Below are positions 1 to 64,000 of a stretch of DNA of 64,000 nucleotides, one piece after another. The DNA is from Phage NC-G. A program made the position numbers and the translations under genes. The stretch's first letter is position 1; the number at the start of each line of letters is the position of its first letter. The notes under the pieces were generated by a model. That model did not search any database and was not told the origin of the DNA. It worked only from the letters and a program-made list of their open reading frames with translations. The stretch lies in sequence record MK310184; one strand, given 5' to 3'.

Positions 1-1560
1 GAAACCACTGCAGGAACTTCTAAAGTTTTGGCTGTAAGCCCTTCTGGTTTAAAATATGTAGTACAGACCGAAACCACTTGGGAAGCTACTGCGCTTCGTC
101 GTGGATTTGTTAAATTGACCGAAGGCGCTTTGACTTACTCAGGAAATAAAGTTACCGGTTCCGGTGTTAAATTTAACTCGGGTACAGGCCTTTATGAGAA
201 TGACGATACTGTTCTGAATGCAGCCAACTATCCTAAAACAGGTTATGCGGTTTCATCTTACGAGATGAATAAAACTTTACAGAACTTTTTACCTATAAAT
301 GCTACGGCGGTGAACTCCGAGAAATTGGATGGCCTGGATTCACTTCAGTTCATTCGTAGAGACGTCGACCAAACGGTTAATGGTTCTTTAACCCTGACCA
401 AACAATTGAACCTGGCGGCCCCTCTGGTGTCTTCTAGTACTGCTACATTTACGGATGTTACAGCTACTAATTCTACCTTTGGTACAGTGAACGTTGTTAA
501 CGGAACTAATAAATGGAAAATAACATCTCCATCTACCGGAACTACGTTAACTATCGGTGATACTACTAACGTATTAACCATGAACACTGCTACAGGTAAT
601 GTTGCTGCACTTAACAACCTTAGCGCGGGTAATGATGTTCAAGCCAAAAATAACTTTGTGTTAAATGGAAGAACTATCGCAACCACCACCGGTGAAGCTT
701 CTGGTGCTACATTGTCTTTAGGCGATAACTCACAGAATTTAGTGCTCAAAACTCTTGATGCTGGTAATATCATAGCAAATGGTGGCGGTGCATTTAAAGT
801 TCTTACTGAGAAAAACGCAGTAGAAATTGTAGACAGAAACTTTGTTAACCAAGCCGGTGATACAATGTCCGGTGTACTCCGTGTGAATGCTCCGGTTCGT
901 GTATTTGGTACTAAGCCTACTCTTGCTTCTCAGGTTCCTACTGCGGAAACAGTCGGCTTCTGGTCTGTTGATATCAATGACGAGGCCACTTATAGTAAGT
1001 TCCCTGGTTACTGGACTATGAAGACCAAACGTCAGGTTAATATCGATACGGTCCAAACTAAACCTGCTGGTGTTTCTGATGAGGTATGGAATGCTTCTGG
1101 TTGGTTAACGGAAACCGGTGCATTTAGTTCTCCAGCTATTCGTTATCGTAACGAAGACGGTAGTTTTGGTGATGAAGTTCTTGGTACGTCTGGCCAGAAA
1201 TTACGTGGCGCTTGGTTTGATTATTCTGTTCGTGATAAGGAAGTTAAATACCCGGGTACATTAACTCAGTTTGGTAATACGTTAGATTCATGTTATCAGG
1301 ATTGGGTGTGCTATCCTACAGGACTGAATGGCGGTACTATCCGTTACACCCGTACCTGGCAGAAGAATAAAAACGCATGGACTACGTTCTCAATGGTCTA
1401 TACGGCAGATAACCCTCCTTCTGCAGAAGATGTTGGTGCATTGCCTGCTGATAACGCTACAATGGGTAACATTACAATCCTTGATTGGTTGCGTATTGGT
1501 AACGTTCGCATTATTCCTGACCCGGTCACTAAATCCGTTAAGTTTGAGTGGATTGAATAA
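1..1560 (+). CDS. 34: Long tail fibre proximal subunit gp34, C-terminal 510 aa (5' end lies outside the window)
   Basis: Reading frame is open from base 1 (track ORF 28..1560 begins at a TTG); lies directly upstream of 35-36-37-38 in T4 order; Thr/Asn/Gly-rich fibre-like composition. Confidence 0.75.
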   Translation, partial: ETTAGTSKVLAVSPSGLKYVVQTETTWEATALRRGFVKLTEGALTYSGNKVTGSGVKFNSGTGLYENDDTVLNAANYPKTGYAVSSYEMNKTLQNFLPINATAVNSEKLDGLDSLQFIRRDVDQTVNGSLTLTKQLNLAAPLVSSSTATFTDVTATNSTFGTVNVVNGTNKWKITSPSTGTTLTIGDTTNVLTMNTATGNVAALNNLSAGNDVQAKNNFVLNGRTIATTTGEASGATLSLGDNSQNLVLKTLDAGNIIANGGGAFKVLTEKNAVEIVDRNFVNQAGDTMSGVLRVNAPVRVFGTKPTLASQVPTAETVGFWSVDINDEATYSKFPGYWTMKTKRQVNIDTVQTKPAGVSDEVWNASGWLTETGAFSSPAIRYRNEDGSFGDEVLGTSGQKLRGAWFDYSVRDKEVKYPGTLTQFGNTLDSCYQDWVCYPTGLNGGTIRYTRTWQKNKNAWTTFSMVYTADNPPSAEDVGALPADNATMGNITILDWLRIGNVRIIPDPVTKSVKFEWIE

Positions 1561-1568
1561 GAGGTATT

Positions 1569-2690
1569 ATGGAAAGATTTATGGCAGAATTTGGACAAGG
1601 ATATGTCCAGGTTCCTACATTATCTGAAAACAATGCTGTAAGGTATAAACTTAGTATAGCTGGTAGTTGTACTAAGTCTACTAAAAAGGCGTATGTTAAA
1701 TTTCAAGATGGGGACTTCGGTCCCCAGAATTTTCAAAATGGACTAAACCTTATAGAAATTGATGTTAGTGCCGAACCTAAAGTGGTGGCTAACAAAACTT
1801 ATAGCTTTACAAAAGATTTTGATGTTATCTCTGAAGCTTTTATTACTTACATAAGTTCAATACCAGCCAATAGAATAGTTTGTTTAGTATCTTCCGGTAG
1901 ATTAAATGCTTCACAGAAACTTATTGATTGGTTCCGTGCAGCTGGAAGTACCGCATTTCCATCTAAATGGCTAATAGACCGCTTCGAGCCGTCTTATTCG
2001 GCCTTTTATGTGTCTGGTAGAAATACTATAGTGATGGAACATGTCCTTTATAATGATGGGGTGTTTGTTGAAGATGTTTCTACACCGTTAGAAGTCGTTT
2101 TTGACGATATCAGTGATGTAGGCGGGACCGGGTATCCTATAAGAATAGTGGAAGATGAAAACACTTATCTAAGTAATGGTGGGGAGGAAATAAAACGTTT
2201 CCCTACTGAATCTCCTACTACTCCTTGCGCTGATTATAATATGAAGCCTGGAGAATTCTTTTACCTTAAATTCCAAATGATGTGTGACCAGGAATTAAAA
2301 GATTTAGGGACTTCTCAAATGTCTGTTAGATTTTTTGATTCTAATAATGCTTTAACCGGTACGGTAAATATGGAAGTCCCATCTAATGTCCCTGCCGGGT
2401 CTTGGATGACTTTTGAGCGGGTAATTGAAGTTCCTGCTAATACTGAAACATTTACATTGTATGCAAGAAAAACAGTGGCCGATGGAGTTGGCGGTGTACG
2501 TAATGTGATGTTTGGGGAAGTATCAGAGCCAGAATCACAGCCTAAATCGGCTGAATTTGGTGTAAATGGTATTCGTATGAATTTCGGTACCGAAACTAAG
2601 AATATGGGTACTACCATAGCCCAGTTATACGATAAAACAGGTACTAAACCGGGACAGGTTTGGGTGTCTGAATTTAGAGAAAAATATTAA
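1569..2690 (+). CDS. 35: Tail fibre hinge protein gp35
   Basis: 373 aa (T4 gp35 is 372 aa); synteny between 34 and 36. Confidence 0.75.
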   Translation: MERFMAEFGQGYVQVPTLSENNAVRYKLSIAGSCTKSTKKAYVKFQDGDFGPQNFQNGLNLIEIDVSAEPKVVANKTYSFTKDFDVISEAFITYISSIPANRIVCLVSSGRLNASQKLIDWFRAAGSTAFPSKWLIDRFEPSYSAFYVSGRNTIVMEHVLYNDGVFVEDVSTPLEVVFDDISDVGGTGYPIRIVEDENTYLSNGGEEIKRFPTESPTTPCADYNMKPGEFFYLKFQMMCDQELKDLGTSQMSVRFFDSNNALTGTVNMEVPSNVPAGSWMTFERVIEVPANTETFTLYARKTVADGVGGVRNVMFGEVSEPESQPKSAEFGVNGIRMNFGTETKNMGTTIAQLYDKTGTKPGQVWVSEFREKY

Positions 2691-2712
2691 GGAACCTTCG
2701 GGTTCCTTTTTC
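2691..2712 (+). terminator. Rho-independent terminator after gene 35
   Basis: GGAACC-TTCG-GGTTCC hairpin followed by TTTTT. Confidence 0.6.
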
Positions 2713-2765
2713 GTTTTCTACAGCCATAAATATATAAAAGGCTATAACTCCCAAAGGAAACTCAA

Positions 2766-3413
2766 ATGGCAGATTTAAAATTAGGTTCTACAGCAGGAGG
2801 TTCGGTATTATGGCACCAAGGTAATTTCCCCTTAACGCCCGTATCAAATGACCTTCTTTACAAAACATATAAAGTTTACACCGAGTATAATAAACCTCAA
2901 GCAGTTGATAACGATTTCGTTTCAAAAGCTAACGGTGGTAATTATCAGAACAACGTGTATTTTGAAAAAGGTTTGACCTTTAATGATACTAATGGATATG
3001 GTATTAAATTAGGAGCAAGAACAGGTGGAGCCCCGTTCACAGCTTCTTTCCGTATTAAAGGTGCTTTTGGATATGAAACGGAAGACGGTACTCCGTTTGT
3101 GATATTTGACCCAAGTACAGTAGTGGGTGCTAAACGTCTTACCGTAATGGGTGATTCATTATTCCGCCAAGTATATGATGAATCGGGCCGCGTATTCAGC
3201 CCTGGCAACACCCCTACTAAGGCCCAAGTTGGATTGTCATTAGTAGATAACGCAAAACAGGTCCAAATAAATAATACTAATATGCAAACCATGACTGGAG
3301 TACTTGCTGCTCCTAACTTCATTTCATTAAATCCGGCCTCTGACGCAGGACATGTTCCGCGTTTCGACCAGATTGTTATTAAAGATTCTATCCAAGATTT
3401 TGGTTATTATTAA
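2766..3413 (+). CDS. 36: Small distal tail fibre subunit gp36
   Basis: 215 aa (T4 gp36 is 221 aa); synteny. Confidence 0.75.
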   Translation: MADLKLGSTAGGSVLWHQGNFPLTPVSNDLLYKTYKVYTEYNKPQAVDNDFVSKANGGNYQNNVYFEKGLTFNDTNGYGIKLGARTGGAPFTASFRIKGAFGYETEDGTPFVIFDPSTVVGAKRLTVMGDSLFRQVYDESGRVFSPGNTPTKAQVGLSLVDNAKQVQINNTNMQTMTGVLAAPNFISLNPASDAGHVPRFDQIVIKDSIQDFGYY

Positions 3414-3421
3414 GAGGCATT

Positions 3422-6400
3422 ATGGCTACTTTAAAACAGATACAATTTAAAAGAAGTAAAGTAGCTGGTGTACGTCCTACGCCAGCGCAGTTGGCTGAAG
3501 GCGAGCTGGCTATTAACTTAAAAGACCGTTTGTTATTTACCAAAGATGACACTGGAGCGATTATCGACCTTGGCTTTGCTAAAGGTGGTAATATTGACGG
3601 TAACGTTATCCATAAAGGAAATTACACCCAGACAGGCGATTACGCCCTAAATGGTACCTTTACCCAAACCGGCGATTTTAATTTAACCGGTATTGCTCGT
3701 GTAACTCGTGATATTATTGCCGCAGGTCAGATATTGACCCACGGTGGCGAACTTATTTCTAAGAGTGCCTCAACTTCTCACCTTCGTTTCTTTGATGGCA
3801 ATGACCGTGAACGTGGTATTATCTTTTCTCCTAATAATGCAGGAGCAACCAACCAAGTAGTTAATATTCGAGTACAAGATTATTCTACTGCAAGCGAAAG
3901 CACTTATGCATTTTCAGGCAGTGGTTTGTTCACTTCACCTGAAGTATCAGCATGGAAATCTATTTCATCTCCACAAATTCTGACCGATAAAGTTATTACA
4001 AACGGGAAGAAGGCAGGCGATTATGATATCTATTCAATGGCTGATAATAGCCCATTGTCTGAAAGCGAAACAGCTATTAACCACCTTCGTGTTATGCGAA
4101 ATGCCGTAGGTGCTGGTGTATTCCATGAAGTTAAAGATAATGACGGGTTAACCTGGTATGCTGGAGATGGATTGGACGCTTATCTTTGGTCATTTACATG
4201 GTCAGGTGGATTGAAAGCGGGTCATTCCATGTCTGTTGGTCTTCCAGGTGGCCCTAAAGGATATTCTGAATTAGGAACAGCTTCAATTGCTCTTGGTGAT
4301 AATAATACCGGATTTAAATGGCATCAGGATGGATATTTCCATACAGTAAACAACGGCACAAGAACTTTCATCTACGGGCCGGAAGAAACACAAAGCCTTA
4401 GAAAAATGGTTATGGGCTATTCTCCGGATGGGGTTCTTATGACAACGCCGCCGGCAGAAAATTATGCCTTAGCTACTGTTGTCACTTATCATGATAATAA
4501 CGCGTATGGTGATGGTCAAACTCTTTTAGGTTATTATCAAGGTGGTAATTATCACCATTATTTCCGTGGTAAGGGTACTACAAACATTAACACCGCCGGT
4601 GGTTTGTTGGTTACTCCTGGTAATATTGATGTCGTTGGTGGTTCAGTTAATATTGATGGCCGTAATAACAACTCGGTTTTGCTTTTTAAAGGTTATACTG
4701 CTGGCCAGAGCTCTGTTGATAATATGTCTATTGCTGTATGGGGTAACACCTTTAACACGGTAGACGGCTTTCGTAAAAACGTGATGGAAATATCTGATGG
4801 TATTAGCTGGATGCATTATATTCAGCGTAATAAAGATAATACCATTGAGGCCGTATTAAATGGTCAACAAACTATTAACGAAAATCTTGTTGTCAAAAAA
4901 GATATTTTAGTTGATAAGGCGGTCCACACCGCCGGCGAAATTACTACAAGTGCCGTTAATGGGCTCCGCATCTGGAACGCAGATTATGGAGCCATTTTTA
5001 GACGTTCAGAAGAAAGTCTTCATATTATTCCAACTGCTTATGGCGAAGGCAAAAATGGCGATATCGGTCCACTTCGCCCGTTTAGTATGGCTTTAGATAC
5101 TGGTAAAGTTACTATTCCAGATTTACAATCAAAATACAATACGATCACTGCGAACGGCTATATTAAATTTGTTGGCCATGGTGCAGGCGCTGGTGGTTAT
5201 GATATTCAATATGCTCAAGCAGCTCCTGTTTTCCAGGAAATTGATGATGATGCTGTAAGCAAATATTATCCTATTGTTAAGCAAAAATTCTTACAAGGAA
5301 AAGCTGTTTGGTCTTTAGGTACTGAAATTAATTCTGGGACTTTTGTTTTGCACCATCTTAAAGAAGACGGGACCCAGGGTCATACCTCAAGATTTAATGC
5401 CGATGGTACAGTTAATTTCCCTGATAACGTGCAGGTTGGCGGTGGTGAAGCTACTATTGCTCGTAATGGTAACATCTTCTCTGATATTTGGAAAGTATTT
5501 ACCTCTGCCGGTGATATAACTAACATTCACGATGCTATTGCCTCTCGTGTTGCTAAAGAAGGCGATACAATGACAGGTAAGCTGACTATTGCCGCTGCGG
5601 ATGATGCTTTATTGATTAAAGCCCCGAATGCCAATAATAGTTCTCATATCCGTTCAGAAGTCGCCGGTTCTAATAGCTGGTTTGTTGGTAAAGGCGGTGA
5701 AAGTGATACGGTATCTTTTTATAACTACAAAACAACAACCGGTCTAGATTTGAGTGATAATGGAGTAATTTCATTTAGTCCTAAATCATTTAATTTAGCT
5801 CAAATGAGTGAAAACCGCCTGTGGATTAATGGAACAAGATGGGTTGCCACAAATCCAGGCGCTATTAGCGGACAATTCGCACTTGAGGCTCCTTTATTTG
5901 TAGAACACGGCTACCTGAATGGTAACGTTTATTACCCGATTGTTAAAGGCCGAAGTTCTTCTGCAGGGTTTGGATACACGTCCTCCGTAGAGCTAGGTAC
6001 TTTACGCAGTGGTAATGCGGACTGGGCCACTGGTTGTATAATTGTTCGTTCAGCTGAAAATACACCAGAACAAGGACATCCTGCAGCGGTTTATCAATTT
6101 AAGGCCAACGGCCAGTTTAGTTCCCCGGGAAGAATTGTTTCAGGATGGACAGGTATGGGTGTAGGTGTTGAACCCGCCTGGACTACGCCGTGTATTGCTA
6201 TTGGCGACAATGACACTGGATTGCTCTGGGAAAGCGATGGCGTCTACAACATGTATGCTAACGGGCAAGGTGTATTCAGTATTCGAGCCGGACTTGCTCA
6301 GACATTCGGTGGTGTTAACTTACACTGTAATGCAGGTATGTATGTTCGTGATAACATTGATGTTAACGACGTTTATATTCGTTCTGATATTCGTTGTAAG

Positions 6401-6700
6401 TCGGAAATTAAGCTTATCGAGAATGCCCAAGAGAAATCTAAACTCTTAGGCGGTTATACTTATCTGCTTAAAAACTCTGTCACAGATGAAGTTAAACCGT
6501 CTGCCGGTTTAATTGCCCAGGAAGTTCAAGAAGTATTGCCTGAACTTGTGACCGAAGATAAAGAGACTGGCTTACTTCGTTTAAACTATAACGGTATTAT
6601 CGGTTTAAATACTGCTACTATCAACGAGCATACTGACGAAATCAAGGAATTGAAATCTGAAATTGCTGAGTTGAAAGCATTAATTAAATCATTATTATAA
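3422..6700 (+). CDS. 37: Large distal tail fibre subunit gp37 with C-terminal intramolecular-chaperone-like domain
   Basis: 1092 aa; N-terminus [13 protein letters not shown]...[10 protein letters not shown] matches the T4 gp37 N-terminus from memory; the last ~110 aa resemble an S74-type self-cleaving chaperone domain. Confidence 0.9.
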
Positions 6701-6703
6701 GAA

Positions 6704-6719
6704 AGGGCCTTCGGGCCCT
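6704..6719 (+). promoter_or_regulatory. GC-rich hairpin with UUCG loop between genes 37 and 38
   Basis: AGGGCC-TTCG-GGCCCT immediately followed by the GGAGG ribosome-binding site of gene 38; no T-run. Confidence 0.4.
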
Positions 6720-6729
6720 GGAGGTTTTT

Positions 6730-7509
6730 ATGGCAGTAGTAGGAATTCCTGGTTGGATTGGAACTTCAGCGGTTGCTGAAACAGGCCAGCGTTGGATGTC
6801 AGCGGCCTCTAGAGAATTACGTCTAGGGAACCCATCTTGGATGTCCCAATTTGCTGGTCGCTCAAGAGAAATTATTCACACACTTGGCGCCGACCATAAC
6901 TTTAATGGGCAATGGTTTAGAGACCGTTGTTTTGAAGCCGGCGGTGCTCCTATAGTGTTTAATATCACAGGCAACTTAGTATCATATACTAAAGATGTTC
7001 CGTTGTTCTTTATGTACGGTGATACCCCTAACGAATATGTTACTTTGAATATTCATGGTGGTGTTCATATGTGGGGCCGAGGTGGCAACGGTACAGTAAA
7101 TGGAAGCCCAGGCACTAATGGTGGTGACGTAATCCAAAATGATATTGGTGGACGACTTCGCATTTGGAATTATGGCGTGATAGCCTCCGGTGGTGGTGGT
7201 GGCGGTGCCGCATCATTACAGAATAGTTGGCCTGCAAATGCTACAGCAGGTGGCGGCGGCGGCAGGCCATTTGGTCTCGGCGGTGGTGGTGTTAATTGGC
7301 CAGGCGGCAATGCTAGTTATGATGGTCCAGGTGGCGGTGGTAATGCAAGCCAATTTGGCGGCGGCAATGGCGGTGATGCTGGAGGCGCTGGCGGCGATGG
7401 ATGGGGTAATCACTTATCCAGGTCGGGTGGTGGTGCTCCTGGTAGAGCAGTATTCGGTTCCTCTCCATCATGGGGCGCTACAGGCACCATCTACGGCTCT
7501 TGGTTATAA
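6730..7509 (+). CDS. 38: T2-type tail fibre adhesin gp38 with glycine-rich motifs
   Basis: 259 aa; runs of GGGGG alternating with short variable segments in the C-terminal half; synteny after gene 37. Confidence 0.8.
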
Positions 7510-7525
7510 TACGAAAGTATTAAAT

Positions 7526-7533
7526 TATAAATA
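7526..7533 (+). promoter_or_regulatory. T4-type late promoter for holin gene t
   Basis: Exact TATAAATA about 19 nt upstream of the t start codon. Confidence 0.6.
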
Positions 7534-7551
7534 TCTTTAAAGGAGAAAAGT

Positions 7552-8205
7552 ATGGAACCAAAAGTAGGATTTTCATTATCAGACCTACTTTTTGGACTTC
7601 TTGATAGAATTTTTAAAGATACTTCTTCCGGGAAAGTTGTTTTTTCCCGGGTCCTAGTCGTAATATTATTGTTCTTTATGGCATTAGTTTGGTATAAAGG
7701 CGAGCATATTCTAAACTTTTATAAAGAGACAACTTATGCCTCTTATACTGAAATGATTAGACAAGACCAGGACAATAGATTTAAAATTGCGGCTATCGAG
7801 CAGCTCCGAATAGTGCATTCTTCTTCAGGCGCAGACTTCACAGCAATATATTCTTTTAGACCAACCAACATGAATTATTTTGTGGACATGGTTGCTTATG
7901 AGGGTAAATTACCGGAAACGGTAGACGCAAAAAATACGGGAGGATTTCCGATTGACAAAACGTCAGTAGAGTATATGGCGGGAGTTAACGGAAACTATTT
8001 TGAATCAAGTACAGAAACTGTGTTCCTTCCTACAAAGAAGAAAACCCAATTCACGTATATGTTTTCATGCCCGTTTTTTAATTTGGATAACATCTATGCC
8101 GGCTCGATATCATTATACTGGTATGACATCAAACCGGATTTAGGATTTCCTAGACTTTCGTCTATGTGTGGTCAGGCTGGGAGGACATTAGGTCGAACTC
8201 GTTAA
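7552..8205 (+). CDS. t: Holin T
   Basis: 217 aa; LLFGLLDR...VVILLFFMALVWY motif and length match T4 holin (218 aa) from memory. Confidence 0.9.
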   Translation: MEPKVGFSLSDLLFGLLDRIFKDTSSGKVVFSRVLVVILLFFMALVWYKGEHILNFYKETTYASYTEMIRQDQDNRFKIAAIEQLRIVHSSSGADFTAIYSFRPTNMNYFVDMVAYEGKLPETVDAKNTGGFPIDKTSVEYMAGVNGNYFESSTETVFLPTKKKTQFTYMFSCPFFNLDNIYAGSISLYWYDIKPDLGFPRLSSMCGQAGRTLGRTR

Positions 8206-8477
8206 AAATTGGAGGTATACATCATTAAGTAACGGTGTATATCTTCATACCCTTCATTAAATTGCTCAATAAGAGTATCACGTTCATCTTCAGTTAAAGA
8301 CTTAAAGAGTTTATTAAAAGATAGACCGTTAAGTTCCTTTCCATGTTCATTACGAATACCCAACTCATTCAAAAAGGCAATAAACTCATCACGACGTTGC
8401 ATGATGTCTTCACAATCCGTTTTAATCAAAATAGAAACAATGGTAGCAATTTCGGAAACGATTTCAATTTTAGTCAT
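8202..8477 (-). CDS. asiA: Anti-sigma-70 factor AsiA
   Basis: 91 aa; SILIK...FIAFLNE...EQFNEGYE...RYLMMYT resembles T4 AsiA (90 aa); its stop overlaps the stop of t. Confidence 0.85.
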   Translation of the reverse strand: MTKIEIVSEIATIVSILIKTDCEDIMQRRDEFIAFLNELGIRNEHGKELNGLSFNKLFKSLTEDERDTLIEQFNEGYEDIHRYLMMYTSNF

Positions 8478-8789
8478 TTTAATTTACTCAAGTATTCAAT
8501 AGGACATTCATTTATTCAGTAATAATATTGTAACACTATTCTTCTGGGTTGTACACCTGATTTTTCATCCGTACAACATATTCCTGATACATTTCTTCGA
8601 TAGGTTCCTGGAACTTAAAATCAGCTCCTAGGAATTCCTCAAAGCACGCCTGCTCACGCGTACGCATACCTGTTACGGTGTTCTCTAAGTTATGACTCAT
8701 ACCCTTTACCCTTATGTTTCTGCTTACGCTTAGACTCTTTAAAATTTTTCTTCTTATCTTTATGGACGGAAGCCTTATTGAAATCGTGC

Positions 8790-9074
8790 TTAGCTACCAG
8801 ATTGTTCATCACGTAATTTCCTTAATTGATATTCAAGAGAACTGATAATTTCTTTATTAGTTGCAATATACATATCACGTAGGAACGGCTTCAACCCTTC
8901 CATATTCCCATGGATTGTCTTGGAACTAATATTCTTTATATATTCATGGTCTAATGCATCCCAAGCAGGTTGGTTGACATAAGTTCCCCAATTATCTTCC
9001 ACCATAACATTCAGACGTTTAATATGGTTGATATGGGCTTCGATTGCATCAATCTGGAGTTGTTTAAGATTCAT
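8790..9074 (-). CDS. Hypothetical early protein (arn region)
   Basis: 94-aa ORF, tightly packed. Confidence 0.45.
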   Translation of the reverse strand: MNLKQLQIDAIEAHINHIKRLNVMVEDNWGTYVNQPAWDALDHEYIKNISSKTIHGNMEGLKPFLRDMYIATNKEIISSLEYQLRKLRDEQSGS

Positions 9075-9562
9075 TAGTAAAGGTCCTCAGAGTAAAGTTC
9101 TTTTTCACTACCACCACGTTCAATACGAACTTGGTTAGCATATGTTGCAATAATCATTGCTTCTTCGCGAGTCCAATAGTTTGAATATTGGTCAATAAAT
9201 CCTTGGTCATCGCCACAAACATGGTCTGACACAAGTTTATCACTTACCTGGTCAAGCACTTCTGCCATATCTTTAGAATAATGTCGAGCGCCAGGAATAA
9301 CCAAAGTCCCACCGTCTTTTAACTTAAAGCGGTTGGCTGCACATACAATCCTACGCTGATATTTTTCATTGTTGTTCCAATAAGCAATCTGCCAACAGAT
9401 TTCAGGAACCTCTTCCAAAACATCCTCTTCCGAATATTCAGCGTAATCGCCGTAGGCCTGTAATTTAGCTGCTAAGCTTTCAGGCGTCTCGCGAGAAAGG
9501 GCTTTATCCAACAGGGCCATACGGTCTTTAAAGGATAATTCTTTACCTTTTAATGGATTCAT
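9074..9562 (-). CDS. Hypothetical early protein
   Basis: 162-aa ORF; start overlaps the stop of the upstream gene. Confidence 0.5.
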
Positions 9563-9906
9563 TTGAAAATCACCTTACGGCCATTATCTTTAGCAAATTC
9601 TTGAATTTTGGTGGCGGTATCAATTAAATCACCTTTATAATAGGATGATAATTTAATATCAACTGTTTGGGCCACGCCATGCGAAGTTATGTTTACTTTT
9701 TCTATAAAAATAATCTCAAGAAACCGCAATAACTGCATACCGAATTCAAGATGAACATTGTCAATCTGGAGATTGAGTTGATAAATTTTCTTAATACCAT
9801 TTACCAAAGCTACACGTTCGTCCCAATCATTACGCTGTTCTTCAATCAATTTAAGGGAATGACCTTCGCCGTCCCAGTTAAGTTCCATCGGAATCATTTG
9901 AACCAC
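9559..9906 (-). CDS. Hypothetical early protein
   Basis: 115-aa ORF with 4-nt overlap. Confidence 0.5.
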
Positions 9907-10223
9907 CCTTTAACACGTTGCCATAAAGTTTTCTGTTGAGCTTTATTAACACCAATTGAACGAATAACTGGTTGTGATTCCTGGTATTCTTTGTAGTCGG
10001 CTTTATAGACTTCATAAGCAGCTGGAACAAAGGTGCTGATGGCAGCCATAAAGTTCTTACGAATTCCCATAGAAGCTTCAGAACCACCACGGATGATTAA
10101 GTATTTACCCGCTTTAATCTTAACAATAGTTCCAAGATAAGCGCCATGGTACCAAATATCCCAACCTTCTTGAGTAGGTTCTGCACAACGACGAAGTTCA
10201 TTAACAATATTCAGCTTGTTCAT
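9894..10223 (-). CDS. Hypothetical early protein (motA.1 position)
   Basis: 109-aa ORF directly upstream of motA. Confidence 0.5.
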   Translation of the reverse strand: MNKLNIVNELRRCAEPTQEGWDIWYHGAYLGTIVKIKAGKYLIIRGGSEASMGIRKNFMAAISTFVPAAYEVYKADYKEYQESQPVIRSIGVNKAQQKTLWQRVKGWFK

Positions 10224-10241
10224 AATAATTTCCTCAGTCAG

Positions 10242-10874
10242 TTAAATTGCATTAGTTACGGTTTTGATAACTTCAGATGATACGTTTTGGAAGTCAATAT
10301 AAGTATTCTTACCACCAGTCTTAATCTTAACATCAAGATTCAAGGAAGTAAACACTTGTTTTTCTTTATCAGTCATATTATAACCGAAGATACGCATCAT
10401 TCCGTCACGACGGACTTCGATTTGGCGAATACCGTTGGTACGTTTAGCGAATCGAACTTCAAGATTGCTACGGTTTTCAGCAATTTCACGAATCTCGATA
10501 CGGTCTTCTAACAAAGATTTAACTTCATCAGCCAATACCACCATTTCAGGAGTAACACCACGTGAACTGCGAGTTTTACGTTTTTCCAACATCTCTGGAG
10601 CATTTTCAGAAGCGAACAGGTCGGCAGCTTTTTGAACTAGGTCCATTGCTTCACCCGTAGCCACCAGTCCATCACCGGATTTTTCGATGAATCCTTTCTT
10701 AATCAATACACCGATGTTAGAATTAACTACCGCAGCACTAAATTGCTCACTCAGGGCTTCACGGACTTCGCCTGAAGTGATGAAGTTATGCTTGATGATA
10801 TGTACTAAGATAGAAGCCGTTTTTTCATTCAGGACGTCTTCAGAAGCTTTGATGATATAAGTAATTTTAGACAT
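10242..10874 (-). CDS. motA: Middle-promoter transcription activator MotA
   Basis: 210 aa; MSKITYIIKAS...NSNIGVLIKKG...TNGIR...MRIFGY matches T4 MotA (211 aa) from memory. Confidence 0.9.
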   Translation of the reverse strand: MSKITYIIKASEDVLNEKTASILVHIIKHNFITSGEVREALSEQFSAAVVNSNIGVLIKKGFIEKSGDGLVATGEAMDLVQKAADLFASENAPEMLEKRKTRSSRGVTPEMVVLADEVKSLLEDRIEIREIAENRSNLEVRFAKRTNGIRQIEVRRDGMMRIFGYNMTDKEKQVFTSLNLDVKIKTGGKNTYIDFQNVSSEVIKTVTNAI

Positions 10875-10908
10875 TTTAATCTCCGATAACCATTTATTTG
10901 ATAGGTCT

Positions 10909-10937
10909 ATAGTATCATGTTTAAAGCAGAAGTAAAC
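10909..10937 (-). promoter_or_regulatory. Early sigma-70 promoter cassette upstream of motA
   Basis: Minus-strand GTTTAC, 17-nt spacer, TACTAT; shares the core GTTGATAGGTCTATAGTATCATG with other cassettes. Confidence 0.6.
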
Positions 10938-10954
10938 ACCTTTTTTGCACTAAA

Positions 10955-10980
10955 CCAAAAAAGGAACCCGAAGGTTCCTT
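10955..10980 (-). terminator. Rho-independent terminator downstream of gene 52
   Basis: AAGGAACC-CGAA-GGTTCCTT hairpin with a T-run on the minus strand; A/T runs on both sides, possibly bidirectional. Confidence 0.6.
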
Positions 10981-11079
10981 ACTTTTTAAAGTGTGCCGCT
11001 ATTAAACCAATAGCTAAGCCTGTTGCCAGGCCTAGGATAACAGCAAAGATACAGAGTAACAAGAACTCGACTCCAAGGC

Positions 11080-12459
11080 TCATAGAGCCTCCAAATCTTT
11101 AACATACTCAGTTACAACATCAGTGGTTTTCCAGTATTGATGCTCTTCTTTCTTGGCCTTGGCTTCCAAAGCCAGTTTCTTAGCTTCATCGGACGTGATA
11201 TGGAAAATGTTCATTGCTACGAGTTTATCGGCATATTCACCATAGACTTTATTGCTGGCCAATTCTTCGGTTAAAACCTTACGGGTCTTACCTTGGATAA
11301 CCACTACACCATCAATAACATCTTTAATGAATGTAGCTTTGGCCAATGCCAGTTTGAAAGCTTCTTCGGTTTCGATGATTTTACCATCAATACGTTTTTG
11401 TACAAAGGTCTTACGGACCTCAACGAAATCACGAATCAGTTCAACTACATCTTCGTAAACCTTAAGTTTACCTTTTTCATTAATGACGGTCAGGTTTTGC
11501 GAACGACGTTCGATTAACCCAAAGTCCTTCATGATTTTTTCGTGCTTCTTATTTTCTTCAGTAGGCAATTCGTATTCTTTACGAATCTTAACCTTGAAGC
11601 CGAAACCATTCTCGTCACAGTCGTCATCATACGTGATATACCCTTTGTCTTCTAAAGGGTCCAGAACCTTAGCTACATACGTTTCACGGTCATATTTGTA
11701 CGGGATTTCTGTGATATGCATTTGGGTTCGAGATGTGAATTTATACGTTCCACGAATCTCATAACTACCCGGTTCAATCTCAACCACATCACCACGGAAT
11801 TCCGGATAAGCCACCTTAGGCTTGGTTACGCGTTTTTCTTGAAGAACCTGCAATACAGCTTTCTTAACAGAATCAAAACTATGAGGAAGAATATTAGTTG
11901 CATAACCAGTTGCAATACCGGAAATACCATTAAGAAGAACAGTAGGAATAATAGGCAGATAAAAAGCTGGTGGCTTATGTTCAACATCCGCATGAACCGG
12001 AGCATATTCTGTATCCTTATAAACCTTTGCGAAATTAGTTCCAATACGTGCAAAAATATAACGAGAGGCTGCAGCCTTTTGAACCAAACGAGAACCAAAG
12101 TTACCTTGCCCATCCAACAGTGGGAAGTTGTTGTTCCATGTGTTAGCCATCAAAGCACCTGCTTCCTGAGCAGAGCCTTCACCATGGTGATATCCAAGGT
12201 CGGCTACACCGCCTGCAATAGAAGCTAGTTTGTGGAATTTTTCTTTATTACCACGAGCCATATCAAGACAACGAGCAACTACAAAACGTTGTACAGGTTT
12301 AAAACCGTCAATCATATTTGGAATGGCGCGGTTTTCGACAGTATACATTGCGTAAGCCAGCGCTTCGTTGTCGATAATGCTTTTTAAGTCACGACGAGTA
12401 AAAGCGTCATCGTAAACATCTAAGGATTGTTTAAAAAGGGTATCAATTACATCAGCCAT
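11080..12459 (-). CDS. 52: DNA topoisomerase II medium subunit gp52
   Basis: 459 aa; GyrA-like N-terminus ...AMYTVENRAIPNMIDGFKPVQR...; synteny. Confidence 0.9.
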   Translation of the reverse strand: MADVIDTLFKQSLDVYDDAFTRRDLKSIIDNEALAYAMYTVENRAIPNMIDGFKPVQRFVVARCLDMARGNKEKFHKLASIAGGVADLGYHHGEGSAQEAGALMANTWNNNFPLLDGQGNFGSRLVQKAAASRYIFARIGTNFAKVYKDTEYAPVHADVEHKPPAFYLPIIPTVLLNGISGIATGYATNILPHSFDSVKKAVLQVLQEKRVTKPKVAYPEFRGDVVEIEPGSYEIRGTYKFTSRTQMHITEIPYKYDRETYVAKVLDPLEDKGYITYDDDCDENGFGFKVKIRKEYELPTEENKKHEKIMKDFGLIERRSQNLTVINEKGKLKVYEDVVELIRDFVEVRKTFVQKRIDGKIIETEEAFKLALAKATFIKDVIDGVVVIQGKTRKVLTEELASNKVYGEYADKLVAMNIFHITSDEAKKLALEAKAKKEEHQYWKTTDVVTEYVKDLEAL

Positions 12460-12463
12460 AATT

Positions 12464-12604
12464 TTACCATACTAGTGAATGAATAACCATAATAACATCG
12501 GAAATAAAAAGCACAACTTGGATAAGACCGAATATTACTCCATAATACAGTGCTACAAATAAAGCAGCAAGGGCTACAGAGTAGCCCAAGATTTTCTTAA
12601 TCAT
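12464..12604 (-). CDS. Small hydrophobic membrane peptide, 46 aa (ac-like position)
   Basis: MIKKILGYSVALAALFVALYYGVIFGLIQVV...; start overlaps the stop of the upstream ORF, stop lies 5 nt before the gene 52 start. Confidence 0.5.
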   Translation of the reverse strand: MIKKILGYSVALAALFVALYYGVIFGLIQVVLFISDVIMVIHSLVW

Positions 12605-12758
12605 TTTTAATCATCTTAAGTAAGCCGACAGAAGTAGAAAGCACCCAGCCAATAAACAGAAAACTTAAGAATACCGGACCAGGGGTCCACACACCTAAAA
12701 AGAAGCAAACTGAACAGACTATAGCCATAATAAGTTCAATAAAAACTAGGATAATCAT
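12597..12758 (-). CDS. Small hydrophobic membrane peptide, 53 aa
   Basis: MIILVFIELIMAIVCSVCFFLGVWT...; preceded by GAGGAAAATATG; the track ORF 12597..12830 is a 5' over-extension. Confidence 0.5.
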   Translation of the reverse strand: MIILVFIELIMAIVCSVCFFLGVWTPGPVFLSFLFIGWVLSTSVGLLKMIKND

Positions 12759-12768
12759 ATTTTCCTCA

Positions 12769-12876
12769 TTAGCGTCCGAAGACGCCTTTAGTTTTAAGAT
12801 TGATACGATAGAACTGCATCGCATGTTCATTATGGAAATTACTCCGTAATACAGTAGCCCAAGATTTCTTAATCAT
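12769..12876 (-). CDS. Stp-like peptide, second copy, with 11-aa N-terminal extension (35 aa)
   Basis: [35 protein letters not shown]; the Stp-homologous part lacks its own ATG and is in frame with an ATG resembling the start of the 46-aa peptide gene. Confidence 0.5.
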
Positions 12877-13022
12877 TTTTTGGTAAAGGCCTGTAGAATC
12901 AGAACAAATGCCAATATGAATTGTGGAATGGCCTGAGAAATGACCGAAGTTTCACCTGTTGTAATAGTCCAAATACCTAGATAAGTCCAAATACCCGCAG
13001 CAAAACCTTGTAAAATATTCAT
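12873..13022 (-). CDS. Small hydrophobic membrane peptide, 49 aa
   Basis: [23 protein letters not shown]...; GAGGAAAATATG ribosome-binding site; translationally coupled to flanking genes. Confidence 0.5.
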
Positions 13023-13029
13023 ATTTTCC

Positions 13030-13110
13030 TCAAGGGCGTCCGAAGACGCCAGTTAATTTCAGATTATGACGGTGCCATTGCATCACATGTTCATTATAGA
13101 AATTACTCAT
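13030..13110 (-). CDS. stp: Stp peptide (suppressor of three-prime phosphatase; anti-restriction peptide that triggers PrrC)
   Basis: 26 aa [26 protein letters not shown] versus T4 Stp [26 protein letters not shown] (from memory); anchored to the ndd stop. Confidence 0.75.
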
Positions 13111-13276
13111 AGATACCACACATTTTGCATAAACGTTCAAAACAAATATAACCACCACATAAACACATCATGACGGCAACTTTATCATTAAAGGGCATAC
13201 CGAAAGCCATAAAGGCTCCGGTAACTACTAATGAAGCTAAAACAAATAGATAACCCATTACAAAGAACGTTCTCAT
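13103..13276 (-). CDS. Small Cys-rich membrane peptide, 57 aa
   Basis: [25 protein letters not shown]...[20 protein letters not shown]; start follows the ndd stop, stop overlaps the stp ATG. Confidence 0.4.
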
Positions 13277-13277
13277 A

Positions 13278-13727
13278 TTAATAACTCTGTAGAACGAATT
13301 TAAAGTTATCAGCCAACATGCGGTTCATTTCTTCCAGGGTCTGAAGGTCGGAACTATGGTTGCGAGTGAAAGCCATTGCAATTTGACCCTTACCAAAACC
13401 TGTAGTCAGTGGTTTCATTTTAGAAGCAGGTACATAAAGAACTTCATACACTACACCGTTCACAGCCATAGTGCGAGCTGATTGAGAACGTTTCTTACGG
13501 ATGTTAGCCACAATACCATCAAGACCTTGAGCTGAACGTTGGTTGCCGACATAAAAGCGAGCGGCTACGACACGAGAATCTGCTTCACCTTTAACAAAGA
13601 AGTAGAAGCCTGGCTGGGCAGCGATTTCTTTAGAAGGCTTACCATTTTGGTATTCGCCATTCTTAACATAAGCAACAGTAGTAGCACCAGCAGACAGAAC
13701 GTCACGGCGAGTCATATAAGTATTCAT
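13278..13727 (-). CDS. ndd: Nucleoid disruption protein Ndd
   Basis: 149 aa; PGFYF...[10 protein letters not shown]...[13 protein letters not shown]...[18 protein letters not shown] matches T4 Ndd (151 aa) from memory. Confidence 0.85.
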
Positions 13728-13776
13728 ATCAATTTCCTCAGTAGATTAATGTTTTGTTATCCAGTCAACGAGAACC

Positions 13777-13805
13777 ATTATAACATGATTCTCGAGGTTG
13801 TAAAC
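13777..13805 (-). promoter_or_regulatory. Early sigma-70 promoter upstream of ndd
   Basis: GTTTAC, 17 nt, TATAAT on the minus strand. Confidence 0.6.
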
Positions 13806-14149
13806 TATTTTTGTAGCTGTTCTAAAATAAATCCGCTCGTATAAAAAGAAGCATTATAAACCTTGTTCAGCGGGTTCAAAGCACGTCCGTAAGTATCACG
13901 TAATTCTTTGATAACGTTTTCATAACTCACGTAGTAAGCACTATGATAACCTGGGTCCATACTCATACGAAATTTAATGAACCGATAAAAGCCTGTTTCC
14001 GGGTCTTGAACGAAAACGAAATCAGCACTCGTCATAATCTTTGAATGTACGCCGGGAATCATACTTTGATTGAATGCCACCGATGCATCCTGAAGGCTGA
14101 GTTGTTTAAAGAACATTACCTTAGCATTACCAAAAAATACTTTAGACAT
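13805..14149 (-). CDS. Hypothetical early protein
   Basis: 114-aa ORF. Confidence 0.5.
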   Translation of the reverse strand: MSKVFFGNAKVMFFKQLSLQDASVAFNQSMIPGVHSKIMTSADFVFVQDPETGFYRFIKFRMSMDPGYHSAYYVSYENVIKELRDTYGRALNPLNKVYNASFYTSGFILEQLQK

Positions 14150-14163
14150 AATAATTTCCTCAA

Positions 14164-14388
14164 TTATTCAGAGTCGACTTCTTCTGATAATTCCATCAGT
14201 TCATCAACCGTGAAACACTCGGTATTATTTTCAATAGCAAAACGCTTTTGATAAAAAGGATAATCCAAACAGTTTTCAGTACGAATGGGTCGCTCGCTAT
14301 TATCCATTAAAGGAGAAATACGAATCAATTGTTGACCATTACCTAAGACAAATTTTTCACCAACTGCGATATCTTTAAAAAGTTTCAT
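14164..14388 (-). CDS. Hypothetical early protein
   Basis: Start placed at internal ATG (MKLFKD...) preceded by GAGGAAAATATT. Confidence 0.45.
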   Translation of the reverse strand: MKLFKDIAVGEKFVLGNGQQLIRISPLMDNSERPIRTENCLDYPFYQKRFAIENNTECFTVDELMELSEEVDSE

Positions 14389-14535
14389 AATATTTTCCTC
14401 AGAAGTTAAAGAATACACGTACATGGTCAATCATAAAAACTATTGGGAAAATGCTCAATACAACCAATAGCACAAACATGTTCCAAATTGCTTTAAGTAA
14501 GTTTTTCATAATCATCTCCATTAGTTGATAGGTCT

Positions 14536-14564
14536 ATAGTATCATGTCTAATGGAGATGTAAAC
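14536..14564 (-). promoter_or_regulatory. Early promoter cassette
   Basis: GTTTAC, 17 nt, TACTAT; conserved 23-nt core; flanked by inverted repeat CTCCATTAG / CTAATGGAG. Confidence 0.6.
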
Positions 14565-14654
14565 TGATTTATGCCAATTTCCACAACAATAAACTAAAAC
14601 ATATACAAATAATTGGGATACAAGTCAACCAAATAAGGCACCAGGTTTTGCTAC

Positions 14655-14915
14655 TCATAATACTATCTCTTTTATTTCCATAAACCCATCATTCAGTGCA
14701 TGGCGGAGTTCATAATGGATATCTATACCATCGACATTATCTAATTTACCGTCGATAAGTTTTTGTAAATCTTTTTTTGACGCTATCAAAGGACGAAGAA
14801 ATCTACAATTAGAAAGGGATAATTCCGTAATAACATCTTCACCTGATGCATCGTACATTGCGGCAACAACTTTACCCGTAACTTTGTGTTTAGCGTAATA
14901 TAATTTGATATCCAT
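14655..14915 (-). CDS. Hypothetical early protein
   Basis: Start placed at MDIKLYY after AGAGGAAACAAA. Confidence 0.45.
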   Translation of the reverse strand: MDIKLYYAKHKVTGKVVAAMYDASGEDVITELSLSNCRFLRPLIASKKDLQKLIDGKLDNVDGIDIHYELRHALNDGFMEIKEIVL

Positions 14916-14945
14916 TTTGTTTCCTCTCATGTAGTTGATAGGAAG

Positions 14946-14975
14946 ATAGTAACACCATCCGTGGCGTATGTAAAC
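14946..14975 (-). promoter_or_regulatory. Early promoter cassette
   Basis: GTTTAC, 18 nt, TACTAT. Confidence 0.5.
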
Positions 14976-14989
14976 ACTTATTTTAAAAA

Positions 14990-15547
14990 TTATAAGGCGA
15001 GATACCAGCCGTTGTAATTACTCTTACGGACTAGCTTTTTGATGGATTCTCTGTCACCAGAGAACTTAGGAGTGAACAGGACGTCGCCTGCCTCATTTAC
15101 TGAAGTGTCGAATATAATTATACAGTCTGCAACTTTATGATTCAAGAGCGGTCCCAGGTTAATCCCTTTTCCATAAGGGAAGTCACCCGAGTATCCTGTA
15201 GTGCAGGAAATCCACTTAGAATCGGATTGGTGGGTCTTGACCTCTACACGTAGCCCACAGTACATAGGATGGGCTAAAACATCCCAGGCGTAGGTATAAG
15301 GGTCGTCATGGTCTTCCAGACCACTGTTGACATATCCTTTCAACCAATCAGCAACCATGTACTCTGCATACGTCGCAATAACACACCGAGTCAATACTTC
15401 TTTCTTATCTTGGGATGGGTCCTGGCTTAAGGAATACAATACGGTATCCTTAATCTTGACCTTCATTTCACCTGTTAAATCAGATGTCTTCAGGGTAAAT
15501 GTCGGCATCTTCGACAGTCGAACTAGTCCCGGATTTGACGGATTCAT
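14990..15547 (-). CDS. denB: Endonuclease IV DenB (start uncertain)
   Basis: Synteny between ndd and rIIB; 185 aa from the MNPSN start, matching the T4 DenB length as recalled; track ORF extends to 15610. Confidence 0.55.
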   Translation of the reverse strand: MNPSNPGLVRLSKMPTFTLKTSDLTGEMKVKIKDTVLYSLSQDPSQDKKEVLTRCVIATYAEYMVADWLKGYVNSGLEDHDDPYTYAWDVLAHPMYCGLRVEVKTHQSDSKWISCTTGYSGDFPYGKGINLGPLLNHKVADCIIIFDTSVNEAGDVLFTPKFSGDRESIKKLVRKSNYNGWYLAL

Positions 15548-15806
15548 AATCACCACCAATATACAATTCTTCGACGTGAACATTACCAAAATAGATACGA
15601 GAGTTTTCACTCAATTTACTGTGGTCTAATTTTTTAAGGTTTTCAACTGAATCGAAAATCACATCTGTTGCAAAAAGATGGCCTGTAGCTTTATCAGATT
15701 TGATTACATCTACACAATAAACCTTATCGGCCACATGATTACCCTGGAGATAACTATCTTTGATATCTTCGTCGCCGACGTTCATGAAATTAATCATTTT
15801 ACTCAC
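15480..15806 (-). CDS. Hypothetical early protein
   Basis: 108-aa ORF; 3' end overlaps the denB start region. Confidence 0.45.
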   Translation of the reverse strand: MSKMINFMNVGDEDIKDSYLQGNHVADKVYCVDVIKSDKATGHLFATDVIFDSVENLKKLDHSKLSENSRIYFGNVHVEELYIGGDYESVKSGTSSTVEDADIYPEDI

Positions 15807-15996
15807 CGAAATAAGAAATACGAACCTCTAAACAATGAGCATATGCACCCATCGCATCCAGTTGTGCAATAAGTAACCCTTGTTGACGGATATCAAGAGT
15901 TTCAAAAACACCACCTTTAATAAACTCTTCGAGAGCATTAATTTTCAGGACCAGTTGGTCATATTCTTCAATTACACATGCTTGGAAACCTAACAT
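15799..15996 (-). CDS. Hypothetical early protein
   Basis: 65-aa ORF downstream of rIIB, preceded by a GGAGGC-CGAA-GCCTCC hairpin. Confidence 0.4.
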   Translation of the reverse strand: MLGFQACVIEEYDQLVLKINALEEFIKGGVFETLDIRQQGLLIAQLDAMGAYAHCLEVRISYFGE

Positions 15997-16034
15997 AATT
16001 CCTCATTAGGAGGCCGAAGCCTCCGTTTATTGAT

Positions 16035-17069
16035 TTAGTATTTGTATTCGTTTGCGAACTGTTCAGTGACGTCTTCCAGAACTTCATAATAACATACACG
16101 CATTTTAGCATCACCGTAATCGACCGGGATACTAACAACATCACGTGGGTTAACTTTGCATGAAACTACTTTACAGTTAGAGTTACCAAAATGACCAATA
16201 TAGCTACGAGAGCAAACGTGCAGACCACTTGAACAAGTTACTTCGTCGTCATCATTTACACGCGAACGAGGCATTTTAACTGGCTTACCTGGCGAGTTAT
16301 CAAACGTACCGGTACGGCAGTCGGTGTAATCAGAGTTAACAACTTTCCATGCGATAAAGTGGCCGTCTTCAGTGATTTTGATATCGTTCGCGACCAGGAA
16401 GTCGAACAGACGCTGTACAGCTTTTTCGCTTGGGTTTTCTAACAGGTTTTCAAGGAACGGCAGGTAGAATTCAAAATCTTCGCCATTTTCCATTGAGGTG
16501 ATAATACGGTCAATCAACCCTGAACGCAATTCGATACCTTGATAAACCAGACGTCCACCTTCAATACGAACGTTACCTTTAACGAAAGCCTTAACAGCTT
16601 CTTTAATGGAAATCAGTTTAATCGCATCATCAAAACGGGATTCTTTAAGGGCCTGTACGATGGCATCAAAATGTTTGTTCTTATTAGTAGTGTTCCATAC
16701 TGTGCGACCTTCAGTGATGGATACGAATTTAGAACTCGCGTTCCAAATAATTTCCGGACGAGAACCACCAATAGTAATATCAACCGGAACAACTCGCGGC
16801 TCATTAGGAACTGTTACTTTAATATTTCCGGTAATAGTCACTTCTGTTGGGGCATTAAGAGGTACAGCAGGCGCTTTTTTAAGAGACTCTGCCATAGAAT
16901 TAGCCACTTGAGAACGTTTAGCTTCTTCAGAATTTTTCAGGACTTTACGGACAGTATCAACAGAAACACTATGCCAATCGGCTAGTTCCTGCTGAGTATA
17001 ATTACCTGTGGCATAAAGGTCAACGATGTCGGCTTGTTCGGATTTGGACAAACATTTAATATTGTACAT
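16035..17069 (-). CDS. rIIB: rIIB protein
   Basis: 344 aa; MYNIKCL...YTQQELADW...VSVDT...LKN..EAKR and IEGG..YQ.IELRSGL.DRI...ME.GE.FEFY.PFLENLLENPS.KAV.RLFDFLVANDI.ITEDG match T4 rIIB from memory. Confidence 0.9.
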   Translation of the reverse strand: MYNIKCLSKSEQADIVDLYATGNYTQQELADWHSVSVDTVRKVLKNSEEAKRSQVANSMAESLKKAPAVPLNAPTEVTITGNIKVTVPNEPRVVPVDITIGGSRPEIIWNASSKFVSITEGRTVWNTTNKNKHFDAIVQALKESRFDDAIKLISIKEAVKAFVKGNVRIEGGRLVYQGIELRSGLIDRIITSMENGEDFEFYLPFLENLLENPSEKAVQRLFDFLVANDIKITEDGHFIAWKVVNSDYTDCRTGTFDNSPGKPVKMPRSRVNDDDEVTCSSGLHVCSRSYIGHFGNSNCKVVSCKVNPRDVVSIPVDYGDAKMRVCYYEVLEDVTEQFANEYKY

Positions 17070-17083
17070 AATATTTCCTTAGA

Positions 17084-19294
17084 TTAAGCCGCTTCCACGG
17101 CTTTCATGAATTTAACAATTTGAGCTACAGAAGCCTCGGTAATGGATGTTCCACGACGATACATGTAGTCCGAAACTAAATGGTAATCAGATTCAAACTG
17201 TACAGTCATTTTATCATTGTTGCTTGAAGCATTATTGGTTAACGTATTAAACGTGGTATTACAGATTTTCTTGATAACGGAAAGCTTGTCATCAGTGATA
17301 TAACCATGGAAATTCATGTAACGGAATATATCATAGAAATTACTCAGACGAGTATATGCTTCAGTTACCGGCTTGTCACTGAAATACTTGGTCATGAAAT
17401 TAAGCTGAGGGAACTTAGCAATGATTTCAAGGTAATACCGAGCTCGAGTATTGCTACCAAGGTAGTCATCAATATCTACCGCATCCAGTGCTTCGGTATA
17501 AGCTTCTAATGTAGCTTCCATCAAGCATTCGCACTGGCCTAACTTTTTAATCTTTTTGGCAATCTGAGGACGGATGATATGGAATTCGGTAATACCTAAC
17601 AAATTAGCCATACGAGTCATTGTAGTGGTGTTGATGTCAAAGATACCATAAGCTTCGTCCATCCCCATGATATCAGAACGACTGCCAAACAGAACATAAC
17701 CTGTAATTTCTTCTGCTTCTGCGGCGGTCAAATACATTGTCTCTGTTTGCCAACGACCATCTTTAATGAACCAACGATAAGCACTTGGTGTTTTAGGACG
17801 AGGTTCTGATGAACGAACAGTGACCGGAATCCATGGCTTAACAATTTTATTCAGTTCAGAGACTTTATAAAAATGAATTGTATCACCTTTAAAAAGTTCT
17901 TTAACCTTTTCAAGCTGCTGCATTTGCAACATTGAATTCGGGTCGACAAAAATAAGGTCAGTTCCGTATTTAGGAATATTGTTCTCTTTAACAATTTTCT
18001 TAGCCGAAGCACTGTTGTCCATTGCCAGAGCCCAAAGTCCTCGAACCAGAGGTACGCGACCCTTTTCATCGTCATAAACAACATGGATTTCTTTCTTATT
18101 AATGCCTAATAAACCACTAAGTCCTGCTACCGAAGAAGTATTACTACTCGGCTTAATTCGTTTCAAACGTGGGTCCATACAAACTTCGTAAACCACACCT
18201 AAATTAATAAGGTCGTTTTGAAGGGTATAACGCTGGTATAATTTCTCGTATGACAATTTTTCTGTAGTAAACAGGCTAGTTCCACCTTTTTTGGTAAGAT
18301 AGTCACGAGCACTGTAACCAAGGTTAGAAAGGTCGCGATAAACATGGCGTGGATTATCGGATTCCACCCATTCTTGGGTATCGTTTTTAAAGACCACTGC
18401 ATCTAGTGCTTCAATACGAGTTGCAATATTTTCCATTGTGCGTTTATCAAGAGACAGCACTTCACGAGACGGAGCAATATCCAGCGAACCCATAGGGAAC
18501 TTAATATAAACTACATCATGGCGAGTACGCATCCATGTGCCTTTAATATAGGCAGAATCCAATGGATAGACAATACCACCATAAACTGCATAAAGTCCTG
18601 AACGTTCGAAGCTGCCATAATTTGTAGTGGTTACAGGATGGTAATCGTCAAATTCAGGGAAATAATCAACTTCAACACCGTCTACATCACCAAGACCAAT
18701 GAAAGGCCGCATGATATAACGAACTTCAGTTTCAAACTTACGGAAATCTTCTTCATCGACAGGAACCGTGATTTCGATACCTGTTTTGTCACCGGGTTGC
18801 ATCGGTTCAACGAATGTAGGTTTAATCTGCGGGCCATCGCCATCCATATAAGCTACATAACCACGAACTTCACCGTTATGCCATGAGGTGATATTAAACG
18901 TTTCGGTATAACTGAACGGAGATTTTGAACCAAGGCCAAAGCCACCGATGAAATCGTTAGAAGCGGTTTTGGATGATGCGAAATAAGAGTTATACAAACC
19001 TGTTTCGTTTTCATCACCACGAATTTGGAAATCGCTCATACCCGGCCCGAAGTCACGGCATACAAAACGAGGGTCCAGTTTACCAGGAACCTGTACTTTC
19101 CAACGTTCTTTATTACCATTCAGAATATGGGCATCAATCATATTGGTAATTAGTTCACGTACTACAGCACGTACTTTATTACTATAAAGGTCTGATGACA
19201 GAATTTTAAAGACCTTAGGCGAGGCCTGGATAGTAAAGCCTGTGGACTTGGCACCATTACCAATGATTTGTTCTTTTTCGGTTTCAATAATCAT
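17084..19294 (-). CDS. rIIA: rIIA protein
   Basis: 736 aa (T4 rIIA about 725 aa); synteny next to rIIB. Confidence 0.9.
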   Translation of the reverse strand: MIIETEKEQIIGNGAKSTGFTIQASPKVFKILSSDLYSNKVRAVVRELITNMIDAHILNGNKERWKVQVPGKLDPRFVCRDFGPGMSDFQIRGDENETGLYNSYFASSKTASNDFIGGFGLGSKSPFSYTETFNITSWHNGEVRGYVAYMDGDGPQIKPTFVEPMQPGDKTGIEITVPVDEEDFRKFETEVRYIMRPFIGLGDVDGVEVDYFPEFDDYHPVTTTNYGSFERSGLYAVYGGIVYPLDSAYIKGTWMRTRHDVVYIKFPMGSLDIAPSREVLSLDKRTMENIATRIEALDAVVFKNDTQEWVESDNPRHVYRDLSNLGYSARDYLTKKGGTSLFTTEKLSYEKLYQRYTLQNDLINLGVVYEVCMDPRLKRIKPSSNTSSVAGLSGLLGINKKEIHVVYDDEKGRVPLVRGLWALAMDNSASAKKIVKENNIPKYGTDLIFVDPNSMLQMQQLEKVKELFKGDTIHFYKVSELNKIVKPWIPVTVRSSEPRPKTPSAYRWFIKDGRWQTETMYLTAAEAEEITGYVLFGSRSDIMGMDEAYGIFDINTTTMTRMANLLGITEFHIIRPQIAKKIKKLGQCECLMEATLEAYTEALDAVDIDDYLGSNTRARYYLEIIAKFPQLNFMTKYFSDKPVTEAYTRLSNFYDIFRYMNFHGYITDDKLSVIKKICNTTFNTLTNNASSNNDKMTVQFESDYHLVSDYMYRRGTSITEASVAQIVKFMKAVEAA

Positions 19295-19301
19295 ATTTTT
19301 C

Positions 19302-19505
19302 TCAATTCAGGTTACGTTTAAAAATATCTGCTACTTCAAGGAGCTCGTCCTTAGTAGCGATGTCGTTGAGTATTTTATATCTGATTTCTTTAAAGCGTTC
19401 TTTAAAATCCTCAGCCGCATTGATATCAAAAAAACGTTGGATTAACCGGAATTCTTTATGAACAGCTTTATCAAACAAATCAATATTGACTTTAAAGTTT
19501 GTCAT
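19302..19505 (-). CDS. Hypothetical protein (rIIA.1 position)
   Basis: 67-aa ORF. Confidence 0.45.
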   Translation of the reverse strand: MTNFKVNIDLFDKAVHKEFRLIQRFFDINAAEDFKERFKEIRYKILNDIATKDELLEVADIFKRNLN

Positions 19506-19815
19506 TTTTAACTACCTCATGTTGAACATATTCTCTGGTAGAACCTAGTTCAGCCAGAATTCTTCTCATAGAACCCATTGTACTTTTGTGCTCTCTGTGG
19601 CGATACAATATCTCTAAAACCTTTTCCTGGACAACAGGAGAGAGCGCCTGGTTATCTTTAATCTTTAAGGCAATAGATTTTACAGCCTTTAAGTATTCTA
19701 ACCCCTTACCGCTTGTAATCACTACTCCTTCATCTTTACAGTTACGAATAGCCGTTTCCATAAAGGATAAAGCCAAGTTGTCAGTGTTCACTATACTATT
19801 ATCTTGCATAATCAT
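19492..19815 (-). CDS. Hypothetical early protein
   Basis: 107-aa ORF. Confidence 0.45.
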   Translation of the reverse strand: MIMQDNSIVNTDNLALSFMETAIRNCKDEGVVITSGKGLEYLKAVKSIALKIKDNQALSPVVQEKVLEILYRHREHKSTMGSMRRILAELGSTREYVQHEVVKNDKL

Positions 19816-19871
19816 ATTCTCACCTCTTAGAGAATCGTATCACACTTTTAACCTGTTGTAAACCCCCGAAA

Positions 19872-19889
19872 AGGGCCTTGCGGCCCTTG
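19872..19889 (-). terminator. Hairpin terminator
   Basis: AAGGGCC-TTGC-GGCCCTT followed on the minus strand by TTTTCGGGGGTTT. Confidence 0.5.
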
Positions 19890-19890
19890 A

Positions 19891-20052
19891 TTAGTTGCTT
19901 GAATCGACTCTATAAACTTGACCACGGGTTTGGTAAACTTCGCCGTCCCATGTTTCAACTGTGATAGTAACGTACTCTGCAAAAAGAGGACGTGTATCTG
20001 TCCAGAGATAACCATATTCACCTGTGACGAGCGTAACCCAGTACTTTCTCAT
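19891..20052 (-). CDS. Small ORF, 53 aa (below track cutoff)
   Basis: MRKYWVTLVTGEYGYLWTD...; fills the gap between gene 39 and the terminator. Confidence 0.35.
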   Translation of the reverse strand: MRKYWVTLVTGEYGYLWTDTRPLFAEYVTITVETWDGEVYQTRGQVYRVDSSN

Positions 20053-20094
20053 AAAGTCTCCTTTTATACGGTACTCATGTACCGTACGTATTTA

Positions 20095-21912
20095 TTACGA
20101 CATCCAAGCCTTACGGAGTTGAGGGTCGTTTCCAAGGAGCATTTCGAACTGTTCTTTCCAATCTTCAGGCAATTGAACCACATCAAATTTAGGGTCTTGA
20201 ATCATTCGACGGTATTCGGCCTTCTCAAGAGAACCGAGCCCTTTAATATAACGAATAGAATGTTTAGGTAGAGAGTCCTTAGCTTTGGTATAACTAGGAA
20301 CGTCATAAAACCATTCTTGTTCTTTACCAATCTGAGCAATAATTACAGGAGTCTTACAGAAACGAATTCGTCCTTGTTCGAATAATTCAGGCCATTGGCT
20401 AAAGAAGGCTAATAACGAAGGATAAATCGAACCAGTACCATCCACATCGGCGTCAGTCATGATAGCAATATTACGATAGTTGGTTTTATCTGCAGGTTCA
20501 CCAATAACCAGTCCAGTGATTGCACAGATATCAAACAATTCTTTGTTCTTCATGATATCGGCAGCAGTCATACCCCAGGTATTCATAACCTTTCCGCGTA
20601 ACGGATAACCGCCTTGGAGGTCTTTATTACGAACTTCAATGAAAGGACCCATTGCAGAATCACCTTCCGTAAGGAACAAAGTCGTATCAGCATCTTTGCC
20701 ATACATATTGGCTTTAATATGCTTATGGACCTTGGCTTTCAAAGCTTTCTTAGCAGCTTTTGTTTCGGCGGCTTTTTCAGCAGCGAGTTTACGTGCTAAA
20801 GCTGCTTCGACAATAGGCATAATCAACCCATCAACTTTAAGAATAGCCGTTGCAATTTTCTTAGCATCAATTTGGATATGGTTACGAATCTCACCAAACG
20901 GAGAGGTTAATCGCTCTTTAGTCTGTGAATCAAAACGCATATTGCTCATATCACGAATGAACATTACCATCGTAAGGCATTCTTTAACACGAGCCTTAGT
21001 TACTTCGATTCCTTTATATTTCTTTTTAATACCGGGTAGAAGGTGCTCACAGATATCATCGAACACACATTCAACGTGGTGGCCGCCATTCTTAGTATGG
21101 ATATTGTTTACATACGTCAGTTGACGGAACCCGTCAGGAGAAGGAGTAAATGCCATCGAAACATTATCAGTTTCCTGGATTACAAAGTCTTCACCAAATT
21201 GCTTAGCATACTTTTTAAAGTTGCCATCTACTTTTTTACCATTAAAAGTAAATTGGATATCTGGATAAATTACAGCCAGTGTTTGAAGACGGTCTAGTGT
21301 AATATCCAGATAAATTTGAGACAGACTATTTTCTTCGAAATGGTTAAAGTCTGGGGTGAATATAACCGAAGTACCCTTACCTTTAGATTTCTTAGTAGAC
21401 CAACCTTTGTTTTCCATTCCATTGGAACAGTTAACAGTAATCTCATTCTCGCCATCAGAGGTGATGCCTGTGAACAAAACAGAGAAGATATTAGTTAAAC
21501 TACTACCAACACCGTTCATACCACCTGTCTTACGCTCAGCGTCATCTCCAAAGTTACCACCGGCCTTTGGAATAGTCCATGCAGCTACAGGACCTGGAAT
21601 CTGTTCACCGTTTTGGTCAGTAACCATTGCTTGAGGAATACCACGCCCATTATCAGAAACCGAAACCTGGTTATTCTTAATTTGAACATCAATTTTATTT
21701 GCGAATTTAAAATTGGTACGAATAGCTTCATCGACAGAGTTATCAATGATTTCGTCAATTAATTTAACCAGTCCAGGAACATAGTTCACCTGGGTAAAAT
21801 TACCAAACAGGAATCGACCGTGAGCTTCATTAGCACTGGAGCCAATATACATCCCACTACGTTTTTTGATATGTTCAATGTCGGACAGTACTTTAATTTC
21901 ATTCTTAATCAT
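20095..21912 (-). CDS. 39: DNA topoisomerase II large subunit gp39, unsplit (no separate gene 60)
   Basis: 605 aa continuous ORF; GyrB-like N-terminus IKVLSDIEHIKKRSGMYIGS... Confidence 0.9.
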   Translation of the reverse strand: MIKNEIKVLSDIEHIKKRSGMYIGSSANEAHGRFLFGNFTQVNYVPGLVKLIDEIIDNSVDEAIRTNFKFANKIDVQIKNNQVSVSDNGRGIPQAMVTDQNGEQIPGPVAAWTIPKAGGNFGDDAERKTGGMNGVGSSLTNIFSVLFTGITSDGENEITVNCSNGMENKGWSTKKSKGKGTSVIFTPDFNHFEENSLSQIYLDITLDRLQTLAVIYPDIQFTFNGKKVDGNFKKYAKQFGEDFVIQETDNVSMAFTPSPDGFRQLTYVNNIHTKNGGHHVECVFDDICEHLLPGIKKKYKGIEVTKARVKECLTMVMFIRDMSNMRFDSQTKERLTSPFGEIRNHIQIDAKKIATAILKVDGLIMPIVEAALARKLAAEKAAETKAAKKALKAKVHKHIKANMYGKDADTTLFLTEGDSAMGPFIEVRNKDLQGGYPLRGKVMNTWGMTAADIMKNKELFDICAITGLVIGEPADKTNYRNIAIMTDADVDGTGSIYPSLLAFFSQWPELFEQGRIRFCKTPVIIAQIGKEQEWFYDVPSYTKAKDSLPKHSIRYIKGLGSLEKAEYRRMIQDPKFDVVQLPEDWKEQFEMLLGNDPQLRKAWMS

Positions 21913-21961
21913 GTTATTTCCTCATGTAGTAGGAGAATATTATCCCATTTCACTTAAAGCA

Positions 21962-21978
21962 TAAAAGGGCCGAAGCCC
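21962..21978 (-). terminator. Hairpin terminator upstream of gene 39
   Basis: GGGC-TTCG-GCCC followed by TTTTAT on the minus strand. Confidence 0.45.
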
Positions 21979-22239
21979 TTAATCAAATCGAATAGTAGAC
22001 TTTTTAAAGAATAATCCAGAACAAACCGTTCCTTCAACCCTTTTACCTGTCGGCCCTACAGCAATAAAGCCTGTACGTTGGAAATCATCTTCAGAACAAC
22101 CGAATAGGTTATATCCTGTGATTTGGATTTGTTCGTAGCCATTTGCATCTAATACACGGGTAGCATTATCGGCATCAGTACAACCAACCAACGAAACTGC
22201 TAGTACAAGAGCTGCAATAGAACGATTAACATATTTCAT
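21979..22239 (-). CDS. Putative lipoprotein
   Basis: 86 aa; signal peptide with lipobox LVGC. Confidence 0.5.
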   Translation of the reverse strand: MKYVNRSIAALVLAVSLVGCTDADNATRVLDANGYEQIQITGYNLFGCSEDDFQRTGFIAVGPTGKRVEGTVCSGLFFKKSTIRFD

Positions 22240-22245
22240 AATTTC

Positions 22246-22422
22246 TCACTTAGTTAGTAGGTCGTAAAACCCGCCGTTAACATGTTTAGGAGCCGAGACT
22301 AACCGAACAGCCAGCCGATGGCAATCAGGGCAAATATCATTATCTCTTTCAGAGATTTTCTTGATTTTTTCGTATTCTTTTGCACAGTCTTCAGATTGGC
22401 ATTTGTAATCATAAAGTGGCAT
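22246..22422 (-). CDS. Zinc-ribbon protein (FmdB-like), 58 aa
   Basis: MPLYDYKCQSEDC...DICPDCHRL; two CxxC pairs; below track cutoff; anchored to flanking track ORFs. Confidence 0.45.
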   Translation of the reverse strand: MPLYDYKCQSEDCAKEYEKIKKISERDNDICPDCHRLAVRLVSAPKHVNGGFYDLLTK

Positions 22423-22428
22423 CTTCTA

Positions 22429-22800
22429 TTATTCCTTAAAGTGAGCTTTCAGCATCTGGTAAACTGTCCAGGCTTCAGAATTATTAGAGATAGTGATTTT
22501 AGTCAAAGGGAAATCACTCGGTTCCGATGGGCCCACGTCTTCGCATTCATCTTCAGTATCGTCATCTTTTTCTTCTTCAAAGAAACGACGCTCATCTTTC
22601 TTTATGAATAGGCTCGTAAATTCACCAGTTGATAATTCCATTTTATACACATCACCATCTTCAATTCTGACTGGTCTAAATCCCTCGCCATTGATTATAG
22701 TATTGGCTATATTATCATTATCTGTACATAGCAAACGGAATTTGCTTTCAGCATCATTATCTTTAAAATAATACCACTTATCAGTTTCAAATTTGGTCAT
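22429..22800 (-). CDS. Hypothetical acidic protein
   Basis: Start placed at MTKFETDKWYY after a ribosome-binding site; track ORF extends upstream. Confidence 0.45.
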   Translation of the reverse strand: MTKFETDKWYYFKDNDAESKFRLLCTDNDNIANTIINGEGFRPVRIEDGDVYKMELSTGEFTSLFIKKDERRFFEEEKDDDTEDECEDVGPSEPSDFPLTKITISNNSEAWTVYQMLKAHFKE

Positions 22801-23011
22801 TATAAGTTTCCTTCCAGAAGTCGGTGCCTTCAGCAGTGATTTCACGGAACACTGCATAGATAGGATTTTTATCACCTTGATTTTTGTATACATAAACCGA
22901 CGATAAATGAGAAAATGTATCAGAATGTTCCTTTTGAACCACGATTAAATCAGGGTTGAACAGAACGTCTTCAAATTCTTCACGGGTCGAGTTCACGGTA
23001 ACTTTAGCCAT
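22787..23011 (-). CDS. Hypothetical early protein
   Basis: 74-aa ORF. Confidence 0.45.
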   Translation of the reverse strand: MAKVTVNSTREEFEDVLFNPDLIVVQKEHSDTFSHLSSVYVYKNQGDKNPIYAVFREITAEGTDFWKETYNDQI

Positions 23012-23084
23012 TTTATTTTCCTCTCATTTGTTGATAGGGTAATCTTATCACTACCCTATATTGTTGTACACTACTTTTTAAACT

Positions 23085-23588
23085 TTATGCACGATGAATA
23101 TTGGCATACTCGACGATAAAGCTTTCAGGAACCACCTTAAAGGTTCCAAGGAACACGATGTTATAGAGCTTAACGCCTTCTTCAACCCACTGGTCAGTGA
23201 TGTACCCAGACATGCTAGTGGTTTCGTAAGTACCAAACTCTCCATCAATATATTCAAACGGTTTATGTGAAACGAAAAAGACGCCTTGACCTAATTTCCA
23301 TTTGAAATCAACACCAACATGAGACTGATCGATGGTTTCAACTTCTTCAACTACAGGAGCGACACATCCAGTAAATTCAGTTGATTCCAGGAATTTAGAA
23401 CGCACGTAGCCGAATTGTGTTTCCGTCTGGCCATTTTTAGGAATAATACGTACTTTTACTTCAGCGTTTTCAGGTCTGACACCTTCTTTAAGTTGAATAC
23501 TAACAACTTCAACTAAACGGCCTGCAGCTTTTGAACGAGATTGTTTGGATACGCGAACGATACCACCGATATCGGAAATAGTAATCAT
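23085..23588 (-). CDS. Hypothetical protein, paralog A (motB region)
   Basis: 167 aa; C-terminal ITDQWVEEGVKLYNIVFLGTFKVVPESFIV is shared with the next gene. Confidence 0.5.
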   Translation of the reverse strand: MITISDIGGIVRVSKQSRSKAAGRLVEVVSIQLKEGVRPENAEVKVRIIPKNGQTETQFGYVRSKFLESTEFTGCVAPVVEEVETIDQSHVGVDFKWKLGQGVFFVSHKPFEYIDGEFGTYETTSMSGYITDQWVEEGVKLYNIVFLGTFKVVPESFIVEYANIHRA

Positions 23589-23630
23589 AATTTTTCTCTC
23601 TTGGTTAAAGGTTTATTCTCCATGAGAGCC

Positions 23631-23659
23631 ATTATAACATGGCTCTCGATAAAGTAAAC
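23631..23659 (-). promoter_or_regulatory. Early promoter cassette
   Basis: GTTTAC, 17 nt, TATAAT; inverted repeat GAGAGCCAT / ATGGCTCTC flanks the -10. Confidence 0.6.
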
Positions 23660-23661
23660 TA

Positions 23662-24408
23662 TTAGTTCAAAACATTCACAACTGCACTACGAGGTACTAC
23701 ACTAAAATCACCTGCATGGACTACGTTCAGGAGCTCGACACCATCTTCAATCCATTGGTCTGTTACCCACCCACAGATAGGATTATCAAAAGGACGACGG
23801 ACGCTTACTGGCTTACACAACAAATCGGACGGGTCTTGTTCTTCAACTTCTTGGAACAGGATTAACTCTGCTTCATAAACCAGGTTTTTCTCTACTTTGT
23901 TATTATCTAACCGGCGGCCGTGGATGACGTAAGATTTGGCAAACCAGTCACTTTTGGTAAATTCTTCAACAATAAATTCGCCTTCGCCAAAAACATCAGT
24001 CAGAGTTTTATGGCCGGAAATCAAGGCCTTAGTTTTAATTTCAGGTTCAACCAGTTTGTAGGTTTTGCCGATTTCAATAGTGGTAGTCATAGTAGGTTCC
24101 TTAATTTCCAGTGGTTTAACAGGGCATACATAAGTGCTTACAACATCAAAATCGATAAGCTGCTTTGGAGCTAAACGAATAAAGGCAGCCATTTCTCGTT
24201 GCGACAATCGAATAGTATGGATCCCGGGTCCGCCGCATTCTTGAACTGTTACAGATTTAATATTATCAAGCTCATCAGGTCCAATAGAAAGAATACGAAA
24301 TTCATTGCCTTTAGTCATCTTTTTAAGGATATCATAAGCTTGGTTGTAGAGCTTAAGTTCAGCGTACGGGGTAACGATGTATTTGGCATTCAGATCAAAA
24401 GTATTCAT
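23662..24408 (-). CDS. Hypothetical protein, paralog B
   Basis: 248 aa; C-terminal VTDQWIEDGVELLNVVHAGDFSVVPRSAVV. Confidence 0.5.
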   Translation of the reverse strand: MNTFDLNAKYIVTPYAELKLYNQAYDILKKMTKGNEFRILSIGPDELDNIKSVTVQECGGPGIHTIRLSQREMAAFIRLAPKQLIDFDVVSTYVCPVKPLEIKEPTMTTTIEIGKTYKLVEPEIKTKALISGHKTLTDVFGEGEFIVEEFTKSDWFAKSYVIHGRRLDNNKVEKNLVYEAELILFQEVEEQDPSDLLCKPVSVRRPFDNPICGWVTDQWIEDGVELLNVVHAGDFSVVPRSAVVNVLN

Positions 24409-24914
24409 AATTGTCTCATTTCAATAAAATCTACGAGTTCAGCATGGGATTTGCGGAACATTACTTGGTGGTCACCAATGACAACCTCATCTTCAGGTAT
24501 TTCGTAAACAGCAAGATAGAATCCTTTAGAAGATAATTCTTCTCGCTCTTCATGACTGAACCAGCGCATCATATCATACTCACTGGCAAAAGCAAAATGA
24601 TAGAGGTGAACAAACCAACTAGGTATATAGTTATCTACACCATTATAATCAGGGCGACCCCACTTAGTATTAATTGCTCTATTAGAATTCGCAACCAACA
24701 ATTTATCTTGGGATGGTACCGGGATATTTTTAGTATTGCTATGATGGTGTCTAAAATCAGGTTTATTATAACCCGCTTCTAATAACCATCCTTCACTCCA
24801 CTCGTCGAATAATCCGCTATATGGTGTTAACTGACGACTCGCCTGTCTGGTGATTGCGATAGCGTTTCTGTCATCTAAAACACTGAATGATGATTCAACT
24901 CTATAAATTTTCAT
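24405..24914 (-). CDS. Hypothetical early protein
   Basis: 169-aa ORF. Confidence 0.5.
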   Translation of the reverse strand: MKIYRVESSFSVLDDRNAIAITRQASRQLTPYSGLFDEWSEGWLLEAGYNKPDFRHHHSNTKNIPVPSQDKLLVANSNRAINTKWGRPDYNGVDNYIPSWFVHLYHFAFASEYDMMRWFSHEEREELSSKGFYLAVYEIPEDEVVIGDHQVMFRKSHAELVDFIEMRQL

Positions 24915-24940
24915 TTTGTTCTCCTCATGTTGATAGGGCT

Positions 24941-24969
24941 ATAGTATCATGTCATGAGGAGAAGTAAAC
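24941..24969 (-). promoter_or_regulatory. Early promoter cassette
   Basis: GTTTAC, 17 nt, TACTAT; flanked by inverted repeat CTCCTCATG / CATGAGGAG. Confidence 0.6.
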
Positions 24970-24973
24970 ACTT

Positions 24974-25648
24974 TTATCGATTTTTTACACTCAAAGGGTC
25001 TGGATTCTCAGGGACATCTTCCAGGCTTAAAGCGTATCGTTGGGCGTATTTAAGCATCAAGATATCCTTAGCACAGTCATGAATAGAGTCATGAGCTACA
25101 AAGCCACTCAATGTTCCATTAGGCAGCGGACACATGCTTAACCCACGAGTCAACGAGTACGCTTCAATAGCAGTACGGATATCGCGTTGGTTCCAGAATT
25201 TAACAGGTTCTAACTTAGAGGTATCGATTTCATTCTCAGGAACACCTTCAGAACGGTATGCATCACGGATTAGGTCGACCAAGATTGGAAAATCAAAGGA
25301 CATTCCACGACACCACATCTGGGATTTCCATTGGTCTACTTCGTTTTTGCGACAGTATTCTAAGAAGTTACCAAGCCCAATAGAAGTAGACACATCAATT
25401 TCAGACGGGGCCAGGTTTTTACGTGCTTCAGGCCCTTGTTCTTTCCACCATTGGAGAGTGCTTTTAGAGAACAGACGTTTATCACGTTGAGAAGCCAAAT
25501 CGAATTTAATACGAAGGCCTCGTTGAGTAAGCTCTTCAAACGATTCTACTACCTCTGGATTAGGGTCATAAGCAATTACGGCGAGGTCAATAACCGCCGC
25601 ATTTTGGGTAGCGGCAAAGGTTTCGAAGTCAATAATTATATCTTTCAT
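24974..25648 (-). CDS. dexA: Exonuclease A (DexA)
   Basis: 224 aa (T4 DexA 227 aa); DEDD-type N-terminus IIDFETFA; synteny next to dda. Confidence 0.8.
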   Translation of the reverse strand: MKDIIIDFETFAATQNAAVIDLAVIAYDPNPEVVESFEELTQRGLRIKFDLASQRDKRLFSKSTLQWWKEQGPEARKNLAPSEIDVSTSIGLGNFLEYCRKNEVDQWKSQMWCRGMSFDFPILVDLIRDAYRSEGVPENEIDTSKLEPVKFWNQRDIRTAIEAYSLTRGLSMCPLPNGTLSGFVAHDSIHDCAKDILMLKYAQRYALSLEDVPENPDPLSVKNR

Positions 25649-25884
25649 TTAACGTACCTCATAAGGTCTCGGATTTGGCCAATAGTGTAGTCTTCAATAT
25701 AAACTGAAGAGATATTGTCGTCCATCAGATTTTGCACTGCAATAAAATCACTTTCAATCTCTTTAAGTGAATGCAAGACCTTATGAGCCTTGCCACGAAT
25801 ATTTGTATCGTCTTGGTTGACCTTAATAATATATTCTGTTTCAAATTTCAACTTATAAAACTGGTCTTTAGTTACTTTAATCAT
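25645..25884 (-). CDS. Hypothetical protein
   Basis: Start placed at MIKVTKD after GAGGAAAATATG. Confidence 0.45.
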   Translation of the reverse strand: MIKVTKDQFYKLKFETEYIIKVNQDDTNIRGKAHKVLHSLKEIESDFIAVQNLMDDNISSVYIEDYTIGQIRDLMRYVK

Positions 25885-25891
25885 ATTTTCC

Positions 25892-27223
25892 TCAAACGTA
25901 GTAGGCGTCAGTACGAGCACGAGTAATACTAACATAAGCCAGCTGTGAAGCTAAATTCACATCAGCCATATGCATGCATGGAGTATAGATAAAACTGTTC
26001 TGGACTGTAAGTCCTTGGGATTTATGAACAGTGCTCACAGGAAGAGCTCGAACCTTAGTAAACATTCGCTTGGCTTTCCAGAAATCAGCCCACTTAGGTT
26101 TCTTACCGGTTCCACGCATAGCCTTATACTCAGTAGCAACCTTAGCCAAGAAATAATGGAACTTCTCAACTGAAGCCTCATCGATAACCTTTAAATGCTC
26201 TACATAGTACTCGTCGTCTTCATCAACAGATTCTACTTGTAGGTCCCAGTAGTTAATCATTTGTCGAGTGCCTACATCCTTAGCAGACAAGAACAATGAG
26301 GTGTGGTTCACATCTAGAATACGAACCATTTGACCGTTATTAAAAATGGTTTCAGAGAATTTCTTACCATCGTATTCAAGTTCCTTCATAAAAGGCTCTT
26401 GCATCACTAGGATTTCACCCTTAATATAAGGCGCATCGGTTTCATAAAGCTTTTTACGAATAATGCTATTCAGCTTTTCAACCGATTTATTTGTATAAGC
26501 AAACATCCTATTCTCAAACAAGTCATCCGCGTCTTTTACAATGGAAAAATAATTCATCATAAAATCTTTTAAAGCAGTTTGAGATTTAAAACCGTGGACA
26601 CCATGTCCTTCGAATACACAATCTCTAAACCAACCACCATTACGGATTTCAGTAGCAACCTCAATGATAGGAGCATTACTACGCATCACTTCAGTCAGAT
26701 GTAGCTGTTTAATTTTAGGATGAGTAAAGAACGGAGATAACTGCGGACTTCCATCACTTCCGGGTTCTACCGGTTGTAGCTGAGCTCTGTCGCCAATCCC
26801 TAATACAGTGCACCATGGTGGCACGGAGGATTCAATAATCTTAAACAGCTTACCGTCAATCATCGAGCCTTCATCAACAACTAACACATTGCATTTGCTC
26901 AAGTCAGGAGCTTCGCGTTGTTCGAAGATATCCTGGTCTTCATATGTAGTAGGGTTAATTTTTAGAATTCTATGGATTGTTGATGCTTCTTGACCTGCGA
27001 GTTTCGACAACACCTTTTTGGCCGCATGAGTAGGTGCAGTCAAAATAACTCCGAGTTCACCGTTCTTGACTAAGTGGTCAAGGATAAATTTAGTAAGGGT
27101 TGTTTTACCTGTACCGGCTGGGCCGTTCAATGTAATCCATTCACCCTTACGTCGTTTAATAGCTTCAATGATTTCTTTAAAGGCCGTCCTCTGGCCGATG
27201 TTCAAGTCTTCAAATGTAATCAT
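25892..27223 (-). CDS. dda: DNA helicase Dda
   Basis: 443 aa; INGPAGTGKTTLTKFI and much of the sequence match T4 Dda from memory. Confidence 0.9.
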   Translation of the reverse strand: MITFEDLNIGQRTAFKEIIEAIKRRKGEWITLNGPAGTGKTTLTKFILDHLVKNGELGVILTAPTHAAKKVLSKLAGQEASTIHRILKINPTTYEDQDIFEQREAPDLSKCNVLVVDEGSMIDGKLFKIIESSVPPWCTVLGIGDRAQLQPVEPGSDGSPQLSPFFTHPKIKQLHLTEVMRSNAPIIEVATEIRNGGWFRDCVFEGHGVHGFKSQTALKDFMMNYFSIVKDADDLFENRMFAYTNKSVEKLNSIIRKKLYETDAPYIKGEILVMQEPFMKELEYDGKKFSETIFNNGQMVRILDVNHTSLFLSAKDVGTRQMINYWDLQVESVDEDDEYYVEHLKVIDEASVEKFHYFLAKVATEYKAMRGTGKKPKWADFWKAKRMFTKVRALPVSTVHKSQGLTVQNSFIYTPCMHMADVNLASQLAYVSITRARTDAYYV

Positions 27224-27519
27224 GCCAATTTTACTCGCTTAACATATAAAGTGTCTAAAACTAATTTAAGTTCTCGGGCTCGTTCTTCGGTAGGATATAC
27301 TGTTTTAGTTTCCCACTTATCAAACCACCATTTTCTAGGTGTGCACACCGTTTCAAGGCGTCCAAGCCGAAGATATCTTTTTGTTGTCATTTCATAAACG
27401 GATAGAGCTGTGTCGGCTCCAATCTTTGTCGAATACAAAGTCACTTCACCGGCCTCTTCTAATGGAATTTCATACCCGTCTTTGTCCTTGTGAACTAATA
27501 CGTATGCATAGTACATCAC
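27220..27519 (-). CDS. Hypothetical protein (dda.1 position)
   Basis: 99-aa ORF. Confidence 0.45.
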   Translation of the reverse strand: MMYYAYVLVHKDKDGYEIPLEEAGEVTLYSTKIGADTALSVYEMTTKRYLRLGRLETVCTPRKWWFDKWETKTVYPTEERARELKLVLDTLYVKRVKLA

Positions 27520-27520
27520 G

Positions 27521-28285
27521 TTAACCTCTAATCAATGAAAAAATTGAAGCATTCAGCGGAAGACCTTTTTTCAACTTCATTTTGTCAATAAAAGAAAGGT
27601 GTTCTAAACGCTCCAGACCTTGAATAATTTTATCATACATATCGTAACGCGTTTCTGCTTCAGACAATTTAAACTTAACCCGCCAATCAGGCCCACCAAT
27701 TAAAGATTTAAGACCCTTTTCCATAGTACCGATTGAAGCATTAGAGCCATGGATACGGGCTTTAATCGCGATGACAGAAGGGGTCTTATCGGTAGCTCCT
27801 GATTTAATAAGGTCCTTAAGACGTTTTTCACGCTTTTTAAGGCCTCTTTGGGTATCTTTAATATTTTTAACTATTTTACGAATTTTATAATAATTATCGG
27901 GGGTTACTTTAAAACTATTAGGCATTTTAGAACTACCTGAAATACGAACTGCTAAACGAGTCTGGGCACGTTTCAGTTCATCAAGGGACAAATCGGCACG
28001 TAAGCTGTTATACTTAACTTTAACTGGGATTACATTACCCTCAATATAGCCGATATCGTTGTTAAAACGTTCAAATGAAATCTTGTCATTAACTGAATTT
28101 TCATCAAAGTACTCGCCTGAATAAGCACACACTTTTTGTTCGAGAAGTCTACGAACATACTTACTAGACAGATTGAAGTCCTTACCGCGTTTATAAGCAG
28201 AAGCTTTGGTGTGTTTGCGGCGGTTGTAAACCTTTAACTCAAATTCATCGTTAGTTTTAATAGTAGGCATGATATTTTTTCTCAT
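27521..28285 (-). CDS. Hypothetical protein at the srd position
   Basis: 254 aa (T4 Srd 249 aa); assignment by synteny only. Confidence 0.4.
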   Translation of the reverse strand: MRKNIMPTIKTNDEFELKVYNRRKHTKASAYKRGKDFNLSSKYVRRLLEQKVCAYSGEYFDENSVNDKISFERFNNDIGYIEGNVIPVKVKYNSLRADLSLDELKRAQTRLAVRISGSSKMPNSFKVTPDNYYKIRKIVKNIKDTQRGLKKREKRLKDLIKSGATDKTPSVIAIKARIHGSNASIGTMEKGLKSLIGGPDWRVKFKLSEAETRYDMYDKIIQGLERLEHLSFIDKMKLKKGLPLNASIFSLIRG

Positions 28286-28311
28286 CTTACGGACGATTAG
28301 TTGATAGGTCT

Positions 28312-28340
28312 ATAGTATCATGTTGCTTAATAAAGTAAAC
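28312..28340 (-). promoter_or_regulatory. Early promoter cassette
   Basis: GTTTAC, 17 nt, TACTAT; conserved 23-nt core. Confidence 0.6.
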
Positions 28341-28409
28341 ACTTTTTTGCTTTAAATTTTCGACGGTATAATGAATCAAGGACTTTGCCTTTCAATTAAA
28401 CCGGGTGGT

Positions 28410-29024
28410 TCAGTAAGAAAGAACGGAAAGATTCCAAATGGTGTAATTATTCCATTTAGGATTTCTCTCAATAGAGTCTACGCGCAGCGTAGTTCCCGCA
28501 GGGAACATCATCTCATCTTCATCATTGATTAATTGTAAGTTTGCTACACGGGTAGATTCAGGAAATGCGCCTGGGAACTCTTCAGGGGGCGCAGCACATA
28601 ACATTTTAAAGATTTCTTCCTGATAATTGTACACAAATGGCGCATCATTAATACAAAAGATATTAAATGTGCCGTAGAAGTTATAAGATGCGAAATTCCT
28701 TGCCACGTTGAAGTCTTTAGAGAAGCTCATCACACGGTCGAATTCAATTACTGCACCTACACACATTGTGGACTCTAGATACTTCATAGTCTTTTTAGAT
28801 ATGCCGCGATAGAGCTTATCAGGCACTACAGAAGTCATATTCTTACGAATGATTTTGTTCAAAGTTTCTTGGATAGAATCCGGTTTATTTTCCATACACT
28901 GCCAGAGCGTGCTCTGTTCTAAATCAGAATACACCTCATCAATTTCTATCTGAGTATTCTCACGGAAATCATCGCATTTGGCATTGTTGATAAATTCTGC
29001 TAATTTATGGCTTGGGTATAACAT
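28410..29024 (-). CDS. modA: Mono-ADP-ribosyltransferase (ModA/ModB family)
   Basis: R-S-ExE triad: LYRGIS, SFS, EDEMMF; synteny; modA versus modB assignment tentative. Confidence 0.65.
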   Translation of the reverse strand: MLYPSHKLAEFINNAKCDDFRENTQIEIDEVYSDLEQSTLWQCMENKPDSIQETLNKIIRKNMTSVVPDKLYRGISKKTMKYLESTMCVGAVIEFDRVMSFSKDFNVARNFASYNFYGTFNIFCINDAPFVYNYQEEIFKMLCAAPPEEFPGAFPESTRVANLQLINDEDEMMFPAGTTLRVDSIERNPKWNNYTIWNLSVLSY

Positions 29025-29049
29025 ATTATTCTCCTCAGTTGATAGAAAG

Positions 29050-29079
29050 ATAGTACCACACGCTTCCTTGCCTGTAAAC
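29050..29079 (-). promoter_or_regulatory. Early promoter cassette
   Basis: GTTTAC, 18 nt, TACTAT. Confidence 0.5.
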
Positions 29080-29648
29080 TAAAAATCCAACATTTTTAAA
29101 TGAATTGTTTTATACTCGATTTCGTACGGGTCCCTTTTGACGGTTTCGATTGCAACAATCTCAAATCGCGATAGACTAGAGACCATGAACTCACATTCGG
29201 TTTCAACCATATCATAGAGGTCAATACGGGTTTCATCTATTTCAAGCTCATCCACATTCCCTGCAAGAACAAGGTCGATAGCATGGTTGTAGTAGTCAAA
29301 AATGAAGGGTGCATTCCTGAGACTTAAAATGGTTTTTGTTCCATATTCCCAAGCCCCTGCGAACTGTCGAGCCTGGGAGTATTGAGTACTAAAAGAAGTA
29401 ACTCGACCAGGAGACCATTGACACCCTACTGAAAGGAGCTCTAATTGCTCAAGTTCTCTGGTGGTAATCCCACGATACAACTCTACCGGAACCGCTGAAG
29501 TAACATGCTTGCGAACCAGTTTGTCGAGGTCGTAATGGAAGTTAGGGTCTTTTTTGGCGTCCAGGCATTTTTCTAAAAGATTCTGTTCATGTTTTGAAAA
29601 TTTGGAATTGATTCGGTCTTGATAAAGACATTTTTGTTCGATGTTCAT
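29079..29648 (-). CDS. modB: Mono-ADP-ribosyltransferase (ModA/ModB family)
   Basis: R-S-ExE triad: LYRGIT, SFS, ECEFMV. Confidence 0.65.
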   Translation of the reverse strand: MNIEQKCLYQDRINSKFSKHEQNLLEKCLDAKKDPNFHYDLDKLVRKHVTSAVPVELYRGITTRELEQLELLSVGCQWSPGRVTSFSTQYSQARQFAGAWEYGTKTILSLRNAPFIFDYYNHAIDLVLAGNVDELEIDETRIDLYDMVETECEFMVSSLSRFEIVAIETVKRDPYEIEYKTIHLKMLDF

Positions 29649-29672
29649 ATGACCTCCAGTGATTTAGAGGTC

Positions 29673-29701
29673 ATTATAACATGAAGGGAGGAGGTGTAAA
29701 C
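29673..29701 (-). promoter_or_regulatory. Early promoter cassette
   Basis: GTTTAC, 17 nt, TATAAT. Confidence 0.6.
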
Positions 29702-29946
29702 TACTTAAACACACCAAGTGGGACGCCAAACACTGCAATGTCAGCAGCCATGCCTAATGAGGATTGGGTATATAAAGTATAGGAGCTTTTTGATTCATAA
29801 GAGCTTTTTGTTTCTGGCTTCTCGACTTCAATCTTAGGAGCTTTCGCCTGAATATTTTTTTGCTCGATTTCCCTACGAGCCTGTTTACGGTCGATATCCA
29901 ATGCCGATGTAGGTATATTAGTTAGCCAATTCATTATTTTACCCAA
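29701..29946 (-). CDS. Hypothetical protein
   Basis: 81-aa ORF. Confidence 0.4.
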   Translation of the reverse strand: MGKIMNWLTNIPTSALDIDRKQARREIEQKNIQAKAPKIEVEKPETKSSYESKSSYTLYTQSSLGMAADIAVFGVPLGVFK

Positions 29947-30128
29947 GGGGCCCAGGGTGGAGGGTCTTGATAGTAAGAAGCAAGGTCGCTCAGGACCTCT
30001 TTAGGCAACTTAAAGCCGTGCTTCTGTATAATCATATCAAGTTCATTAACAAGGTCAATAGGCGGCTCCCGAGTTGTTTCAGGCTCAGGGTCCGGGTCCG
30101 GGATGACAAACATATCAAATAAATCCAT
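29934..30128 (-). CDS. Hypothetical protein
   Basis: 64-aa ORF. Confidence 0.4.
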   Translation of the reverse strand: MDLFDMFVIPDPDPEPETTREPPIDLVNELDMIIQKHGFKLPKEVLSDLASYYQDPPPWAPWVK

Positions 30129-30619
30129 TAGTAACCACCGATAGGACCATAACCATACATACGAGCTCGTAGCTTAGCATCACGAATAGCTTCTTCAGTC
30201 GGGGTAAAGCGCAAACCTATATCAAAGTGTTTCCAAATCTGACATTCTACTTCCGTAAGGTCTTCGATGGTAGAAATCAGATATGTGCGACCTTTAAGTC
30301 GTTCAGTGGCCATTTTATCTCTATCTTTATAGAAAATATCCGCAGTACCTTCTGCATATGGGTCCGCCGGATAACGATAGCCTTTTATATGCAAGGCTTG
30401 AGCCACACTAAAAGGGCACCCATCAGCAACATCAACATTTTGATTATGACGTACTTTCATCATAACATTTTCAGGAAGCTTGATATCTTTTAAGCGCGTT
30501 TCTAACTGGGTGATAGAATTCATACCGTTGTCAACAAAGATAAGACACGCCGTAGCATCATAAGGCCGTGTTTGGCCTGATGAATCACGCACATGGAATT
30601 CGAGTTCATAGACTTTCAT
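30128..30619 (-). CDS. Hypothetical protein
   Basis: 163-aa ORF. Confidence 0.5.
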
Positions 30620-30769
30620 TATGTTTTCCTCTTTTTAGTTTACCTACTAAAGGACCATCCGGAATTTTATTTTCCTGGATGTATTTCTCGTTTTCTTCCA
30701 TCATTTTACTACCAATTTTAAGAAGCAAATCCAGTGCCTCTTTAGCATGTTTTTCAGCCTCTTCAGTAG

Positions 30770-30970
30770 TCATGATTTATCCCCATAGATGTCACACATA
30801 ATCCTAAGGGCTTCGCGTTCTAATTTCTTTTCGCGTTCTTCACGGATACCTTTAAGAATCCATTCTTCGGAGTCGCGTTTCATTTCTGCATTGGCTTGGT
30901 CTAACCAACCATCATCAAGATAATCGCCAGGGCGGTCTAGCCAATCTTTAAGCCATGATAATGGTTTCAT
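30770..30970 (-). CDS. Hypothetical protein
   Basis: 66-aa ORF. Confidence 0.4.
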
Positions 30971-31287
30971 TAATCACACGAGCTAGACGATGAGTCACAG
31001 CTTCCCGAGTCAGAATAAGACGAATCACCGGTCCATGAGCTAGCAACAACCGCTGTGGTCACAATGGTAGAAGCATCTAAATTACTTCTGCTACGTTGCT
31101 CATCTAAACGCGATTGTGCCAGGCGTTTATTTACCTGTTCTATGCGTTGTTGAGCTTCAGGCGTTACTATAACTTCTTCCATCATGCCATCGCCCATGTA
31201 GGTGTATTCCTTTTTAGGAGGTGCTTCAATAGGAACCATTCCTTGGCCTGGGGTAGAAGCAAACAACTCTTTAAGCCACTTAAACAT
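30970..31287 (-). CDS. Hypothetical protein
   Basis: 105-aa ORF. Confidence 0.45.
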   Translation of the reverse strand: MFKWLKELFASTPGQGMVPIEAPPKKEYTYMGDGMMEEVIVTPEAQQRIEQVNKRLAQSRLDEQRSRSNLDASTIVTTAVVASSWTGDSSYSDSGSCDSSSSSCD

Positions 31288-31502
31288 TATAAGAACCCTC
31301 GTACAAATGAGACTTTAGGAAGTGGTTCGTCTTCGAAATCACTACGGATTTCAGCATTAAACTCAACAGAACCGTCTGCGTGCATCATGAAAGAATGCAC
31401 AACAACTTCAGCATACCATAGTTGAAGATCGTATTTCTGTATAACCTGACGAGCAATAACTTCATCTAAGGTTTGATTAGGTTTAATCCAACGATTTAAC
31501 AT
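31287..31502 (-). CDS. Hypothetical protein
   Basis: 71-aa ORF. Confidence 0.45.
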   Translation of the reverse strand: MLNRWIKPNQTLDEVIARQVIQKYDLQLWYAEVVVHSFMMHADGSVEFNAEIRSDFEDEPLPKVSFVRGFL

Positions 31503-31530
31503 AGTGTTCTCCTCTTGTTTTGATAGGACT

Positions 31531-31560
31531 ACTATAACACTGTTTTACAAGGATGTAAAC
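31531..31560 (-). promoter_or_regulatory. Early promoter cassette
   Basis: GTTTAC, 18 nt, TATAGT. Confidence 0.5.
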
Positions 31561-31575
31561 TGTAGAAACGAAAAA

Positions 31576-31597
31576 AGGAATCCCGAAGGATTCCTTA
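31576..31597 (-). terminator. Rho-independent terminator after soc
   Basis: AAGGAATCC-CGAA-GGATTCCTT followed by TTTTTT on the minus strand. Confidence 0.6.
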
Positions 31598-31605
31598 TAA
31601 TTAAC

Positions 31606-31857
31606 TTATGCTTCGGGTCCTGGAGGAACCGGTGCAGGTTCTGGGGTAAACATAGCTTCATTTGCTGTTGCCCAATCATCTGCGGTGTCAACCACAGTAT
31701 CATAGGCTGGTTCTTCAGACGGGAAAGTCTGATAGTGCGCACCTGAGATTCGATGAGCATTAGAATAAACTTCAAATGCAACAGAAACCTCGGTACCTTC
31801 TACTGTACCACCTTCTACTTCATGGTCGAACGTTTTGATATTTACATATCCACCCAT
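31606..31857 (-). CDS. soc: Small outer capsid protein Soc
   Basis: 83 aa; GYVNIKTF...ISGAHYQTFPSE matches T4 Soc from memory. Confidence 0.8.
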   Translation of the reverse strand: MGGYVNIKTFDHEVEGGTVEGTEVSVAFEVYSNAHRISGAHYQTFPSEEPAYDTVVDTADDWATANEAMFTPEPAPVPPGPEA

Positions 31858-31885
31858 AATTTACTCCTTTAGTTAATTACAGGTG

Positions 31886-31893
31886 TATTTATA
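31886..31893 (-). promoter_or_regulatory. T4-type late promoter for soc
   Basis: TATAAATA on the minus strand about 28 nt upstream of the soc start. Confidence 0.55.
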
Positions 31894-31895
31894 TC

Positions 31896-32417
31896 TTAAT
31901 ATCCATTATCCTGGCGTTCAAAATTATGTTTGTTCTTCAGGTAGTACAATTTAAAGATTTCTTCAGCAGTAAGACCAAGACCTTGGAACATATTCAGAAC
32001 GAAATGGAGAATATCAATCATTTCAAATTTGATTTCAAGCTGGTCTTCAGGAGACAGTTCATCGATACGACGATTTCGATATTCAGCATGTTGCGCCTTC
32101 CACGGCTTCCATACACTGCTGGCGGCTTTTTCACCATTGCTCATACCACCAAGTGAAGTCAGCAGTTCACGGAATTCATCATCAATATAATCTTTCTGAT
32201 TACGTAGCCAATCAACAACATCACCAGCAGTGGCCAATTCATCAGGATGTTTGTTATGTTCAGGCTTGTCATTTGCCAGACGAACCTGTAAAGATTTCTG
32301 CATATCAAGCATTACCTGCAACGGGTCTTTATCTTCGTGAATAAGAGCATTAAAATAAGCTTCTTCAGCTTTATCAACACCAGCAATCAGTTGTGAACAT
32401 TCGTTAAAGTGCGCCAT
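31896..32417 (-). CDS. 56: dCTP pyrophosphatase gp56
   Basis: Start at MAHFNEC; ...DPLQVMLDMQ...ETAGDVV.W.R.QKD.IDDEFRELLTSLG...LYYLKNK.NF.RQD.GY matches T4 gp56 from memory. Confidence 0.9.
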   Translation of the reverse strand: MAHFNECSQLIAGVDKAEEAYFNALIHEDKDPLQVMLDMQKSLQVRLANDKPEHNKHPDELATAGDVVDWLRNQKDYIDDEFRELLTSLGGMSNGEKAASSVWKPWKAQHAEYRNRRIDELSPEDQLEIKFEMIDILHFVLNMFQGLGLTAEEIFKLYYLKNKHNFERQDNGY

Positions 32418-32452
32418 TTTATTTCCTTTCAATTCATGTTTAAGAGATGATA

Positions 32453-32480
32453 ATTATAACAAACCCGATAGAAAGCATAA
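32453..32480 (-). promoter_or_regulatory. Candidate MotA-dependent middle promoter upstream of gene 56
   Basis: Minus strand ATGCTTTCT (MotA-box-like), 12 nt, TATAAT. Confidence 0.4.
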
Positions 32481-32698
32481 ATAGTCCTAACGTAGGAGGA
32501 TTTATGGGAACTGTGTTCTATCAAATCTGGAAGTTAGTAGATAAAGAATCTCGTAAGTTGATATTCTTTTTCTCACTATAGACGTTTTAGTATGGAACCT
32601 GGTAATAGTTCCATTAGCGGCAACTCAAGCTATTATATTACTACAAGTAGAGTTGCAGCATATACTCTCAATAATCAACGCAATTGGAGTTAATTTGC

Positions 32699-32896
32699 AT
32701 GCTTAAGTTACCTGCACTACTTATGGCCATTAAAGGCAATAAAAAGAAGACTATCCTGGCCTCTATTATAGCAGGAGGTATTGTTTCTTGGAACTTTGTT
32801 TTTGCGCCGTTGTTAGTTGCCCATGGGCTCGCTGTTCCTGTAATCCCTTTAGATACAGTAGTAGATTTAGCCTTTGCATTTGTGGGGTTAGTATAA
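32699..32896 (+). CDS. Small membrane protein on the opposite strand, 65 aa
   Basis: MLKLPALLMAIKG...; GGAG ribosome-binding site; followed by its own terminator; embedded between minus-strand genes 56 and 61. Confidence 0.4.
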   Translation: MLKLPALLMAIKGNKKKTILASIIAGGIVSWNFVFAPLLVAHGLAVPVIPLDTVVDLAFAFVGLV

Positions 32897-32898
32897 GA

Positions 32899-32924
32899 AT
32901 AGGGAGGAAACTCCCTATATTTTA
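32899..32924 (+). terminator. Hairpin terminator after the plus-strand small gene
   Basis: ATAGGGAG-GAAA-CTCCCTAT followed by ATTTT; overlaps the gene 61 stop codon. Confidence 0.45.
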
Positions 32925-33943
32925 GAATATTTACTTAAACGCATTTTTGCCATTAAACCTTGTGCGATATTCTCTTTCATATAAGAAAGGATATCGTTTA
33001 TATTGGCTTTATCTTTCATAACCATATCATTTATATCTTTAGAAGGCCATGGGGCCTTGTCCCAGAACAGAACCCTTTCGCCTGCATCAACTAATCGTTG
33101 CATACGCTTAATTGTGTCAGGATGGCGGGGTTCATTGTCCATTACCCAGGCACGAGTTTCTTTACATGGAACTATAGCCAAGTCCAACGACCCACCAGTA
33201 ATTGCTATTGCATTCGGTACGAATAATGAATCGATAGGACCTTCCATTACCCACACCAATTGACGTTCATCCACAGTATCCATTCCATATATTTTTGTGG
33301 CTTGGTCATGAGCTTTTATTGTAATATATTTTTGTGGAGCATCTTTACGTAAGGCTCGACCCTGAAAACTTTCTATTTGTTTATCCTTATTGAAAATAGG
33401 AATAACCAAACGTGGTTCAGGCATTTCTTTGGAATAGGTCCCTGGATTAACCGAGTTCACCAATGCGGGCCATTCTTTAGTAAACCACAGCCGATTCCAT
33501 TTGTTTTCAGGAATGCAACGTAGTGTCACATATTTGATAATAGGATGGTCCTTCGGCATTCTATCTAATCGTTCACAGAAATTAAGCTTTTCGATGACAG
33601 GCATCTTAGCTTTAATTTTTTCAGATATCTCCACCTTAGGTGCAGCTTGTCTCCCGAACGATTGCTCTTTATGTTTCTCAAGAATATATTCGCGATATAA
33701 ATCAGGCTCGTATTCGTATAGATACTTCTTAATTCCTGCTGAATAGTCACAGTTAAAACAGTGTAGCATTACAGAGCCGTCGTTAGCAGGATAGGCCCAA
33801 AAACGAGCTTTGTTCTCATCTTTTAGGGAGTCGCCACATACACGACAACGACAGTTTAATTTAAAATCACTACCAGTTACTTGTCTGAATTTAGGTTGGT
33901 AATTCAAGGCACGTACAGCAAATTCTCTATCGACATATGACAT
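32915..33943 (-). CDS. 61: DNA primase gp61
   Basis: 342 aa, same length as T4 gp61; zinc-finger CRCRVCGDS and C-terminal ...WVLDNEPRHPDTIKRM..LVDAGERV.FWDK...AQGLMAKMRLSKY.KI. Confidence 0.9.
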   Translation of the reverse strand: MSYVDREFAVRALNYQPKFRQVTGSDFKLNCRCRVCGDSLKDENKARFWAYPANDGSVMLHCFNCDYSAGIKKYLYEYEPDLYREYILEKHKEQSFGRQAAPKVEISEKIKAKMPVIEKLNFCERLDRMPKDHPIIKYVTLRCIPENKWNRLWFTKEWPALVNSVNPGTYSKEMPEPRLVIPIFNKDKQIESFQGRALRKDAPQKYITIKAHDQATKIYGMDTVDERQLVWVMEGPIDSLFVPNAIAITGGSLDLAIVPCKETRAWVMDNEPRHPDTIKRMQRLVDAGERVLFWDKAPWPSKDINDMVMKDKANINDILSYMKENIAQGLMAKMRLSKYSKI

Positions 33944-34159
33944 TATTTTTCCTTGGGCTCTAAATTAATAGAGCCATTATATCATTCGTTTTCGGATTTT
34001 TCTTTACGCTTTTTAGATGGGATTTGTTCAGGCCCTTTGTTGACGACTGCACCTGAGGTAGTTCCGGAGGCAATATTAGATGGGTTTCCACCTGCATCGC
34101 CTGCGACCATATCTTCGTTCATAACTTCTTTAAAAGATTTCATAGGCTCCTGGCCTTAT

Positions 34160-34351
34160 TTATATTACGAAAATAGCTTTGTCACCGTTGGCGTCAGTGA
34201 CTTCGTACGTATCTTCGTGGTAAAGTGGGATAATCCAGGTCACACCATCATCAGCAATAACATGGATAGCTTCTTGGTCTTTTGATACGATTTCATATTC
34301 TTCGAATAATTCGAATACAGAAATCTTAGAGCCCGTACACATTGCAGTCAT
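34160..34351 (-). CDS. Hypothetical protein
   Basis: 63-aa ORF. Confidence 0.4.
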   Translation of the reverse strand: MTAMCTGSKISVFELFEEYEIVSKDQEAIHVIADDGVTWIIPLYHEDTYEVTDANGDKAIFVI

Positions 34352-34352
34352 A

Positions 34353-34793
34353 TTAACCTCGGTTCATAAAGGCATTAAAAATCTGGTCGTCAATTGAATA
34401 AACTGGAGCTTCCAGAATTTTCAACAGGCTATTTTTGATATACTTGCTAGGGATATCCATATTAACGCAGTCGTTCAATTCGTTGTCAGGGAGGATATCT
34501 TTAAATTCGAATCCTTCAAATTCAACCTTGTCGGGAAAACCATCAGCGAAAAAATAAACCAATTGGTGCATTGTATTGCGCGAAAATAATTTAGACTTAA
34601 CTGCAATAAGTTCTTGCCATTGGTTTAATTCTTTGTTAAGAAGTTTATGGGCAAATACAATCCTATCATCGCTATCAACAATAAAATAACCCAGGTATTT
34701 ATGGTCGTCGCTCCAAAACATCCTGTATGCTTGTGCATTTGGATTTTTACAACGAAGTTTTTTGATAACCAAATTTCTGTTAATCTTATTCAC
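34353..34793 (-). CDS. Hypothetical protein (61.1 region)
   Basis: 146-aa ORF. Confidence 0.5.
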   Translation of the reverse strand: MNKINRNLVIKKLRCKNPNAQAYRMFWSDDHKYLGYFIVDSDDRIVFAHKLLNKELNQWQELIAVKSKLFSRNTMHQLVYFFADGFPDKVEFEGFEFKDILPDNELNDCVNMDIPSKYIKNSLLKILEAPVYSIDDQIFNAFMNRG

Positions 34794-35079
34794 CTGTTAC
34801 CTCTTTAACGATATTTTTGTTATCGAAATTGGCATCACAGTACAGAACATAGTTATACTGCATAACACCGCTAGAAGCCAATTGGTCAGATACTTCTTTA
34901 ACCATATCAGGACGGTCGCGTTTAGTGATGTTCATGATATCAGCATAAATCTGATGTTCAACTGATTCTTGGTCTGCAGTCATTGACCATTCACAAAGGT
35001 CTTTATCCAGTCCGGCTGTAACTGGAGCTGTACCACATGATGCTACTATAAGGATTGCTGCGATTAATAACTTTTTCAT
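34786..35079 (-). CDS. sp: Spackle (Sp) periplasmic superinfection-exclusion protein
   Basis: Start at MKKLLIAAIL; AGLDKDLCEWSMTADQ...IMNI.KRDRP.M...GVMQYNYVLYCD.NF.NKNI..EV.GE matches T4 Sp (97 aa) from memory. Confidence 0.8.
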   Translation of the reverse strand: MKKLLIAAILIVASCGTAPVTAGLDKDLCEWSMTADQESVEHQIYADIMNITKRDRPDMVKEVSDQLASSGVMQYNYVLYCDANFDNKNIVKEVTGE

Positions 35080-35107
35080 TTTTAACTCCTCGTTAGTTGA
35101 TAGGTCT

Positions 35108-35138
35108 ATAGTATCATTTACCATAGACCGTTGTAAAC
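35108..35138 (-). promoter_or_regulatory. Early promoter cassette
   Basis: GTTTAC, about 19 nt, TACTAT; conserved 23-nt core. Confidence 0.5.
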
Positions 35139-35140
35139 AC

Positions 35141-35488
35141 TTATTTTACTTTAGCGTAATCTAAAGTTACTAACTGTGATTCCATTATCAGACGACGTTG
35201 ACGACGGAGAACCTCACCACCAACATAAGCACGAAAAGCTTTTTTGCACTGACGAATCTGGCGCTTAGTAGGACGAACAGTAAATTCGTAGAACTCTACA
35301 AAATCCATTTCGCCTTTAGTTTCCTGAGAAAGGACAAGTTCCCAGCGACTGTTAATACGATCTGCATAAATCTTATGCTTACCGAAAGACCTGTCCCAAA
35401 AGCCACTTTTAACAGGCTTCATAATTTGAATATTCATTTTATTCCTCGTCTTCATGTTTATGAGCAATTTCTTCGAATTCACTGTCAC
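35141..35488 (-). CDS. Hypothetical basic protein (start uncertain)
   Basis: 115-aa ORF. Confidence 0.4.
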   Translation of the reverse strand: MTVNSKKLLINMKTRNKMNIQIMKPVKSGFWDRSFGKHKIYADRINSRWELVLSQETKGEMDFVEFYEFTVRPTKRQIRQCKKAFRAYVGGEVLRRQRRLIMESQLVTLDYAKVK

Positions 35489-35579
35489 AGTCTAAACAAG
35501 TCGCATTATCATACGCGTCAAAAACGGCTTCGTCTTCATAGACACTACAGCCGCACACTACACATTCTACTTCTTCCAT

Positions 35580-35783
35580 TTAGATTTCCTCAATACGGGC
35601 ATCATATTCAAAAACTTTATTGTCATTAACAAAGGCTTTCACCAGCGCATTATTCACTTCTGCATACTGCACTGTAACCCATTCAATCATATTTTGGTCA
35701 CTAACATCCAGCGCAGTTTCTTTGGTAAACATATTACCGTTTTCAAACCAACCAATAAATACTACGATCTCTAATTTAAACAT
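35580..35783 (-). CDS. dmd: Dmd-like antitoxin (discriminator of mRNA degradation; inhibits host RnlA/LsoA)
   Basis: 67 aa; FIGWFENGNMFTKE...VQYAEVNNALVKAFVNDNKV resembles T4 Dmd (60 aa) from memory. Confidence 0.7.
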   Translation of the reverse strand: MFKLEIVVFIGWFENGNMFTKETALDVSDQNMIEWVTVQYAEVNNALVKAFVNDNKVFEYDARIEEI

Positions 35784-36101
35784 TTAGATTTCCTCGCAGA
35801 AGGCCCATTCAGCATGATAAACCGTAGCGCCTTTAGTATCATTTAAACAAACCACATCCACCGGAGCAATTACGCGATAAAGACGAGGTTCTCCTCCCAC
35901 TGAACGAGCAGCTCGTCCAGCATAAATCTTAGCCAAACCGATGTCCTCAGTAAAGAATACACGATTCAGGTTTTTCTTACGACCAGTTTCAGACAGAACT
36001 CCTGTTTCCTCAGGAGGACAAAGCATATTACCAATATTAGCAACACTACAACTTCCGTGATAATACACTTTATATTCTGCTTTACAGTCGATGGTTTTCA
36101 T
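35784..36101 (-). CDS. Hypothetical protein
   Basis: Track ORF begins at a TTG; ATG (MKTIDC) with GGAG ribosome-binding site is the likelier start. Confidence 0.45.
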   Translation of the reverse strand: MKTIDCKAEYKVYYHGSCSVANIGNMLCPPEETGVLSETGRKKNLNRVFFTEDIGLAKIYAGRAARSVGGEPRLYRVIAPVDVVCLNDTKGATVYHAEWAFCEEI

Positions 36102-36125
36102 TTTGTTCTCCAAGTTGATAGGTCT

Positions 36126-36154
36126 ATAGTATCATGCCTACAGGAGAAGTAAAC
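36126..36154 (-). promoter_or_regulatory. Early promoter cassette
   Basis: GTTTAC, 17 nt, TACTAT; conserved core; inverted repeat TTCTCC / GGAGAA. Confidence 0.6.
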
Positions 36155-36159
36155 CCTTA

Positions 36160-36185
36160 AAACAAAAAAAGGAGCCGAAGCTCCT
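36160..36185 (-). terminator. Rho-independent terminator after gene 41
   Basis: AGGAGC-CGAA-GCTCCT overlapping the gene 41 stop, followed by TTTTTTT. Confidence 0.6.
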
Positions 36186-37624
36186 TAAAATTTTATAGAT
36201 GCTGCCAAATCGTCCAAATCGCTTCTATTAACACGCGACTGGCGATTGACTTCGGCTTGGCGATTCATTTCACCTGTAGCCTCACGAACGGTGTTCACAG
36301 GGCCTTGGTTAGAATCGTCTTCAACTTCATACCAACGCTGGTTTCCTTTCTTAACACCAATCTTAAATTTGTTGTAGTAGCTCTTATCACCATAACGAGA
36401 TTTAAGCTGCTTAATCATCTGCATACCCATCTGGGCAAACTCTTCTGTCTCGACCACACCTAACATGAAGTCTGCAGTATGTGCAATACCAAAAGATTCA
36501 GCGATATCAGCCATATCGATTTCGGCAGCAACGTTTGCACCACGAGTAGTCTGGGCCGCCGTCCACAACAATAATTTCTTCTCTACTGCAAGGCCACGTA
36601 GTTCTTCGGCAACCATCTTAATCAATCCGTAACTGTTTTCAGAGAAAACTTTCGTACGGGATGAAGCACAGATAGCCAAGTAGTCGACGATAACGACCTG
36701 TGGAACAAAGTTTTGTTTGAGCTTGTATTCGTTTAATAATGCACGGAATGTATCGGCATTAGCACCACCGGTAGGATACTGTTTAATCTTTAAACGACCT
36801 AAAGTAGCAGTTGAACGCCACTTATCCATCTTAGCTTTATATTCAGGCCATGAGACGTGACCATCATCGATATCATCCAGCGATACATCCAGAAGGTTAG
36901 CATCGATACGCTTAGCACATACTTCTTCTGCCATCTCCATGGAGATATAAAGAACATCGTAACCGGATTGAAGGTAATCAGCAGCCAATGAACATAGTCC
37001 AAGAGACTTACCTACGTTTGTTCCTGCCAACAATACGTTTTCAGTACCAAACTCAGCGCCACCCTTAGTAATCTTATTCAGAATATTAAGACGGAATGGA
37101 ACCTTACGTGCTTTATCAGAATAACTTTTGAATCGTTCTTCATAGTCATCCATCCAGTCATGGCCTAATTCAGAATCGAAACAAATCGATAATGCATCAC
37201 GCATGATATCCGGAATAGCACCGATACCTGGGAGTTTTCTATTTTGTTGCTCAACCGGAAGGTCGGCATTAGTTTGAATTTCAATAATTTTTGAAGTGGC
37301 ATTATACATCGCTGCCTTCTGAACATATTTCTCTGTCTCTTTAACCAACCATTCTTGGTCTTCAGGGCCTGCATTCAGAGAATTTAAAAGCTCTTTAGCT
37401 CCTTGGTGTTCGACTTCTGAAAGGGTGCTGTTATCTAATGCAATACTCAAAGCATTTTTAGAAGGCACCGCATTATATTCATTGACATGTTTTTTGATTT
37501 CTTTGAAAAGGGTCTTTGCCGGGCCCTGGTCAAAATAAGAATCATTCATATAAGGCCAGACCTTAGTGAAATAATCACTATTGCCTAGCAGTTGAGCCAA
37601 AATAGTTTCTACCACTTCCACCAC
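36185..37624 (-). CDS. 41: Replicative DNA helicase gp41 (DnaB-like)
   Basis: 479 aa (T4 gp41 475 aa); Walker A LLAGTNVGKSLGL. Confidence 0.9.
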   Translation of the reverse strand: MVEVVETILAQLLGNSDYFTKVWPYMNDSYFDQGPAKTLFKEIKKHVNEYNAVPSKNALSIALDNSTLSEVEHQGAKELLNSLNAGPEDQEWLVKETEKYVQKAAMYNATSKIIEIQTNADLPVEQQNRKLPGIGAIPDIMRDALSICFDSELGHDWMDDYEERFKSYSDKARKVPFRLNILNKITKGGAEFGTENVLLAGTNVGKSLGLCSLAADYLQSGYDVLYISMEMAEEVCAKRIDANLLDVSLDDIDDGHVSWPEYKAKMDKWRSTATLGRLKIKQYPTGGANADTFRALLNEYKLKQNFVPQVVIVDYLAICASSRTKVFSENSYGLIKMVAEELRGLAVEKKLLLWTAAQTTRGANVAAEIDMADIAESFGIAHTADFMLGVVETEEFAQMGMQMIKQLKSRYGDKSYYNKFKIGVKKGNQRWYEVEDDSNQGPVNTVREATGEMNRQAEVNRQSRVNRSDLDDLAASIKF

Positions 37625-37938
37625 CTCTTAGATTTAATTTTATCCAGTTCTTCTTGTATTTGCATTGTAACACATTTTTCTACATGAAGCGCTAGCTCTT
37701 CTTTTCGGTCTTCGGAAGGCGTTCCGAAATCAACCGACACTTTTCCATCTTTCTCAATAACAATATTCATCACATAAACGATGTGAGCAGTGCCATCGGG
37801 TAATGTAAGCATAATTTCCTGCTTAACAGAACCCATTGACTTACGGATTATATCTAACGATTTCTCATAATAACGAGGGTCACTAGGACCCTCTTCAGTA
37901 TCTTTAACAAAATTATCTAAATCAGATAAATCAGTCAT
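37609..37938 (-). CDS. 40: Protein at the gene 40 position
   Basis: 109 aa; synteny between 41 and uvsX. Confidence 0.5.
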   Translation of the reverse strand: MTDLSDLDNFVKDTEEGPSDPRYYEKSLDIIRKSMGSVKQEIMLTLPDGTAHIVYVMNIVIEKDGKVSVDFGTPSEDRKEELALHVEKCVTMQIQEELDKIKSKRWWKW

Positions 37939-39103
37939 CTAAATCCATCTCTTCTAAATCGTTTTCGATATCAGCAGCGCTTTGAGTGTCACCACCCAAT
38001 TTAACTGCAACGTTTTTAGAGACACGAGAGTTAATAAGGTCGTTCACCGCATCATCGACTTCTTTAATAGAATTAATTGCACCGAGCTTATACTTATTCT
38101 CGATTGCTTCACGGAATGGAGCATGTTTAAACAGCGGTCCCCAGAACTCAACACAATCGGTAGCTTTAGCACGCCATGATTTTTCTTCTTGAACCATTTC
38201 ACCTGTGGTTTCGTCAAGGAATGCACGATTATACCAACCAGCTTTAGGTTTCACGACAAAGCCAATATCAGTAGCCATTTCGAGCAGACCACTAAATGGG
38301 TCAATACCACCTTCAAAGTTCACAGTAATTGGGAACGTTGATTTCTCTTTAACAGTACGAGATTTTTCGGCCTTCAGGGTGAAGTCATAACCAGTGAGCT
38401 CGGTTCCATCTTTAACCTGACGTTTGGAGATAAAGAACACGGTAGAAGCAGAGTACAGAATACCAGTACCACCACCCATAATCTCTTTAGGATACATTCC
38501 ACCAATTTCCATAGCCGTATGGTTAATTGCTACACAAGGAATATCCTTGATAGTCAGATAAGGTGTTACGATACGGAACAGAGATTTCAAAGACTTAGCA
38601 CGAGTCATATCACCTACAACTTTCTCGTTCAAAGCATCTTCGGTTTCTTTCTTAGAAGCAGTGTTACCGATGGAGTCGATAAAGATAATAACCTTTTCGC
38701 CACGAGTAATTTCTTCTAATTGGTTGGTCATGTCAACCTTCAGTTGTTCGACCGACTGGATTGGCGTATGAACCACACGTTCCAGGTCAACACCCATTGA
38801 ACGGAAATAAGATTCTGAAGCACCAAACTCAGAGTCATAGAACAAACAAATTGCGTCTGGATATTTCTTCATATATGCCGCAACCATAGTTAATCCAAAC
38901 AACGTTTTAAAGTGTTTAGACGGCGCAGCAAAGATTGTCAAACCTGATTGTAAGCCTGCATTCAATGCACCACCCAATGCAATATTAAGCATAGGAATAC
39001 GAGTAGGAACTTCGTCACGACCATTAAACAATTTAGATTTGGTCAGGTCGGCAGTCATTTTAGAAGTAGAAGCTTTAATCAAACGGGATTTTAAATCAGA
39101 CAT
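37931..39103 (-). CDS. uvsX: UvsX recombinase (RecA-like)
   Basis: 390 aa; MSDLKSRLIKASTSK...GPSK...FDSE...ETEDALNEKVV.DMTRAK..KSLFRIVTPY matches T4 UvsX (391 aa) from memory. Confidence 0.9.
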   Translation of the reverse strand: MSDLKSRLIKASTSKMTADLTKSKLFNGRDEVPTRIPMLNIALGGALNAGLQSGLTIFAAPSKHFKTLFGLTMVAAYMKKYPDAICLFYDSEFGASESYFRSMGVDLERVVHTPIQSVEQLKVDMTNQLEEITRGEKVIIFIDSIGNTASKKETEDALNEKVVGDMTRAKSLKSLFRIVTPYLTIKDIPCVAINHTAMEIGGMYPKEIMGGGTGILYSASTVFFISKRQVKDGTELTGYDFTLKAEKSRTVKEKSTFPITVNFEGGIDPFSGLLEMATDIGFVVKPKAGWYNRAFLDETTGEMVQEEKSWRAKATDCVEFWGPLFKHAPFREAIENKYKLGAINSIKEVDDAVNDLINSRVSKNVAVKLGGDTQSAADIENDLEEMDLDD

Positions 39104-39305
39104 TATATTTTTCCATAGGCATCATTATATTTTTCTCACGTTTTAAGATAGGGTAATTATATCACTTCACAGCTACAGCATTACTTAATTCCTCGGTTGA
39201 TAGCCTTATCGACTATCTTCCGAACTTCTCGTTTCTCGAGCCACACTAATAATAGCAAGGCTCCGAAAGAGAATAATAACAAACCTATAAAAAGCAATAG
39301 AGGAC

Positions 39306-40199
39306 CTAGCATACTACGTCCTCATAACGTGGCATTTCGTATTCAGAATGAATATTGGCACCGAAATAAATGAATTCAGCCAGACCAGGATGAAATACTA
39401 AACCTGGGTTCTCATGATAAATGATATGTGGTCTTGATTTCAGAATTTGATAATATTCAACCTTACTCGGTTTGAATTTAATAATCTCTACATCAGGACG
39501 ATAGTCTTCACGTTTAAATGAATCGTTAGGGTCGGTGATATAAAGACGAGCACCTTCAGCCGCAGCTTGGTCTACAACTCTTTCGAATTGATAACACTTA
39601 TCTGAAATACGGAACGGATGGAAAATACCATCAATTTTAATAGGCGCTAGACCTTCAGAGTAACGCTCAATTACTGCCGGATTAATTACCTTTTGGTCTA
39701 CAAAAATTTTATCAGAGGATGCACCTCGTGACACCAGGACGTCTTTCTGGCATTGATTCAGCACTGTAGTATAAAGTGAACGTTCAACTGAAGCCACATC
39801 AATATCAATGAACTCGTCGATATAATAACGAGGAACTTCAGGGTCCATTGTGATATTAAAGTTGAATTGTACAGTATGAGCGCCGTCATAACCGGTGATA
39901 TCGGTTACTAGTCCTGAGCAATCATAGTATTCGATTAGAGAATCGACTACAAACTCGTTTTCAGACCAGAAATGTTTACGGGTTTCATAAGCATTTTCTT
40001 TATACCAAAGTGGTACGAAATTCAGTTCTGGGAATAATTCAATGCATTCTTTGATATCGCTCGAATTTCTAGGATAAGCCAGATAATCACCTGGACGAGC
40101 ACGATTTAAATGGAGTTGAAAATTACCGTCCTTAAGGACGGCATATTCACCTGTTTCGTAACTACGCATACTGAAAATAGGAACGATAAACAGACTCAT
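39306..40199 (-). CDS. Hypothetical protein at the beta-glucosyltransferase position; candidate DNA-modifying transferase
   Basis: 297 aa; no recognisable similarity to T4 beta-gt (351 aa); last gene of the coupled operon with gene 42; contains a DxD-like FIDIDV. Confidence 0.35.
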   Translation of the reverse strand: MSLFIVPIFSMRSYETGEYAVLKDGNFQLHLNRARPGDYLAYPRNSSDIKECIELFPELNFVPLWYKENAYETRKHFWSENEFVVDSLIEYYDCSGLVTDITGYDGAHTVQFNFNITMDPEVPRYYIDEFIDIDVASVERSLYTTVLNQCQKDVLVSRGASSDKIFVDQKVINPAVIERYSEGLAPIKIDGIFHPFRISDKCYQFERVVDQAAAEGARLYITDPNDSFKREDYRPDVEIIKFKPSKVEYYQILKSRPHIIYHENPGLVFHPGLAEFIYFGANIHSEYEMPRYEDVVC

Positions 40200-40894
40200 T
40201 TCAGGAAACCTCGGACGTAGTCAAAATCACGTTCAAACACGTGTGCACTTACCATGGTGTGGGAATACGTACCTAAACCGACACCACACTGTTCAGCAAT
40301 AAATGCCATCAGTTTACCCTGCAGATAGAAATCCAGTTGCATAACAACAGCGCAGTTTTGTGAACGCATATGGGTATGTGCATACAAACGTCCGTCACGG
40401 ATATAATACGTCACCGAATCAGTGCATGGATATTCTAAGGATTCGTCAGAATCAAGGAGGGCTTGGTCTTGTTCTTGGAGAATCTGGAACACAACTCTTC
40501 GCGAGTTAGCCTTTTCTTTAAGCTCTTTAAGTAGGGCTGGGAGTTGGGCCACAATTCGAGGTCCATAGAAAGTGTTGAAGTTTGCAGGCAATACGTCACT
40601 TTTCGGCTTATCAATGAACTTAGCAACATTAGGATATTCCTTAAATGCTTCGGCAGCGTCAGTACCACCAGAAATCATAAATTTCCAAAAGGATTCGGCA
40701 TATTCGTAACTAATACGATTGATACGTGGGTCGGTGAATTTATAGGTGCTGGCATCCAGTACTTCTATCGAAGCAGAACCAATTTCATAACAACGTCCGA
40801 TACGAGAATCAACTGCAAACTGCGGAGCTTCCAGGATTTCTTCGTTCATTTGTTTAAATGCATTTTCAAAACTAACAGCGGTAATGTGTTTCAT
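40196..40894 (-). CDS. 42: dCMP hydroxymethylase gp42 (thymidylate synthase family)
   Basis: 232 aa; catalytic-site block PCTDSVTYYIRDGRLYAHTHMRSQNCAVVMQLDFY versus T4 MCTNTVQYLIRDKKINAVVNMRSNDVVFGF (from memory). Confidence 0.8.
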   Translation of the reverse strand: MKHITAVSFENAFKQMNEEILEAPQFAVDSRIGRCYEIGSASIEVLDASTYKFTDPRINRISYEYAESFWKFMISGGTDAAEAFKEYPNVAKFIDKPKSDVLPANFNTFYGPRIVAQLPALLKELKEKANSRRVVFQILQEQDQALLDSDESLEYPCTDSVTYYIRDGRLYAHTHMRSQNCAVVMQLDFYLQGKLMAFIAEQCGVGLGTYSHTMVSAHVFERDFDYVRGFLK

Positions 40895-41427
40895 TTATTC
40901 ACCTTATTTTCAATATATTCGTTCAGACGTTTTAATTCTACCATATCAACATTAAGCAAATTATTATGGCCGTCATGATTTAAGATTTTAAACACGTTTT
41001 CAAAACATGTTTCGTATTGCCGGATAGTTAGGTTGAACTCATCTTTGGTTAATTTAATAAGGTCGTCTTCAAAGTCTTCATCTAATGGATTACGAGTTAA
41101 AATAACCTCGATAACATTAAATTCGGATTTAAACCCTTTCCAATCTTCCAGTTCTACATAAGGGTCCATTTCACCACGAAGGAATCCTGAGTAAACAATA
41201 TTACTTGGATAACCGCGGTCAAGGATGTAGACGAAATTAGGGTCTAAAAACTTATACAGAGTTTCAACTAAGGCCTTATCGTTATCAGTTCCTAATGAAA
41301 TACATTTACCATTAATCTTTTTAGGAAAATCAATAAGACGATATTTCTTATCGGATAACAGATTTTTAATTAAAGTAGACTTCCCGGAATTATCCGGGCC
41401 GTCTATAACAATGATTTTTGGATTCAT
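40891..41427 (-). CDS. P-loop kinase, thymidylate/dNMP-kinase-like
   Basis: 178 aa; Walker A IIVIDGPDNSGKSTL; DRGYPSNIVYSG resembles the Tmk DR(Y/H)xxSxxAY motif. Confidence 0.55.
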   Translation of the reverse strand: MNPKIIVIDGPDNSGKSTLIKNLLSDKKYRLIDFPKKINGKCISLGTDNDKALVETLYKFLDPNFVYILDRGYPSNIVYSGFLRGEMDPYVELEDWKGFKSEFNVIEVILTRNPLDEDFEDDLIKLTKDEFNLTIRQYETCFENVFKILNHDGHNNLLNVDMVELKRLNEYIENKVNK

Positions 41428-41807
41428 GGATGATAGGCCTTATAACTATCAAGAGTTCCTTCACGAACCATTTCTTTAAAGTGGTCAGGACGGATTGCTC
41501 GGTCATCGATGATAAAAGTATAACTCGGCTTGTGTGTAAGCAAATTGTGGTATTTCAATCCAATTTTTTCAAGGTTCTTAACCAATGCAGGAACTACTTC
41601 AACCAAGATTCGACCTGGGCCACATGAAGTCATGCCACGGGCGGTGAACAATGTAATCTCGTACCCTTCATCATAAAGCTTATTAATCATGGACACCATT
41701 TCGGTGTCCGGTTTAAAGTTCTCATAATCACGGTCATGGTTCCAAATCGTGATTGTGTTATCGATATCAAAACATAAATGTGGCTTATTTTCTACTCGAT
41801 GCGACAT
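41424..41807 (-). CDS. HAD-superfamily phosphatase, small capless type
   Basis: Motif I FDIDNTIT, motif II ITLFTARG, motif IV FIIDDR; start at MSHRVENK overlapping the upstream stop by 1 nt. Confidence 0.55.
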   Translation of the reverse strand: MSHRVENKPHLCFDIDNTITIWNHDRDYENFKPDTEMVSMINKLYDEGYEITLFTARGMTSCGPGRILVEVVPALVKNLEKIGLKYHNLLTHKPSYTFIIDDRAIRPDHFKEMVREGTLDSYKAYHP

Positions 41808-43480
41808 TAAATTTTCTTCCATTGTTTGTGGAGTTCAGTAGAACCTGTAGGTTTATATTTTACACCAGTTTCCTGGTCAAGCAAAACCCACTTATCAGGA
41901 CAACGAGTAATAATTTGAGCCGTAATAGGGTCACGAACTTCATCGACAAATTCACCAGTAATAAGCTTACGCTTACGAGGATGCCGCTTCAGCAGCACAC
42001 TCAGTTGGTACAAACCGTTATAATAAGCACCTAGAGCTTTCAGAGGGTTATTCTTAAAGTAACCTGCCAGAGCCATCCAAATAACAGCAATCCAGAGCTT
42101 GTGCTTAAATGTGCACATAGGAATATCGTCTAAAGGCATAACCTTTTCAATATCAACGAACACACGAGTCCCATTACGAGTTAAGCCACCCCATAGAGGG
42201 TCTGAGTTAAATTTGTCATAGCCATCGATAGAATAAAGCACCTTAGCTTCATCATAAATCGCAGGGCCTTTAGAACTATTACCGAAATAACCACGTGGGT
42301 CGATGATTTTAATATCACCTTCATCTGACAGCATAATATTACTGTAGTGTGGGTCGCCATGAATAAGTTGGTACGGCTCTTTATGTTCAGACAGAATTTC
42401 TAATGCATGGCGGAGAAGTTTTTCAGGGTCGCCTACCTTGAAGTCATTAACGTGGGTAATGCCTTGTGGAGCAAAGCCTTCAATCAATCCGGCAATAGAA
42501 GCATTACGAATAAGGACCTTGTCCAATACTTCTTTCTTAACATCGGAATACCATTGCTCATCGGACGGGTTATCGATAGTTCCACCGAATGAACGTAATG
42601 CACTAATGACCTTATAAACCATGAGGACTTTAGTTTCTTTAGACATAAACCGGTAGGCATCTGCCATGGTACGACCAAAGATACGTTCCATTTTAATGAA
42701 TTCGCCTGGAGAAAAGTCTACAATGCTAGGAACGAATTCAGAATCAATAGAATTATACCAATTGATTTCTTTAGATTGAATTTCTTTACCTAATTCGTTA
42801 GTTGGTACTTTAATGGCCAGATTCTCGGTGAACTCTAATTTATTAAATTCACGGTTAATTTCAGATTCTTCATGGGCTTTAGCCAGTTTCAATTTGTCAC
42901 CGACATCAACTACAAAGTCCAGTTTACGTTCAGTCAAATAGACCATTGAATCCAGGTTATCAGCAAGGTCTTCGCCATAATTAGAACGGTCGAAACCTGT
43001 CCAATTGGCTACCTGATACAAACCAACTACGCCACCACCCGTACCAATTTCACGTAAGTACGGTTCTTCAAATGTAAAGCGACAGTCAGTTCCATAGGTA
43101 TAACAGTAGTCGTTACCCCATTCAACTTTATGACCAATAGGAATGATGTCACACCAGTTAAACAAGACATTATGGCCAATGATATCTTCGGCAATGCAAT
43201 CAATAGCATGAGCTGAACCATTAGCAACGTCAACGTTACGAATAGTGAATTTAGGCTTATCACCAGTAATCATGTTAATGGATTTAATATAGCCTTTAAC
43301 GAGGTCGTTAAATTTGCTGTGAATAACCAGAATAATTTCATCTGATTGGTTACTATACAAATCATACAAATGCTTTAATACCGTATGTTGTTTGTAGTTA
43401 ACCAATACCTTCGGGATTTCGTTAGTAATTGGATACAACCGTGAGCCAAGACCCGCGCCTAAAATAACAACCTTTTTCAT
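41807..43480 (-). CDS. Bifunctional sugar-1-phosphate nucleotidyltransferase / protein-kinase-like phosphotransferase
   Basis: N-terminal VVILGAGLGSRLYPITNEIPKVLV (RmlA/GlmU/LicC-type); C-terminal LIHGDPHYSNIML...IKIIDPRG (APH/choline-kinase-type); start at MKKVV after GAGGA. Confidence 0.6.
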   Translation of the reverse strand: MKKVVILGAGLGSRLYPITNEIPKVLVNYKQHTVLKHLYDLYSNQSDEIILVIHSKFNDLVKGYIKSINMITGDKPKFTIRNVDVANGSAHAIDCIAEDIIGHNVLFNWCDIIPIGHKVEWGNDYCYTYGTDCRFTFEEPYLREIGTGGGVVGLYQVANWTGFDRSNYGEDLADNLDSMVYLTERKLDFVVDVGDKLKLAKAHEESEINREFNKLEFTENLAIKVPTNELGKEIQSKEINWYNSIDSEFVPSIVDFSPGEFIKMERIFGRTMADAYRFMSKETKVLMVYKVISALRSFGGTIDNPSDEQWYSDVKKEVLDKVLIRNASIAGLIEGFAPQGITHVNDFKVGDPEKLLRHALEILSEHKEPYQLIHGDPHYSNIMLSDEGDIKIIDPRGYFGNSSKGPAIYDEAKVLYSIDGYDKFNSDPLWGGLTRNGTRVFVDIEKVMPLDDIPMCTFKHKLWIAVIWMALAGYFKNNPLKALGAYYNGLYQLSVLLKRHPRKRKLITGEFVDEVRDPITAQIITRCPDKWVLLDQETGVKYKPTGSTELHKQWKKI

Positions 43481-43539
43481 TATCTGTTCCTCAAGTGAAT
43501 GTAGGTACATTATACACTATTTTTAATAAATTCTATTGC

Positions 43540-44040
43540 TTAAATCTTATCTTTACCGTATTCCATACACTGTTCTACTGCAGCAGGCACTTTGGTCTTA
43601 AGCTTGTTGATTTGTTTCTTATAATCACGCGCCTTATCGAAGCTCTCGGTTTCGAGCATTTCGTAATAACGAGCCTCATGAATAGAAACCTGTAAATTGA
43701 TATGGTTTACACACATCGCATACAGTTTCTGCTTTTTGTACAAATCATCTTGGCGCTTCATTTCTGCCTGGTGTTTGGCTAGTACCGCTTCACGCTTAGA
43801 CTCTTGTTCACGTTGGAATTCGATTTCCCTTTGAGCATATTTTGCGCAGTTATTACCGCATTGATTATTAGCTCGGGTATACACAAGTCCAGAACCGGCA
43901 CGGAATTTCATTTCGCCATCGAATTGTTTCTGTTCGGCTGCAATACGAGCTTTACCAACTTCATCAGCTGAAACTGCATCACCGTATTGGACCGCGCAAC
44001 CTGATAGGAGCATACTCATTGCGATAATTAACTTTTTCAT
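43540..44040 (-). CDS. Putative lipoprotein
   Basis: 166 aa; signal peptide with lipobox LLSGC; Lys/Glu-rich coiled-coil C-terminal half. Confidence 0.5.
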   Translation of the reverse strand: MKKLIIAMSMLLSGCAVQYGDAVSADEVGKARIAAEQKQFDGEMKFRAGSGLVYTRANNQCGNNCAKYAQREIEFQREQESKREAVLAKHQAEMKRQDDLYKKQKLYAMCVNHINLQVSIHEARYYEMLETESFDKARDYKKQINKLKTKVPAAVEQCMEYGKDKI

Positions 44041-44181
44041 AATATCCTCAATTAAAACAGTTATACTTAATTTGTGCTATAAGAATAATCCATCCCATGA
44101 TTAATGTTGGAATCATTGGAGGAATTGCCACTGCCCAATAAATGGTAAAGGCAGCCATTATAAGAAATAAAATAATTATCT

Positions 44182-44418
44182 TCATTGTTTAACGATAATG
44201 ATTTGTGCGTTTGATTTACGTTCAGCGACGATAGCCCAGATTAAAGCCACTACCCAACCAATCATCGTCCATCCTAACAGGAGATTAAGGAAGAAGATTC
44301 CGACATTGCTACGAGTGCCTCGCAGAAGAGCCAGAATCCATGGTAAAAAGTAACCAATGAACATAATAACCAGAGAACCGAATCCTAAAACACCAGCACT
44401 AACGATTAAAGCTTCCAT
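44182..44418 (-). CDS. Two-helix membrane protein at the imm position
   Basis: 78 aa with two hydrophobic helices; synteny directly upstream of gene 43. Confidence 0.45.
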   Translation of the reverse strand: MEALIVSAGVLGFGSLVIMFIGYFLPWILALLRGTRSNVGIFFLNLLLGWTMIGWVVALIWAIVAERKSNAQIIIVKQ

Positions 44419-44448
44419 TATAATTTCCTCATGTAGTTGATAGGAAGG

Positions 44449-44478
44449 ATAATACCACGTTCCCTGTGGTATGTAAAC
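44449..44478 (-). promoter_or_regulatory. Early promoter cassette
   Basis: GTTTAC, 18 nt, TATTAT. Confidence 0.5.
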
Positions 44479-44480
44479 AC

Positions 44481-47192
44481 TTAAAAGTCGAACATGTCAA
44501 ATAATGTTGCTTTTTTCTCGTAGTCGATTTTAGCAGACTCGGTAAAACCGGTCAGAGGTTTGATAAAGGTCTTTTGGAACAGTACGTTGTAGTCCATCCA
44601 ACGGAGGACTTGGTCACGAATCTGAATCGGGAGTTCAATACCTGACGGCCATGCCATACAAGCTTCACCGAACGGGTTGCCTTCTTTAAGTGGCAGTACA
44701 TATACCTTCTCACCATCAACGATACGAGGCATAGTCAAATCACCAGCAGAAGCACGCATGTAAGCTAAGCAACCTTTGATGTGGTACGGACATTTAGAAC
44801 CAGGGAAACCACCTTCATTATATTTCTCAATGTTGTTAGCACTGGATACTGCAGCAATGCTTACATAGTCTAATTCGTTAAATTCCTTATTAAACTGTTT
44901 GAAATATTCTTGCAAAGAGGCCTCGCCTTCTTGAAGCATACGACGGATGCATTCTTTCAGTGCTTTCTGAACCGCTTTAGGTGTACTTGATTTCTGAGTT
45001 TCGAGACCCATGATTTTCAAGTGTGGTTCGGCATAACGAGTACCTTCCATGTCCCAAACGTTCAGTGCATAACGTTTCTTGCCTGTCCAGAATCCACCAA
45101 GACCTTTAGAACCAAGTGGAGGACCAGCGATAGCTTCTCGGTCCATGAACATCAAGTGCTGTTTATTGTTCATGTATTCACACATCTCACGGAAGCCTGC
45201 ATCAATAGCAGGTTCCATACGTTCACGTGCAAATTTATCTAAGAAGTCAACCCAGTGGTTAGTATCACGGAATTTGTCTTCGCCTACTTTATTGATGATT
45301 GCGTCAGCCTTAACATAAATGGAGTCGGTATCACCATAGAGCACGAACTTCTGGTTTTCGGTCTTACATACGCTATTCAGATATTCGTTAACCTTACGTT
45401 CAATCCATTGGAGGGCCATTTGACCAAACAATGTGATTGCAGTTGCGTTCCTGAGGTCATAGTAACGGAACCATACGTTACCAAGTGCACCATAAAGGGA
45501 GTTGATAAGCAACTTACGGTTAATCTGAGCAGTCATACCTGCGACTTCAGTACGTTCGGCTTTGAACAACATTTCTTTTAAAGAAGCTTCTGACAATTTT
45601 TTAATCTGGGCTTTGACTTCGTCAGAGAAGTCGAAACGATAATCAACATCCAGTGGACTATCATCAGACGGATTAGGATTTTCTAATGCTTCTTTAATTA
45701 ACTCGCCATTACGTTGAGCTGCAAGCATATAACCTTTATGTTCTTTACGTTGTAAGAACACCTTCGTGATTTCTGTAGGAATAACACCATCACGGTCTTT
45801 ATAGTACATCATGCCGTTAGGAGAGCAACTGTAGGTGTCGCTAGGACGCGGAGCAGTTCCGGCAATATATTCATGTATAGGTGCGTTGGCGAATGTGCCT
45901 GCGATGGTCTCTGGGCTTATATTCACTTGTCGAATGATACTCGGGTACAGAGATGTAAGGTCGAAACTCATTACATATTTGTACGCGTTAGGAATCGGTT
46001 CCTTAACGAAAGCACCTGGATAAGGTTGAACCGCGTGCGATTTGGCCTGAGGAATAACTTTACCCTGTTCTTTAAGGCTATTAAAGATAATAGCGTCCCA
46101 AGTCTTAATTGGGCTGAACACCGACTGAATCTGCATCTTGGCATAGTAACCCATGTCCAGACTAAGAAGAATGAACTGGCGCTTCATATCAATCTGCACA
46201 ACACGATATACGTCGATAATGTTATAGGAAATATATCGTTGGTGGTTCGTCTCACGTAACTTGGAGATAGGACCATCATATTTCAACTTACCTACTTTCA
46301 ATTCATATTCAGAAACATAATCCAGAGAATAAGAAGGCTGGTTGGTAAAGCTGAATTTTTTATAAAGGTCGATATAGTCCAGAACAGAAATACCGAACAG
46401 TGTAATAATTTCACGAGCACCGTACATGTTCTCGATAACTTTAACACGAGTCTTACGATGCGGGCTTAATCGCTTAGCAGTGTTCTCACCAAACAGATTT
46501 TTCAGACGGTTATAAACGTATGGCACGTCAAATGATTCAACGTTCCAGCCGGTCAAAATCACAGGAGTTTTCTGTTGCCAGAAATTCAGATACTCGAGCA
46601 TCATTTCTTCTTCGGAATTAAACGGAAGATAAACGATTTTGTCAATGATTTCCTGTGGAACTTCGTCACCACCTTCGTCTTGGAGTTTCTCAGCGATTTT
46701 AATCGACCACTCTTCGACCGTACCATAAGGTGAAACTAAAAGGTCAAATACATAGAATTTATCATCAATCGAGTCGTAGTGAGTAATGGCATCGATAGGA
46801 TGTTTAGCCTGGGCAGGTTCAGGGAATCCATCAGGAGATGTTACCTCGATGTCGAAGTTAGCAATACGAATCTTGGAAGAATCATACTTGATTTCTTTAC
46901 GATAGGTATCAGACAAATAGGCTAATTTATAGTCGTCCATACCAAGGGCTTCAAGTCCCATATCGTCCATGCGCTTCATCCATTGAGAAGCATCACGCAT
47001 TGAATCGAATTCTTTCTTAACACAACCCTTACCATAGATGTCAATGTATTTTACGGCTTGCTCTGGGTTAGCATGCATAAACATTGTAGGCTTGTAAGGA
47101 ACTTCACGACTACGTTCGTTACCATTTTTATCGATGTAACGTTCGAGAATATTATCACCGATTTGTTCGACTGTCAAATAGAATTCTTGCAT
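44481..47192 (-). CDS. 43: DNA polymerase gp43 (family B)
   Basis: 903 aa from MQEFYLTVEQIG; very similar along its length to RB69/T4 gp43 as recalled; track ORF is over-extended by 43 codons. Confidence 0.95.
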   Translation of the reverse strand: MQEFYLTVEQIGDNILERYIDKNGNERSREVPYKPTMFMHANPEQAVKYIDIYGKGCVKKEFDSMRDASQWMKRMDDMGLEALGMDDYKLAYLSDTYRKEIKYDSSKIRIANFDIEVTSPDGFPEPAQAKHPIDAITHYDSIDDKFYVFDLLVSPYGTVEEWSIKIAEKLQDEGGDEVPQEIIDKIVYLPFNSEEEMMLEYLNFWQQKTPVILTGWNVESFDVPYVYNRLKNLFGENTAKRLSPHRKTRVKVIENMYGAREIITLFGISVLDYIDLYKKFSFTNQPSYSLDYVSEYELKVGKLKYDGPISKLRETNHQRYISYNIIDVYRVVQIDMKRQFILLSLDMGYYAKMQIQSVFSPIKTWDAIIFNSLKEQGKVIPQAKSHAVQPYPGAFVKEPIPNAYKYVMSFDLTSLYPSIIRQVNISPETIAGTFANAPIHEYIAGTAPRPSDTYSCSPNGMMYYKDRDGVIPTEITKVFLQRKEHKGYMLAAQRNGELIKEALENPNPSDDSPLDVDYRFDFSDEVKAQIKKLSEASLKEMLFKAERTEVAGMTAQINRKLLINSLYGALGNVWFRYYDLRNATAITLFGQMALQWIERKVNEYLNSVCKTENQKFVLYGDTDSIYVKADAIINKVGEDKFRDTNHWVDFLDKFARERMEPAIDAGFREMCEYMNNKQHLMFMDREAIAGPPLGSKGLGGFWTGKKRYALNVWDMEGTRYAEPHLKIMGLETQKSSTPKAVQKALKECIRRMLQEGEASLQEYFKQFNKEFNELDYVSIAAVSSANNIEKYNEGGFPGSKCPYHIKGCLAYMRASAGDLTMPRIVDGEKVYVLPLKEGNPFGEACMAWPSGIELPIQIRDQVLRWMDYNVLFQKTFIKPLTGFTESAKIDYEKKATLFDMFDF

Positions 47193-47249
47193 TTCATTTC
47201 CTTTATAGACGAGTGATTGTCTTTTGTTTGTTGATGAATCATTATACTC

Positions 47250-47270
47250 CAAAAAGGGACCGAAGTCCCT
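47250..47270 (-). terminator. Rho-independent terminator after regA
   Basis: GGGAC-TTCG-GTCCC followed by TTTTT on the minus strand, then GGAGTATAATG. Confidence 0.6.
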
Positions 47271-47280
47271 CTGCTTAAAC

Positions 47281-47643
47281 TTAATTACCAATCGTATACT
47301 TAGACAGCAGTTCCCAGTCATTTTTCTGTTTAAAGGAAATGACGCGGAAGTTGTTGGTGATTTCGAACAATTCGGAATCGTCTACAATATCAATAAGTCC
47401 CCAATCCTTAAGAAGCTGGGCGATAGAATCGCGACGTTGGTAGTCTTCACCATCGATATCTACCTGGCGTCCGTCCATACGCAACATTTCTTTAAAGTGG
47501 ACAATATAATATCGTCCTTGCTTTTGCAAAATGTGACAGGACTGATATAGTTTCTTTTCTTTATTATTAGCGATACCCATACGAGTCAGGGTCTCTTTCA
47601 CTTTTAGGAAGTCTTCGGGTTGCTTCAGAGTAATTTCAATCAT
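47281..47643 (-). CDS. regA: Translational repressor RegA
   Basis: 120 aa; MIEITLK.PEDFLKVKETLTRMGIANNK...HFKEMLRMDGRQV and C-terminal NNFRVISFKQK closely match T4 RegA from memory. Confidence 0.9.
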   Translation of the reverse strand: MIEITLKQPEDFLKVKETLTRMGIANNKEKKLYQSCHILQKQGRYYIVHFKEMLRMDGRQVDIDGEDYQRRDSIAQLLKDWGLIDIVDDSELFEITNNFRVISFKQKNDWELLSKYTIGN

Positions 47644-47649
47644 TTTAAT

Positions 47650-48222
47650 TTACCATTCCAATGCTTTCTTTTTCAAGTCTTTTTGTTCTTTCACATTTTT
47701 GGTTACGGATTTCAGGAACTCATCCGTAACCAACCCTTTCATCTTCTTAAGCATTGCCGGAAGATGGCCTTTAATTTTATAAGTCTCGAGATAACGATAA
47801 GCGTCATCATTATTAATTGAATGGTATTTCATCAATAAACGAGTAATAAAAACTACACTAACTTCATCATCATGGGCCTTAGCCCATTTACCAAATCTCT
47901 TACCCTTAGGAACAGCATGTAAAAGATAGTTGAAGTGACTTTGGTCGTCAAGTTTAAGACAGTTAACCATTGCAGCTTGCATAATGCAATCTACGTGTTG
48001 GCTCAAACTATTATCGAGCCAGAATTGATTATAGTTTTCCGATTGAGCCAAGTTACGTTGTTTCTTACCGTATGTGATATCGTTCATAATGGCAAACAAT
48101 TCGTTTTCAGCCTTTTCTTTAAATGAATCGGCCAAGGCTTGAATAGCAGCGTCGTTACGTTGTTTCCAAGCAACTTCATGTTCATTCAGTTCAACGTCAT
48201 CATCAAAAAGACTTATAGCCAT
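47650..48222 (-). CDS. 62: Clamp loader small subunit gp62
   Basis: 190 aa (T4 gp62 187 aa); synteny between regA and 44. Confidence 0.8.
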   Translation of the reverse strand: MAISLFDDDVELNEHEVAWKQRNDAAIQALADSFKEKAENELFAIMNDITYGKKQRNLAQSENYNQFWLDNSLSQHVDCIMQAAMVNCLKLDDQSHFNYLLHAVPKGKRFGKWAKAHDDEVSVVFITRLLMKYHSINNDDAYRYLETYKIKGHLPAMLKKMKGLVTDEFLKSVTKNVKEQKDLKKKALEW

Positions 48223-49172
48223 TGGAGCTCCAGAGCAAGTTGGATAAACAGATAGGTCAGGTGAATTTCTGGGTTAGCAGCAATACCATGGTATTGGTTA
48301 TTTTCACCGACGATTTCATACATTCTAACAATGCTTGGCCCAGGCAATTTACCATAGAGTTCGTTAGCCAATGTCATAATAAAGTTGGCATAATCATTGA
48401 CATGGCGTGGAGCTAATGCACGGAGTTCTTTAAAGTTTTTATCTTTCAGTGCAGCCACTACTTCATCAATAGGCGAATTGGTATTCATTACAATACTCAA
48501 AATGCCTGTATCGATTTTACCGCTTGAGGAATAACGGTCTAGTTGGTTAACTGTTTTACGGAAGTCAGGGAAGTTTTGTTTAACTAAAGCAGCAATAACT
48601 TTAAGGTCTTCGACTTCAACATTTTCATTTTTACAAATTGCTACTGCACGATGAATCATTTCTTTCATCATGGCTGTTTGGTCAGCTGGAGTGGCTTCAC
48701 CAAATTTAATTACACGACAACGGGATTGAAGTGGACCAATGATACCATCAATATTGTTTGCTGTAATAATTACAGAACAGTTTGAGGAATAGGCCTCTAA
48801 GAATGAACGAAGGTGGCGTTGGGCTTCAGCAACACCAGCACGGTCGAATTCGTCAATAACAATTACCTTACGTTTACCTTCGATAGATTTAGAAGATGCA
48901 AAACGAGTAAGTTCGTTACGAACGAAATCAATACGGCAGTCAGAACCGTTAACAAACAACATGTCTGAATTTGTATCAGCACACAATGCTTTAGCTACAG
49001 TAGTTTTACCTGTGCCTGGTGAAGCAGAGACTAGGATAATGTTAGGGATTAGGCCCTTATTAACAATGGCTTGGAGAGTTTCTTTATCATGAGCAGGCAG
49101 AATACATTCGGATAAAGTACCTGGACGATATTTCTGTTCCCACATGAATTCATTATTATTTACTGTAAGCAT
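48213..49172 (-). CDS. 44: Clamp loader large subunit gp44 (AAA+)
   Basis: 319 aa, same length as T4 gp44; SPGTGKTT and DEFDR motifs; C-terminal ...MYEIVGENNQYHGIAANPE.HL.YLFIQLA.E.QW. Confidence 0.9.
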   Translation of the reverse strand: MLTVNNNEFMWEQKYRPGTLSECILPAHDKETLQAIVNKGLIPNIILVSASPGTGKTTVAKALCADTNSDMLFVNGSDCRIDFVRNELTRFASSKSIEGKRKVIVIDEFDRAGVAEAQRHLRSFLEAYSSNCSVIITANNIDGIIGPLQSRCRVIKFGEATPADQTAMMKEMIHRAVAICKNENVEVEDLKVIAALVKQNFPDFRKTVNQLDRYSSSGKIDTGILSIVMNTNSPIDEVVAALKDKNFKELRALAPRHVNDYANFIMTLANELYGKLPGPSIVRMYEIVGENNQYHGIAANPEIHLTYLFIQLALELQWL

Positions 49173-49210
49173 ATTAATTTCCTCAGGTTTGTTTTTACAT
49201 TATACTCCAA

Positions 49211-49227
49211 GGGAGGAATTTCCTCCC
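49211..49227 (-). promoter_or_regulatory. Perfect palindromic hairpin between genes 45 and 44
   Basis: GGGAGGA-ATT-TCCTCCC, followed on the minus strand by TGGAGTATAATG and the gene 44 ribosome-binding site. Confidence 0.45.
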
Positions 49228-49233
49228 TATGCT

Positions 49234-49932
49234 TTAGAACGAGTGGCTTGAGCCTGCTTCCATAGCTAATACGTAAGAAGCTTGTGTACCTTCAAACTTA
49301 GCTGCAAATCGAGCATCTTGACCTTCACCACGAGCCCATAACAATACATGATAATCGGCCGGCATCATTTTCATATTAGTTTTGTTAATGATGAACTTAA
49401 AGTCAGGACCGTCATGGTCGGCCACGACCAGAGAATACAATGGACGAGTTAATTCTTTATCGTCGACTTGTTTATAACCGTTGATAACAATTTTACCATC
49501 GTCTACAGTGATTGCAAATGTATCAATACTCAGACCAGAGGACACACGCATCAACTGTTGATAATCTTCGGCTTTCAGGTCGAAAATAACTTCAGCCACA
49601 GGGAACGGAATAGCTTTACTTGGGAATGCGATTGTGCTTGGGTCGGCAATAGGCCACTTAATTGTTGAACGTTGGTCTTTAATAATTAATGTGGTTTGGT
49701 CTTCACTTACCGAAACTTCAGCACTTTCTGATACCAAAGACAGAATACTTAAGAAGCCATTCAAATCATAGATTGCTGCTTCGATATCGAAGGTATCACT
49801 TACAGTAGCTTCACCATAACTTGCGCCGGTAACAGATCGGGTCAGAATGGTGTTACCTGGTTTAAGCATAATGCCCGGGTTAATACCGGAGAAGTTTTTA
49901 AGAATGTTCAGGGTTTCTTTAGAGAATTTCAT
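49234..49932 (-). CDS. 45: Sliding clamp gp45
   Basis: 232 aa (T4 228 aa); MKFSKETLNILKNF...AIYDLNGFL.ILSLV closely matches T4 gp45 from memory. Confidence 0.9.
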   Translation of the reverse strand: MKFSKETLNILKNFSGINPGIMLKPGNTILTRSVTGASYGEATVSDTFDIEAAIYDLNGFLSILSLVSESAEVSVSEDQTTLIIKDQRSTIKWPIADPSTIAFPSKAIPFPVAEVIFDLKAEDYQQLMRVSSGLSIDTFAITVDDGKIVINGYKQVDDKELTRPLYSLVVADHDGPDFKFIINKTNMKMMPADYHVLLWARGEGQDARFAAKFEGTQASYVLAMEAGSSHSF

Positions 49933-49957
49933 AATGTTTCCTTATCAAGTCAAATTA

Positions 49958-50392
49958 TTAAGCAATTACGATCATTTGTTTACGGATTGATTCAGGCAGA
50001 GATTCAATATACTCTGGAATCTTGGAAGCAACAATGGCACCGGCTTCAAGCAACTGCTCATCAGGGTCGACGCAATAATCATCTTCTAAACGTTCAGAAC
50101 CGTCGCGGTCGATAACAAGTTTAGCACCTGCAGCCAAAGAATCTTTAAAGTGTTTACGCATGATTTCAATCCACTTATCAGATACATCATTATCGATGAT
50201 ACTGTACAGCATAAACTTGGTTTCTTGTGGAAGAGACTGCAGACGACGTGCAGAGTCGGTATCAATATTCAGTACCCATGATTTACGGATACGGTTCTGA
50301 TTATGTGGGTTGGAATCAGTACGGATGGTTTTAACTTGGATATCTTTAACGGTAACGCCATTAGAAGTAGCAAACATAATATTTTCTCTCAT
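49958..50392 (-). CDS. rpbA: Protein at the rpbA position (RNA polymerase-binding protein A)
   Basis: 144-aa ORF; synteny between 45 and 46. Confidence 0.45.
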   Translation of the reverse strand: MRENIMFATSNGVTVKDIQVKTIRTDSNPHNQNRIRKSWVLNIDTDSARRLQSLPQETKFMLYSIIDNDVSDKWIEIMRKHFKDSLAAGAKLVIDRDGSERLEDDYCVDPDEQLLEAGAIVASKIPEYIESLPESIRKQMIVIA

Positions 50393-50433
50393 TTAGTTGG
50401 TAAATGTATTATAAATCAATATTTTAAAGCAAT

Positions 50434-50625
50434 TTAATCAAAATACTCATAGACAAACCATGCTGGATTTCTATTTGACATGATTGTAACATATTCTGAC
50501 TTAAAAGCATTTTGGAGATATTCCTCAGTAACAAGATGTTCATCTCCAGAGAAGTTGTTAACTAAAACATATCTCTTTATTTCTGGAACGGCCAACAAAT
50601 GCTGGCCTGTTATAAAATCACTCAT
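50434..50625 (-). CDS. Hypothetical protein
   Basis: 63-aa ORF. Confidence 0.4.
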   Translation of the reverse strand: MSDFITGQHLLAVPEIKRYVLVNNFSGDEHLVTEEYLQNAFKSEYVTIMSNRNPAWFVYEYFD

Positions 50626-52304
50626 TCCATCACCGTGAATCGTCCAACTTTCTTCATTTGAAGATGTTGGCCATAAGCTTGTGGGTCATGGTCTCGGTGA
50701 GAGATAATGAACACGTTCGTATCCTCAAGGCTATTCAAGATGGTTGCAATGCTCTTAACGCCTTCAGCGTCGGTTGCACTGTCAAATACCTCATCAAGAA
50801 TCAGTGTGGATATATTAACACCTGATACCCTAGAAGCAATATCACGCCATGTAAAAAGTAGTGCGATATCAATACGTGCTTTCTCACCCTGTGAAAATGA
50901 AGCATAACTAAAGTCTTCACGTCCACGTGATTTAATCGTCTCATTGAATTCTTCGTCTAGAGTAAAGACGTAGTCCGCCTCCATAATCTTCAAATAAGAA
51001 TTAATCTGCTTATTAAAGATAGGAATGTATTTCTTAATAATAGAACCTTTAATACCAGTATCCTTCAACATTTCTGTCAGAATTCCACGATGATATTTTT
51101 CCATTACCAAGGACGATTTGGTAGAGACGATTTTATCAAGCTCTGCTTGAAGCGTAGCAATCTCTTCGGCATTACTTACGAACTCAGCTGCCGCTTGGTC
51201 AATTAATATCTTAACCTTTTTGGCTTTCTCTACAGCAGTAATAGCTTGCTGCTTATGAGTAGCTATCTGAGATTTAATAGCCAACGCTTTATTGCGTTGT
51301 TCGGTTACTTGGTCTTTAATGAGCTTGAGTTCTTGGTATTGCTCATTAATCTTATCCAAAGATTTTTGAAGCTCAAAGTTTTTATCCTTAATTTTGGTAA
51401 GGATGTTTCCATGCTCTTCTAATCCTTGCATACATGTAGGGCAGTGACCACCTGTTTCGTATAATTTAACCACCTTTGTAAAGGTCGCCATATCATTTTT
51501 GATTGCAAATCCTTTATTACTCAGGTCACTCATGGAGTCGCTAGGGTCATCATCTACGATAACATTGAGTAATTCATCAGTCAGAGATTCTATGCTCGCC
51601 TTCGCAGTCCTGGCTTCTTTAACGAGCTCATCATACATTAATTGTAGACGGGCAGCGTTTTCGCCAGATAATTTACGTTGACGTTCTTCGTTGTCATTAT
51701 AAATTTTAATTTGTTGGGTAATAGAATCTTGCTTAACATCTATTACTTGGATTTGGCTATTAGTCTCACGAATCAAAGATTTGTTTAACTTATCCATATC
51801 CGCTAATACAGAAACCTCTAAGAGGTCTTCGACGAGTTTTCTTCTTGCAGGAGTGGATAGGCCCATAAAAGGGGTATATCCAGCTGTGCCGAGTACGACA
51901 ATTTGTTTGAAGCTTGCATAGGACATTCCGATAAGCTGTTCAAATTCCGCTTGGAAGTCTTTACTGCTGGCAGATTCATCAAGACGTTCACCGTCACAAG
52001 AGATTTCAAAAACGTTGGGTTTTTGCCCGCGTTTGATATAGTATTCTTTGCCATCATATTCCATCCACAGTTCGACCAAAAGGTCTTTCTTGTTACTTGA
52101 GTTAATCAACTGCCCTTTCTTAACATCACGAAAAGGCTTACCAAACAGAGCAAATGTTACAGCTTCAAGGAATGTTGATTTCCCTGCACCATTTTTACCA
52201 GTGACTAAGGTCTTTTGGACCTTATCAAGTTGGATTGTAATGGGCTGCTGCCCTACCGACATAATATTTTTATACGTTACTTTTTTTAACTTAAAAGTCT
52301 TCAT
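50622..52304 (-). CDS. 46: Recombination endonuclease subunit gp46 (Rad50/SbcC-like)
   Basis: Start at MKTFKL; Walker A GKNGAGKST; long stretches match T4 gp46 from memory. Confidence 0.9.
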   Translation of the reverse strand: MKTFKLKKVTYKNIMSVGQQPITIQLDKVQKTLVTGKNGAGKSTFLEAVTFALFGKPFRDVKKGQLINSSNKKDLLVELWMEYDGKEYYIKRGQKPNVFEISCDGERLDESASSKDFQAEFEQLIGMSYASFKQIVVLGTAGYTPFMGLSTPARRKLVEDLLEVSVLADMDKLNKSLIRETNSQIQVIDVKQDSITQQIKIYNDNEERQRKLSGENAARLQLMYDELVKEARTAKASIESLTDELLNVIVDDDPSDSMSDLSNKGFAIKNDMATFTKVVKLYETGGHCPTCMQGLEEHGNILTKIKDKNFELQKSLDKINEQYQELKLIKDQVTEQRNKALAIKSQIATHKQQAITAVEKAKKVKILIDQAAAEFVSNAEEIATLQAELDKIVSTKSSLVMEKYHRGILTEMLKDTGIKGSIIKKYIPIFNKQINSYLKIMEADYVFTLDEEFNETIKSRGREDFSYASFSQGEKARIDIALLFTWRDIASRVSGVNISTLILDEVFDSATDAEGVKSIATILNSLEDTNVFIISHRDHDPQAYGQHLQMKKVGRFTVME

Positions 52305-52554
52305 CGTTATAAGCATCCTTGATGCATGATTCAGCCATATGAATTAATGTTTCTGGAGTATCATCTACCATTACATTAAAGCTAAATTCCACAGCCCAAT
52401 CGGTAGCAACATAAACTTTAATAAGCTCGCCGGTATCACGAGTGCTCACAGCTTCAAACCAGAACTTAATTGTACTAGGTTGGCCATCATCGTCAATAAC
52501 TATACAGTCGTGTTCCAGTTCAAGTCCCGATTTTTTGAATTCATCTAAAGTCAT
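52291..52554 (-). CDS. Hypothetical protein
   Basis: 87-aa ORF between 47 and 46. Confidence 0.45.
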   Translation of the reverse strand: MTLDEFKKSGLELEHDCIVIDDDGQPSTIKFWFEAVSTRDTGELIKVYVATDWAVEFSFNVMVDDTPETLIHMAESCIKDAYNDEDF

Positions 52555-53573
52555 CGTGTAACCTCATTATAAAGTTGTGCGGCCATAGTCTTAAGGGCTT
52601 TAACATCGTCTTCAGTGTGGCCATCAGGAAGGGCATCGATATAATCATACATCATATCCAAGAGGGACTTAACTTCATCTTCCTCTTCAGAATCATCGAT
52701 ATCAACGCTGTTATCTACCTTAGACACAATACGTAAAGAGTGAACAACCTTTTCAAGCTCTGATTCGAACTTAGTAAGCCCGTCATCGATTTTATCGACT
52801 ATAACACGAACTGCGATATTTGTAAAATCTTTGTAATCGATGGTTGCATTAGGATAATGAATCTTACGGTGCCAACAGGTTTCATTAATTACGAAATCCA
52901 TTTTATGCGTTTCGGTATCGAAAATCCAGAAGCCACGAGGGTCGTTCTCATCACCAGCAGTTAGAGTCCATGGGGTGCCAATGTACTTGACGTTTGCTGC
53001 ATCAGAAATAGTGTGGAAGTGACCAGACCAAACTTGCTTATACTTTTTAAGGAAATCAGGTTCTAAACCGTGAGATTTCATTCCTTTATAGAAATAGAAA
53101 CCATTTAATTCCCAGTGACCAATACAGAAATCTGCTGTAGTATTTTTGATATGTTCCATGATATCAGTCGTGTTTTCTTCACACATCCATGGAATCAAAT
53201 CAATTTCTGTGCCATCAAAGTTAACCGTAGTAGGTTTTTCAATAACCTTGATATGGTCATATTTACCCAGAACTTCAGAAGCCGCGTTCGGCGTCAGGGT
53301 ATTTTTGTAGTGGGCATCATGGTTACCAACGACCGTATACATGGTAATGCCACTTTCTTTAAGCAAATCCGAAATATGTCTAGCAAATTCCATGCACTTA
53401 TGGGTAATTGCTTTACGGACGTCAAAGATATCACCATACTGAATCCAAACCGTGATACCGTTTGCTTTAGAATAATTGATGGCGTCTTTAATGCCGGCTA
53501 ATTGAATATTCTGCACCCAAGGGTCATCGTTCTTCACTCCAAGGTGCCAGTCACCTGTATTAAGAATTTTCAT
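52551..53573 (-). CDS. 47: Recombination endonuclease subunit gp47 (Mre11/SbcD-like)
   Basis: Start at MKILNTGDWHLGV; calcineurin-like phosphoesterase motifs; about 340 aa as in T4. Confidence 0.9.
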   Translation of the reverse strand: MKILNTGDWHLGVKNDDPWVQNIQLAGIKDAINYSKANGITVWIQYGDIFDVRKAITHKCMEFARHISDLLKESGITMYTVVGNHDAHYKNTLTPNAASEVLGKYDHIKVIEKPTTVNFDGTEIDLIPWMCEENTTDIMEHIKNTTADFCIGHWELNGFYFYKGMKSHGLEPDFLKKYKQVWSGHFHTISDAANVKYIGTPWTLTAGDENDPRGFWIFDTETHKMDFVINETCWHRKIHYPNATIDYKDFTNIAVRVIVDKIDDGLTKFESELEKVVHSLRIVSKVDNSVDIDDSEEEDEVKSLLDMMYDYIDALPDGHTEDDVKALKTMAAQLYNEVTR

Positions 53574-54177
53574 TGCGTATTCGTTCCCACATTTTGGAGG
53601 CTGCTTTAGAAGCAGAGCCAGGAAGTTTACCTTTGACCCACCCATCAGGAATATTAGATGGATTAATCAGTTTATGTTCTATTCCGTTATTATACCACTT
53701 CCTGCCCTTATTATGACTAGATGCTTTATAATTAGGCGAACGGCCCTCTACATATCCTTCAGGAACCGTGGGTGCAAAGGTTTGTTCTAATGTAGCAGGA
53801 TTATAGGAATGGATATATCCCTTGGCATTATGAGAACCATAAAGAGGATGCTGTTCTTTAGGTAGCGAAAGCCCAAAGAACCCTTTAGGGGCTGCAATAG
53901 ACCTATTAAAGAACAGAGGGTTTTGAGCTGCATCCATTCTTAATTGGTACGTTCTTTCAGCTTCTAAAGCCTCTTCTCTTGTAGGGTGTTCACTTACAAT
54001 ACACGAGTCAAATAATTCAGGATGCTCTAAAAGCTCCTTGTTATAGATTTCTTTATATGCTTTAGAAAGAACACTCCCATGGTATCCTTTTAAATGCTTC
54101 TCTAAAGTAGTGGACCCTATATAAAACGGTGGAAGCTTAGTCCCGGAATATATTGTCAGGTATGTGATGTATTTCAT
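53560..54177 (-). mobile_element. Putative GIY-YIG homing endonuclease (Seg-like) at the alpha-glucosyltransferase position
   Basis: N-terminal YITYLTIYSGTKLPPFYIGST...H...E...YQ pattern; C-terminal NUMOD3-like GRKWYNNGIEHKLINPSNIPDGWVKG. Confidence 0.45.
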
Positions 54178-54204
54178 AGATTTATTTTATCATCCGAATA
54201 TAAA

Positions 54205-54228
54205 GCAAAAAAGGAGCCTAAGCTCCTT
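54205..54228 (-). terminator. Rho-independent terminator
   Basis: AAGGAGC-CTAA-GCTCCTT followed by TTTT on the minus strand. Confidence 0.5.
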
Positions 54229-54480
54229 TACCAACTAATACACCATACAGAGGTTCGCGATTAGACGTGAACTTGATTTTCTTATACGTAATAGTACCTT
54301 CATTTTCTGCTTTAATACGAGTGGCTTCAAATTGAAGTATCATCTCATTTTTGTCAGATTTAATCTTATCAAAATCCATCGAATTCGTCATTCATAAAAC
54401 CTCTTAAACTTTTTCGTATTCGTCATTCATAAGCTTAAAAATCCGGGTGTTCGTCTTTCATTAGCCACCTGTCCACGTTA

Positions 54481-54681
54481 TCATCGTTGCCACCATTTTT
54501 TAAGTTGATGTGAATCCACCCAAACCTTGGCTACAGGCTCAATCTGAAAAATTCCATCAGAATATTGGCCCATCATTTTATATTCGGTTTCGGACTGCTT
54601 AATACAGATATTACCGTATGAGCGAAGTCTAAAGGCGGCTCCAATAAGAAGCCGTTTAAAGGGTTTATTTACTAGAGCCAT
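54481..54681 (-). CDS. Hypothetical protein
   Basis: 66-aa ORF. Confidence 0.35.
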   Translation of the reverse strand: MALVNKPFKRLLIGAAFRLRSYGNICIKQSETEYKMMGQYSDGIFQIEPVAKVWVDSHQLKKWWQR

Positions 54682-54976
54682 TGACGATTTCCCAAATTTG
54701 TTTGCGGGTAGATTCCCACATCAATTGAACAAGTTCATCAGTAACAGGTTGACGGTAAATACCGCGTAATTTAATTAAAGCGTACTTATATGCTTCAAAG
54801 TTGTTTTCAAGTACAGCGCCTTGGGCATGGAGATTTAAACGACGGATTTCACGAGCATTCTTCTTAAGAATCTTAGCCGCTTGCGAATTAGCTTCTTTAA
54901 TATTGTGCTCTTCTAAACGTTGCTGGGCTTCTTCAATTTGCTCATCAGTCAATTGAGAAATGTCATGGCTTTGCAT
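54665..54976 (-). CDS. Hypothetical protein
   Basis: 103-aa ORF. Confidence 0.45.
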   Translation of the reverse strand: MQSHDISQLTDEQIEEAQQRLEEHNIKEANSQAAKILKKNAREIRRLNLHAQGAVLENNFEAYKYALIKLRGIYRQPVTDELVQLMWESTRKQIWEIVNGSSK

Positions 54977-54977
54977 A

Positions 54978-55229
54978 TTAATCCTTTGGAGTCAATTCAA
55001 TAGTGAAGTAGAAATTAGCGTTCTCAACATGATAACGATAATCTACGTTATTGTCAGGAGAAGTGAATTCAATATTCCTGACGTTAAGTGGGTCAATATC
55101 AATAGGAAGGCCTTTAACATCTCGTAATATCAATTTAATAAAATAAGGGAGTGCTTCGAAGTCTTCCATTCCATCTAAAAGTGGAGTGATATTAATCTGA
55201 TGTTCCATATAAAAAATCCAGTTCACCAA
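54978..55229 (-). CDS. Hypothetical protein
   Basis: 83-aa ORF. Confidence 0.4.
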
Positions 55230-55749
55230 CTTTAGGTTCAGCGCTCTTATCAGACCCTGGTGCTTTAGTTAAAGAGGTTTCATACTGTGTCATTTTATCG
55301 TAGATATCTTGGATAAAGGTTTCATCTGCAATACCTACCATGTCGTCGTCATTAGCGTCATAAACGTTATGGACGAAGTAGCTGTATTTCTTTGCCATTT
55401 CTTTACGTTCTTTTTTGATACGCTGAACGAAGGCATTAAAACAAGCCATAGTGATATATGCATGTGGGTTGTCGTATTTTGTTTCGTCGAAGTTGTGAAG
55501 ACCTTTAATCGAAGCTTCGATTCCATCAGCAATCATTTCTTGCTTCCAGGATTGGGTATATCCTGAGAAGTTGAAACGCTTAGAAAGGCCTTCAGCAATG
55601 AGCATAATAGCCAAGCCGATAACGTCGTTCTGACGAACTATTTTATTAGGGTCGGTATTTTCTCGGAGCTCCGTTTTCCACTGGGTAATGGCTTTAAGAA
55701 GCTCCTTATTATTTACATAGTTATTTTTAGTCAGTTTAATTTCGGTCAT
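55192..55749 (-). CDS. 55: Late-transcription sigma factor gp55
   Basis: 185 aa, same length as T4 gp55; [15 protein letters not shown]...[58 protein letters not shown]. Confidence 0.9.
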
Positions 55750-55815
55750 TGTTACCTCAGATAACTCAAATCATAGGTCTATTATATCATAGTATTTGGA
55801 GACCTGTTTAAAGCA

Positions 55816-56079
55816 TCAACGGAGTAAGCAATAAGCCTGAAATACCGTTTCAAGGATTTGTGTGAATTCAGGATAAGAAATTGTATCGGTACATCCATGT
55901 TCAGACATATATCCGCAAAATTCTTTAAAAAGTTCTGGATAATCTCGTTGGTTGTATTTAGAGATATGAGACTTCCATACTAAAGAAGTCTCGCCACAAA
56001 CAAACTCCACATCCATACAGTTATCTATTAAGAAAAATCCTAGACCTTCATAAGCGAGGGTGGTGGATATAGGTTTCAT
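55816..56079 (-). CDS. Hypothetical protein
   Basis: 87-aa ORF. Confidence 0.4.
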   Translation of the reverse strand: MKPISTTLAYEGLGFFLIDNCMDVEFVCGETSLVWKSHISKYNQRDYPELFKEFCGYMSEHGCTDTISYPEFTQILETVFQAYCLLR

Positions 56080-56342
56080 TGTAGGAATCTGGCTCCTTCT
56101 AGTGCATCGTCAAGATTATCAAACTCATCAACGTAATCAATACCACCAACCTCGTCTTTAGCGTATAGCCAGTACTGTTTAAATTCATATTCGATAATAA
56201 AGTGATCGCCTTCGATTTGAAGTACATTGGCGTCATTAATTTGGACCGTATATCCAACTAGGCGGACATCATTAAGGATTTCTTCTTTCATGGTAATCAT
56301 TTCCAGGTTTTTATCGTAATTAGAGAGTTTTATTTTAATCAT
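56076..56342 (-). CDS. Hypothetical protein
   Basis: 88-aa ORF. Confidence 0.4.
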   Translation of the reverse strand: MIKIKLSNYDKNLEMITMKEEILNDVRLVGYTVQINDANVLQIEGDHFIIEYEFKQYWLYAKDEVGGIDYVDEFDNLDDALEGARFLQ

Positions 56343-56668
56343 TTCGCAGCCTTAACAATTTTCAGGTCAACGAATTTTTTCTTACGTTGGTTTTTCATAC
56401 GACGAATAGTTTTATCTGTGATTTCACCCGGGTGCCAAGCTTTAGATTCAACACCAAAGGCAGCAACGTCAAACTCATCAAGGATATATTGAACCAGGAT
56501 TTCACGAATACCATTCTTACCAATTTTCTGGTCTTTAGAACGCATGATTGGTAACAGTTCGGCAACCCATTGGTCGAGAATTTCAGGAGTCACAAAACCT
56601 GTATTCATCAGTTCGTTTACTTTATCGAAAGCGAAAGAGTTCAGCACGTTTTTGATTGCTTGTGACAT
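56339..56668 (-). CDS. Hypothetical protein (MSQAI N-terminus)
   Basis: 109 aa; shares a 28-nt leader-plus-start sequence with the gene at 63111..63959. Confidence 0.45.
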   Translation of the reverse strand: MSQAIKNVLNSFAFDKVNELMNTGFVTPEILDQWVAELLPIMRSKDQKIGKNGIREILVQYILDEFDVAAFGVESKAWHPGEITDKTIRRMKNQRKKKFVDLKIVKAAK

Positions 56669-56706
56669 AATAATTTCCTCAGTTTAAATTTATAATCCGT
56701 AGGACC

Positions 56707-56736
56707 ATTATACTCTGATCCCAAGAGTTTGTAAAC
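56707..56736 (-). promoter_or_regulatory. Early promoter
   Basis: GTTTAC, 18 nt, TATAAT. Confidence 0.55.
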
Positions 56737-56936
56737 TATTTTTGTTTTAGTGCGCCTTTCCAGCCTTCGTACATCATTGCAGCTGAAATTAATATTGCTC
56801 CTGAGCATTTTGAATATTTGTTATTCCAAAACCAGTTAAGAAATACTTCGTCATCAATACCTTGGGCTATCATATTTTCAAAGAATTGACGACGGGCTTC
56901 AGCAATACGTTGTGATAATTTAGATTCAGGATTCAT
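56736..56936 (-). CDS. Hypothetical protein
   Basis: 66-aa ORF. Confidence 0.4.
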   Translation of the reverse strand: MNPESKLSQRIAEARRQFFENMIAQGIDDEVFLNWFWNNKYSKCSGAILISAAMMYEGWKGALKQK

Positions 56937-57068
56937 TTAAATTTTCCAGTTACCGTTTTCATCAATAAATTTAATCCAGTCATTTACTGACCACTTAGTC
57001 GTATCGCCTTTTGGAGCAGAATTTAAAGTATACAACCCTTGCTTAAAAAGCATTCGTTTGATATTCAT
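56937..57068 (-). CDS. Small hypothetical protein
   Basis: Start placed at MNIKRM after GAGGAAAATATG; track ORF over-extended. Confidence 0.3.
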   Translation of the reverse strand: MNIKRMLFKQGLYTLNSAPKGDTTKWSVNDWIKFIDENGNWKI

Positions 57069-57075
57069 ATTTTCC

Positions 57076-57393
57076 TCAGCTATAACGATAACATTCGTTT
57101 GATTTACGTTTTGCAACTCGATGAGAAGTATTGTAATCAGGTTCATCGTCACTGTAAACATCTTTTTTCAGCTTTCTCACTTCTTTACGAAGTTGGCGGT
57201 TCATTTCATTCTTAACTTCAGAATCAACACCACGCATACGTTTCCATTTGTCTGAACGGAAGATATTTTCTTCAACTCGTTCCTGACTTACACCGTCGGG
57301 TGCTTTACGACGTCCTGAATAACAAAAATCTTTTACAGACAATTCTTTACGACGGATAGTTTTACCCATAGTTACCTCAGCAGTTAGCATCAA
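57076..57393 (-). CDS. Hypothetical basic protein
   Basis: 105-aa Lys/Arg-rich ORF. Confidence 0.4.
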   Translation of the reverse strand: MMLTAEVTMGKTIRRKELSVKDFCYSGRRKAPDGVSQERVEENIFRSDKWKRMRGVDSEVKNEMNRQLRKEVRKLKKDVYSDDEPDYNTSHRVAKRKSNECYRYS

Positions 57394-57625
57394 TAAGATT
57401 TTTAATGTATTGGATATCGCGAATTCCTAAATCCAATTTAATATCTTCAAGGCGGTCGCCTAAAGTAAGAAATGTTACGTGTTTCCAATTCTTAACAGGA
57501 CAACAATAAGTTTTAGGGCCGTTAGCGATTTCAATATTTTTATCTGTGATAGTAATAAAAATCAAACGTTCGTCATCAAGATTCAGGGTAATAACATTTC
57601 TCTTTGCGTGTATTTTCAGGCTCAT
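57377..57625 (-). CDS. Hypothetical protein
   Basis: 82-aa ORF. Confidence 0.4.
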   Translation of the reverse strand: MSLKIHAKRNVITLNLDDERLIFITITDKNIEIANGPKTYCCPVKNWKHVTFLTLGDRLEDIKLDLGIRDIQYIKNLIDANC

Positions 57626-57804
57626 GATTTAATTTCCTTTGCTACTGAACAAAACACAGAACGGTCACACACCATAAGTGGAGCTTCAGGCCGGCTCAAA
57701 GGTTGATACCATACATCAAGAACGGTCACCTTAGTTACCTGGACAGGGTAGCCATTTACTGAATAATACTGGTCAACTTTAATTTCTTTATCTTGGATAG
57801 TCAT
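57622..57804 (-). CDS. Hypothetical protein
   Basis: 60-aa ORF. Confidence 0.35.
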   Translation of the reverse strand: MTIQDKEIKVDQYYSVNGYPVQVTKVTVLDVWYQPLSRPEAPLMVCDRSVFCSVAKEIKS

Positions 57805-57833
57805 AATGTTCTCCTCATGTGTTGATAGGATAG

Positions 57834-57862
57834 ACTATACCACGTGAGGAGAGGAAGTAAAC
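57834..57862 (-). promoter_or_regulatory. Early promoter cassette
   Basis: GTTTAC, 17 nt, TATAGT; flanked by inverted repeat CTCCTCATGTG / CACGTGAGGAG. Confidence 0.6.
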
Positions 57863-57863
57863 A

Positions 57864-58181
57864 CTAATCTTCAATTAAATCTCGGTCATAACCAAGTTCA
57901 ATCAAAAGGGATTTGAAGGCAGGAATATTTTCTATTTTCTTATTATCGACAAATATGACAGGATAGCGTATCGCTAAGCTCTTGAAGCCGCCGCGTTTGG
58001 CCAATGATACTATAAGAGGCTTGTCATATACTGCACCTGACGGCGCCTGGTTAATCACAGGATAGAAAGTATATTGAATGGAAAGGGAATTTAGGAGCGA
58101 TAGAACTGCAATGCACCCTGGACAGCGCATGACTGTCTCAGGGATACCGTAGATTTCGATTTTAGTTGACTTTTGGTCCAC
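57864..58181 (-). CDS. Glutaredoxin/thioredoxin-fold protein with CPGC (NrdH-like position)
   Basis: KIEIYGIPETVMRCPGC; probable GTG start after AAGGAG; track ORF is 5'-extended. Confidence 0.45.
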   Translation of the reverse strand: MDQKSTKIEIYGIPETVMRCPGCIAVLSLLNSLSIQYTFYPVINQAPSGAVYDKPLIVSLAKRGGFKSLAIRYPVIFVDNKKIENIPAFKSLLIELGYDRDLIED

Positions 58182-58458
58182 AGGAAATAACTCCTTGGTA
58201 GTCCCAAGTTTTGATAACTTCGTCGTCATTAGTTCCGTACGGAACGTAAATCTGGATAAGGAACCCGGTATCATCAAAAGAGAAGTAGACCGTAGGTTTA
58301 ATACCATGAATCTCTGATAAAGCGTAGATGTCCTTGAGGTCGTCTTCCTTACCTTTAAAGAATTCAGGGTTCAGGTCGCAGTCATGGAAGTACCAATCAT
58401 CACCGAACTTGTCCCATGCGGTCCAATTCAAAGCTACATATTCTTCAAAACGTTTCAT
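58162..58458 (-). CDS. Hypothetical protein
   Basis: 98-aa ORF. Confidence 0.45.
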   Translation of the reverse strand: MKRFEEYVALNWTAWDKFGDDWYFHDCDLNPEFFKGKEDDLKDIYALSEIHGIKPTVYFSFDDTGFLIQIYVPYGTNDDEVIKTWDYQGVISCGPKVN

Positions 58459-58682
58459 TCTTTCACCTTCACCATTTTTGCTATAACACTATGAACAGCC
58501 TGGATTCGTTTGTTGAACTCAGACCCTTCAAGACCCTTTTCAGTACTCAGCGCACCAATCATCACAAACAGCAATCCAAATGGGATAACCAGGATTAAAA
58601 GGCACACAATAAACAGGACAAATGTAATATTGGCCAAGATATCAGAGACAGCATTACGAAATTTATTCATACGATAGTCCAT
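58455..58682 (-). CDS. Small membrane protein
   Basis: 75 aa with one long hydrophobic segment. Confidence 0.4.
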   Translation of the reverse strand: MDYRMNKFRNAVSDILANITFVLFIVCLLILVIPFGLLFVMIGALSTEKGLEGSEFNKRIQAVHSVIAKMVKVKE

Positions 58683-58776
58683 GTATTAGTTACAACAAAT
58701 AACCATTGAGCAGGATACTCAACACCCATGCGCCGGATAATATCATTCATAGATTCGGTTAAGGCATAAAAATTAA

Positions 58777-59250
58777 TCATTTAAGCGATTTCCTCAGTTG
58801 TTTTTTAAATGAATCAACCATTTGTTTCTTTGTGTCAGATTCATTATAAGTCATTCCGTGTGAAAGCATTTCAGCAATCATTTCTTCCTTACCTAATCTA
58901 CTGAACTCTTTGGTTTTATCAGGAACGAAATTAGGATGGATATTGTTTTCGGTATAATCAGCTTTTAGATAGACCAGCAAATTCTCTAACCATTCGAGGT
59001 AGTCAACGTTTTGACCTTTAAGACCAGAACGGTTGAACTTATGCTTCATTTGTCCTTCTGCAGCATTGCACAGGTTACATAGTAAACCACGAACCTTACC
59101 GGCTTTTGGCCCGTTCAATTCATGGTCGTGGTCAAGGTGGTTACTTTGAACATCAGGGTTTAATTCACGTTTACAAATCAAACACTTACCATGTTGTGCA
59201 TCATAAAGTTTTTGTTTTTCTTCTTTGTATAGTTTGCCAGTCAACAACAT
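58777..59250 (-). CDS. 49: Endonuclease VII gp49 (Holliday junction resolvase)
   Basis: 157 aa, same length as T4 gp49; MLLTGKLYKEEKQK.YDAQ.GKCLIC.RELNPDVQ.NHLDHDHELNGPKAGKVRGLLCNLCNAAEGQMKHKF nearly identical as recalled. Confidence 0.9.
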   Translation of the reverse strand: MLLTGKLYKEEKQKLYDAQHGKCLICKRELNPDVQSNHLDHDHELNGPKAGKVRGLLCNLCNAAEGQMKHKFNRSGLKGQNVDYLEWLENLLVYLKADYTENNIHPNFVPDKTKEFSRLGKEEMIAEMLSHGMTYNESDTKKQMVDSFKKQLRKSLK

Positions 59251-59461
59251 AATAAACCCTTACCATTATTAGATAAGGGTATTTATTAAACATTATAAAA
59301 TGAGCGATGCAACCGTTTAAATTGACGAATCATCTTTTTGGTAGGACGGGTGTATAATCCTACACAGGTGGCCATAAACCGGTCGGTAGGACTTCCTTTG
59401 ATAAGAAGTTTCCAGACCTTGTCACCATTTAACTTTTCAGTATAGACTAATTTAGTTTTCA

Positions 59462-59677
59462 TCAGAACGCCTTATCAGCAAAGCGAAGTTGAGCTTCAAG
59501 CCAATGAATATAATCGGCTGCAGCTTTAATCAAATCGGATTCTAGGTCAGGTAACTTACGGGAATCCGATAACTCGTAAAGCGAATGTTCAATCAGACGG
59601 CCTTTATGTCGACCAATTTCAATTTTGGTACTCATATCCAAACTCCATATCGATGAAATCATTGTTTGAAGGTTCAT
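59462..59677 (-). CDS. Hypothetical protein
   Basis: 71-aa ORF. Confidence 0.35.
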   Translation of the reverse strand: MNLQTMISSIWSLDMSTKIEIGRHKGRLIEHSLYELSDSRKLPDLESDLIKAAADYIHWLEAQLRFADKAF

Positions 59678-59751
59678 TATACTCTATTTCGGAATCGTTG
59701 TAAACCGGTTCCTCTGGCTCGGTAGTTTCCCACCGAGCGACATACCATGGC

Positions 59752-60060
59752 TTAACGGTCACACCACCAACTTGATACTTCAAAATCAGGCTCGCCATTT
59801 TCCCAATACCAAGGGCCAACCGGATGCCAATCGCCATGCTCATCTTCTTCAAATTCTTCAGATTCTAGCCCAACGTATTGCCATTGGACTTCATAAGCAG
59901 TGCCACCGATTACAACAGTATTCTCGCCATATGGGTTAGCCACAACAAAATCAATACCTTCTGCTTTAGCCAACCAAACCATATATTCGTATAGTTTATA
60001 TTCTAGGTCATCTTCGGTACCATCACCTAGAAAAATGGTTTGTTCGTTTAACCCAATCAT
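59752..60060 (-). CDS. Hypothetical acidic protein
   Basis: 102-aa ORF. Confidence 0.4.
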   Translation of the reverse strand: MIGLNEQTIFLGDGTEDDLEYKLYEYMVWLAKAEGIDFVVANPYGENTVVIGGTAYEVQWQYVGLESEEFEEDEHGDWHPVGPWYWENGEPDFEVSSWWCDR

Positions 60061-60229
60061 AATTCCACCATAAATTCAAATAACTGGTCGCGTACACAAG
60101 TATCAGTCCAACCCCATTCGTTGGCTTCTTCTTTTAACCAATCCGGGAGATTTGCTAATACGGTTTCTTTACTAGGGACAGGAGTATCAAACTCTCCTGC
60201 ACAGGTTTCATAAGCCGTATCAAATTCGG

Positions 60230-60493
60230 TCATTTGAAATATGCTCGCAGTTGGTCAAAGCCACCAATAGAAGTTCCATCAGGGGCAAATACCTGAGGCA
60301 TAGTCAAACCTACTTGAGATTCACGTCCAAGAGCAGCCAGGAGTTCATCAATCTTCTCATCATCAAATACACCTTTTTCCGGCATCACGTTAATGAATTC
60401 ATAAGGTTGTTTCTTAACATCAAGCAGACGTTTGGCATTATCACAGAAAACACAACGGTGAATATTTGAATCATAACCATAAACTTTAAACAT
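60230..60493 (-). CDS. nrdC: Thioredoxin NrdC
   Basis: 87 aa; MFKVYGYDSNIH.CV.CDNAKRLL.VKKQP.EFIN.MPEKGVFDDEKI.ELL..LGR..Q.GLTMPQVFAPDG..IGGFDQLR.YFK matches T4 NrdC. Confidence 0.85.
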   Translation of the reverse strand: MFKVYGYDSNIHRCVFCDNAKRLLDVKKQPYEFINVMPEKGVFDDEKIDELLAALGRESQVGLTMPQVFAPDGTSIGGFDQLRAYFK

Positions 60494-60494
60494 T

Positions 60495-60746
60495 TTAAAT
60501 TCCTAATACTTGTTTGAATGCTTCAGAACGGTCAAGTTCTGTTCCATATTTTTCGAGGTGTTCGTATTTTAAATCATACACATCAGATAGTATATTATTA
60601 TACGAACGAGTTAAAGCAGATTTCAATACTGAATAACTGTCTGGGAATTTACCATGCTCTTTATAATAAGCCAAAGTAAGTTCGCGAACCGCCTTATCGG
60701 CGGCCTCTACATATTCTTTACGCTTTGCCATTTTCGTCTCGCTCAA
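60495..60746 (-). CDS. Hypothetical protein
   Basis: 83-aa ORF. Confidence 0.45.
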
Positions 60747-60939
60747 ATTTGTGCTTACAATGTCGGCATTTATACTGAAGCGGATTATGACGCCATTGAA
60801 TCAACTGAACCTGTTCAGTTCCACATTCAGGACAGTTAGGAACATTCTTAGAAGCTCGTTCGCGACGTTCGACAATTTTAATAATTTGATTCCAATCAGG
60901 AATAGTTTGGTCGATATCATCGGCTAATTGATATTTCAT
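60718..60939 (-). CDS. Zinc-ribbon protein
   Basis: 73 aa; CPECG...CRHCKHKF. Confidence 0.45.
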
Positions 60940-61946
60940 TTCAACAGCTCCAGAGCTTGTTCAAGACGGTCTAAACGATTGGTAGACTCTTCCCAAAGTT
61001 TCTTGGCAGCGGTATATTGGGCAGTCAGTTTTTTGTTAATAGCAAGGGCGTCTTTATACGCTTTTTCCAGAGCAACTACTTCTGGCGGCTTGGATTTAGT
61101 AATTGGCGTAGGGACCAGTAGCCTTGGGCTATTCAGCTCATCAATCAAGTCTTCTAATGTAGCAGGCTCTTTATCGGTGTTCACAATTTCCTCACATTTT
61201 TCTTGGTAAATTTCAGCATCGGTTTTTGGAACAGGGCATTTGATTTCGCGAACTGTTACTAAAGCTTCATATCCTTTCCAACCTAACGGGTGTTTGATTT
61301 CTTGAATCTCATATTTCTCTACCGTATGCATCAAAGCTAAAGCCTGTTCTACAGTATTCAAGGTATTGTAGGAAATATCTTGGTATTTAGAAACTTCGGC
61401 TTCATCTTTAGGTTTCCAACTAGGTGACCAGATAATAGAAATATGTACTTTACCATTTTTAGCACAGGCTTTAATCATCTGGGGTGCTATTGGGTGGTTA
61501 GTACGGCAAACGCCCTTTACAAAAGTTTTGGCTGCAGCTTTAAGGATTAAAGCACTATTTGTATGAAATTCACCGGCCCAACGTAAAGGAAATAGTCCCT
61601 TAGGGTCGGCACCTTTAATTTTGATATAGCTTTTTAAAACATCACCAAACCACTGGTAGTTAACATGACTAGTGCCGCAATACTTACCTTTACCAAATCC
61701 GGAAAGGAGGTCCTTATTGACCAAGCGTGAAAGCAGTCGAGACCCTTTAAAAGTTTCAATGATATCAGAAATAAACAAGCGGCCTGCAATCTTTTCGATT
61801 TCAGATTTAAAACACCGTGACAAATCTTCATCAATTTGGTCAACCCATTTACTGATATTAGAAACTATTACCTCATACGGTGTTAATGGTGGTGTATTGG
61901 TAGTGATATACGCAGTAAAGGCTTTGATATATTCGTTACGTGTCAT
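60936..61946 (-). CDS. Hypothetical protein with C-terminal coiled coil
   Basis: Start placed at MTRNEY after GAGGAGAATATC. Confidence 0.45.
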   Translation of the reverse strand: MTRNEYIKAFTAYITTNTPPLTPYEVIVSNISKWVDQIDEDLSRCFKSEIEKIAGRLFISDIIETFKGSRLLSRLVNKDLLSGFGKGKYCGTSHVNYQWFGDVLKSYIKIKGADPKGLFPLRWAGEFHTNSALILKAAAKTFVKGVCRTNHPIAPQMIKACAKNGKVHISIIWSPSWKPKDEAEVSKYQDISYNTLNTVEQALALMHTVEKYEIQEIKHPLGWKGYEALVTVREIKCPVPKTDAEIYQEKCEEIVNTDKEPATLEDLIDELNSPRLLVPTPITKSKPPEVVALEKAYKDALAINKKLTAQYTAAKKLWEESTNRLDRLEQALELLK

Positions 61947-62004
61947 GATATTCTCCTCAGTAGATTTAGAAAGATTATACTCCACCCGTCCTTGGATGTA
62001 AACA

Positions 62005-62919
62005 TTATTTTAGAGCTAATACTGCCGCGCGGAGTTTGTCACGCTGGATTTCCATATTCTTGATGCGAATCAATACGTCTTGAATACTCTTTTTCTCATC
62101 TTCGATCTGACCGTTTAAACGGTGGATTGATTCCTGGATGTAGTCTTCATGATACTTCTCAATAGGTTTCATCGTAGGGTTAGTAACCACCATAGAATTA
62201 TCAGGTGTAATTTTCCACTGATATGGATTAGAATTGAATGGAGAAGGCACAGCGGTAGTTTTGAATTTGTCATAGGCTGCATACTGGCCTACACTGTCAC
62301 ATGATACTGCAGAGATACGACGTTCCATTTGTGGTTCCTTTTGTTGGGATTGATAAGGGGCATAAGACAAAAGATATTCTTTAGTCAATTTAATATCAAT
62401 TGCTATAGTTTTAAGGAATTTTTCTGTTTGATGGATATAATTTGTATCTTCATCAAACGTGTATGCTTCAACGGCATGACGCATATAAAACAGCGCAATA
62501 CCCATAACCTCTTTAAAGGCATCACAAAGGGCAACATCGCCTTTAGTAGTTGGCTTGAACTTAATCTGCACCCCATCATTCTTGATATTGATAATCAAGT
62601 TATTGGAGTTGAAATTATAGTTTTTGATGTTAACCGAAGCTTTACGAATACGAAGTCCGCCAGCCAGGATTTCCTTGATGCTCTTGCGAACTGTGGCACC
62701 AAACAAAAACGCCGGGCGGCGGCAGTAATCATTCAGAGAATTAATTCTTACAATACGTTGTCCATACCCCTGGGTGGCAGAACCTGATTTAATTTTGCCA
62801 AAGTTAACCAGAGAATTCATCGCGATAAGACGAGTCACACGAACATCATGTGGTTCATAACTACTAGTATATTCAGCACGAGTTTTAATTTTCATATCAT
62901 AGTCCAAATAATTTTTCAT
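62005..62919 (-). CDS. Hypothetical protein with C-terminal coiled coil
   Basis: 304-aa ORF. Confidence 0.5.
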   Translation of the reverse strand: MKNYLDYDMKIKTRAEYTSSYEPHDVRVTRLIAMNSLVNFGKIKSGSATQGYGQRIVRINSLNDYCRRPAFLFGATVRKSIKEILAGGLRIRKASVNIKNYNFNSNNLIINIKNDGVQIKFKPTTKGDVALCDAFKEVMGIALFYMRHAVEAYTFDEDTNYIHQTEKFLKTIAIDIKLTKEYLLSYAPYQSQQKEPQMERRISAVSCDSVGQYAAYDKFKTTAVPSPFNSNPYQWKITPDNSMVVTNPTMKPIEKYHEDYIQESIHRLNGQIEDEKKSIQDVLIRIKNMEIQRDKLRAAVLALK

Positions 62920-63109
62920 AGAGTTTAGCGAAAGGCCAGGTCACACACATTATAACAGCGATTATCCAAAACACAGGCCATACGAATGTTGTGAACACTG
63001 CATCATACTCGTCCCCACTTTCGTAGGGACTATCAAACTTGTGGAGCAACAGGGTAGTAATAAATCCCGTCAAAAGATAGCCAAAAATAATACTGATAAT
63101 CAAAATCAT
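62897..63109 (-). CDS. Small membrane protein
   Basis: 70 aa with two hydrophobic segments. Confidence 0.4.
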   Translation of the reverse strand: MILIISIIFGYLLTGFITTLLLHKFDSPYESGDEYDAVFTTFVWPVFWIIAVIMCVTWPFAKLYEKLFGL

Positions 63110-63110
63110 A

Positions 63111-63959
63111 TTAATCCTTAAGCAATTTAATAACGTTCATCAGTTTATGACGTTCAGCTTTCGCTGCATTGTTCAGTCCTGACAGGCGGAAAATTTCATC
63201 ATCTTGTTGCTGGATGGTGATGTTAAGTTCTTCAATCTGTTTAGTGAAAAGCTCAATTTGCTCTGAATATTTTTCATTGCTTCGCACTGGAACAGGTTCC
63301 ATTTTAGGAGCTTGTTCTGAAGGACTATCAGCTACAACTCGGTCTTTAATTTGGCATAATTTAATACGCTGGACGCCTCCAGTTTTAACATCATAAAAGG
63401 TAAGAACCCCATGATGTCCGAGTTCAGACAATGCCAAACGAAGATGGAATTTCCAGTTTTCGTATTGACATCCACTAAAAGAAGAAATACTGTATTCGCC
63501 TTCATTTTGACCTTTAATAACATTAAATAGTTTATAATCTAAAGAATTATTGGTTTTAAAGGTCATTTGTTTATCTTGACCGCTTGCTAAACGAGCACCT
63601 AATGCCAATAAACGGCGCTGGTTAGTATGAAGGTCTTTGACCACTTCATCAAATGTCATGGTGCTAATCGCACGACCATAAAGGTCATAACCTTTATTAT
63701 AATTTTTAAGTAAAATTTTGGCGTTAGCACGAGACAACATACCAGCCCTGTGAAGAGATTTCATGACTCGGTCTTCTAACGTAAATAAACCTTTAGTCTT
63801 GTCAAAGATTTTAGTGAATTCATCTACAGCAATACAAACTTCGAACTTTTCCCACATCATGGCCAAAACCTTTTCAACCACTTCTTTATTCAGTGGAATA
63901 CGACCAAATTTAATAACTTTTTTAACTTCAGAACGAATTTGATTAATTGCTTGTGACAT
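63111..63959 (-). CDS. Hypothetical protein (MSQAI N-terminus) with C-terminal coiled coil
   Basis: 282-aa ORF; shares its leader and first codons with 56339..56668. Confidence 0.5.
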   Translation of the reverse strand: MSQAINQIRSEVKKVIKFGRIPLNKEVVEKVLAMMWEKFEVCIAVDEFTKIFDKTKGLFTLEDRVMKSLHRAGMLSRANAKILLKNYNKGYDLYGRAISTMTFDEVVKDLHTNQRRLLALGARLASGQDKQMTFKTNNSLDYKLFNVIKGQNEGEYSISSFSGCQYENWKFHLRLALSELGHHGVLTFYDVKTGGVQRIKLCQIKDRVVADSPSEQAPKMEPVPVRSNEKYSEQIELFTKQIEELNITIQQQDDEIFRLSGLNNAAKAERHKLMNVIKLLKD

Positions 63960-64000
63960 AATAATTTCCTCAGTAAGTAATTAAGAACCTAGAACCATTA

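Follow-up and report, generated by a model that had tools for sequence, protein, structure and literature searches.

The repeated elements on the minus strand of Phage NC-G (MK310184) are promoter/stem-loop cassettes of the PeSL type (promoter-early stem-loop), a system already known from RB49/phi1 (Arbiol et al., 2010, PMC2839356), which is extended here to the JS98/Dhakavirus group. It is moderately probable that they act as a whole as strong sigma-70-dependent, T4-type early promoters which are combined with hairpins formed in read-through RNA and which, in a subset, mask the Shine-Dalgarno (SD) sequence. For this subset masking of the ribosome-binding site (RBS) is proposed as the function, by which translation would depend on the promoter that made the RNA.

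Early promoters in the window

The analyzed window, a stretch of 64,000 nucleotides, is 89–94% identical to Dhakavirus genomes, and its sequence identifies the source as a Dhakavirus, a JS98-like T4-type coliphage. About 18 T4-type early promoters were found in this window, all of them on the minus strand (Table 1). They precede motA, ndd, motB, motB.2, srd, modA, modB, sp, and imm. The genes behind the promoters are typical immediate-early genes, and by analogy to T4 the promoters would be active early.

A scan for GTTTAC-N16-19-TAYWAT gave 16 matches on the minus strand and none on the plus strand, with 0.44 expected. The matches at 59705 and 57159 fall within coding sequence and are doubtful as promoters; additional likely members are located at 62003, 19863 (TACGAT), and 23071 (GTGTAC/TAAGAT). 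The original prediction had listed 15 of at least 15 minus-strand GTTTAC sites, all of which exist. Most of them carry a TACTAT or TATAAT −10 as described, but 31531 and 57834 have TATAGT and 44449 has TATTAT.

All cassettes follow one layout, consisting of an A-rich upstream region, GTTTAC, a spacer of 17–19 nt, and a TGn-extended −10, followed by SD and ATG. The consensus of the 18 promoters is aaaaaag.GTTTACat...caTG.TActAT.g.cCTatcaac. The A+T content upstream of the promoters is 72% compared to 61% for the whole window, 16 of the 18 promoters carry the TGn extension, and an SD and an ATG are found 20–55 nt after the promoter in all 18. Most cassettes begin within a few nucleotides of the preceding gene's stop codon, and they fill gaps of 60–90 nt between early genes.

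Six promoters have a 23-nt core in common, which is exact at plus-strand positions 14524, 28300, and 36114 (chance expectation 0) and has one mismatch at 10897, 24929, and 35096. An identical block had been described for five sites; it is present there, but exact in three copies only, the others having one mismatch. It had also been regarded as conserved beyond the needs of a promoter, but part of it is the known TGn extended −10. Just 3′ of the −10, a CCTATCAAC box was found in 12 promoters. It is carried by the leader of the TACTAT class, and −10 type and start box are perfectly linked. Judging by the position of the −10, transcription would start at the A of ATCAAC in this box.

Hidden promoters were searched for at other copies of CTATCAA (29967, 38547, 39197, and 7601), and none were found at these positions. 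A likeness of CATGATACTATAGACC to SP6/T7-type promoters (..CACTATAG..) was dismissed as chance, because T4-type phages use the host RNA polymerase and the block is otherwise explained by TGn, −10, and start region.

Table 1. Early-promoter cassettes and their elements in the 64-kb window (SD, Shine-Dalgarno; energies and masking are predictions).
Feature	Position	Strand	Remarks
motB.2 early promoter cassette (24969)	24912..24986	−	begins right after the dexA stop codon
motB.2, A-rich upstream region	24970–24986	−	
motB.2, −35 hexamer	24964..24969	−	GTTTAC
motB.2, 5′ hairpin arm	24953..24963	−	TTCTCCTCATG, anti-SD, in the −35/−10 spacer
motB.2, extended −10	24941..24951	−	CATGA (TGn) and hexamer TACTAT (24941–24946), in the hairpin loop
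motB.2, start-region box	24929..24937	−	CCTATCAAC, putative start
motB.2, 3′ hairpin arm	24919..24929	−	CATGAGGAGAA with the motB.2 SD GAGGAG (24921–24926)
motB.2, ATG	24912–24914	−	
Cassette before 36-aa ORF (14564)	14507..14580	−	exact 23-nt core
12-bp hairpin over SD (14564)	14548–14559 / 14513–14524	−	CATCTCCATTAG / CTAATGGAGATG; −19.7 kcal/mol, z −6.2
Cassette with 8-bp hairpin (57862)	57802..57880	−	TCTCCTCA 57845–57852 / TGAGGAGA 57810–57817; SD masking predicted
Cassette with exact core (36154)	36099..36200	−	weak 6-bp TTCTCC/GGAGAA pairing, z −1.1, not significant; canonical UUCG terminator upstream of the −35
modB promoter (29701)	29646..29720	−	TATAAT type; spacer ACCTCC pairs with GGAGGT; leader also has its own hairpin GACCUC..GGAGGUC
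motB promoter (23659)	23586..23680	−	TATAAT type; 9-bp hairpin hugging the −10, SD untouched
motB hairpin	23639–23647 / 23624–23632	−	GAGAGCCAT / ATGGCUCUC; −16.5 kcal/mol, z −5.5
ndd promoter (13805)	13725..13825	−	paralogous to the motB cassette; −10 enclosed by a 10-bp hairpin CGAGAAUCAU/AUGGUUCUCG with one G·U pair
cef promoter (23071)	23009..23090	−	GTGTAC/TAAGAT; 8–10-bp hairpin ATAGGGTA/TACCCTAT, 3′ arm overlaps the CCTATCAAC box
sp (spackle) promoter (35138)	35077..35160	−	core with one mismatch; 7-bp hairpin GGTCTAT/ATAGACC around the −10
"Type C" cassette	56666..56760	−	GTTTACaaactcttGGGAUCagagTATAATGGUCCU; 6–8-bp hairpin with G·U pairs
motA promoter	10872..10985	−	core with one mismatch; canonical terminator before the promoter (10961–10980)
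srd promoter	28268..28360	−	exact core; without convincing hairpin
modA promoter	29022..29100	−	TACTAT and CTATCAAC box; without significant hairpin
Early promoter before 91-aa ORF	14913..14995	−	TACTAT and box; without significant hairpin
mrh.2 promoter	31500..31600	−	TATAGT and box; follows a canonical terminator
imm promoter	44416..44500	−	TATTAT and box; downstream of gene 43
Early promoter	19813..19895	−	TACGAT; follows a canonical terminator; without hairpin
Early promoter	61944..62025	−	TATAAT; without significant hairpin

Hairpins spanning the −10 region

The 5′ arm of a hairpin is located in the spacer of roughly one third to one half of the cassettes. Stems were searched by pairing the spacer against the region from the −10 to the ATG. 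The mean best stem of the 18 promoters is 6.28 bp, a value reached by none of 2000 shuffles (4.44 ± 0.21 bp), and stems of at least 7 bp occur in 7 of the 18 promoters (0.47 expected). An excess was also found for 44 non-redundant promoters from Dhakavirus and T4-like loci (5.18 vs. 4.43 ± 0.14 bp). The hairpin energies range from −11 to −20 kcal/mol, with z values from −2 to −6.2, and 6–10 of the 18 promoters are without a convincing hairpin. The bracketing inverted repeats that had been noted at 24969, 14564, and 23659 are present and longer than stated (11 bp for TTCTCCTCATG/CATGAGGAGAA, 12 bp, and 9 bp for GAGAGCCAT/ATGGCTCTC). A search of the whole window with the Rfam covariance models at gathering thresholds gave no match.

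Two geometries were observed, with the 3′ arm located either on the SD or directly 3′ of the −10. The RBS lies inside the 3′ arm at 24969, 14564, 57862, 36154, and 29701, and at 23659, 13805, 23071, and 35138 the 3′ arm adjoins the −10 and not the RBS. The assignment of the motB RBS (23659) to the downstream arm was thus not borne out. Since the SD is untouched in 9 of the 16 stems of at least 6 bp, which is about half, one function does not cover all of the hairpins.

Comparison with Dhakavirus and T4-like relatives showed that the stems covary, with support from few independent events. Promoter 14564 has three clade-specific stems (ATCTCCATTAG/CTAATGGAGAT, ATCTCCGGTGG/CTACTGGAGAT, and CTGTTCCTCCGT/ACGGAGGAACAG), each of which pairs a spacer CTCC with the SD GGAG. 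In the type C cassette pairing is seen in all 49 cells, compared to 33–57% in slid controls, and two pairs are changed on both sides. The paralogous motB and ndd cassettes show an exchange between G-C and A-U in the stem. The motB.2 arm TTCTCCTCATG is the same in every Dhakavirus relative, while the gene next to it has just 65–83% identity. A common protein operator was rejected as an explanation, as the arm sequences differ between promoters yet stay complementary.

On the sense strand the stem variants comprise 19 G·U compared to 6 A·C (p = 0.007). Indels or register errors add noise to the automated count for the cef and "new10" references, and the clean reference sets show the same direction of bias. 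This bias argues for sense RNA and not a DNA cruciform as the selected form. Because the 5′ arm lies upstream of the putative start site, the hairpin would be possible only in read-through RNA, which is the structure that appears to be under selection.

Predicted Shine-Dalgarno masking and alternative functions

Folding was compared between RNA from the promoter of the cassette itself and read-through RNA with either native or shuffled upstream sequence. At 24969, 14564, 57862, and 29701 the predicted unpaired probability of the SD core decreases from 0.44–0.61 to 0.00 in read-through RNA. The motB.2 SD has the value 0.61 in own-promoter RNA and 0.00 in read-through RNA, with a hairpin predicted at −18.8 kcal/mol (z −6.2), and for the T4-like orthologue the SD-core value falls from 0.79 to 0.0. 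The TTCTCCTCATG arm would be missing from promoter-initiated RNA, because it lies upstream of the putative start site. When all 18 promoters were folded, the accessibility from SD to AUG was 0.42 compared to 0.47 with shuffled upstream sequence (p = 0.10). As this specific effect is weak and not significant, occlusion of the SD throughout the class was rejected and the masking claim is limited to a subset. The proposed occlusion of the RBS in read-through RNA is therefore retained for four promoters, where it is predicted to be strong and is backed by covariation, but not for the whole class.

A cassette consists of an A-rich UP region, GTTTAC, a 17–19 nt spacer, TGn/TAYWAT, and a leader with SD and ATG. 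According to the proposed mechanism, the hairpin would form only in RNA which was started at a promoter farther upstream and runs into the cassette. Within the SD class it would hide the RBS, and the gene would be translated from its own early-promoter RNA only; Rho polarity and nucleases may then act on the untranslated read-through RNA. Within the class hugging the −10, the hairpin may be a cistron-end element, serving as attenuator or 3′-end stabilizer of the upstream message. Read-through "delayed early" RNA has been described for T4 (PMC2988021). More tentatively, T-even phages (Dhakavirus, T4) could use the spacer of early promoters as an anti-SD in a device of "promoter-gated translation," in which translation of a number of immediate-early genes would require RNA made from their own promoter, tandem units would be insulated, and read-through RNA would be passed to Rho and RNases through the loss of translation coupling. 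If true, this would tie the "terminator" activity of PeSLs and the polarity between immediate-early and delayed-early genes to one RNA mechanism.

A similar arrangement is known from the T4 genes e, soc, 49, and I-TevI, where hairpins in the initiation region hide the SD or AUG in longer transcripts, and RNA from the internal promoter lacks the 5′ arm and is therefore translated (Uzan and Miller, 2010, PMC3014915). The same geometry is predicted here at 24969, 14564, 57862, and 29701. In the T4 genes, however, the internal promoter is late (gp55, TATAAATA) and the effect is temporal, barring early translation of late proteins, whereas here the promoter is of the early sigma-70 type, the 5′ arm lies in the −35/−10 spacer, and the effect would be to separate, during the early period, expression from the gene's own promoter from that by read-through. 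The hairpin elements are predicted to function in the same way, but they do not belong to this family, since their internal promoters are early and not late.

It is rather unlikely that the stem-loops are instead terminators or attenuators of upstream transcripts, as first proposed for PeSLs, which would keep transcription from building up along tandem early promoters without acting on translation. One RB49/phi1 stem-loop was shown to cut downstream lacZ as much as rrnB T1 (Arbiol et al., 2010, PMC2839356), but this assay cannot tell termination from translational masking or polarity. Like intrinsic terminators, the hairpins are located at cistron ends, right after stop codons; the four promoters behind a canonical terminator have weak stems of 3–6 bp only and no strong promoter-spanning ones, and the class hugging the −10 misses the SD, all of which fits a terminator. 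However, the terminator scan detected none of the promoter-spanning hairpins, because they all lack a U-tract and their loops are long (20–23 nt in the SD class). The role found for RB49 is therefore not simply transferable. True terminators with UUCG loops do exist elsewhere in the window, e.g., at 10961–10980, and the part of the 14564 stem which is constant in three clades is the CTCC:GGAG pairing with the SD, needless for a pure terminator.

Plain strong promoters are another explanation, in which conservation and repeats result from descent or gene conversion, and a TTCTCC spacer and a GGAGAA RBS are complementary by chance. Several spacers indeed start with wTCTCC, GGAGAA occurs in many leaders, and the promoters without hairpin fit this explanation, as does the perfect linkage of −10 type and start box, which is expected of copies of two ancestral cassettes; T4 early promoters also have a consensus beyond UP, −35, TGn, and −10 (PMC2988021). 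It is nevertheless improbable, as the pairing extends beyond CTCC/GGAG to CATG/CATG, ATTAG/CTAAT, GGTGG/CTACT, and CTGTTC/GAACAG, and the stems hugging the −10 are unrelated in sequence (GAGAGCCAT, GGGGTC, TAGGGTA, GGTCTAT, and GACAAGACTA). Moreover, when spacers were swapped between promoters the mean stem fell to 4.89 bp, with 0 of 2000 exchanges reaching the observed value, and double compensatory changes were found.

Possible recombination and relation to known cassettes

In relatives, cassette copies were found at the borders of three gene indels. In the first, two copies sharing about 38 nt of homology enclose an additional 72-aa ORF upstream of motA, and the motA cassette of Phage NC-G is a single hybrid of the two cassettes flanking this ORF in five relatives. 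A half cassette adjoins the second, an insertion of 497 nt at 36130–36154, and the third is a gene insertion of 290 nt at 14564 between two copies of GTTTACATCTC. The type C cassette is located before motB in T4 and before ndd in other phages. At the sp locus, homology to six relatives begins at 35148, just upstream of the −35, a replacement breakpoint of UGJNEcP3 (14965) lies within the cassette before the 91-aa ORF, and the mrh.2 promoter sequence is replaced compared to other Dhakaviruses. The 25–40 nt of conserved cassette sequence would provide short homology for T4-type recombination, which may add, delete, or swap units of gene plus promoter.

Breakpoints were determined by chained BLAST against eight relatives and evaluated by a Fisher test at the level of junctions. 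They were found at 7 of 14 promoter junctions compared to 19 of 62 other gene junctions, a difference which is not significant (odds ratio 2.3, p = 0.14), and the eight relatives retain most of the cassette positions. Because of this lack of significant enrichment, the suggested breakpoints of module shuffling are kept as examples only, namely the three cassette-bounded indels. That the repeats act at the DNA level, as cruciforms or hairpins for endonuclease VII or a dedicated factor at active recombination sites, with the RNA structure being incidental, would agree with these indels, with the occurrence of one cassette before different genes in different phages, with mini-circle crossovers mapped inside PeSLs, and with the speculation that the stem-loop is a target of recombination proteins (Arbiol et al., 2010, PMC2839356), but is very unlikely, as the other strand of a cruciform would have A·C mismatches where the sense strand has G·U, loops of 6–23 nt with stems of 6–12 bp form cruciforms poorly, the breakpoints lie in the −35/spacer or core sequence and not in the hairpin loop, their enrichment is not significant, and short homology with the T4 recombination system suffices for the indels.

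The original prediction was largely correct. Its reading of the repeats as promoter/stem-loop cassettes like those described for T4-type phages agrees with the PeSL anatomy described by Arbiol et al. (2010, PMC2839356). PeSL stem-loops are mostly located between −35 and −10 or overlap the −10, with five positional subclasses, and their experimental hallmarks are a very strong promoter, a terminating or attenuating stem-loop, and mini-circles; JS98 was named in passing with PeSL-like sequences near gene 43 (PMC2839356). The elements were later extended to PST/T4 and nt-1/KVP40 (Comeau et al., 2014, PMC4122927). As in PeSLs, an A/T-rich upstream region and a sigma-70-type early promoter are combined with a stem-loop between −35 and −10 or over the −10 and with a 3′ SD and ATG, the units recur between the genes of plastic early regions, and there are indels bounded by cassettes and "half" cassettes. 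Promoter, SD/ATG, and intergenic location are found throughout, and the stem-loop in about half of the cassettes.

Unlike the −35 of PeSLs, which is TTGACA, the −35 found here is GTTTAC (T4 type), and the stems are not formed by G-runs and C-runs. Many 3′ arms are the Shine-Dalgarno sequence itself, while translation was not discussed for PeSLs (PMC2839356), and breakpoints show no more than a trend towards association with the cassettes described here (p = 0.14). The published PST/T4 stem-loops are located upstream of the promoter (PMC4122927), whereas the hairpins described here, and also those at T4 motB and motB.2, span the −10.

The promoters also resemble the early "uber" promoters of T4, with a UP-like A-tract, GTTTAC, TGn, −10, and extra conserved positions (Hinton, 2010, PMC2988021). 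Orthologous T4 promoters were identified for motB (T4 position 7215), motB.2 (8218), and imm.1 (27080, with CTATCAAC), and also at mrh.2 and sp/61.4. In contrast to T4, the subfamily found here is near-identical over 23–30 nt and its CCTATCAAC box is far more uniform. Among the papers covered by the literature search, none joins Dhakavirus and early promoters. When therapeutic T4-like phages are annotated or engineered, the cassettes point to early transcription units as well as to short homologies at which small accessory genes come and go. The regulatory logic is neat, and the element itself is ordinary for T4-like phages.

Early promoters and their conserved core

The window derives from the genome of a Dhakavirus (JS98-like T4-type coliphage). 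Between positions 23000 and 27000, VR5 shows 94% identity to it, and JS98, IME08, Bp7 and about 45 other records reach approximately 89–92%. From about 8.2 kb on, the genes are located on the minus strand and follow the T4 order (asiA, motA, 52, ndd, denB, rIIB, rIIA, 39, cef, motB, dexA, dda, srd, modA, modB, soc, 56, 61, sp, 41, uvsX, 43, regA, 62/44/45, 46/47, 55, 49, nrdC). No curated RNA family of Rfam was matched across the whole window.

The motif GTTTAC-N16-19-TAYWAT was found 16 times, always on the minus strand, where 0.44 matches are expected. All 15 promoter sites listed in the original prediction proved to be real, with TATAGT as the -10 hexamer at 31531 and 57834. Three further sites (62003, 19863, and 23071) are likely additional promoters and were included, while two matches within coding sequence were left out, resulting in a working set of 18 promoters. 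The two excluded matches (GTTTAC-N18-TATAAT/TACAAT at 59676–59705 and 57130–57159, minus strand) lack an A-rich upstream region and may be internal promoters or chance occurrences. Downstream of each of the 18 promoters lie the Shine-Dalgarno sequence (SD) and the start codon ATG of an early gene; upstream, the adjoining 20 nt have an A+T content of 72%, compared to 61% for the window. Their consensus is aaaaaag.GTTTACat ... caTG.TActAT.g.cCTatcaac.

Early promoters of T4 were described as “uber” promoters with UP, -35, TGn and -10 elements, which carry an additional unexplained consensus (PMC2988021). A 23-nt core, present in six copies with at most one mismatch (expected: 0), had been regarded as more conserved than promoter function needs. 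As TGn was found in 16 of the 18 promoters, this excess is partly the extended -10 element of T4 early promoters. The conservation left beyond it is a box, CCTATCAAC, located 3–5 nt past the -10, and 12 of the 16 minus-strand copies of CTATCAA in the window lie at this position, the remaining four being away from promoters. The box, CCTATCAA(C), occurs at this distance in all 12 promoters with TACTAT, TATAGT, TATTAT or TAAGAT and in none of the six with TATAAT or TACGAT, so that -10 type and box are perfectly linked (n = 18). The same tendency is seen in T4, which has TACTAT-acaaCTATCAACtac at position 27080. Based on this, the linkage suggests two old promoter lineages common to Tequatrovirus and Dhakavirus, or a box which compensates for a weaker -10. 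The conserved core also contains a small inverted repeat (24929–24951 and other core copies), in which TGATA of the extended -10 pairs with TATCA of the start box, forming an inner 5-bp helix within the large hairpins.

Stem-loops spanning the -10 hexamer

For each promoter, ungapped Watson-Crick pairing was sought between the spacer (±2 nt) and the sequence running from the -10 end to the ATG, and the longest stem was recorded. The mean best stem was 6.28 bp, compared to 4.44 ± 0.21 bp for shuffled spacers (0 of 2000 shuffles as high), and seven stems of at least 7 bp were observed where 0.47 are expected. Exchanging the spacers between promoters lowered the mean to 4.89 bp. The excess is still seen when the set is widened to 44 non-redundant promoters of Dhakavirus and T4-like loci (5.18 versus 4.43 ± 0.14 bp). 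Together with the motif matches (16 versus 0.44), this confirms the observation of repeated early-promoter cassettes with inverted repeats. The predicted RNA hairpin energies range from -11 to -20 kcal/mol; the folding energy at 36154 does not reach significance.

Of the 16 stems reaching 6 bp or more in the 44-promoter set, seven overlap the SD and nine do not, and therefore two geometries were distinguished by the position of the 3′ arm. Common to both are a 5′ arm in the spacer and a -10 hexamer in or at the loop.

Early-promoter cassettes and related features (promoters named by the position of their -35; all on the minus strand)
Feature	Position	Best stem (bp)	Fold z-score	3′ arm	SD-core unpaired probability, own-promoter / read-through RNA
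Promoter of 36-aa ORF	14564	12	-6.2	SD region	0.44 / 0.00
Promoter of motB.2	24969	11	-6.2	SD region	0.61 / 0.00
Early promoter	57862	8	-4.6	SD region	0.61 / 0.00
Promoter of modB	29701		-3 to -4	SD region	0.48 / 0.00
Early promoter	36154			SD region	
Promoter of motB	23659	9	-5.5	directly after -10	
Promoter of cef	23071	8	-3 to -4	directly after -10	
Promoter of sp	35138	7	-3 to -4	directly after -10	
Promoter of ndd	13805	10 (G·U allowed)	-3 to -4	directly after -10	
Type C cassette	56736	8 (G·U allowed)		directly after -10	
-10/box linkage, examples	24929–24946, 14525–14541, 23631–23636				
Intrinsic terminators (UUCG- or GCAA-type tetraloop, U-tract)	10961–10980, ~19870–19890, ~31570–31600, ~36165–36185, 21965–21980				

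The stems were compared among eight Dhakavirus records (L001–L009), 25 IMG/VR loci including T4-like genomes (L021–L045) and T4 (L046). Orthologues of the promoter at 14564 carry three clade-specific stems, ATCTCCATTAG/CTAATGGAGAT, ATCTCCGGTGG/CTACTGGAGAT and CTGTTCCTCCGT/ACGGAGGAACAG, in which the pairing of the spacer CTCC with the SD GGAG is constant and the flanking pairs vary. In the ATCTCCGGTGG/CTACTGGAGAT stem, one U-A pair is exchanged for G-C and two pairs are G·U. When the first two clades are aligned, 97.6% of the cells are paired, compared to 29–60% with the partner slid. At motB.2 both arms are invariant in all Dhakaviruses, although the loop varies and the adjacent gene is only 65–83% identical; the T4-like phages have a different stem, TCCTCGGT(T)AG/CTACTGAGGA. 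The type C cassette (GTTTACaaactcttGGGryC-agagTATAAT-GryCCy) is paired in 49 of 49 cells over seven variants (slid controls 33–57%), with both partners changed in two of the pairs (A-U to G-C; C-G to U-A or G·U). Between the paralogous cassettes of motB and ndd, the differences are a G-C pair replaced by A-U and a wobble. Single changes across all stem variants give 19 G·U and 6 A·C on the sense strand (p = 0.007), a count which is noisy for two references, and the clean variant sets point in the same direction. This bias fits a putative RNA hairpin of mRNA polarity and not a cruciform, which is disfavoured because the opposite strand would carry the A·C mismatches.

The hairpins hugging the -10 have no U-tract and were not detected in the terminator scan, which did detect canonical UUCG-loop terminators elsewhere in the window. 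Such tetraloop terminators sit just upstream of some early promoters, namely those without a strong -10-spanning hairpin: all four promoters behind a canonical terminator (10937 of motA, 31560 of mrh.2, 19863, and 36154) have only weak promoter-spanning stems. For the hairpins hugging the -10 we infer a role at the cistron end, as attenuator or 3′-end stabiliser. Directly after the hairpin in the motB leader (~23585–23623, minus strand) lies a mini-ORF of 12 codons, ATGGAGAAT...AAATTATGA, the end of which overlaps the motB start codon (ATGA). Relatives retain its frame despite two codon changes (GAGAAT to GATTAT); this mini-ORF may encode a coupling leader peptide or be due to chance.

Expected read-through transcripts and predicted masking of the SD

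Transcription presumably starts 6–8 nt past the -10, so that the 5′ arm would never be within the promoter's own transcript, and the hairpin would be possible only in RNA initiated at a promoter further upstream. Read-through RNA is to be expected, since most cassettes follow the preceding stop codon at a distance of only a few nucleotides and no terminator lies between the two. The T4 counterpart of such RNA is “delayed early” RNA, formed by extension of early transcripts (PMC2988021).

The inverted repeats had been proposed to occlude the ribosome-binding site in such transcripts. The predicted unpaired probability of the SD core drops to zero at four promoters (see table) and from 0.79 to 0.0 in the T4-like orthologue of 14564; weaker masking is predicted at 36154 and 31560. 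For own-promoter RNA, the accessibility from SD to AUG over all 18 promoters is 0.61; read-through RNA gives 0.42, and shuffling its upstream sequence gives 0.47, so the specific effect is small (p = 0.10). On these folding predictions, the putative occlusion is well supported for a subset of promoters, but not for the class.

The same masking principle is established for e, soc, 49, and I-TevI of T4, where a late promoter lies inside the 5′ arm (PMC3014915). The predicted subset would work like these translation-initiation hairpins of late genes but lacks the late promoter which defines that family, as the embedded promoter is early. T-even early promoters may use the spacer as an anti-SD element, and translation would then depend on the promoter of origin. 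In the modB leader (29650–29672, minus strand) the SD is covered even in the own transcript, by a local hairpin (GACCUC..GGAGGUC) that all relatives share unchanged, whereas the spacer arm varies.

Relation to PeSL cassettes and gene-content variation

Promoter-early stem-loop (PeSL) cassettes of RB49 and phi1 consist of an AT-rich region, a sigma-70 promoter and a stem-loop, followed by SD and ATG; the stem-loop is most often located between -35 and -10 or over the -10, and recombination between copies leads to indels (PMC2839356). JS98 is mentioned there once, for PeSL-like sequences near gene 43 (PMC2839356). The elements in the window share this anatomy and are therefore PeSL-type cassettes, with promoter hexamers of the T4 type. 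A later PST/T4 survey places the stem-loops upstream of the promoter (PMC4122927) and does not describe the -10-spanning hairpins found here at motB and motB.2 of T4. Translation is discussed in neither paper (PMC2839356, PMC4122927).

Chained BLAST alignments of the window with eight relatives revealed 79 indel or replacement events, three of which are textbook cassette events. In five relatives an extra 72-aa ORF upstream of motA lies between two cassette copies sharing ~38 nt, and the window has a single hybrid copy at this locus. ABTNLsp5 carries a 497-nt insertion at 36130–36154, adjoining a truncated “half” cassette, and CLB_P2 a 290-nt gene insertion at 14564, flanked by two copies of GTTTACATCTC. 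Further observations agree with this: homology to six relatives sets in at 35148, immediately upstream of a -35, the segment 29707–29934, absent from VR5 and LQ5, ends exactly at a -35, and the mrh.2 promoter is replaced. The type C cassette (56700–56736; T4 L046 7215; L037/L038/L044; L027–L031) precedes different genes depending on the phage: motB in T4 and T4-like phages, ndd in another clade and an ORF of the gene 55 region in the window.

At the level of junctions, breakpoints were found at 7 of 14 promoter junctions versus 19 of 62 others (OR 2.3, p = 0.14), which is a trend only, and many other breakpoints lie inside genes or are indels of homing-endonuclease size. Cassettes as module-shuffling breakpoints are thus supported by three cassette-bounded events, but not by a general enrichment. 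The interpretation given in the original prediction was largely right, over-generalising the occlusion of the ribosome-binding site and the breakpoint association.

Gene content also varies by a second route that does not involve the cassettes, namely insertions or replacements of 590–900 nt in relatives (window 21923–21955, 31894, 32427–32915, and 49160–49234). They include annotated homing endonucleases (mobE or seg-like) beside genes 39, 56, 61, and 45. A 129-nt segment (39183–39313) with a 43-aa ORF (39181–39312), which is missing from VR5, UGJNEcP3, ABTNLsp5, and LQ5, has no associated early promoter. On the plus strand at ~2900–7500, large segments of the long tail fibre genes 36–38 are replaced compared to most relatives (e.g., 4835–6502, 3608–7524), which is the usual mosaicism of this host-range adhesin region.

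Follow-up and report, generated by a model that had tools for sequence, protein, structure and literature searches.

The DNA of phage RB69 was first reported to contain arabinosyl-hydroxymethylcytosine (arabinosyl-hmC; PMC6024577), which has been revised to arabinosyl-5-hydroxycytosine (PMC13326640; PMC13390438). RB69 gp48 and DLP3 gp80 make 5hodCMP, with incorporation of 18O2 and bound FMN, and AfhE and AfhF of phage HY126 were shown biochemically to make UDP-arabinose from Araf5P (PMC13326640). RB69 gp46:47 and DLP3 gp79 represent the DNA arabinosyltransferase 1 family. The sugar module of this pathway was flagged in 2018 and the pathway was worked out in 2025-2026, and the novelty claimed in a preliminary description of the locus studied here is not supported. 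Dhakaviruses are listed by Lee et al. 2026 among the phages with a syntenic cluster, and our literature search turned up no chemical analysis of the DNA of a Dhakavirus.

Here we analysed a window of 64,000 nucleotides from Phage NC-G (MK310184), a JS98-like coliphage of the genus Dhakavirus with 97.8% identity to JS98 and UP19. Its operon at positions 39306-43480 is quite probably the Dhakavirus version of the pathway that replaces the cytosine of virion DNA by arabinosylated 5-hydroxycytosine. Each of the five proteins has its orthologue in the RB69/HY126 cluster (38-80% identity). The earlier proposal of a cytosine hypermodification operon is supported.

Organisation of the operon

Five intact genes lie on the minus strand between uvsX and imm/gene 43, with all ORFs at the positions that the preliminary description had given them. 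It had also described overlapping stop and start codons, and these are present: in transcription order, the first junction is TAATG with an overlap of 1 nt, and each of the other three is ATGA with an overlap of 4 nt. Such translationally coupled junctions argue for co-expression of the operon genes. The features are as follows.

39306..40199, minus strand: 297-aa putative DNA arabinosyltransferase 1, predicted to add the first sugar to 5-hydroxycytosine (orthology, gene position)
40196..40894, minus strand: 232-aa predicted dCMP 5-hydroxylase (5hodCMP synthase) of thymidylate-synthase fold (orthology, signature residues)
40891..41427, minus strand: 178-aa thymidylate-kinase-like P-loop kinase (homology, P-loop)
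41424..41807, minus strand: 127-aa HAD phosphatase, AfhF-like (homology, HAD motifs)
41807..43480, minus strand: 557-aa predicted bifunctional sugar-activating enzyme, AfhE-like (Pfam, colinearity with HY126 AfhE)
42836-43480, minus strand: its N-terminal sugar-1-phosphate nucleotidyltransferase domain, about aa 1-215
41810-42835, minus strand: its C-terminal APH-fold anomeric kinase domain, about aa 216-557
43509..43516, minus strand: TGTATAAT, putative extended -10-like element just upstream of the operon (consensus match)
44449..44477, minus strand: T4-early-like promoter match upstream of imm, TTTACA-17 nt-TATTAT with TG
31896..32417, minus strand: gp56-type dCTPase/dUTPase outside the operon (Pfam: dUTPase_2, E=1e-6), which would supply dCMP

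The five ORFs are real genes and not chance ORFs, because 51 phage records carry them all, intact and in synteny, and their dN/dS values within Dhakavirus are 0.00-0.16. All five are under strong purifying selection.

The start of the 557-aa ORF at 43480 is correct, with a Shine-Dalgarno sequence GAGGA at 43488-43492. An upstream in-frame ATG at 43510 was rejected as its start, since it sits within the TGTATAAT element. The match at 44449..44477 is the top promoter-like site of the scan (10/12 matches) and could also read through from upstream of imm into the operon.

The predicted dCMP 5-hydroxylase

The 232-aa protein contains the Thymidylat_synt domain (Pfam: PF00303, E=3e-13) and shares 79% identity with RB69 gp48 and 80% with its HY126 counterpart. 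Its PDB matches are 9iqu, 9iqc and 9ir2 at E=3e-125, and T4 gp42 (1b49) at E=1e-4 with 25% identity over 159 aa. In the alignment the catalytic cysteine (E. coli C146 position) is present, and the signature C146, L143E, N177D, D169N, W80A and G173V is the same as in RB69 and HY126. N177D is the substitution for cytosine specificity, and Asn at the E. coli D169 position is the published diagnostic of 5hodCMP synthases (PMC13326640). T4 gp42 keeps D169 and W80, where the 232-aa protein has N169 and A80. These two residues, the low identity and the weak 1b49 match set the protein apart from T4 gp42-type hydroxymethylases, and the earlier label of gene 42 dCMP hydroxymethylase was wrong. The protein is by its sequence an orthologue of the dCMP 5-hydroxylases and would be expected to share their activity.

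A folate-dependent gp42-type enzyme would instead yield hmC, with the sugar on the hydroxymethyl group as in arabinosyl-hmC. The protein does belong to the thymidylate-synthase superfamily, N177D and L143E are also found in gp42, JS98 was given a gene 42 allele in older reviews, and the first report on RB69 was of the same base. However, the protein is far closer to proven hydroxylases than to gp42, it lacks the Asp and the conserved Trp which gp42 keeps, and the RB69 base was revised by NMR, MS and 18O2 labelling, with the former assignment called erroneous. This reading is already largely refuted and we give it almost no credence. The link to RB69 drawn in the preliminary description holds, while the base chemistry proposed there, arabinosyl-hmC, does not.

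The predicted sugar-activating genes

In the 557-aa protein, Pfam models detect NTP_transferase at aa 13-110 (E=3e-8) and APH at aa 356-427 (E=1e-5). HY126 AfhE is colinear with it over the full length (1-557 against 1-562, 42.7% identity, E=5e-143), and the identity is 44% to RB69 gp53 and 41% to RB69 gp52. The GxGxRL, HGDxxxxN and IDPRG motifs are conserved as GAGLGSRL, HGDPHYSN and IDPRGYFG. Weak matches were found to MurU, GalU and methylthioribose kinase, and there is no solved AfhE structure. The dN/dS of this gene is 0.006-0.04.

The 127-aa protein is 62% identical to RB69 gp51 and HY126 AfhF and keeps the HAD motifs DIDNT (DxDxT), TARG and IIDD. It matches the capsule-biosynthesis phosphatase family TIGR01689 (E=1e-14) and HAD-IIIA, and it is predicted to cleave the 5-phosphate off arabinofuranose-1,5-bisphosphate. 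The 178-aa protein is 84% identical to its counterpart in Klebsiella phage Marfa and 38% to RB69 gp45 and the HY126 182-aa protein, matches the PHROG 761 thymidylate kinase at E=8e-40 and conserves the P-loop GPDNSGKS as well as LDRGY and FEDDLI. Its family is entered merely as "nucleotide kinase" in Table 1 of PMC13326640.

The domain assignments made beforehand are confirmed by Pfam for the 557-aa and 232-aa proteins, by the P-loop for the 178-aa protein and by TIGR01689/HAD-IIIA for the 127-aa protein. Likewise, the suggestion that kinase, phosphatase and nucleotidyltransferase form an NDP-sugar module starting from arabinose-5-phosphate agrees with the HY126 AfhE/AfhF route (PMC13326640).

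The putative arabinosyltransferase

The 297-aa protein shows 67-70% identity to the putative first arabinosyltransferase of RB69 (gp46:47) and HY126, and 65-70% within the wider transferase 1 family; this orthology supports its earlier description as the likely transferase. Its gene is ATGA-coupled directly downstream of the hydroxylase gene, a conserved position. No glycosyltransferase signal was detected in the protein by Pfam, PDB or hhalign searches, a single-sequence AlphaFold model was unusable at pLDDT 31, and the putative GT-B-like fold is taken from the model published for the RB69 orthologue. Attempts to reproduce the action of single transferases of this family on 5hoC DNA in vitro gave no activity, and the authors of that study were unable to tell whether DNA or the mononucleotide receives the first sugar (PMC13326640).

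The sugar module could also serve a use other than DNA, such as remodelling of the host envelope or capsule, or an inactive transferase could leave bare 5-hydroxycytosine. The inactivity in vitro would fit the latter, and the former is suggested by the HAD protein, whose profile match is to a family of capsule biosynthesis phosphatases and which some records annotate in this way. But translational coupling links the sugar genes to those of the dCMP hydroxylase and the transferase, the same gene set is found in phages with proven arabinosylated DNA, and purifying selection acts on all five genes. We regard both variants as very improbable.

Proposed pathway

As the 232-aa and 297-aa proteins are orthologues of the hydroxylase and the arabinosyltransferase, the predicted product is arabinosyl-5-hydroxycytosine. 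The phage dCTPase would produce dCMP, a role taken from the established T4 pathway (PMC2993671), and the 232-aa enzyme would hydroxylate its C5 with flavin and O2, not folate. A gp1-type dNMP kinase encoded outside the window, possibly aided by the Tmk-like kinase of 178 aa, would then act together with host Ndk to yield 5-hydroxy-dCTP for incorporation by the gp43 polymerase. Meanwhile, D-arabinose-5-phosphate would be phosphorylated at C1 by the kinase domain of the 557-aa protein, the 127-aa HAD phosphatase would take off the 5-phosphate, and the N-terminal domain of the bifunctional protein would convert arabinofuranose-1-phosphate and UTP to UDP-arabinofuranose. Finally, the 297-aa transferase would join the sugar to the 5-hydroxyl. 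Each enzymatic activity in this scheme, the identity and number of the sugars and the timing of expression are predictions.

A minimal version of the cluster

Searches with tblastn (E<=0.1) gave no hit to the A5P isomerase, the U32-like protein or RB69 gp3 in the 64-kb window or the complete UP19 genome. The isomerase query was that of HY126 (SIS, KdsD/GutQ-like), which is 99% identical to RB69 gp55. A sample taken from the 276 isomerase-bearing records contained no Dhakavirus, and the rIIA-gene 39 interval, the gp3 slot in RB69, holds only ORFs of 53-107 aa. The operon is hence not a full Mosigvirus-type arabinosylation cluster with isomerase, gp3-like and U32-like gp50 genes. What remains new here is this minimal version, without isomerase, U32-like gene and second transferase. 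Since there is one transferase only, each cytosine is predicted to carry a single arabinose; Shewanella phage Thanatos, with one transferase, is mono-arabinosylated (PMC13326640).

The 557-aa protein belongs to a diverged AfhE subclade found in Dhakavirus, Marfavirus and Providencia phage PSTCR6. Isomerase loss coincides with this subclade (367 records with AfhE, only 276 with isomerase). Given this separate subclade and only about 43% identity to HY126 AfhE, arabinose specificity of the enzyme is not secured. Without a phage isomerase, arabinose-5-phosphate must come from host KdsD/GutQ. Enterobacterial hosts have constitutive arabinose-5-phosphate for Kdo synthesis through these enzymes.

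With the same architecture, the diverged Dhaka/Marfa-type AfhE might activate another pentose phosphate abundant in the host, e.g. ribose-5-phosphate, and so give a non-arabinose glycosyl-5-hydroxycytosine. The missing isomerase and its correlation with the subclade are consistent with this, as are the 38-43% identities of AfhE and the Tmk-like kinase to the Mosigvirus enzymes next to 80% for the hydroxylase, and a related phage enzyme was found by the Thanatos authors to be a UDP-xylose pyrophosphorylase in vitro. Against it, host arabinose-5-phosphate is constitutive, the HAD phosphatase (62%) and the transferase (67%) are still close to the arabinose-pathway enzymes, and hexose-using 5hoC phages such as RL38J1 have quite different donor genes. 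We consider another sugar unlikely.

Having its own diverged AfhE-HAD-Tmk block and no isomerase, the Dhakavirus/Marfavirus/PSTCR6 branch may not be a mere trimmed copy of the Mosigvirus cluster; that it is more than this, either dependent on host KdsD/GutQ or using a new pentose, seems to us rather unlikely. If so, these phages would depend metabolically on the host Kdo enzymes for each modified cytosine, or a different pentose phosphate would lead to a glycosyl-5-hydroxycytosine so far undescribed. In that case the modified nucleotide might be the substrate of the conserved Tmk-like kinase.

Comparison with known systems

The Mosigvirus phages RB69 (gp45-gp55 and gp3) and HY126 (Afh) have the same five core genes in the same slot, gene 43 to uvsX, with the transferase directly following the hydroxylase as in the Dhakavirus operon. 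The isomerase gp55, the U32-like gp50, gp49 and the second transferase gp3 of RB69 have no counterpart in the window. The Tmk-like gene lies between phosphatase and hydroxylase in the Dhakavirus operon but at the end in RB69 and HY126, and AfhE and Tmk share only 38-43% identity between the two groups.

The closest sequences are those of Marfa (Marfavirus), with 80% identity for AfhE, 84% each for HAD and Tmk, 87% for the hydroxylase and 69% for the transferase. The gene order AfhE, HAD, Tmk, hydroxylase, transferase is the same, and there is again no isomerase beside the polymerase gene. After its Tmk-like gene and before that of the hydroxylase, Marfa keeps a U32-like gene (89% to that of HY126), which the window has lost or never had.

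The logic of anomeric kinase, sugar-bisphosphate phosphatase and nucleotidyltransferase is shared with HldE/GmhB and AmgK/MurU. The likeness consists of weak profile matches to MurU, HddC-type transferases and HAD-IIIA, the subfamily of GmhB, and these are remote homologues only, far below family cut-offs. The kinase of the 557-aa protein has the APH fold, like AmgK and methylthioribose kinase, whereas HldE has a ribokinase fold.

The earlier comparison with the T4 locus was essentially right, the T4 order being 43, imm.1, imm, 42, beta-gt, segA, uvsX. [quoted passage not shown] Shared with T4 gp42 and its glucosyltransferases are the strategy and the position, in that dCMP is modified before replication and the transferase gene lies immediately downstream.

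Organisation of the operon

The operon consists of five successive ORFs on the minus strand, which the ORF listing places between uvsX on one side and a 166-aa ORF, imm and gene 43 on the other.

37931-39103: uvsX
39306-43480 (-): five-gene operon, with products of 557, 127, 178, 232 and 297 aa in order of transcription
43540-44040 (-): 166-aa ORF between imm and the operon, with a lipoprotein signal peptide (MKKLIIAMSMLLSGC)
44051-44188 (-): 45-aa hydrophobic ORF
44449-44477 (-): promoter-like site, directly following gene 43 and ahead of imm

The first gene can be read as up to 567 aa, but its annotated start at 43480, giving 557 aa, is the credible start: a GAGGA lies at 43488-43492, and the upstream ATG is inside the TGTATAAT element. 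The successive gene junctions are TAATG, ATGA, ATGA and ATGA, so that translation is coupled. Against UP19 and IME341 the dN/dS is 0.00-0.16 for all five genes, so they are not chance ORFs. The ORF listing, the overlapping junctions and the dN/dS values thus confirm the five-gene minus-strand operon of the preliminary description. Its comparison with T4, from which a sugar-activation module was said to be absent, is also fair, as the T4 order at this place is 43, imm.1, imm, 42, beta-gt, segA, uvsX.

A 5.5-kb stretch around the operon matches the Escherichia phages UP19, JS98, JS10, IME281 and dhaeg over its full length with 97.1-97.8% identity, and at least 80% of it is covered in 51 phage records. 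UP19 and IME341 belong to Dhakavirus by classification, and the window therefore comes from a JS98-like T4 relative and not from an RB69-like Mosigvirus.

The scan for sigma-70 promoters and terminators gave 19 sites compared to 18.5 expected from shuffled sequence, so any reading of the regulation stays tentative. The highest-ranking promoter-like site of the region, at 44449-44477, has TTTACA, a 17 nt spacing, TATTAT and an upstream TG, and resembles a T4 early promoter. No MotA box in the right orientation was found upstream of the operon. The 166-aa ORF falls into PHROG 1754 (unknown function), and neither Pfam nor NCBIfam gave a credible hit for it; as it adjoins the superinfection-immunity gene, its position suggests an envelope or exclusion role. 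The 45-aa ORF, a conserved micro-gene, shares 57% identity with the small ORF that separates the isomerase and AfhE genes in HY126 and RB69 (gp54), and there is also a resemblance to the T4 42-imm spacer.

Domains and homologues of the five proteins

Pfam annotates NTP_transferase and APH on the 557-aa protein, Thymidylat_synt on the 232-aa protein and P-loop matches on the 178-aa protein. The Pfam search of the 127-aa protein was without match; it is captured by TIGR01689 (capsule biosynthesis phosphatase, E=1e-14) and HAD-IIIA, with the DxDxT and DD motifs present. The domains named in the preliminary description therefore hold.

Identity of the operon products to proteins of reference phages (AfhE, kinase/pyrophosphorylase and AfhF, HAD phosphatase of HY126)
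557 aa: HY126 AfhE, 42.7%, full-length, E=5e-143
127 aa: RB69 gp51 and HY126 AfhF, 62%
178 aa: RB69 gp45 (Tmk-like), 38%
232 aa: RB69 gp48, 79%; HY126 238-aa protein, 80%; T4 gp42, 25% over 159 residues
297 aa: RB69 gp47, 70%; RB69 gp46, 65%; HY126 299-aa protein, 67%

RB69 gp46 and gp47 are a single gene broken by a sequencing error. Public labels are misleading: records of this locus, L001 and L011 among them, carry 'phosphoheptose isomerase' for the HAD phosphatase and either 'thymidylate synthase' or 'dCMP hydroxymethylase' for the hydroxylase, while IME341 labels the transferase of the 297-aa type 'RNA polymerase binding protein'.

For the 297-aa protein, no glycosyltransferase match was detected by Pfam, on the protein itself or on 48 family members, or by NCBIfam. 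PDB phmmer and profile searches were likewise without match, and hhalign against RB69 gp3 and T4 beta-gt gave no signal. The single-sequence AlphaFold model had a pLDDT of 31. We call it a putative transferase, of a family that no sequence or profile method ties to known glycosyltransferases.

The 232-aa protein is a predicted dCMP hydroxylase

The best PDB matches of the 232-aa protein are 9iqu, 9iqc and 9ir2 (E=3e-125); the T4 enzyme (1b49) is matched with E=1e-4. Signature residues were read, in E. coli ThyA numbering, from a MAFFT alignment which included RB69 gp48, the HY126 protein, T4 gp42 and the phage's own td enzyme. The 232-aa protein has C146 together with L143E, N177D, D169N, W80A and G173V, and the same set is found in RB69 gp48 and HY126. 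D169, W80 and G173 are retained in T4 gp42 and in the td enzyme of the phage. An Asn replacing E. coli ThyA D169 has been proposed as diagnostic for the hydroxylase and was validated on nine further enzymes (Lee et al. 2026, PMC13326640). As it shares D169N with RB69 gp48 and HY126, the 232-aa protein carries the hydroxylase signature and not that of gp42.

This is our main correction to the preliminary description, which had labelled the gene as gene 42 dCMP hydroxymethylase: judged by D169N/W80A, and by 25% identity to gp42 versus 79-80% to the RB69 and HY126 proteins, the product is of the predicted dCMP hydroxylase type. Of the earlier interpretation, a glycosylated hydroxymethylcytosine (hmC), the sugar module stands, with orthologues in HY126 and RB69, while the modified base does not, as the signature is one of 5-hydroxylation rather than hydroxymethylation.

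Missing genes and distribution of the cluster

In RB69 and HY126 the same interval additionally holds an arabinose-5-phosphate isomerase, a U32-peptidase-like gene and small ORFs, and a second transferase (gp3) lies between rIIA and gene 39. By tblastn with a cut-off of E<=0.1, neither the window nor the remainder of the complete UP19 genome showed homologues of the isomerase, the U32-like gene or gp3. The rIIA-39 interval of the window has nothing but ORFs of 53-107 aa. A 107-aa DUF7367 protein (E=3e-44) sits in this interval, where RB69 has its second arabinosyltransferase:

19492-19815 (-): DUF7367 protein

A weak AfhF match at 32103-32324 (E=0.014) falls inside the gene for the dCTPase and was set aside as spurious. 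Decay of the cluster was rejected as an explanation, since every ORF is intact with dN/dS <=0.16.

In the phage collection an AfhE-like protein is found in 367 records and the isomerase in 276. The excess is mostly due to Dhakavirus (51 records, at least 95%), Klebsiella Marfavirus-like phages (23 records, ~80%) and Providencia-type phages, whose AfhE proteins form a subclade with ~43% identity to all other AfhE. Klebsiella phage Marfa has the gene order of the window but keeps the U32-like gene, 89% identical to that of HY126, and Providencia phage PSTCR6 has the U32-like gene and two Tmk-like paralogues. With the isomerase, the U32-like gene and the second transferase absent, and the U32-like gene kept in Marfa and PSTCR6, the five genes of the window are the smallest version in this comparison.

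L002 (RB69 locus) 4493-5662: U32-'peptidase'-like gene, gp50
L009 (Marfa) 7787-8947: U32-like gene
L010 (PSTCR6) 8493-9656: U32-like gene
L010 7021-7581 and 7666-8265: tandem Tmk-like paralogues
L010 68-4474: DNA polymerase gene, annotated in two pieces with an opposite-strand 374-aa ORF between them

The U32-like gene is the best conserved one among the RB69, Marfa and PSTCR6 clusters (85-89% identity), yet has no copy in Dhakavirus. The U32 family takes in the RNA pyrimidine C5-hydroxylases RlhA and TrhP, which is intriguing beside a cytosine-5-hydroxylation pathway.

Proposed mechanism and host supply

The steps of the proposed mechanism are graded H for homology to characterised enzymes and I for inference. 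The dCTPase (31896-32417) would supply dCMP (I, T4 paradigm), which the 232-aa enzyme would hydroxylate at C5 with flavin and O2 (H). A gp1-type dNMP kinase, whose gene is found in UP19 outside the window, and host Ndk would then provide the triphosphate for gp43 (H for RB69 gp159, I here). Arabinose-5-phosphate would come from host KdsD/GutQ (I); as no phage isomerase exists, the host would have to supply it (I). The APH-fold domain of the 557-aa protein would phosphorylate it at C1 (H), the 127-aa HAD enzyme would then remove the C5 phosphate (H), and uridylylation by the N-terminal domain of the 557-aa protein would follow (H). Finally, the 297-aa protein would attach arabinofuranose at the 5-hydroxyl (H/I). 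A single transferase leads us to expect mono-arabinosylation, which is what is reported for Thanatos (PMC13326640).

The Tmk-like kinase is kept in every such cluster, including that of the hexose-using RL38J1 (PMC13326640). Phosphorylation of the modified nucleotide by this enzyme is an idea, not a finding.

As a rough estimate, a genome of ~171 kb with 39.4% GC (PMC7552041) contains ~67,000 cytosines, and a burst of 100-200 phage would require ~10^7 arabinose units, a quantity comparable in order of magnitude to what the host makes of Kdo in one generation. The host could thus plausibly provide one sugar per base, and this could also explain why di- and tri-arabinosylating phages have their own isomerase.

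Implications and relation to the published pathway

Whether a T4-like phage can be stopped by a given restriction, CRISPR or type IV system depends on its glycosylated cytosines, and Dhakaviruses are phage therapy candidates. Dhakaviruses probably carry arabinosyl-5-hydroxycytosine rather than hmC, a difference which bears on the predicted sensitivity to defence systems, on DNA sequencing and cloning and on corrections to public annotation. As predicted from sequence, the five-gene cluster is the natural minimum for this modification, and it suggests a reliance on the host Kdo pathway that can be put to the test.

Literature searches returned no chemical data on Dhakavirus or JS98 DNA, and the accessible text does not discuss the lack of an isomerase, a U32-like gene and a second transferase. 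The RB69 module had been flagged as a candidate UDP-arabinose pathway, and a homologue noted in the JS98 relative IME08 (Thomas et al. 2018, PMC6024577). By MS and NMR, the DNA of RB69 and DLP3 has arabinose ether-bonded to 5-hydroxycytosine (5hoC), not hydroxymethylcytosine, and RB69 gp48 and DLP3 gp80 make 5-hydroxy-dCMP, with incorporation of 18O2 and a bound FMN-like flavin (PMC13326640). The same paper, citing He et al., reports that HY126 AfhE and AfhF make UDP-arabinose from Araf5P. In another paper of 2026, the earlier assignment as ara-hmC is judged to be an error (PMC13390438). Single transferases had no activity on 5hoC DNA, and it could not be told whether the first sugar joins DNA or the mononucleotide (PMC13326640).

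Dhakaviruses and Marfaviruses are explicitly named among the syntenic clusters by Lee et al. (PMC13326640), so the kind of pathway and its genus-level assignment are already published and the novelty here is low. What remains of interest is a minimal, apparently host-dependent variant with a diverged sugar-activating enzyme. Judged from its sequence, the operon functions in the manner of the arabinosyl-5-hydroxycytosine pathway known from Mosigvirus, Acinetobacter and Serratia phages, and every criterion that could be tested places it there.

Follow-up and report, generated by a model that had tools for sequence, protein, structure and literature searches.

A probable Seg-type GIY-YIG homing endonuclease gene upstream of gene 47 in Phage NC-G

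A 205-residue open reading frame (ORF) directly upstream of gene 47 in Phage NC-G (sequence record MK310184) most probably encodes a free-standing homing endonuclease of the T4 Seg type (GIY-YIG) and is most like SegE. We put the probability of this reading at roughly 70%, the homing step being argued by analogy with the characterised Seg proteins. The endonuclease belongs to a known family, of which it is an ordinary and as yet uncharacterised example, and will not surprise a specialist. Positions refer throughout to the 64,000-nucleotide stretch of DNA that was analysed (the window).

The gene (53560..54177, minus strand) runs from an ATG to a TAA (stop codon 53560-53562) and is matched by PHROG 10820 (E 3.6e-92); the ORF is real and intact. 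In the interval from gene 47 to gene 55 (55192-55749) no other ORF exceeds 103 aa, the remaining ones being a-gt.2, a-gt.3, a-gt.4 and a-gt.5, and the first-pass annotation had thus been right to place a Seg-like ORF at exactly these coordinates as the only sizeable one there. Its upstream neighbour is the homologue of a-gt.2 (54218..54391, minus; 57 aa), which carries DUF5486 (Pfam PF17588, E 6.6e-19) and is also matched by tblastn with T4 and RB69 a-gt.2. Downstream lies gene 47 (52551..53573, minus), which encodes the 340-aa SbcD/Mre11-like recombination nuclease subunit, with a Metallophos domain, a match to PHROG 100 and 70% identity to T4 gp47; its true start, read from the sequence, is the ATG at 53573. 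By the same direct reading, the final four sense codons and the stop codon of the endonuclease gene overlap the start of gene 47 by 14 nt. All genes there are on the minus strand, and the endonuclease gene is intergenic, between a-gt.2 and gene 47, and borne by neither an intron nor an intein. With the a-gt.2 terminator and a middle-promoter-like site on one side and gene 47 on the other, it fills the slot of T4 gene 47.1, a tiny gene directly upstream of gene 47.

The catalytic GIY-YIG domain occupies residues 1 to about 97 (53887..54177, minus). In the AlphaFold model (pLDDT >93 across residues 1-95) the N-terminus folds as helices and a sheet of three strands, two of which, GIY and YIG, pair as a hairpin. 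A structure search of the PDB gave the I-TevI catalytic domain as the best match, and the next four were also GIY-YIG nucleases, so that the GIY-YIG-like N-terminus suggested at first pass is borne out by the fold, as it is by the family profile, which matches the Seg proteins. All of 34 homologues have Y6, Y19-I20-G21, E74 and N91. In the hhalign alignment to I-TevI, YIG falls opposite YVG and E74 opposite I-TevI E75; H33 aligns with I-TevI H40. The superfamily arginine (I-TevI R27) has no clear counterpart: hhalign puts a nine-residue deletion there, and the family has no invariant arginine after YIG, the nearby position 28 (K28 here) being mostly K or R. T4 SegA-E have the same GY.GS arrangement, and the active T4 Seg proteins are also without a clear R27 counterpart. 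The match to Pfam PF01541 (GIY-YIG) scores 16.8 bits (E 0.0084), short of the gathering score of 22.6; the shortfall reflects sequence divergence and is outweighed by the evidence of fold and motifs. NCBIfam gave no match, and a search of PDB chain sequences with the 205-aa protein alone returned chance matches only; the fold comparison was needed because sequence and profile searches of the PDB gave chance or weak matches.

When T4 proteins were scored against the family profile, SegE reached 50.8 bits, followed by SegC (23.7), SegG (21.3), SegA (20.2) and SegB (15.0). BLASTP aligned the endonuclease with SegE at 29% identity over 194 aa (E 2e-10), with both C-terminal repeats covered. RefSeq and PHROG 10820 label the family as HNH endonucleases, an assignment for which these labels are the sole support and to which we give practically no credence. 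There is no HNH match in Pfam, the T4 Mob proteins, which are HNH enzymes, score at or below noise against the profile (<=8.7 bits: MobC 8.7, MobE 5.7, MobB and MobD near zero), and the fold and motifs are those of GIY-YIG enzymes. The PHROG 10820 and RefSeq entries should be renamed as GIY-YIG/Seg-type homing endonucleases.

The nuclease domain is followed by a linker (53824..53886, minus) modelled at low pLDDT (57-74), with a vestigial NUMOD3-like start (PKEQHPLYGSHNAKG, residues ~105-118). This segment aligns with the beginning of the NUMOD3 (PF07460) motifs found in many homologues; what is left is a truncated start only (HPLYGSHN), Pfam NUMOD3 gave no match at E <= 0.1, and the family profile matched the I-TevI DNA-binding domain (1i3j) weakly (E 0.057). 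NUMOD3 is thus at most vestigial, and the NUMOD3-like C-terminus of the first-pass annotation holds for this short stretch; the remainder consists of SegE-like repeats plus a helix. The repeats are two in tandem (53620..53823, minus) of about 30 residues each, starting with KG and ending in VPEGYVEGR and IPDGWVKGK (consensus ending [VI]P[ED]G[YW]V.G[KR]), and both are predicted to form beta-hairpins (strands 122-135 and 160-171, pLDDT 82-94). The repeat call rests on manual alignment, the alignment to SegE and the structure model; BLAST of one repeat against the other, which are too short for it, produced no alignment. The repeat module, common to T4 SegE, is a putative DNA-binding module. The protein ends in a helix (SASKAASKMWERIRNENS; 53563..53619, minus; residues 188-204 in the model).

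At the end of a-gt.2 a terminator scan identified an intrinsic-terminator-like hairpin, AAAGGAGC-TTAG-GCTCCTTT followed by TTTTT (54210..54229, minus), which is unchanged in 6/6 aligned Dhakavirus sequences. Between this hairpin and the gene lies a match to the T4 middle promoter (54184..54207, minus), with the MotA box TGCTTTA, 11 nt and TAAAAT, which stops 6 nt short of the endonuclease ATG. The pattern search matched 8 sites in the window, where 1.5 would be expected, and four of the five on the minus strand closely precede the start of a gene (52, 39, the ORF at 49958-50392 or the endonuclease). The site is also kept before the slot in the endonuclease-free phage WG01. Its consensus match suggests a promoter, the transcript of which would be nearly leaderless for the endonuclease gene. 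No recognisable Shine-Dalgarno sequence precedes the gene, and this, together with the predicted nearly leaderless transcript, makes expression of the endonuclease uncertain. A sigma-70 promoter scan showed no enrichment relative to shuffles, and no late-promoter TATAAATA was seen by eye within 53500-54420.

Among the Dhakaviruses the endonuclease is present in QL01, IME540 and IME08, the IME08 copy being unannotated. WG01 has 47.1 in its place, and Bp7 has lost the gene by a precise deletion between two ATGTATTTCA repeats. AnYang is without it, as is RB69, a Mosigvirus. In KIT01 and vB_EcoM_005 the C-terminus is swapped for a longer, different one. Full-length homologues immediately precede gene 47 in six genera (Dhaka-, Tequatro-, Mosig-, Jiaoda-, Winkler- and Biquartavirus). 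The lineage shows clear signs of a cycle of invasion, domain-swap and deletion. When IMG/VR was scanned with the family alignment, which gave 80 loci, most relatives matched in the nuclease domain only and were located elsewhere; at three loci gene 47 follows directly and is co-oriented, and at two a nearby gp47 homologue is oppositely oriented. These loci contributed little beyond the GenBank phages.

The first-pass annotation had also located the gene at the alpha-gt locus. The corresponding explanation is that the endonuclease gene displaced alpha-gt, its presence thereby being tied to the loss of glucosylation. T4 alpha-gt does lie in the same 47-55 interval and the window is without alpha-gt; the comparative data nevertheless contradict such a replacement, which we regard as very improbable. 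Homologues with 58-63% identity occupy the same site in Tequatrovirus fPS-90 and Jiaodavirus KP185, both of which have an intact alpha-gt next to it, the endonuclease-free phages WG01, AnYang and RB69 are without alpha-gt as well, and the gene replaced is 47.1. The two facts are therefore independent and the location near T4's alpha-gt place is a coincidence. The further observation that neither T4 glucosyltransferase is recognisable was upheld: tblastn of T4 alpha-gt and beta-gt gave best E values of 0.027 and 0.27, respectively, in the window, and of 0.05 for alpha-gt and no match at E <= 1 for beta-gt in the complete genome of QL01, the nearest relative (~95% identity at the tested locus).

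The 5' end of gene 47 (53214..53573, minus) is a mosaic tract linked to the endonuclease allele, and is a candidate for both the co-conversion tract and the target region. Between Dhakavirus haplotype groups, the first 120 nt of gene 47 are 73-82% identical, and 60-nt bins within the first 360 nt fall as low as 48%; within a group, identity over the first 150 nt is 91-99%. Every pair, whatever its groups, shows 94-100% identity from nt 400 onwards. A similar pattern is seen in the gp47 proteins of Mosigvirus LF82-4 and RB69 (64% identity over aa 1-50, 100% from aa 130). Each endonuclease allele is linked to its own diverged gene 47 5' end, and this linkage, with the sharp return to high identity, would fit co-conversion of flanking sequence as an indirect sign. 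The diverged tract is not always present, since just four changes, all synonymous, separate the endonuclease-carrying Tequatrovirus fPS-90 from the endonuclease-free T4 over the initial 120 nt of gene 47. The endonuclease lineage offers an explanation for the 5' end of gene 47 as a mosaic hot spot.

Gene 47 is the probable target gene. Characterised Seg genes adjoin the gene they cut, with co-conversion and marker exclusion as the result (PMC2988022). On the analogy of SegA, SegE, SegF and SegG, the enzyme would, when an endonuclease-free relative infects the same cell, cut both strands of the relative's DNA, in or near the 5' third of its gene 47 or at the 47.1/47 junction. The break would be resected and repaired with the endonuclease-carrying genome as template, and the repair would copy the endonuclease gene together with flanking gene 47 sequence, a co-conversion that would be seen as localised marker exclusion. 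Sequence differences in the 5' tract would shield the endonuclease's own allele. The marker exclusion anticipated in the first-pass annotation is, on the same analogy, a reasonable expectation in localised form.

The gene is under strong purifying selection as judged from sequence comparison with QL01 and IME08 (dN/dS ~0.05, range 0.05-0.06, at dS ~0.3, over the whole protein). A decaying pseudogene is ruled out by the intact ORF and the dN/dS of 0.05. An unlikely alternative is a relic or domesticated protein that is kept but immobile and no longer cleaves or homes, being retained through its overlap with gene 47 or its promoter position, or through a regulatory role of its DNA-binding part. 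The 14-nt overlap with an essential gene and the place right behind the promoter-like site could favour such keeping, the superfamily arginine lacks a clear counterpart and there is no Shine-Dalgarno sequence; retention through embedded promoters has been discussed (PMC2988022). However, the remaining catalytic-site residues are all invariant, the low dN/dS holds for the whole protein including the nuclease domain, Bp7 shows that the gene can be cleanly deleted without harm to gene 47, and the allele-linked mosaic flanks and the spread over six genera point to recent mobility. It is also rather improbable that the nuclease serves another end, such as attack on competing phages or parasites or the degradation of cytosine-containing host DNA, with homing as a side effect. 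Strict linkage to one locus across genera and allele-specific flanks are what self-propagation predicts, many sister phages live without the gene, and the protein has no sequence similarity to EndoII.

The absence of the glucosyltransferases is real but is already explained by a cytosine modification cluster of the RB69 type. The RB69-type arabinosyl-5-hydroxycytosine cluster was published in 2026, with Dhakaviruses listed as syntenic carriers (PMC13326640). At the 'beta-gt position' the window encodes a 297-aa GT-B glycosyltransferase (39306..40199, minus), the orthologue of RB69 gp46:47 (65-70% identity); the RB69 protein is the proposed first arabinosyltransferase. Neither Pfam, NCBIfam nor a profile search of PDB sequences matched the 297-aa protein, and its GT-B fold was revealed by structure search only. 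The protein at this position had been called non-homologous to beta-gt, which is true at the sequence level, but structurally it is a GT-B relative. The position of T4 gene 42 is taken by a ThyA-family enzyme of the 5-hydroxy-dCMP synthase type (40196..40894, minus), with 79% identity to RB69 gp48 (5-hydroxy-dCMP synthase) compared to ~24% to T4 gp42, and with an RSQN motif, the D169N signature of the 5-hydroxy-dCMP synthase class (PMC13326640). The rest of the arabinose-activation cluster (40891..43510, minus; Pfam and PHROG matches) comprises a P-loop kinase (40891-41427, minus; 38% identity to RB69 gp45), a HAD phosphatase (41424-41822, minus; 62% to RB69 gp51) and a nucleotidyltransferase-kinase fusion (41807-43510, minus; 41-44% to RB69 gp52:53).

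The likeness to RB69-type arabinosylation thus lies in orthologues within the same uvsX-to-43 block, the D169N signature and the GT-B fold. Given a ThyA homologue of the 5-hydroxy-dCMP synthase type, the phage is predicted to use arabinosyl-5-hydroxycytosine, and probably not an hmC derivative; of the alternative hmC modification proposed at first pass, the alternative modification is probable and the hmC base probably mistaken. RB69 gp3 (second arabinosyltransferase), gp50 and gp55 (arabinose-5-phosphate isomerase) have no homologue in the window or the whole QL01 genome. Compared with RB69 the cluster is reduced, apparently to one transferase and no phage-encoded isomerase, which suggests a simpler, possibly mono-arabinosyl, product dependent on the host isomerase. 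The reduced cluster is a prediction for DNA chemistry that is relevant to restriction and CRISPR evasion by therapy-candidate phages.

A broader and doubtful reading, which we offer as speculation, is that the gene 47 Seg lineage crosses T4-like genera with different cytosine adducts, namely glucosyl-hmC in Tequatrovirus and Jiaodavirus and arabinosyl-5-hydroxycytosine in Mosigvirus and Dhakavirus, and probably also in Winklervirus. If so, recognition must be indifferent to major-groove sugars, since the adducts are bulky and differ between the genera among which the lineage moves. The lineage would also repeatedly overwrite the N-terminal third of gp47, which bears the active site, and the exchangeable C-termini (a short helix or a longer domain) would act as retargeting devices. 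The gp47 protein is itself the Mre11-like nuclease that resects the breaks on which homing depends. If true, the lineage would offer a natural setting in which to study how endonucleases recognise hypermodified DNA and how they diversify an essential repair nuclease.

This would be the ninth or so Seg-type lineage for which a home site is defined, in this case upstream of gene 47 in six genera; an endonuclease at gene 47 is unmentioned in the T4 mobile-element review (PMC2988022) and in the nuclease-boundary paper (PMC10448857). The 47-55 interval is an endonuclease landing zone in T4 too, where mobB sits between alpha-gt and a-gt.2, but mobB encodes an HNH enzyme without similarity to the one described here. 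I-TevI is encoded by the td intron, unlike the present endonuclease, which is not intron-encoded, is without a zinc finger, a confirmed NUMOD3 helix or a helix-turn-helix, and in the hhalign alignment lacks the helix bearing R27. SegF and SegG, which cut genes 56 and 32, respectively, are weakly similar to it; SegA cuts uvsX (PMC2988022). SegE, encoded between inh and uvsW, cuts the uvsW of relatives (PMC2988022), whereas the gene here is at a-gt.2/47, the target is presumably different and the divergence is too great for orthology. In both, by contrast, a protein of 205 aa begins with a GIY-YIG domain with GY.GS, continues with two ...NG....[IV]P[ED]G[FWY][VI]KG[RK] repeats, and is encoded by an intergenic gene directly upstream of, and co-oriented with, a gene of DNA metabolism (PMC2988022).

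Across the region from gene 47 to gene 55, the DNA of the window matches that of Dhakavirus (JS98-like T-even) phages at 93-95% identity, the nearest being QL01, IME540 and IME08. Gene 46 (50622-52316, minus strand) is followed by 46.2, gene 47 and a 205-aa ORF, and these by a-gt.2, a-gt.3, a-gt.4, a-gt.5 and gene 55, all on the minus strand. ORF analysis confirmed the 205-aa ORF reported in the first-pass annotation (53560-54177, minus strand) and its status as the sole sizeable ORF between genes 47 and 55; the same interval in T4 holds 47.1, alpha-gt, mobB (an HNH homing endonuclease) and a-gt.2 to a-gt.5. Direct reading of the sequence places the gene 47 start codon at ATG 53573, and gene 47 therefore overlaps the last four sense codons and the stop codon of the 205-aa ORF by 14 nt. 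Gene 46.1 is missing from the window, where gene 46 runs directly into 46.2 (junction 52291-52316); this junction is alike in KIT01, vB_EcoM_005 and AnYang, and has ~200 nt extra in QL01, IME08, Bp7 and T4.

The 205-aa protein gives only a sub-threshold match to Pfam GIY-YIG and is assigned in PHROGs to phrog_10820, labelled 'HNH endonuclease'. In an alignment of 34 homologues, however, Y6, Y19-I20-G21, E74 and N91 are invariant and constitute the GIY-YIG signature, and the N-terminal domain has a confident AlphaFold model. When the family profile was compared with all T4 endonucleases, SegE was the top match (50.8 bits), followed by SegC, SegG, SegA and SegB. An HNH identity was rejected, the Mob (HNH) proteins scoring at most 8.7 bits, at or under noise. 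T4 SegE shares 29% identity with the protein over 194 residues, C-terminal half included (BLASTP). No clear counterpart of the superfamily's conserved Arg was found in the 34-homologue alignment or with hhalign, as is likewise the case for the active T4 Seg enzymes. The C-terminal half begins with a linker, continues with two ~30-residue repeats (ending VPEGYVEGR and IPDGWVKGK), each modelled as a beta-hairpin, and closes with a terminal helix. The NUMOD3-like C-terminus proposed earlier holds in part, in that the linker has a truncated NUMOD3-like start; Pfam NUMOD3 itself was undetected in this protein and is present in many relatives that share the nuclease domain only. The SegE match and the invariant GIY-YIG residues bear out the proposal of a Seg-like GIY-YIG homing endonuclease. 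Strong purifying selection acts on the gene (dN/dS 0.05-0.06 at dS ~0.3, against QL01 and IME08).

Upstream, a terminator scan identified the a-gt.2 terminator hairpin (54229-54210, minus strand), which is invariant in all six aligned sequences. It is followed by a match to the T4 middle promoter (54207-54184, minus strand; MotA box TGCTTTA, 11 nt, TAAAAT), which is shared with the endonuclease-free WG01 and ends 6 nt short of the endonuclease ATG. The pattern occurs eight times in the window, compared with 1.5 expected, and four of the five minus-strand copies lie just upstream of gene starts, the other three preceding gene 52 (12542-12566), gene 39 (21937-21961) and ORF 49958-50392 (50408-50431). 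No Shine-Dalgarno sequence was seen in the sequence read upstream of the endonuclease gene. This absence and the promoter-like spacing suggest that expression may be weak or unusual, which is common among T4 free-standing endonucleases (PMC2988022). The conserved K-W-Y-N-N codons (53690-53700, minus strand) read TGGTATAAT, which resembles an extended -10 element and lies ~120 nt ahead of gene 47; this may be an embedded promoter or no more than a coincidence.

No homologue of T4 alpha-gt or beta-gt was detected by tblastn in the window or the complete QL01 genome, in agreement with the first-pass annotation. The link drawn there between the endonuclease and the missing glucosyltransferase is refuted: fPS-90 and KP185 carry alpha-gt beside the endonuclease, and WG01, AnYang and RB69 lack alpha-gt although they are endonuclease-free, so the two are unrelated. 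The protein at the beta-gt position (297 aa, GT-B), previously taken to be unrelated to glycosyltransferases, is 65-70% identical to RB69 gp46:47, the proposed first arabinosyltransferase (PMC13326640). It belongs to an RB69-type cytosine arabinosylation cluster (39306-43510) between uvsX and gene 43, whose other members include a P-loop kinase, a HAD phosphatase and a nucleotidyltransferase-kinase fusion. The earlier assumption that the modified base is hydroxymethylcytosine is probably wrong as well. The ThyA homologue of the cluster is 79% identical to RB69 gp48 and 24% to T4 gp42, and reads RSQN, compared with RSND in T4 gp42 and RS.D in thymidylate synthase; it is thus of the D169N type by which RB69 gp48, a 5-hydroxy-dCMP synthase, is recognised (PMC13326640). 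RB69 DNA carries arabinosylated 5-hydroxycytosine (Lee et al., NAR 2026, PMC13326640), and Dhakaviruses are listed among the phages with a syntenic cluster (PMC13326640); the modification system is already described. For RB69 gp3 (the second transferase), gp50 and gp55 (arabinose-5-phosphate isomerase), neither the window nor the whole QL01 genome has a homologue, and because of this we infer a simpler modification, possibly mono-arabinosyl, that would depend on host arabinose-5-phosphate. Between the cluster and DNA polymerase gene 43 lie genes for a 166-aa protein (43540-44040; phrog_1754, function unassigned) and an imm homologue (44185-44418); in RB69, by contrast, imm is elsewhere.

The endonuclease locus is polymorphic, as judged from a six-phage junction alignment and annotations (relatives' loci carry L numbers and their own coordinates). 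The 205-aa gene is carried by the window, QL01 and IME08. In IME08 (NC_014260; L002 2036-2653) it is intact yet unannotated, and the annotated gp47 has an over-long N-terminus that extends into it. The KIT01 and vB_EcoM_005 allele is near-identical to that of QL01 over its first ~160 codons and has a different, longer C-terminus. Alleles of KIT01 (L007 1369-2139), vB_EcoM_005 (L008 1369-2124), LF82-4 (L010 1798-2613) and avDM5 (L012 1801-2550) share the nuclease domain and repeats but differ at the C-terminus, where they carry another, longer domain (whole proteins 251-271 aa). These same-site alleles look like products of modular swapping of the DNA-binding tail. WG01 has a T4-like 47-codon gene 47.1 in place of the endonuclease gene, and AnYang and RB69 have no endonuclease gene at the locus. 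Bp7 has lost the gene, in what looks like a clean case, by deletion between two ATGTATTTCA repeats with the start-codon region retained; of these repeats, one lies at the start of the gene and one close to the 3' end (Bp7 L003 ~2069-2100, compared with KIT01 L007 1369-2139). The a-gt.2 of Bp7 is present and unannotated. QL01 has two further endonuclease genes, both beyond the region that the window covers: one between genes 19 and 20 (L020 10308-10889) with the same nuclease-domain type (49% identity over 110 aa), also labelled 'HNH endonuclease', and an annotated homing endonuclease between genes 3 and 2 (L019 34117-34767).

In six genera, a full-length homologue (47-96% identity) directly precedes gene 47: Dhakavirus, Tequatrovirus (fPS-90), Mosigvirus (LF82-4), Jiaodavirus (KP185), Winklervirus (LC53) and the Aeromonas Biquartavirus (avDM5). 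Among Dhakaviruses, every pair of gene 47 sequences shares 94-100% identity from nt 400 onward, whereas the first 120-360 nt divide into three groups that track the endonuclease allele. Over the first 150 nt, members of one group are 91-99% identical and those of different groups 68-80%, with single 60-nt bins of the 5' tract as low as 48%. The gp47 proteins of the Mosigviruses LF82-4 (with the endonuclease) and RB69 (without it) are 100% identical from residue 130 and 64% identical in residues 1-50. At the sequence level, this mosaic is the footprint expected of homing with co-conversion. Tequatrovirus provides a counter-example: only four synonymous differences separate fPS-90 from T4, and these are grouped at nt 9-18 of gene 47. 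Between the window and WG01 there is a comparable cluster (53556-53565, codons 3-6), tight, synonymous and set in otherwise identical flanks; clusters of this kind separate pairs with and without the endonuclease in two genera. The cluster may mark a candidate recognition site; it may reflect target-site immunity, or constraint from the overlapping endonuclease frame.

The endonuclease gene adds a new, uncharacterised member to the Seg family, and its home site is well defined. The mosaic footprint suggests that the target of the enzyme lies towards the 5' end of gene 47 or at the 47.1/47 junction, and this would fit the rule for Seg enzymes, that the neighbouring gene is cut (PMC2988022, Table 1).
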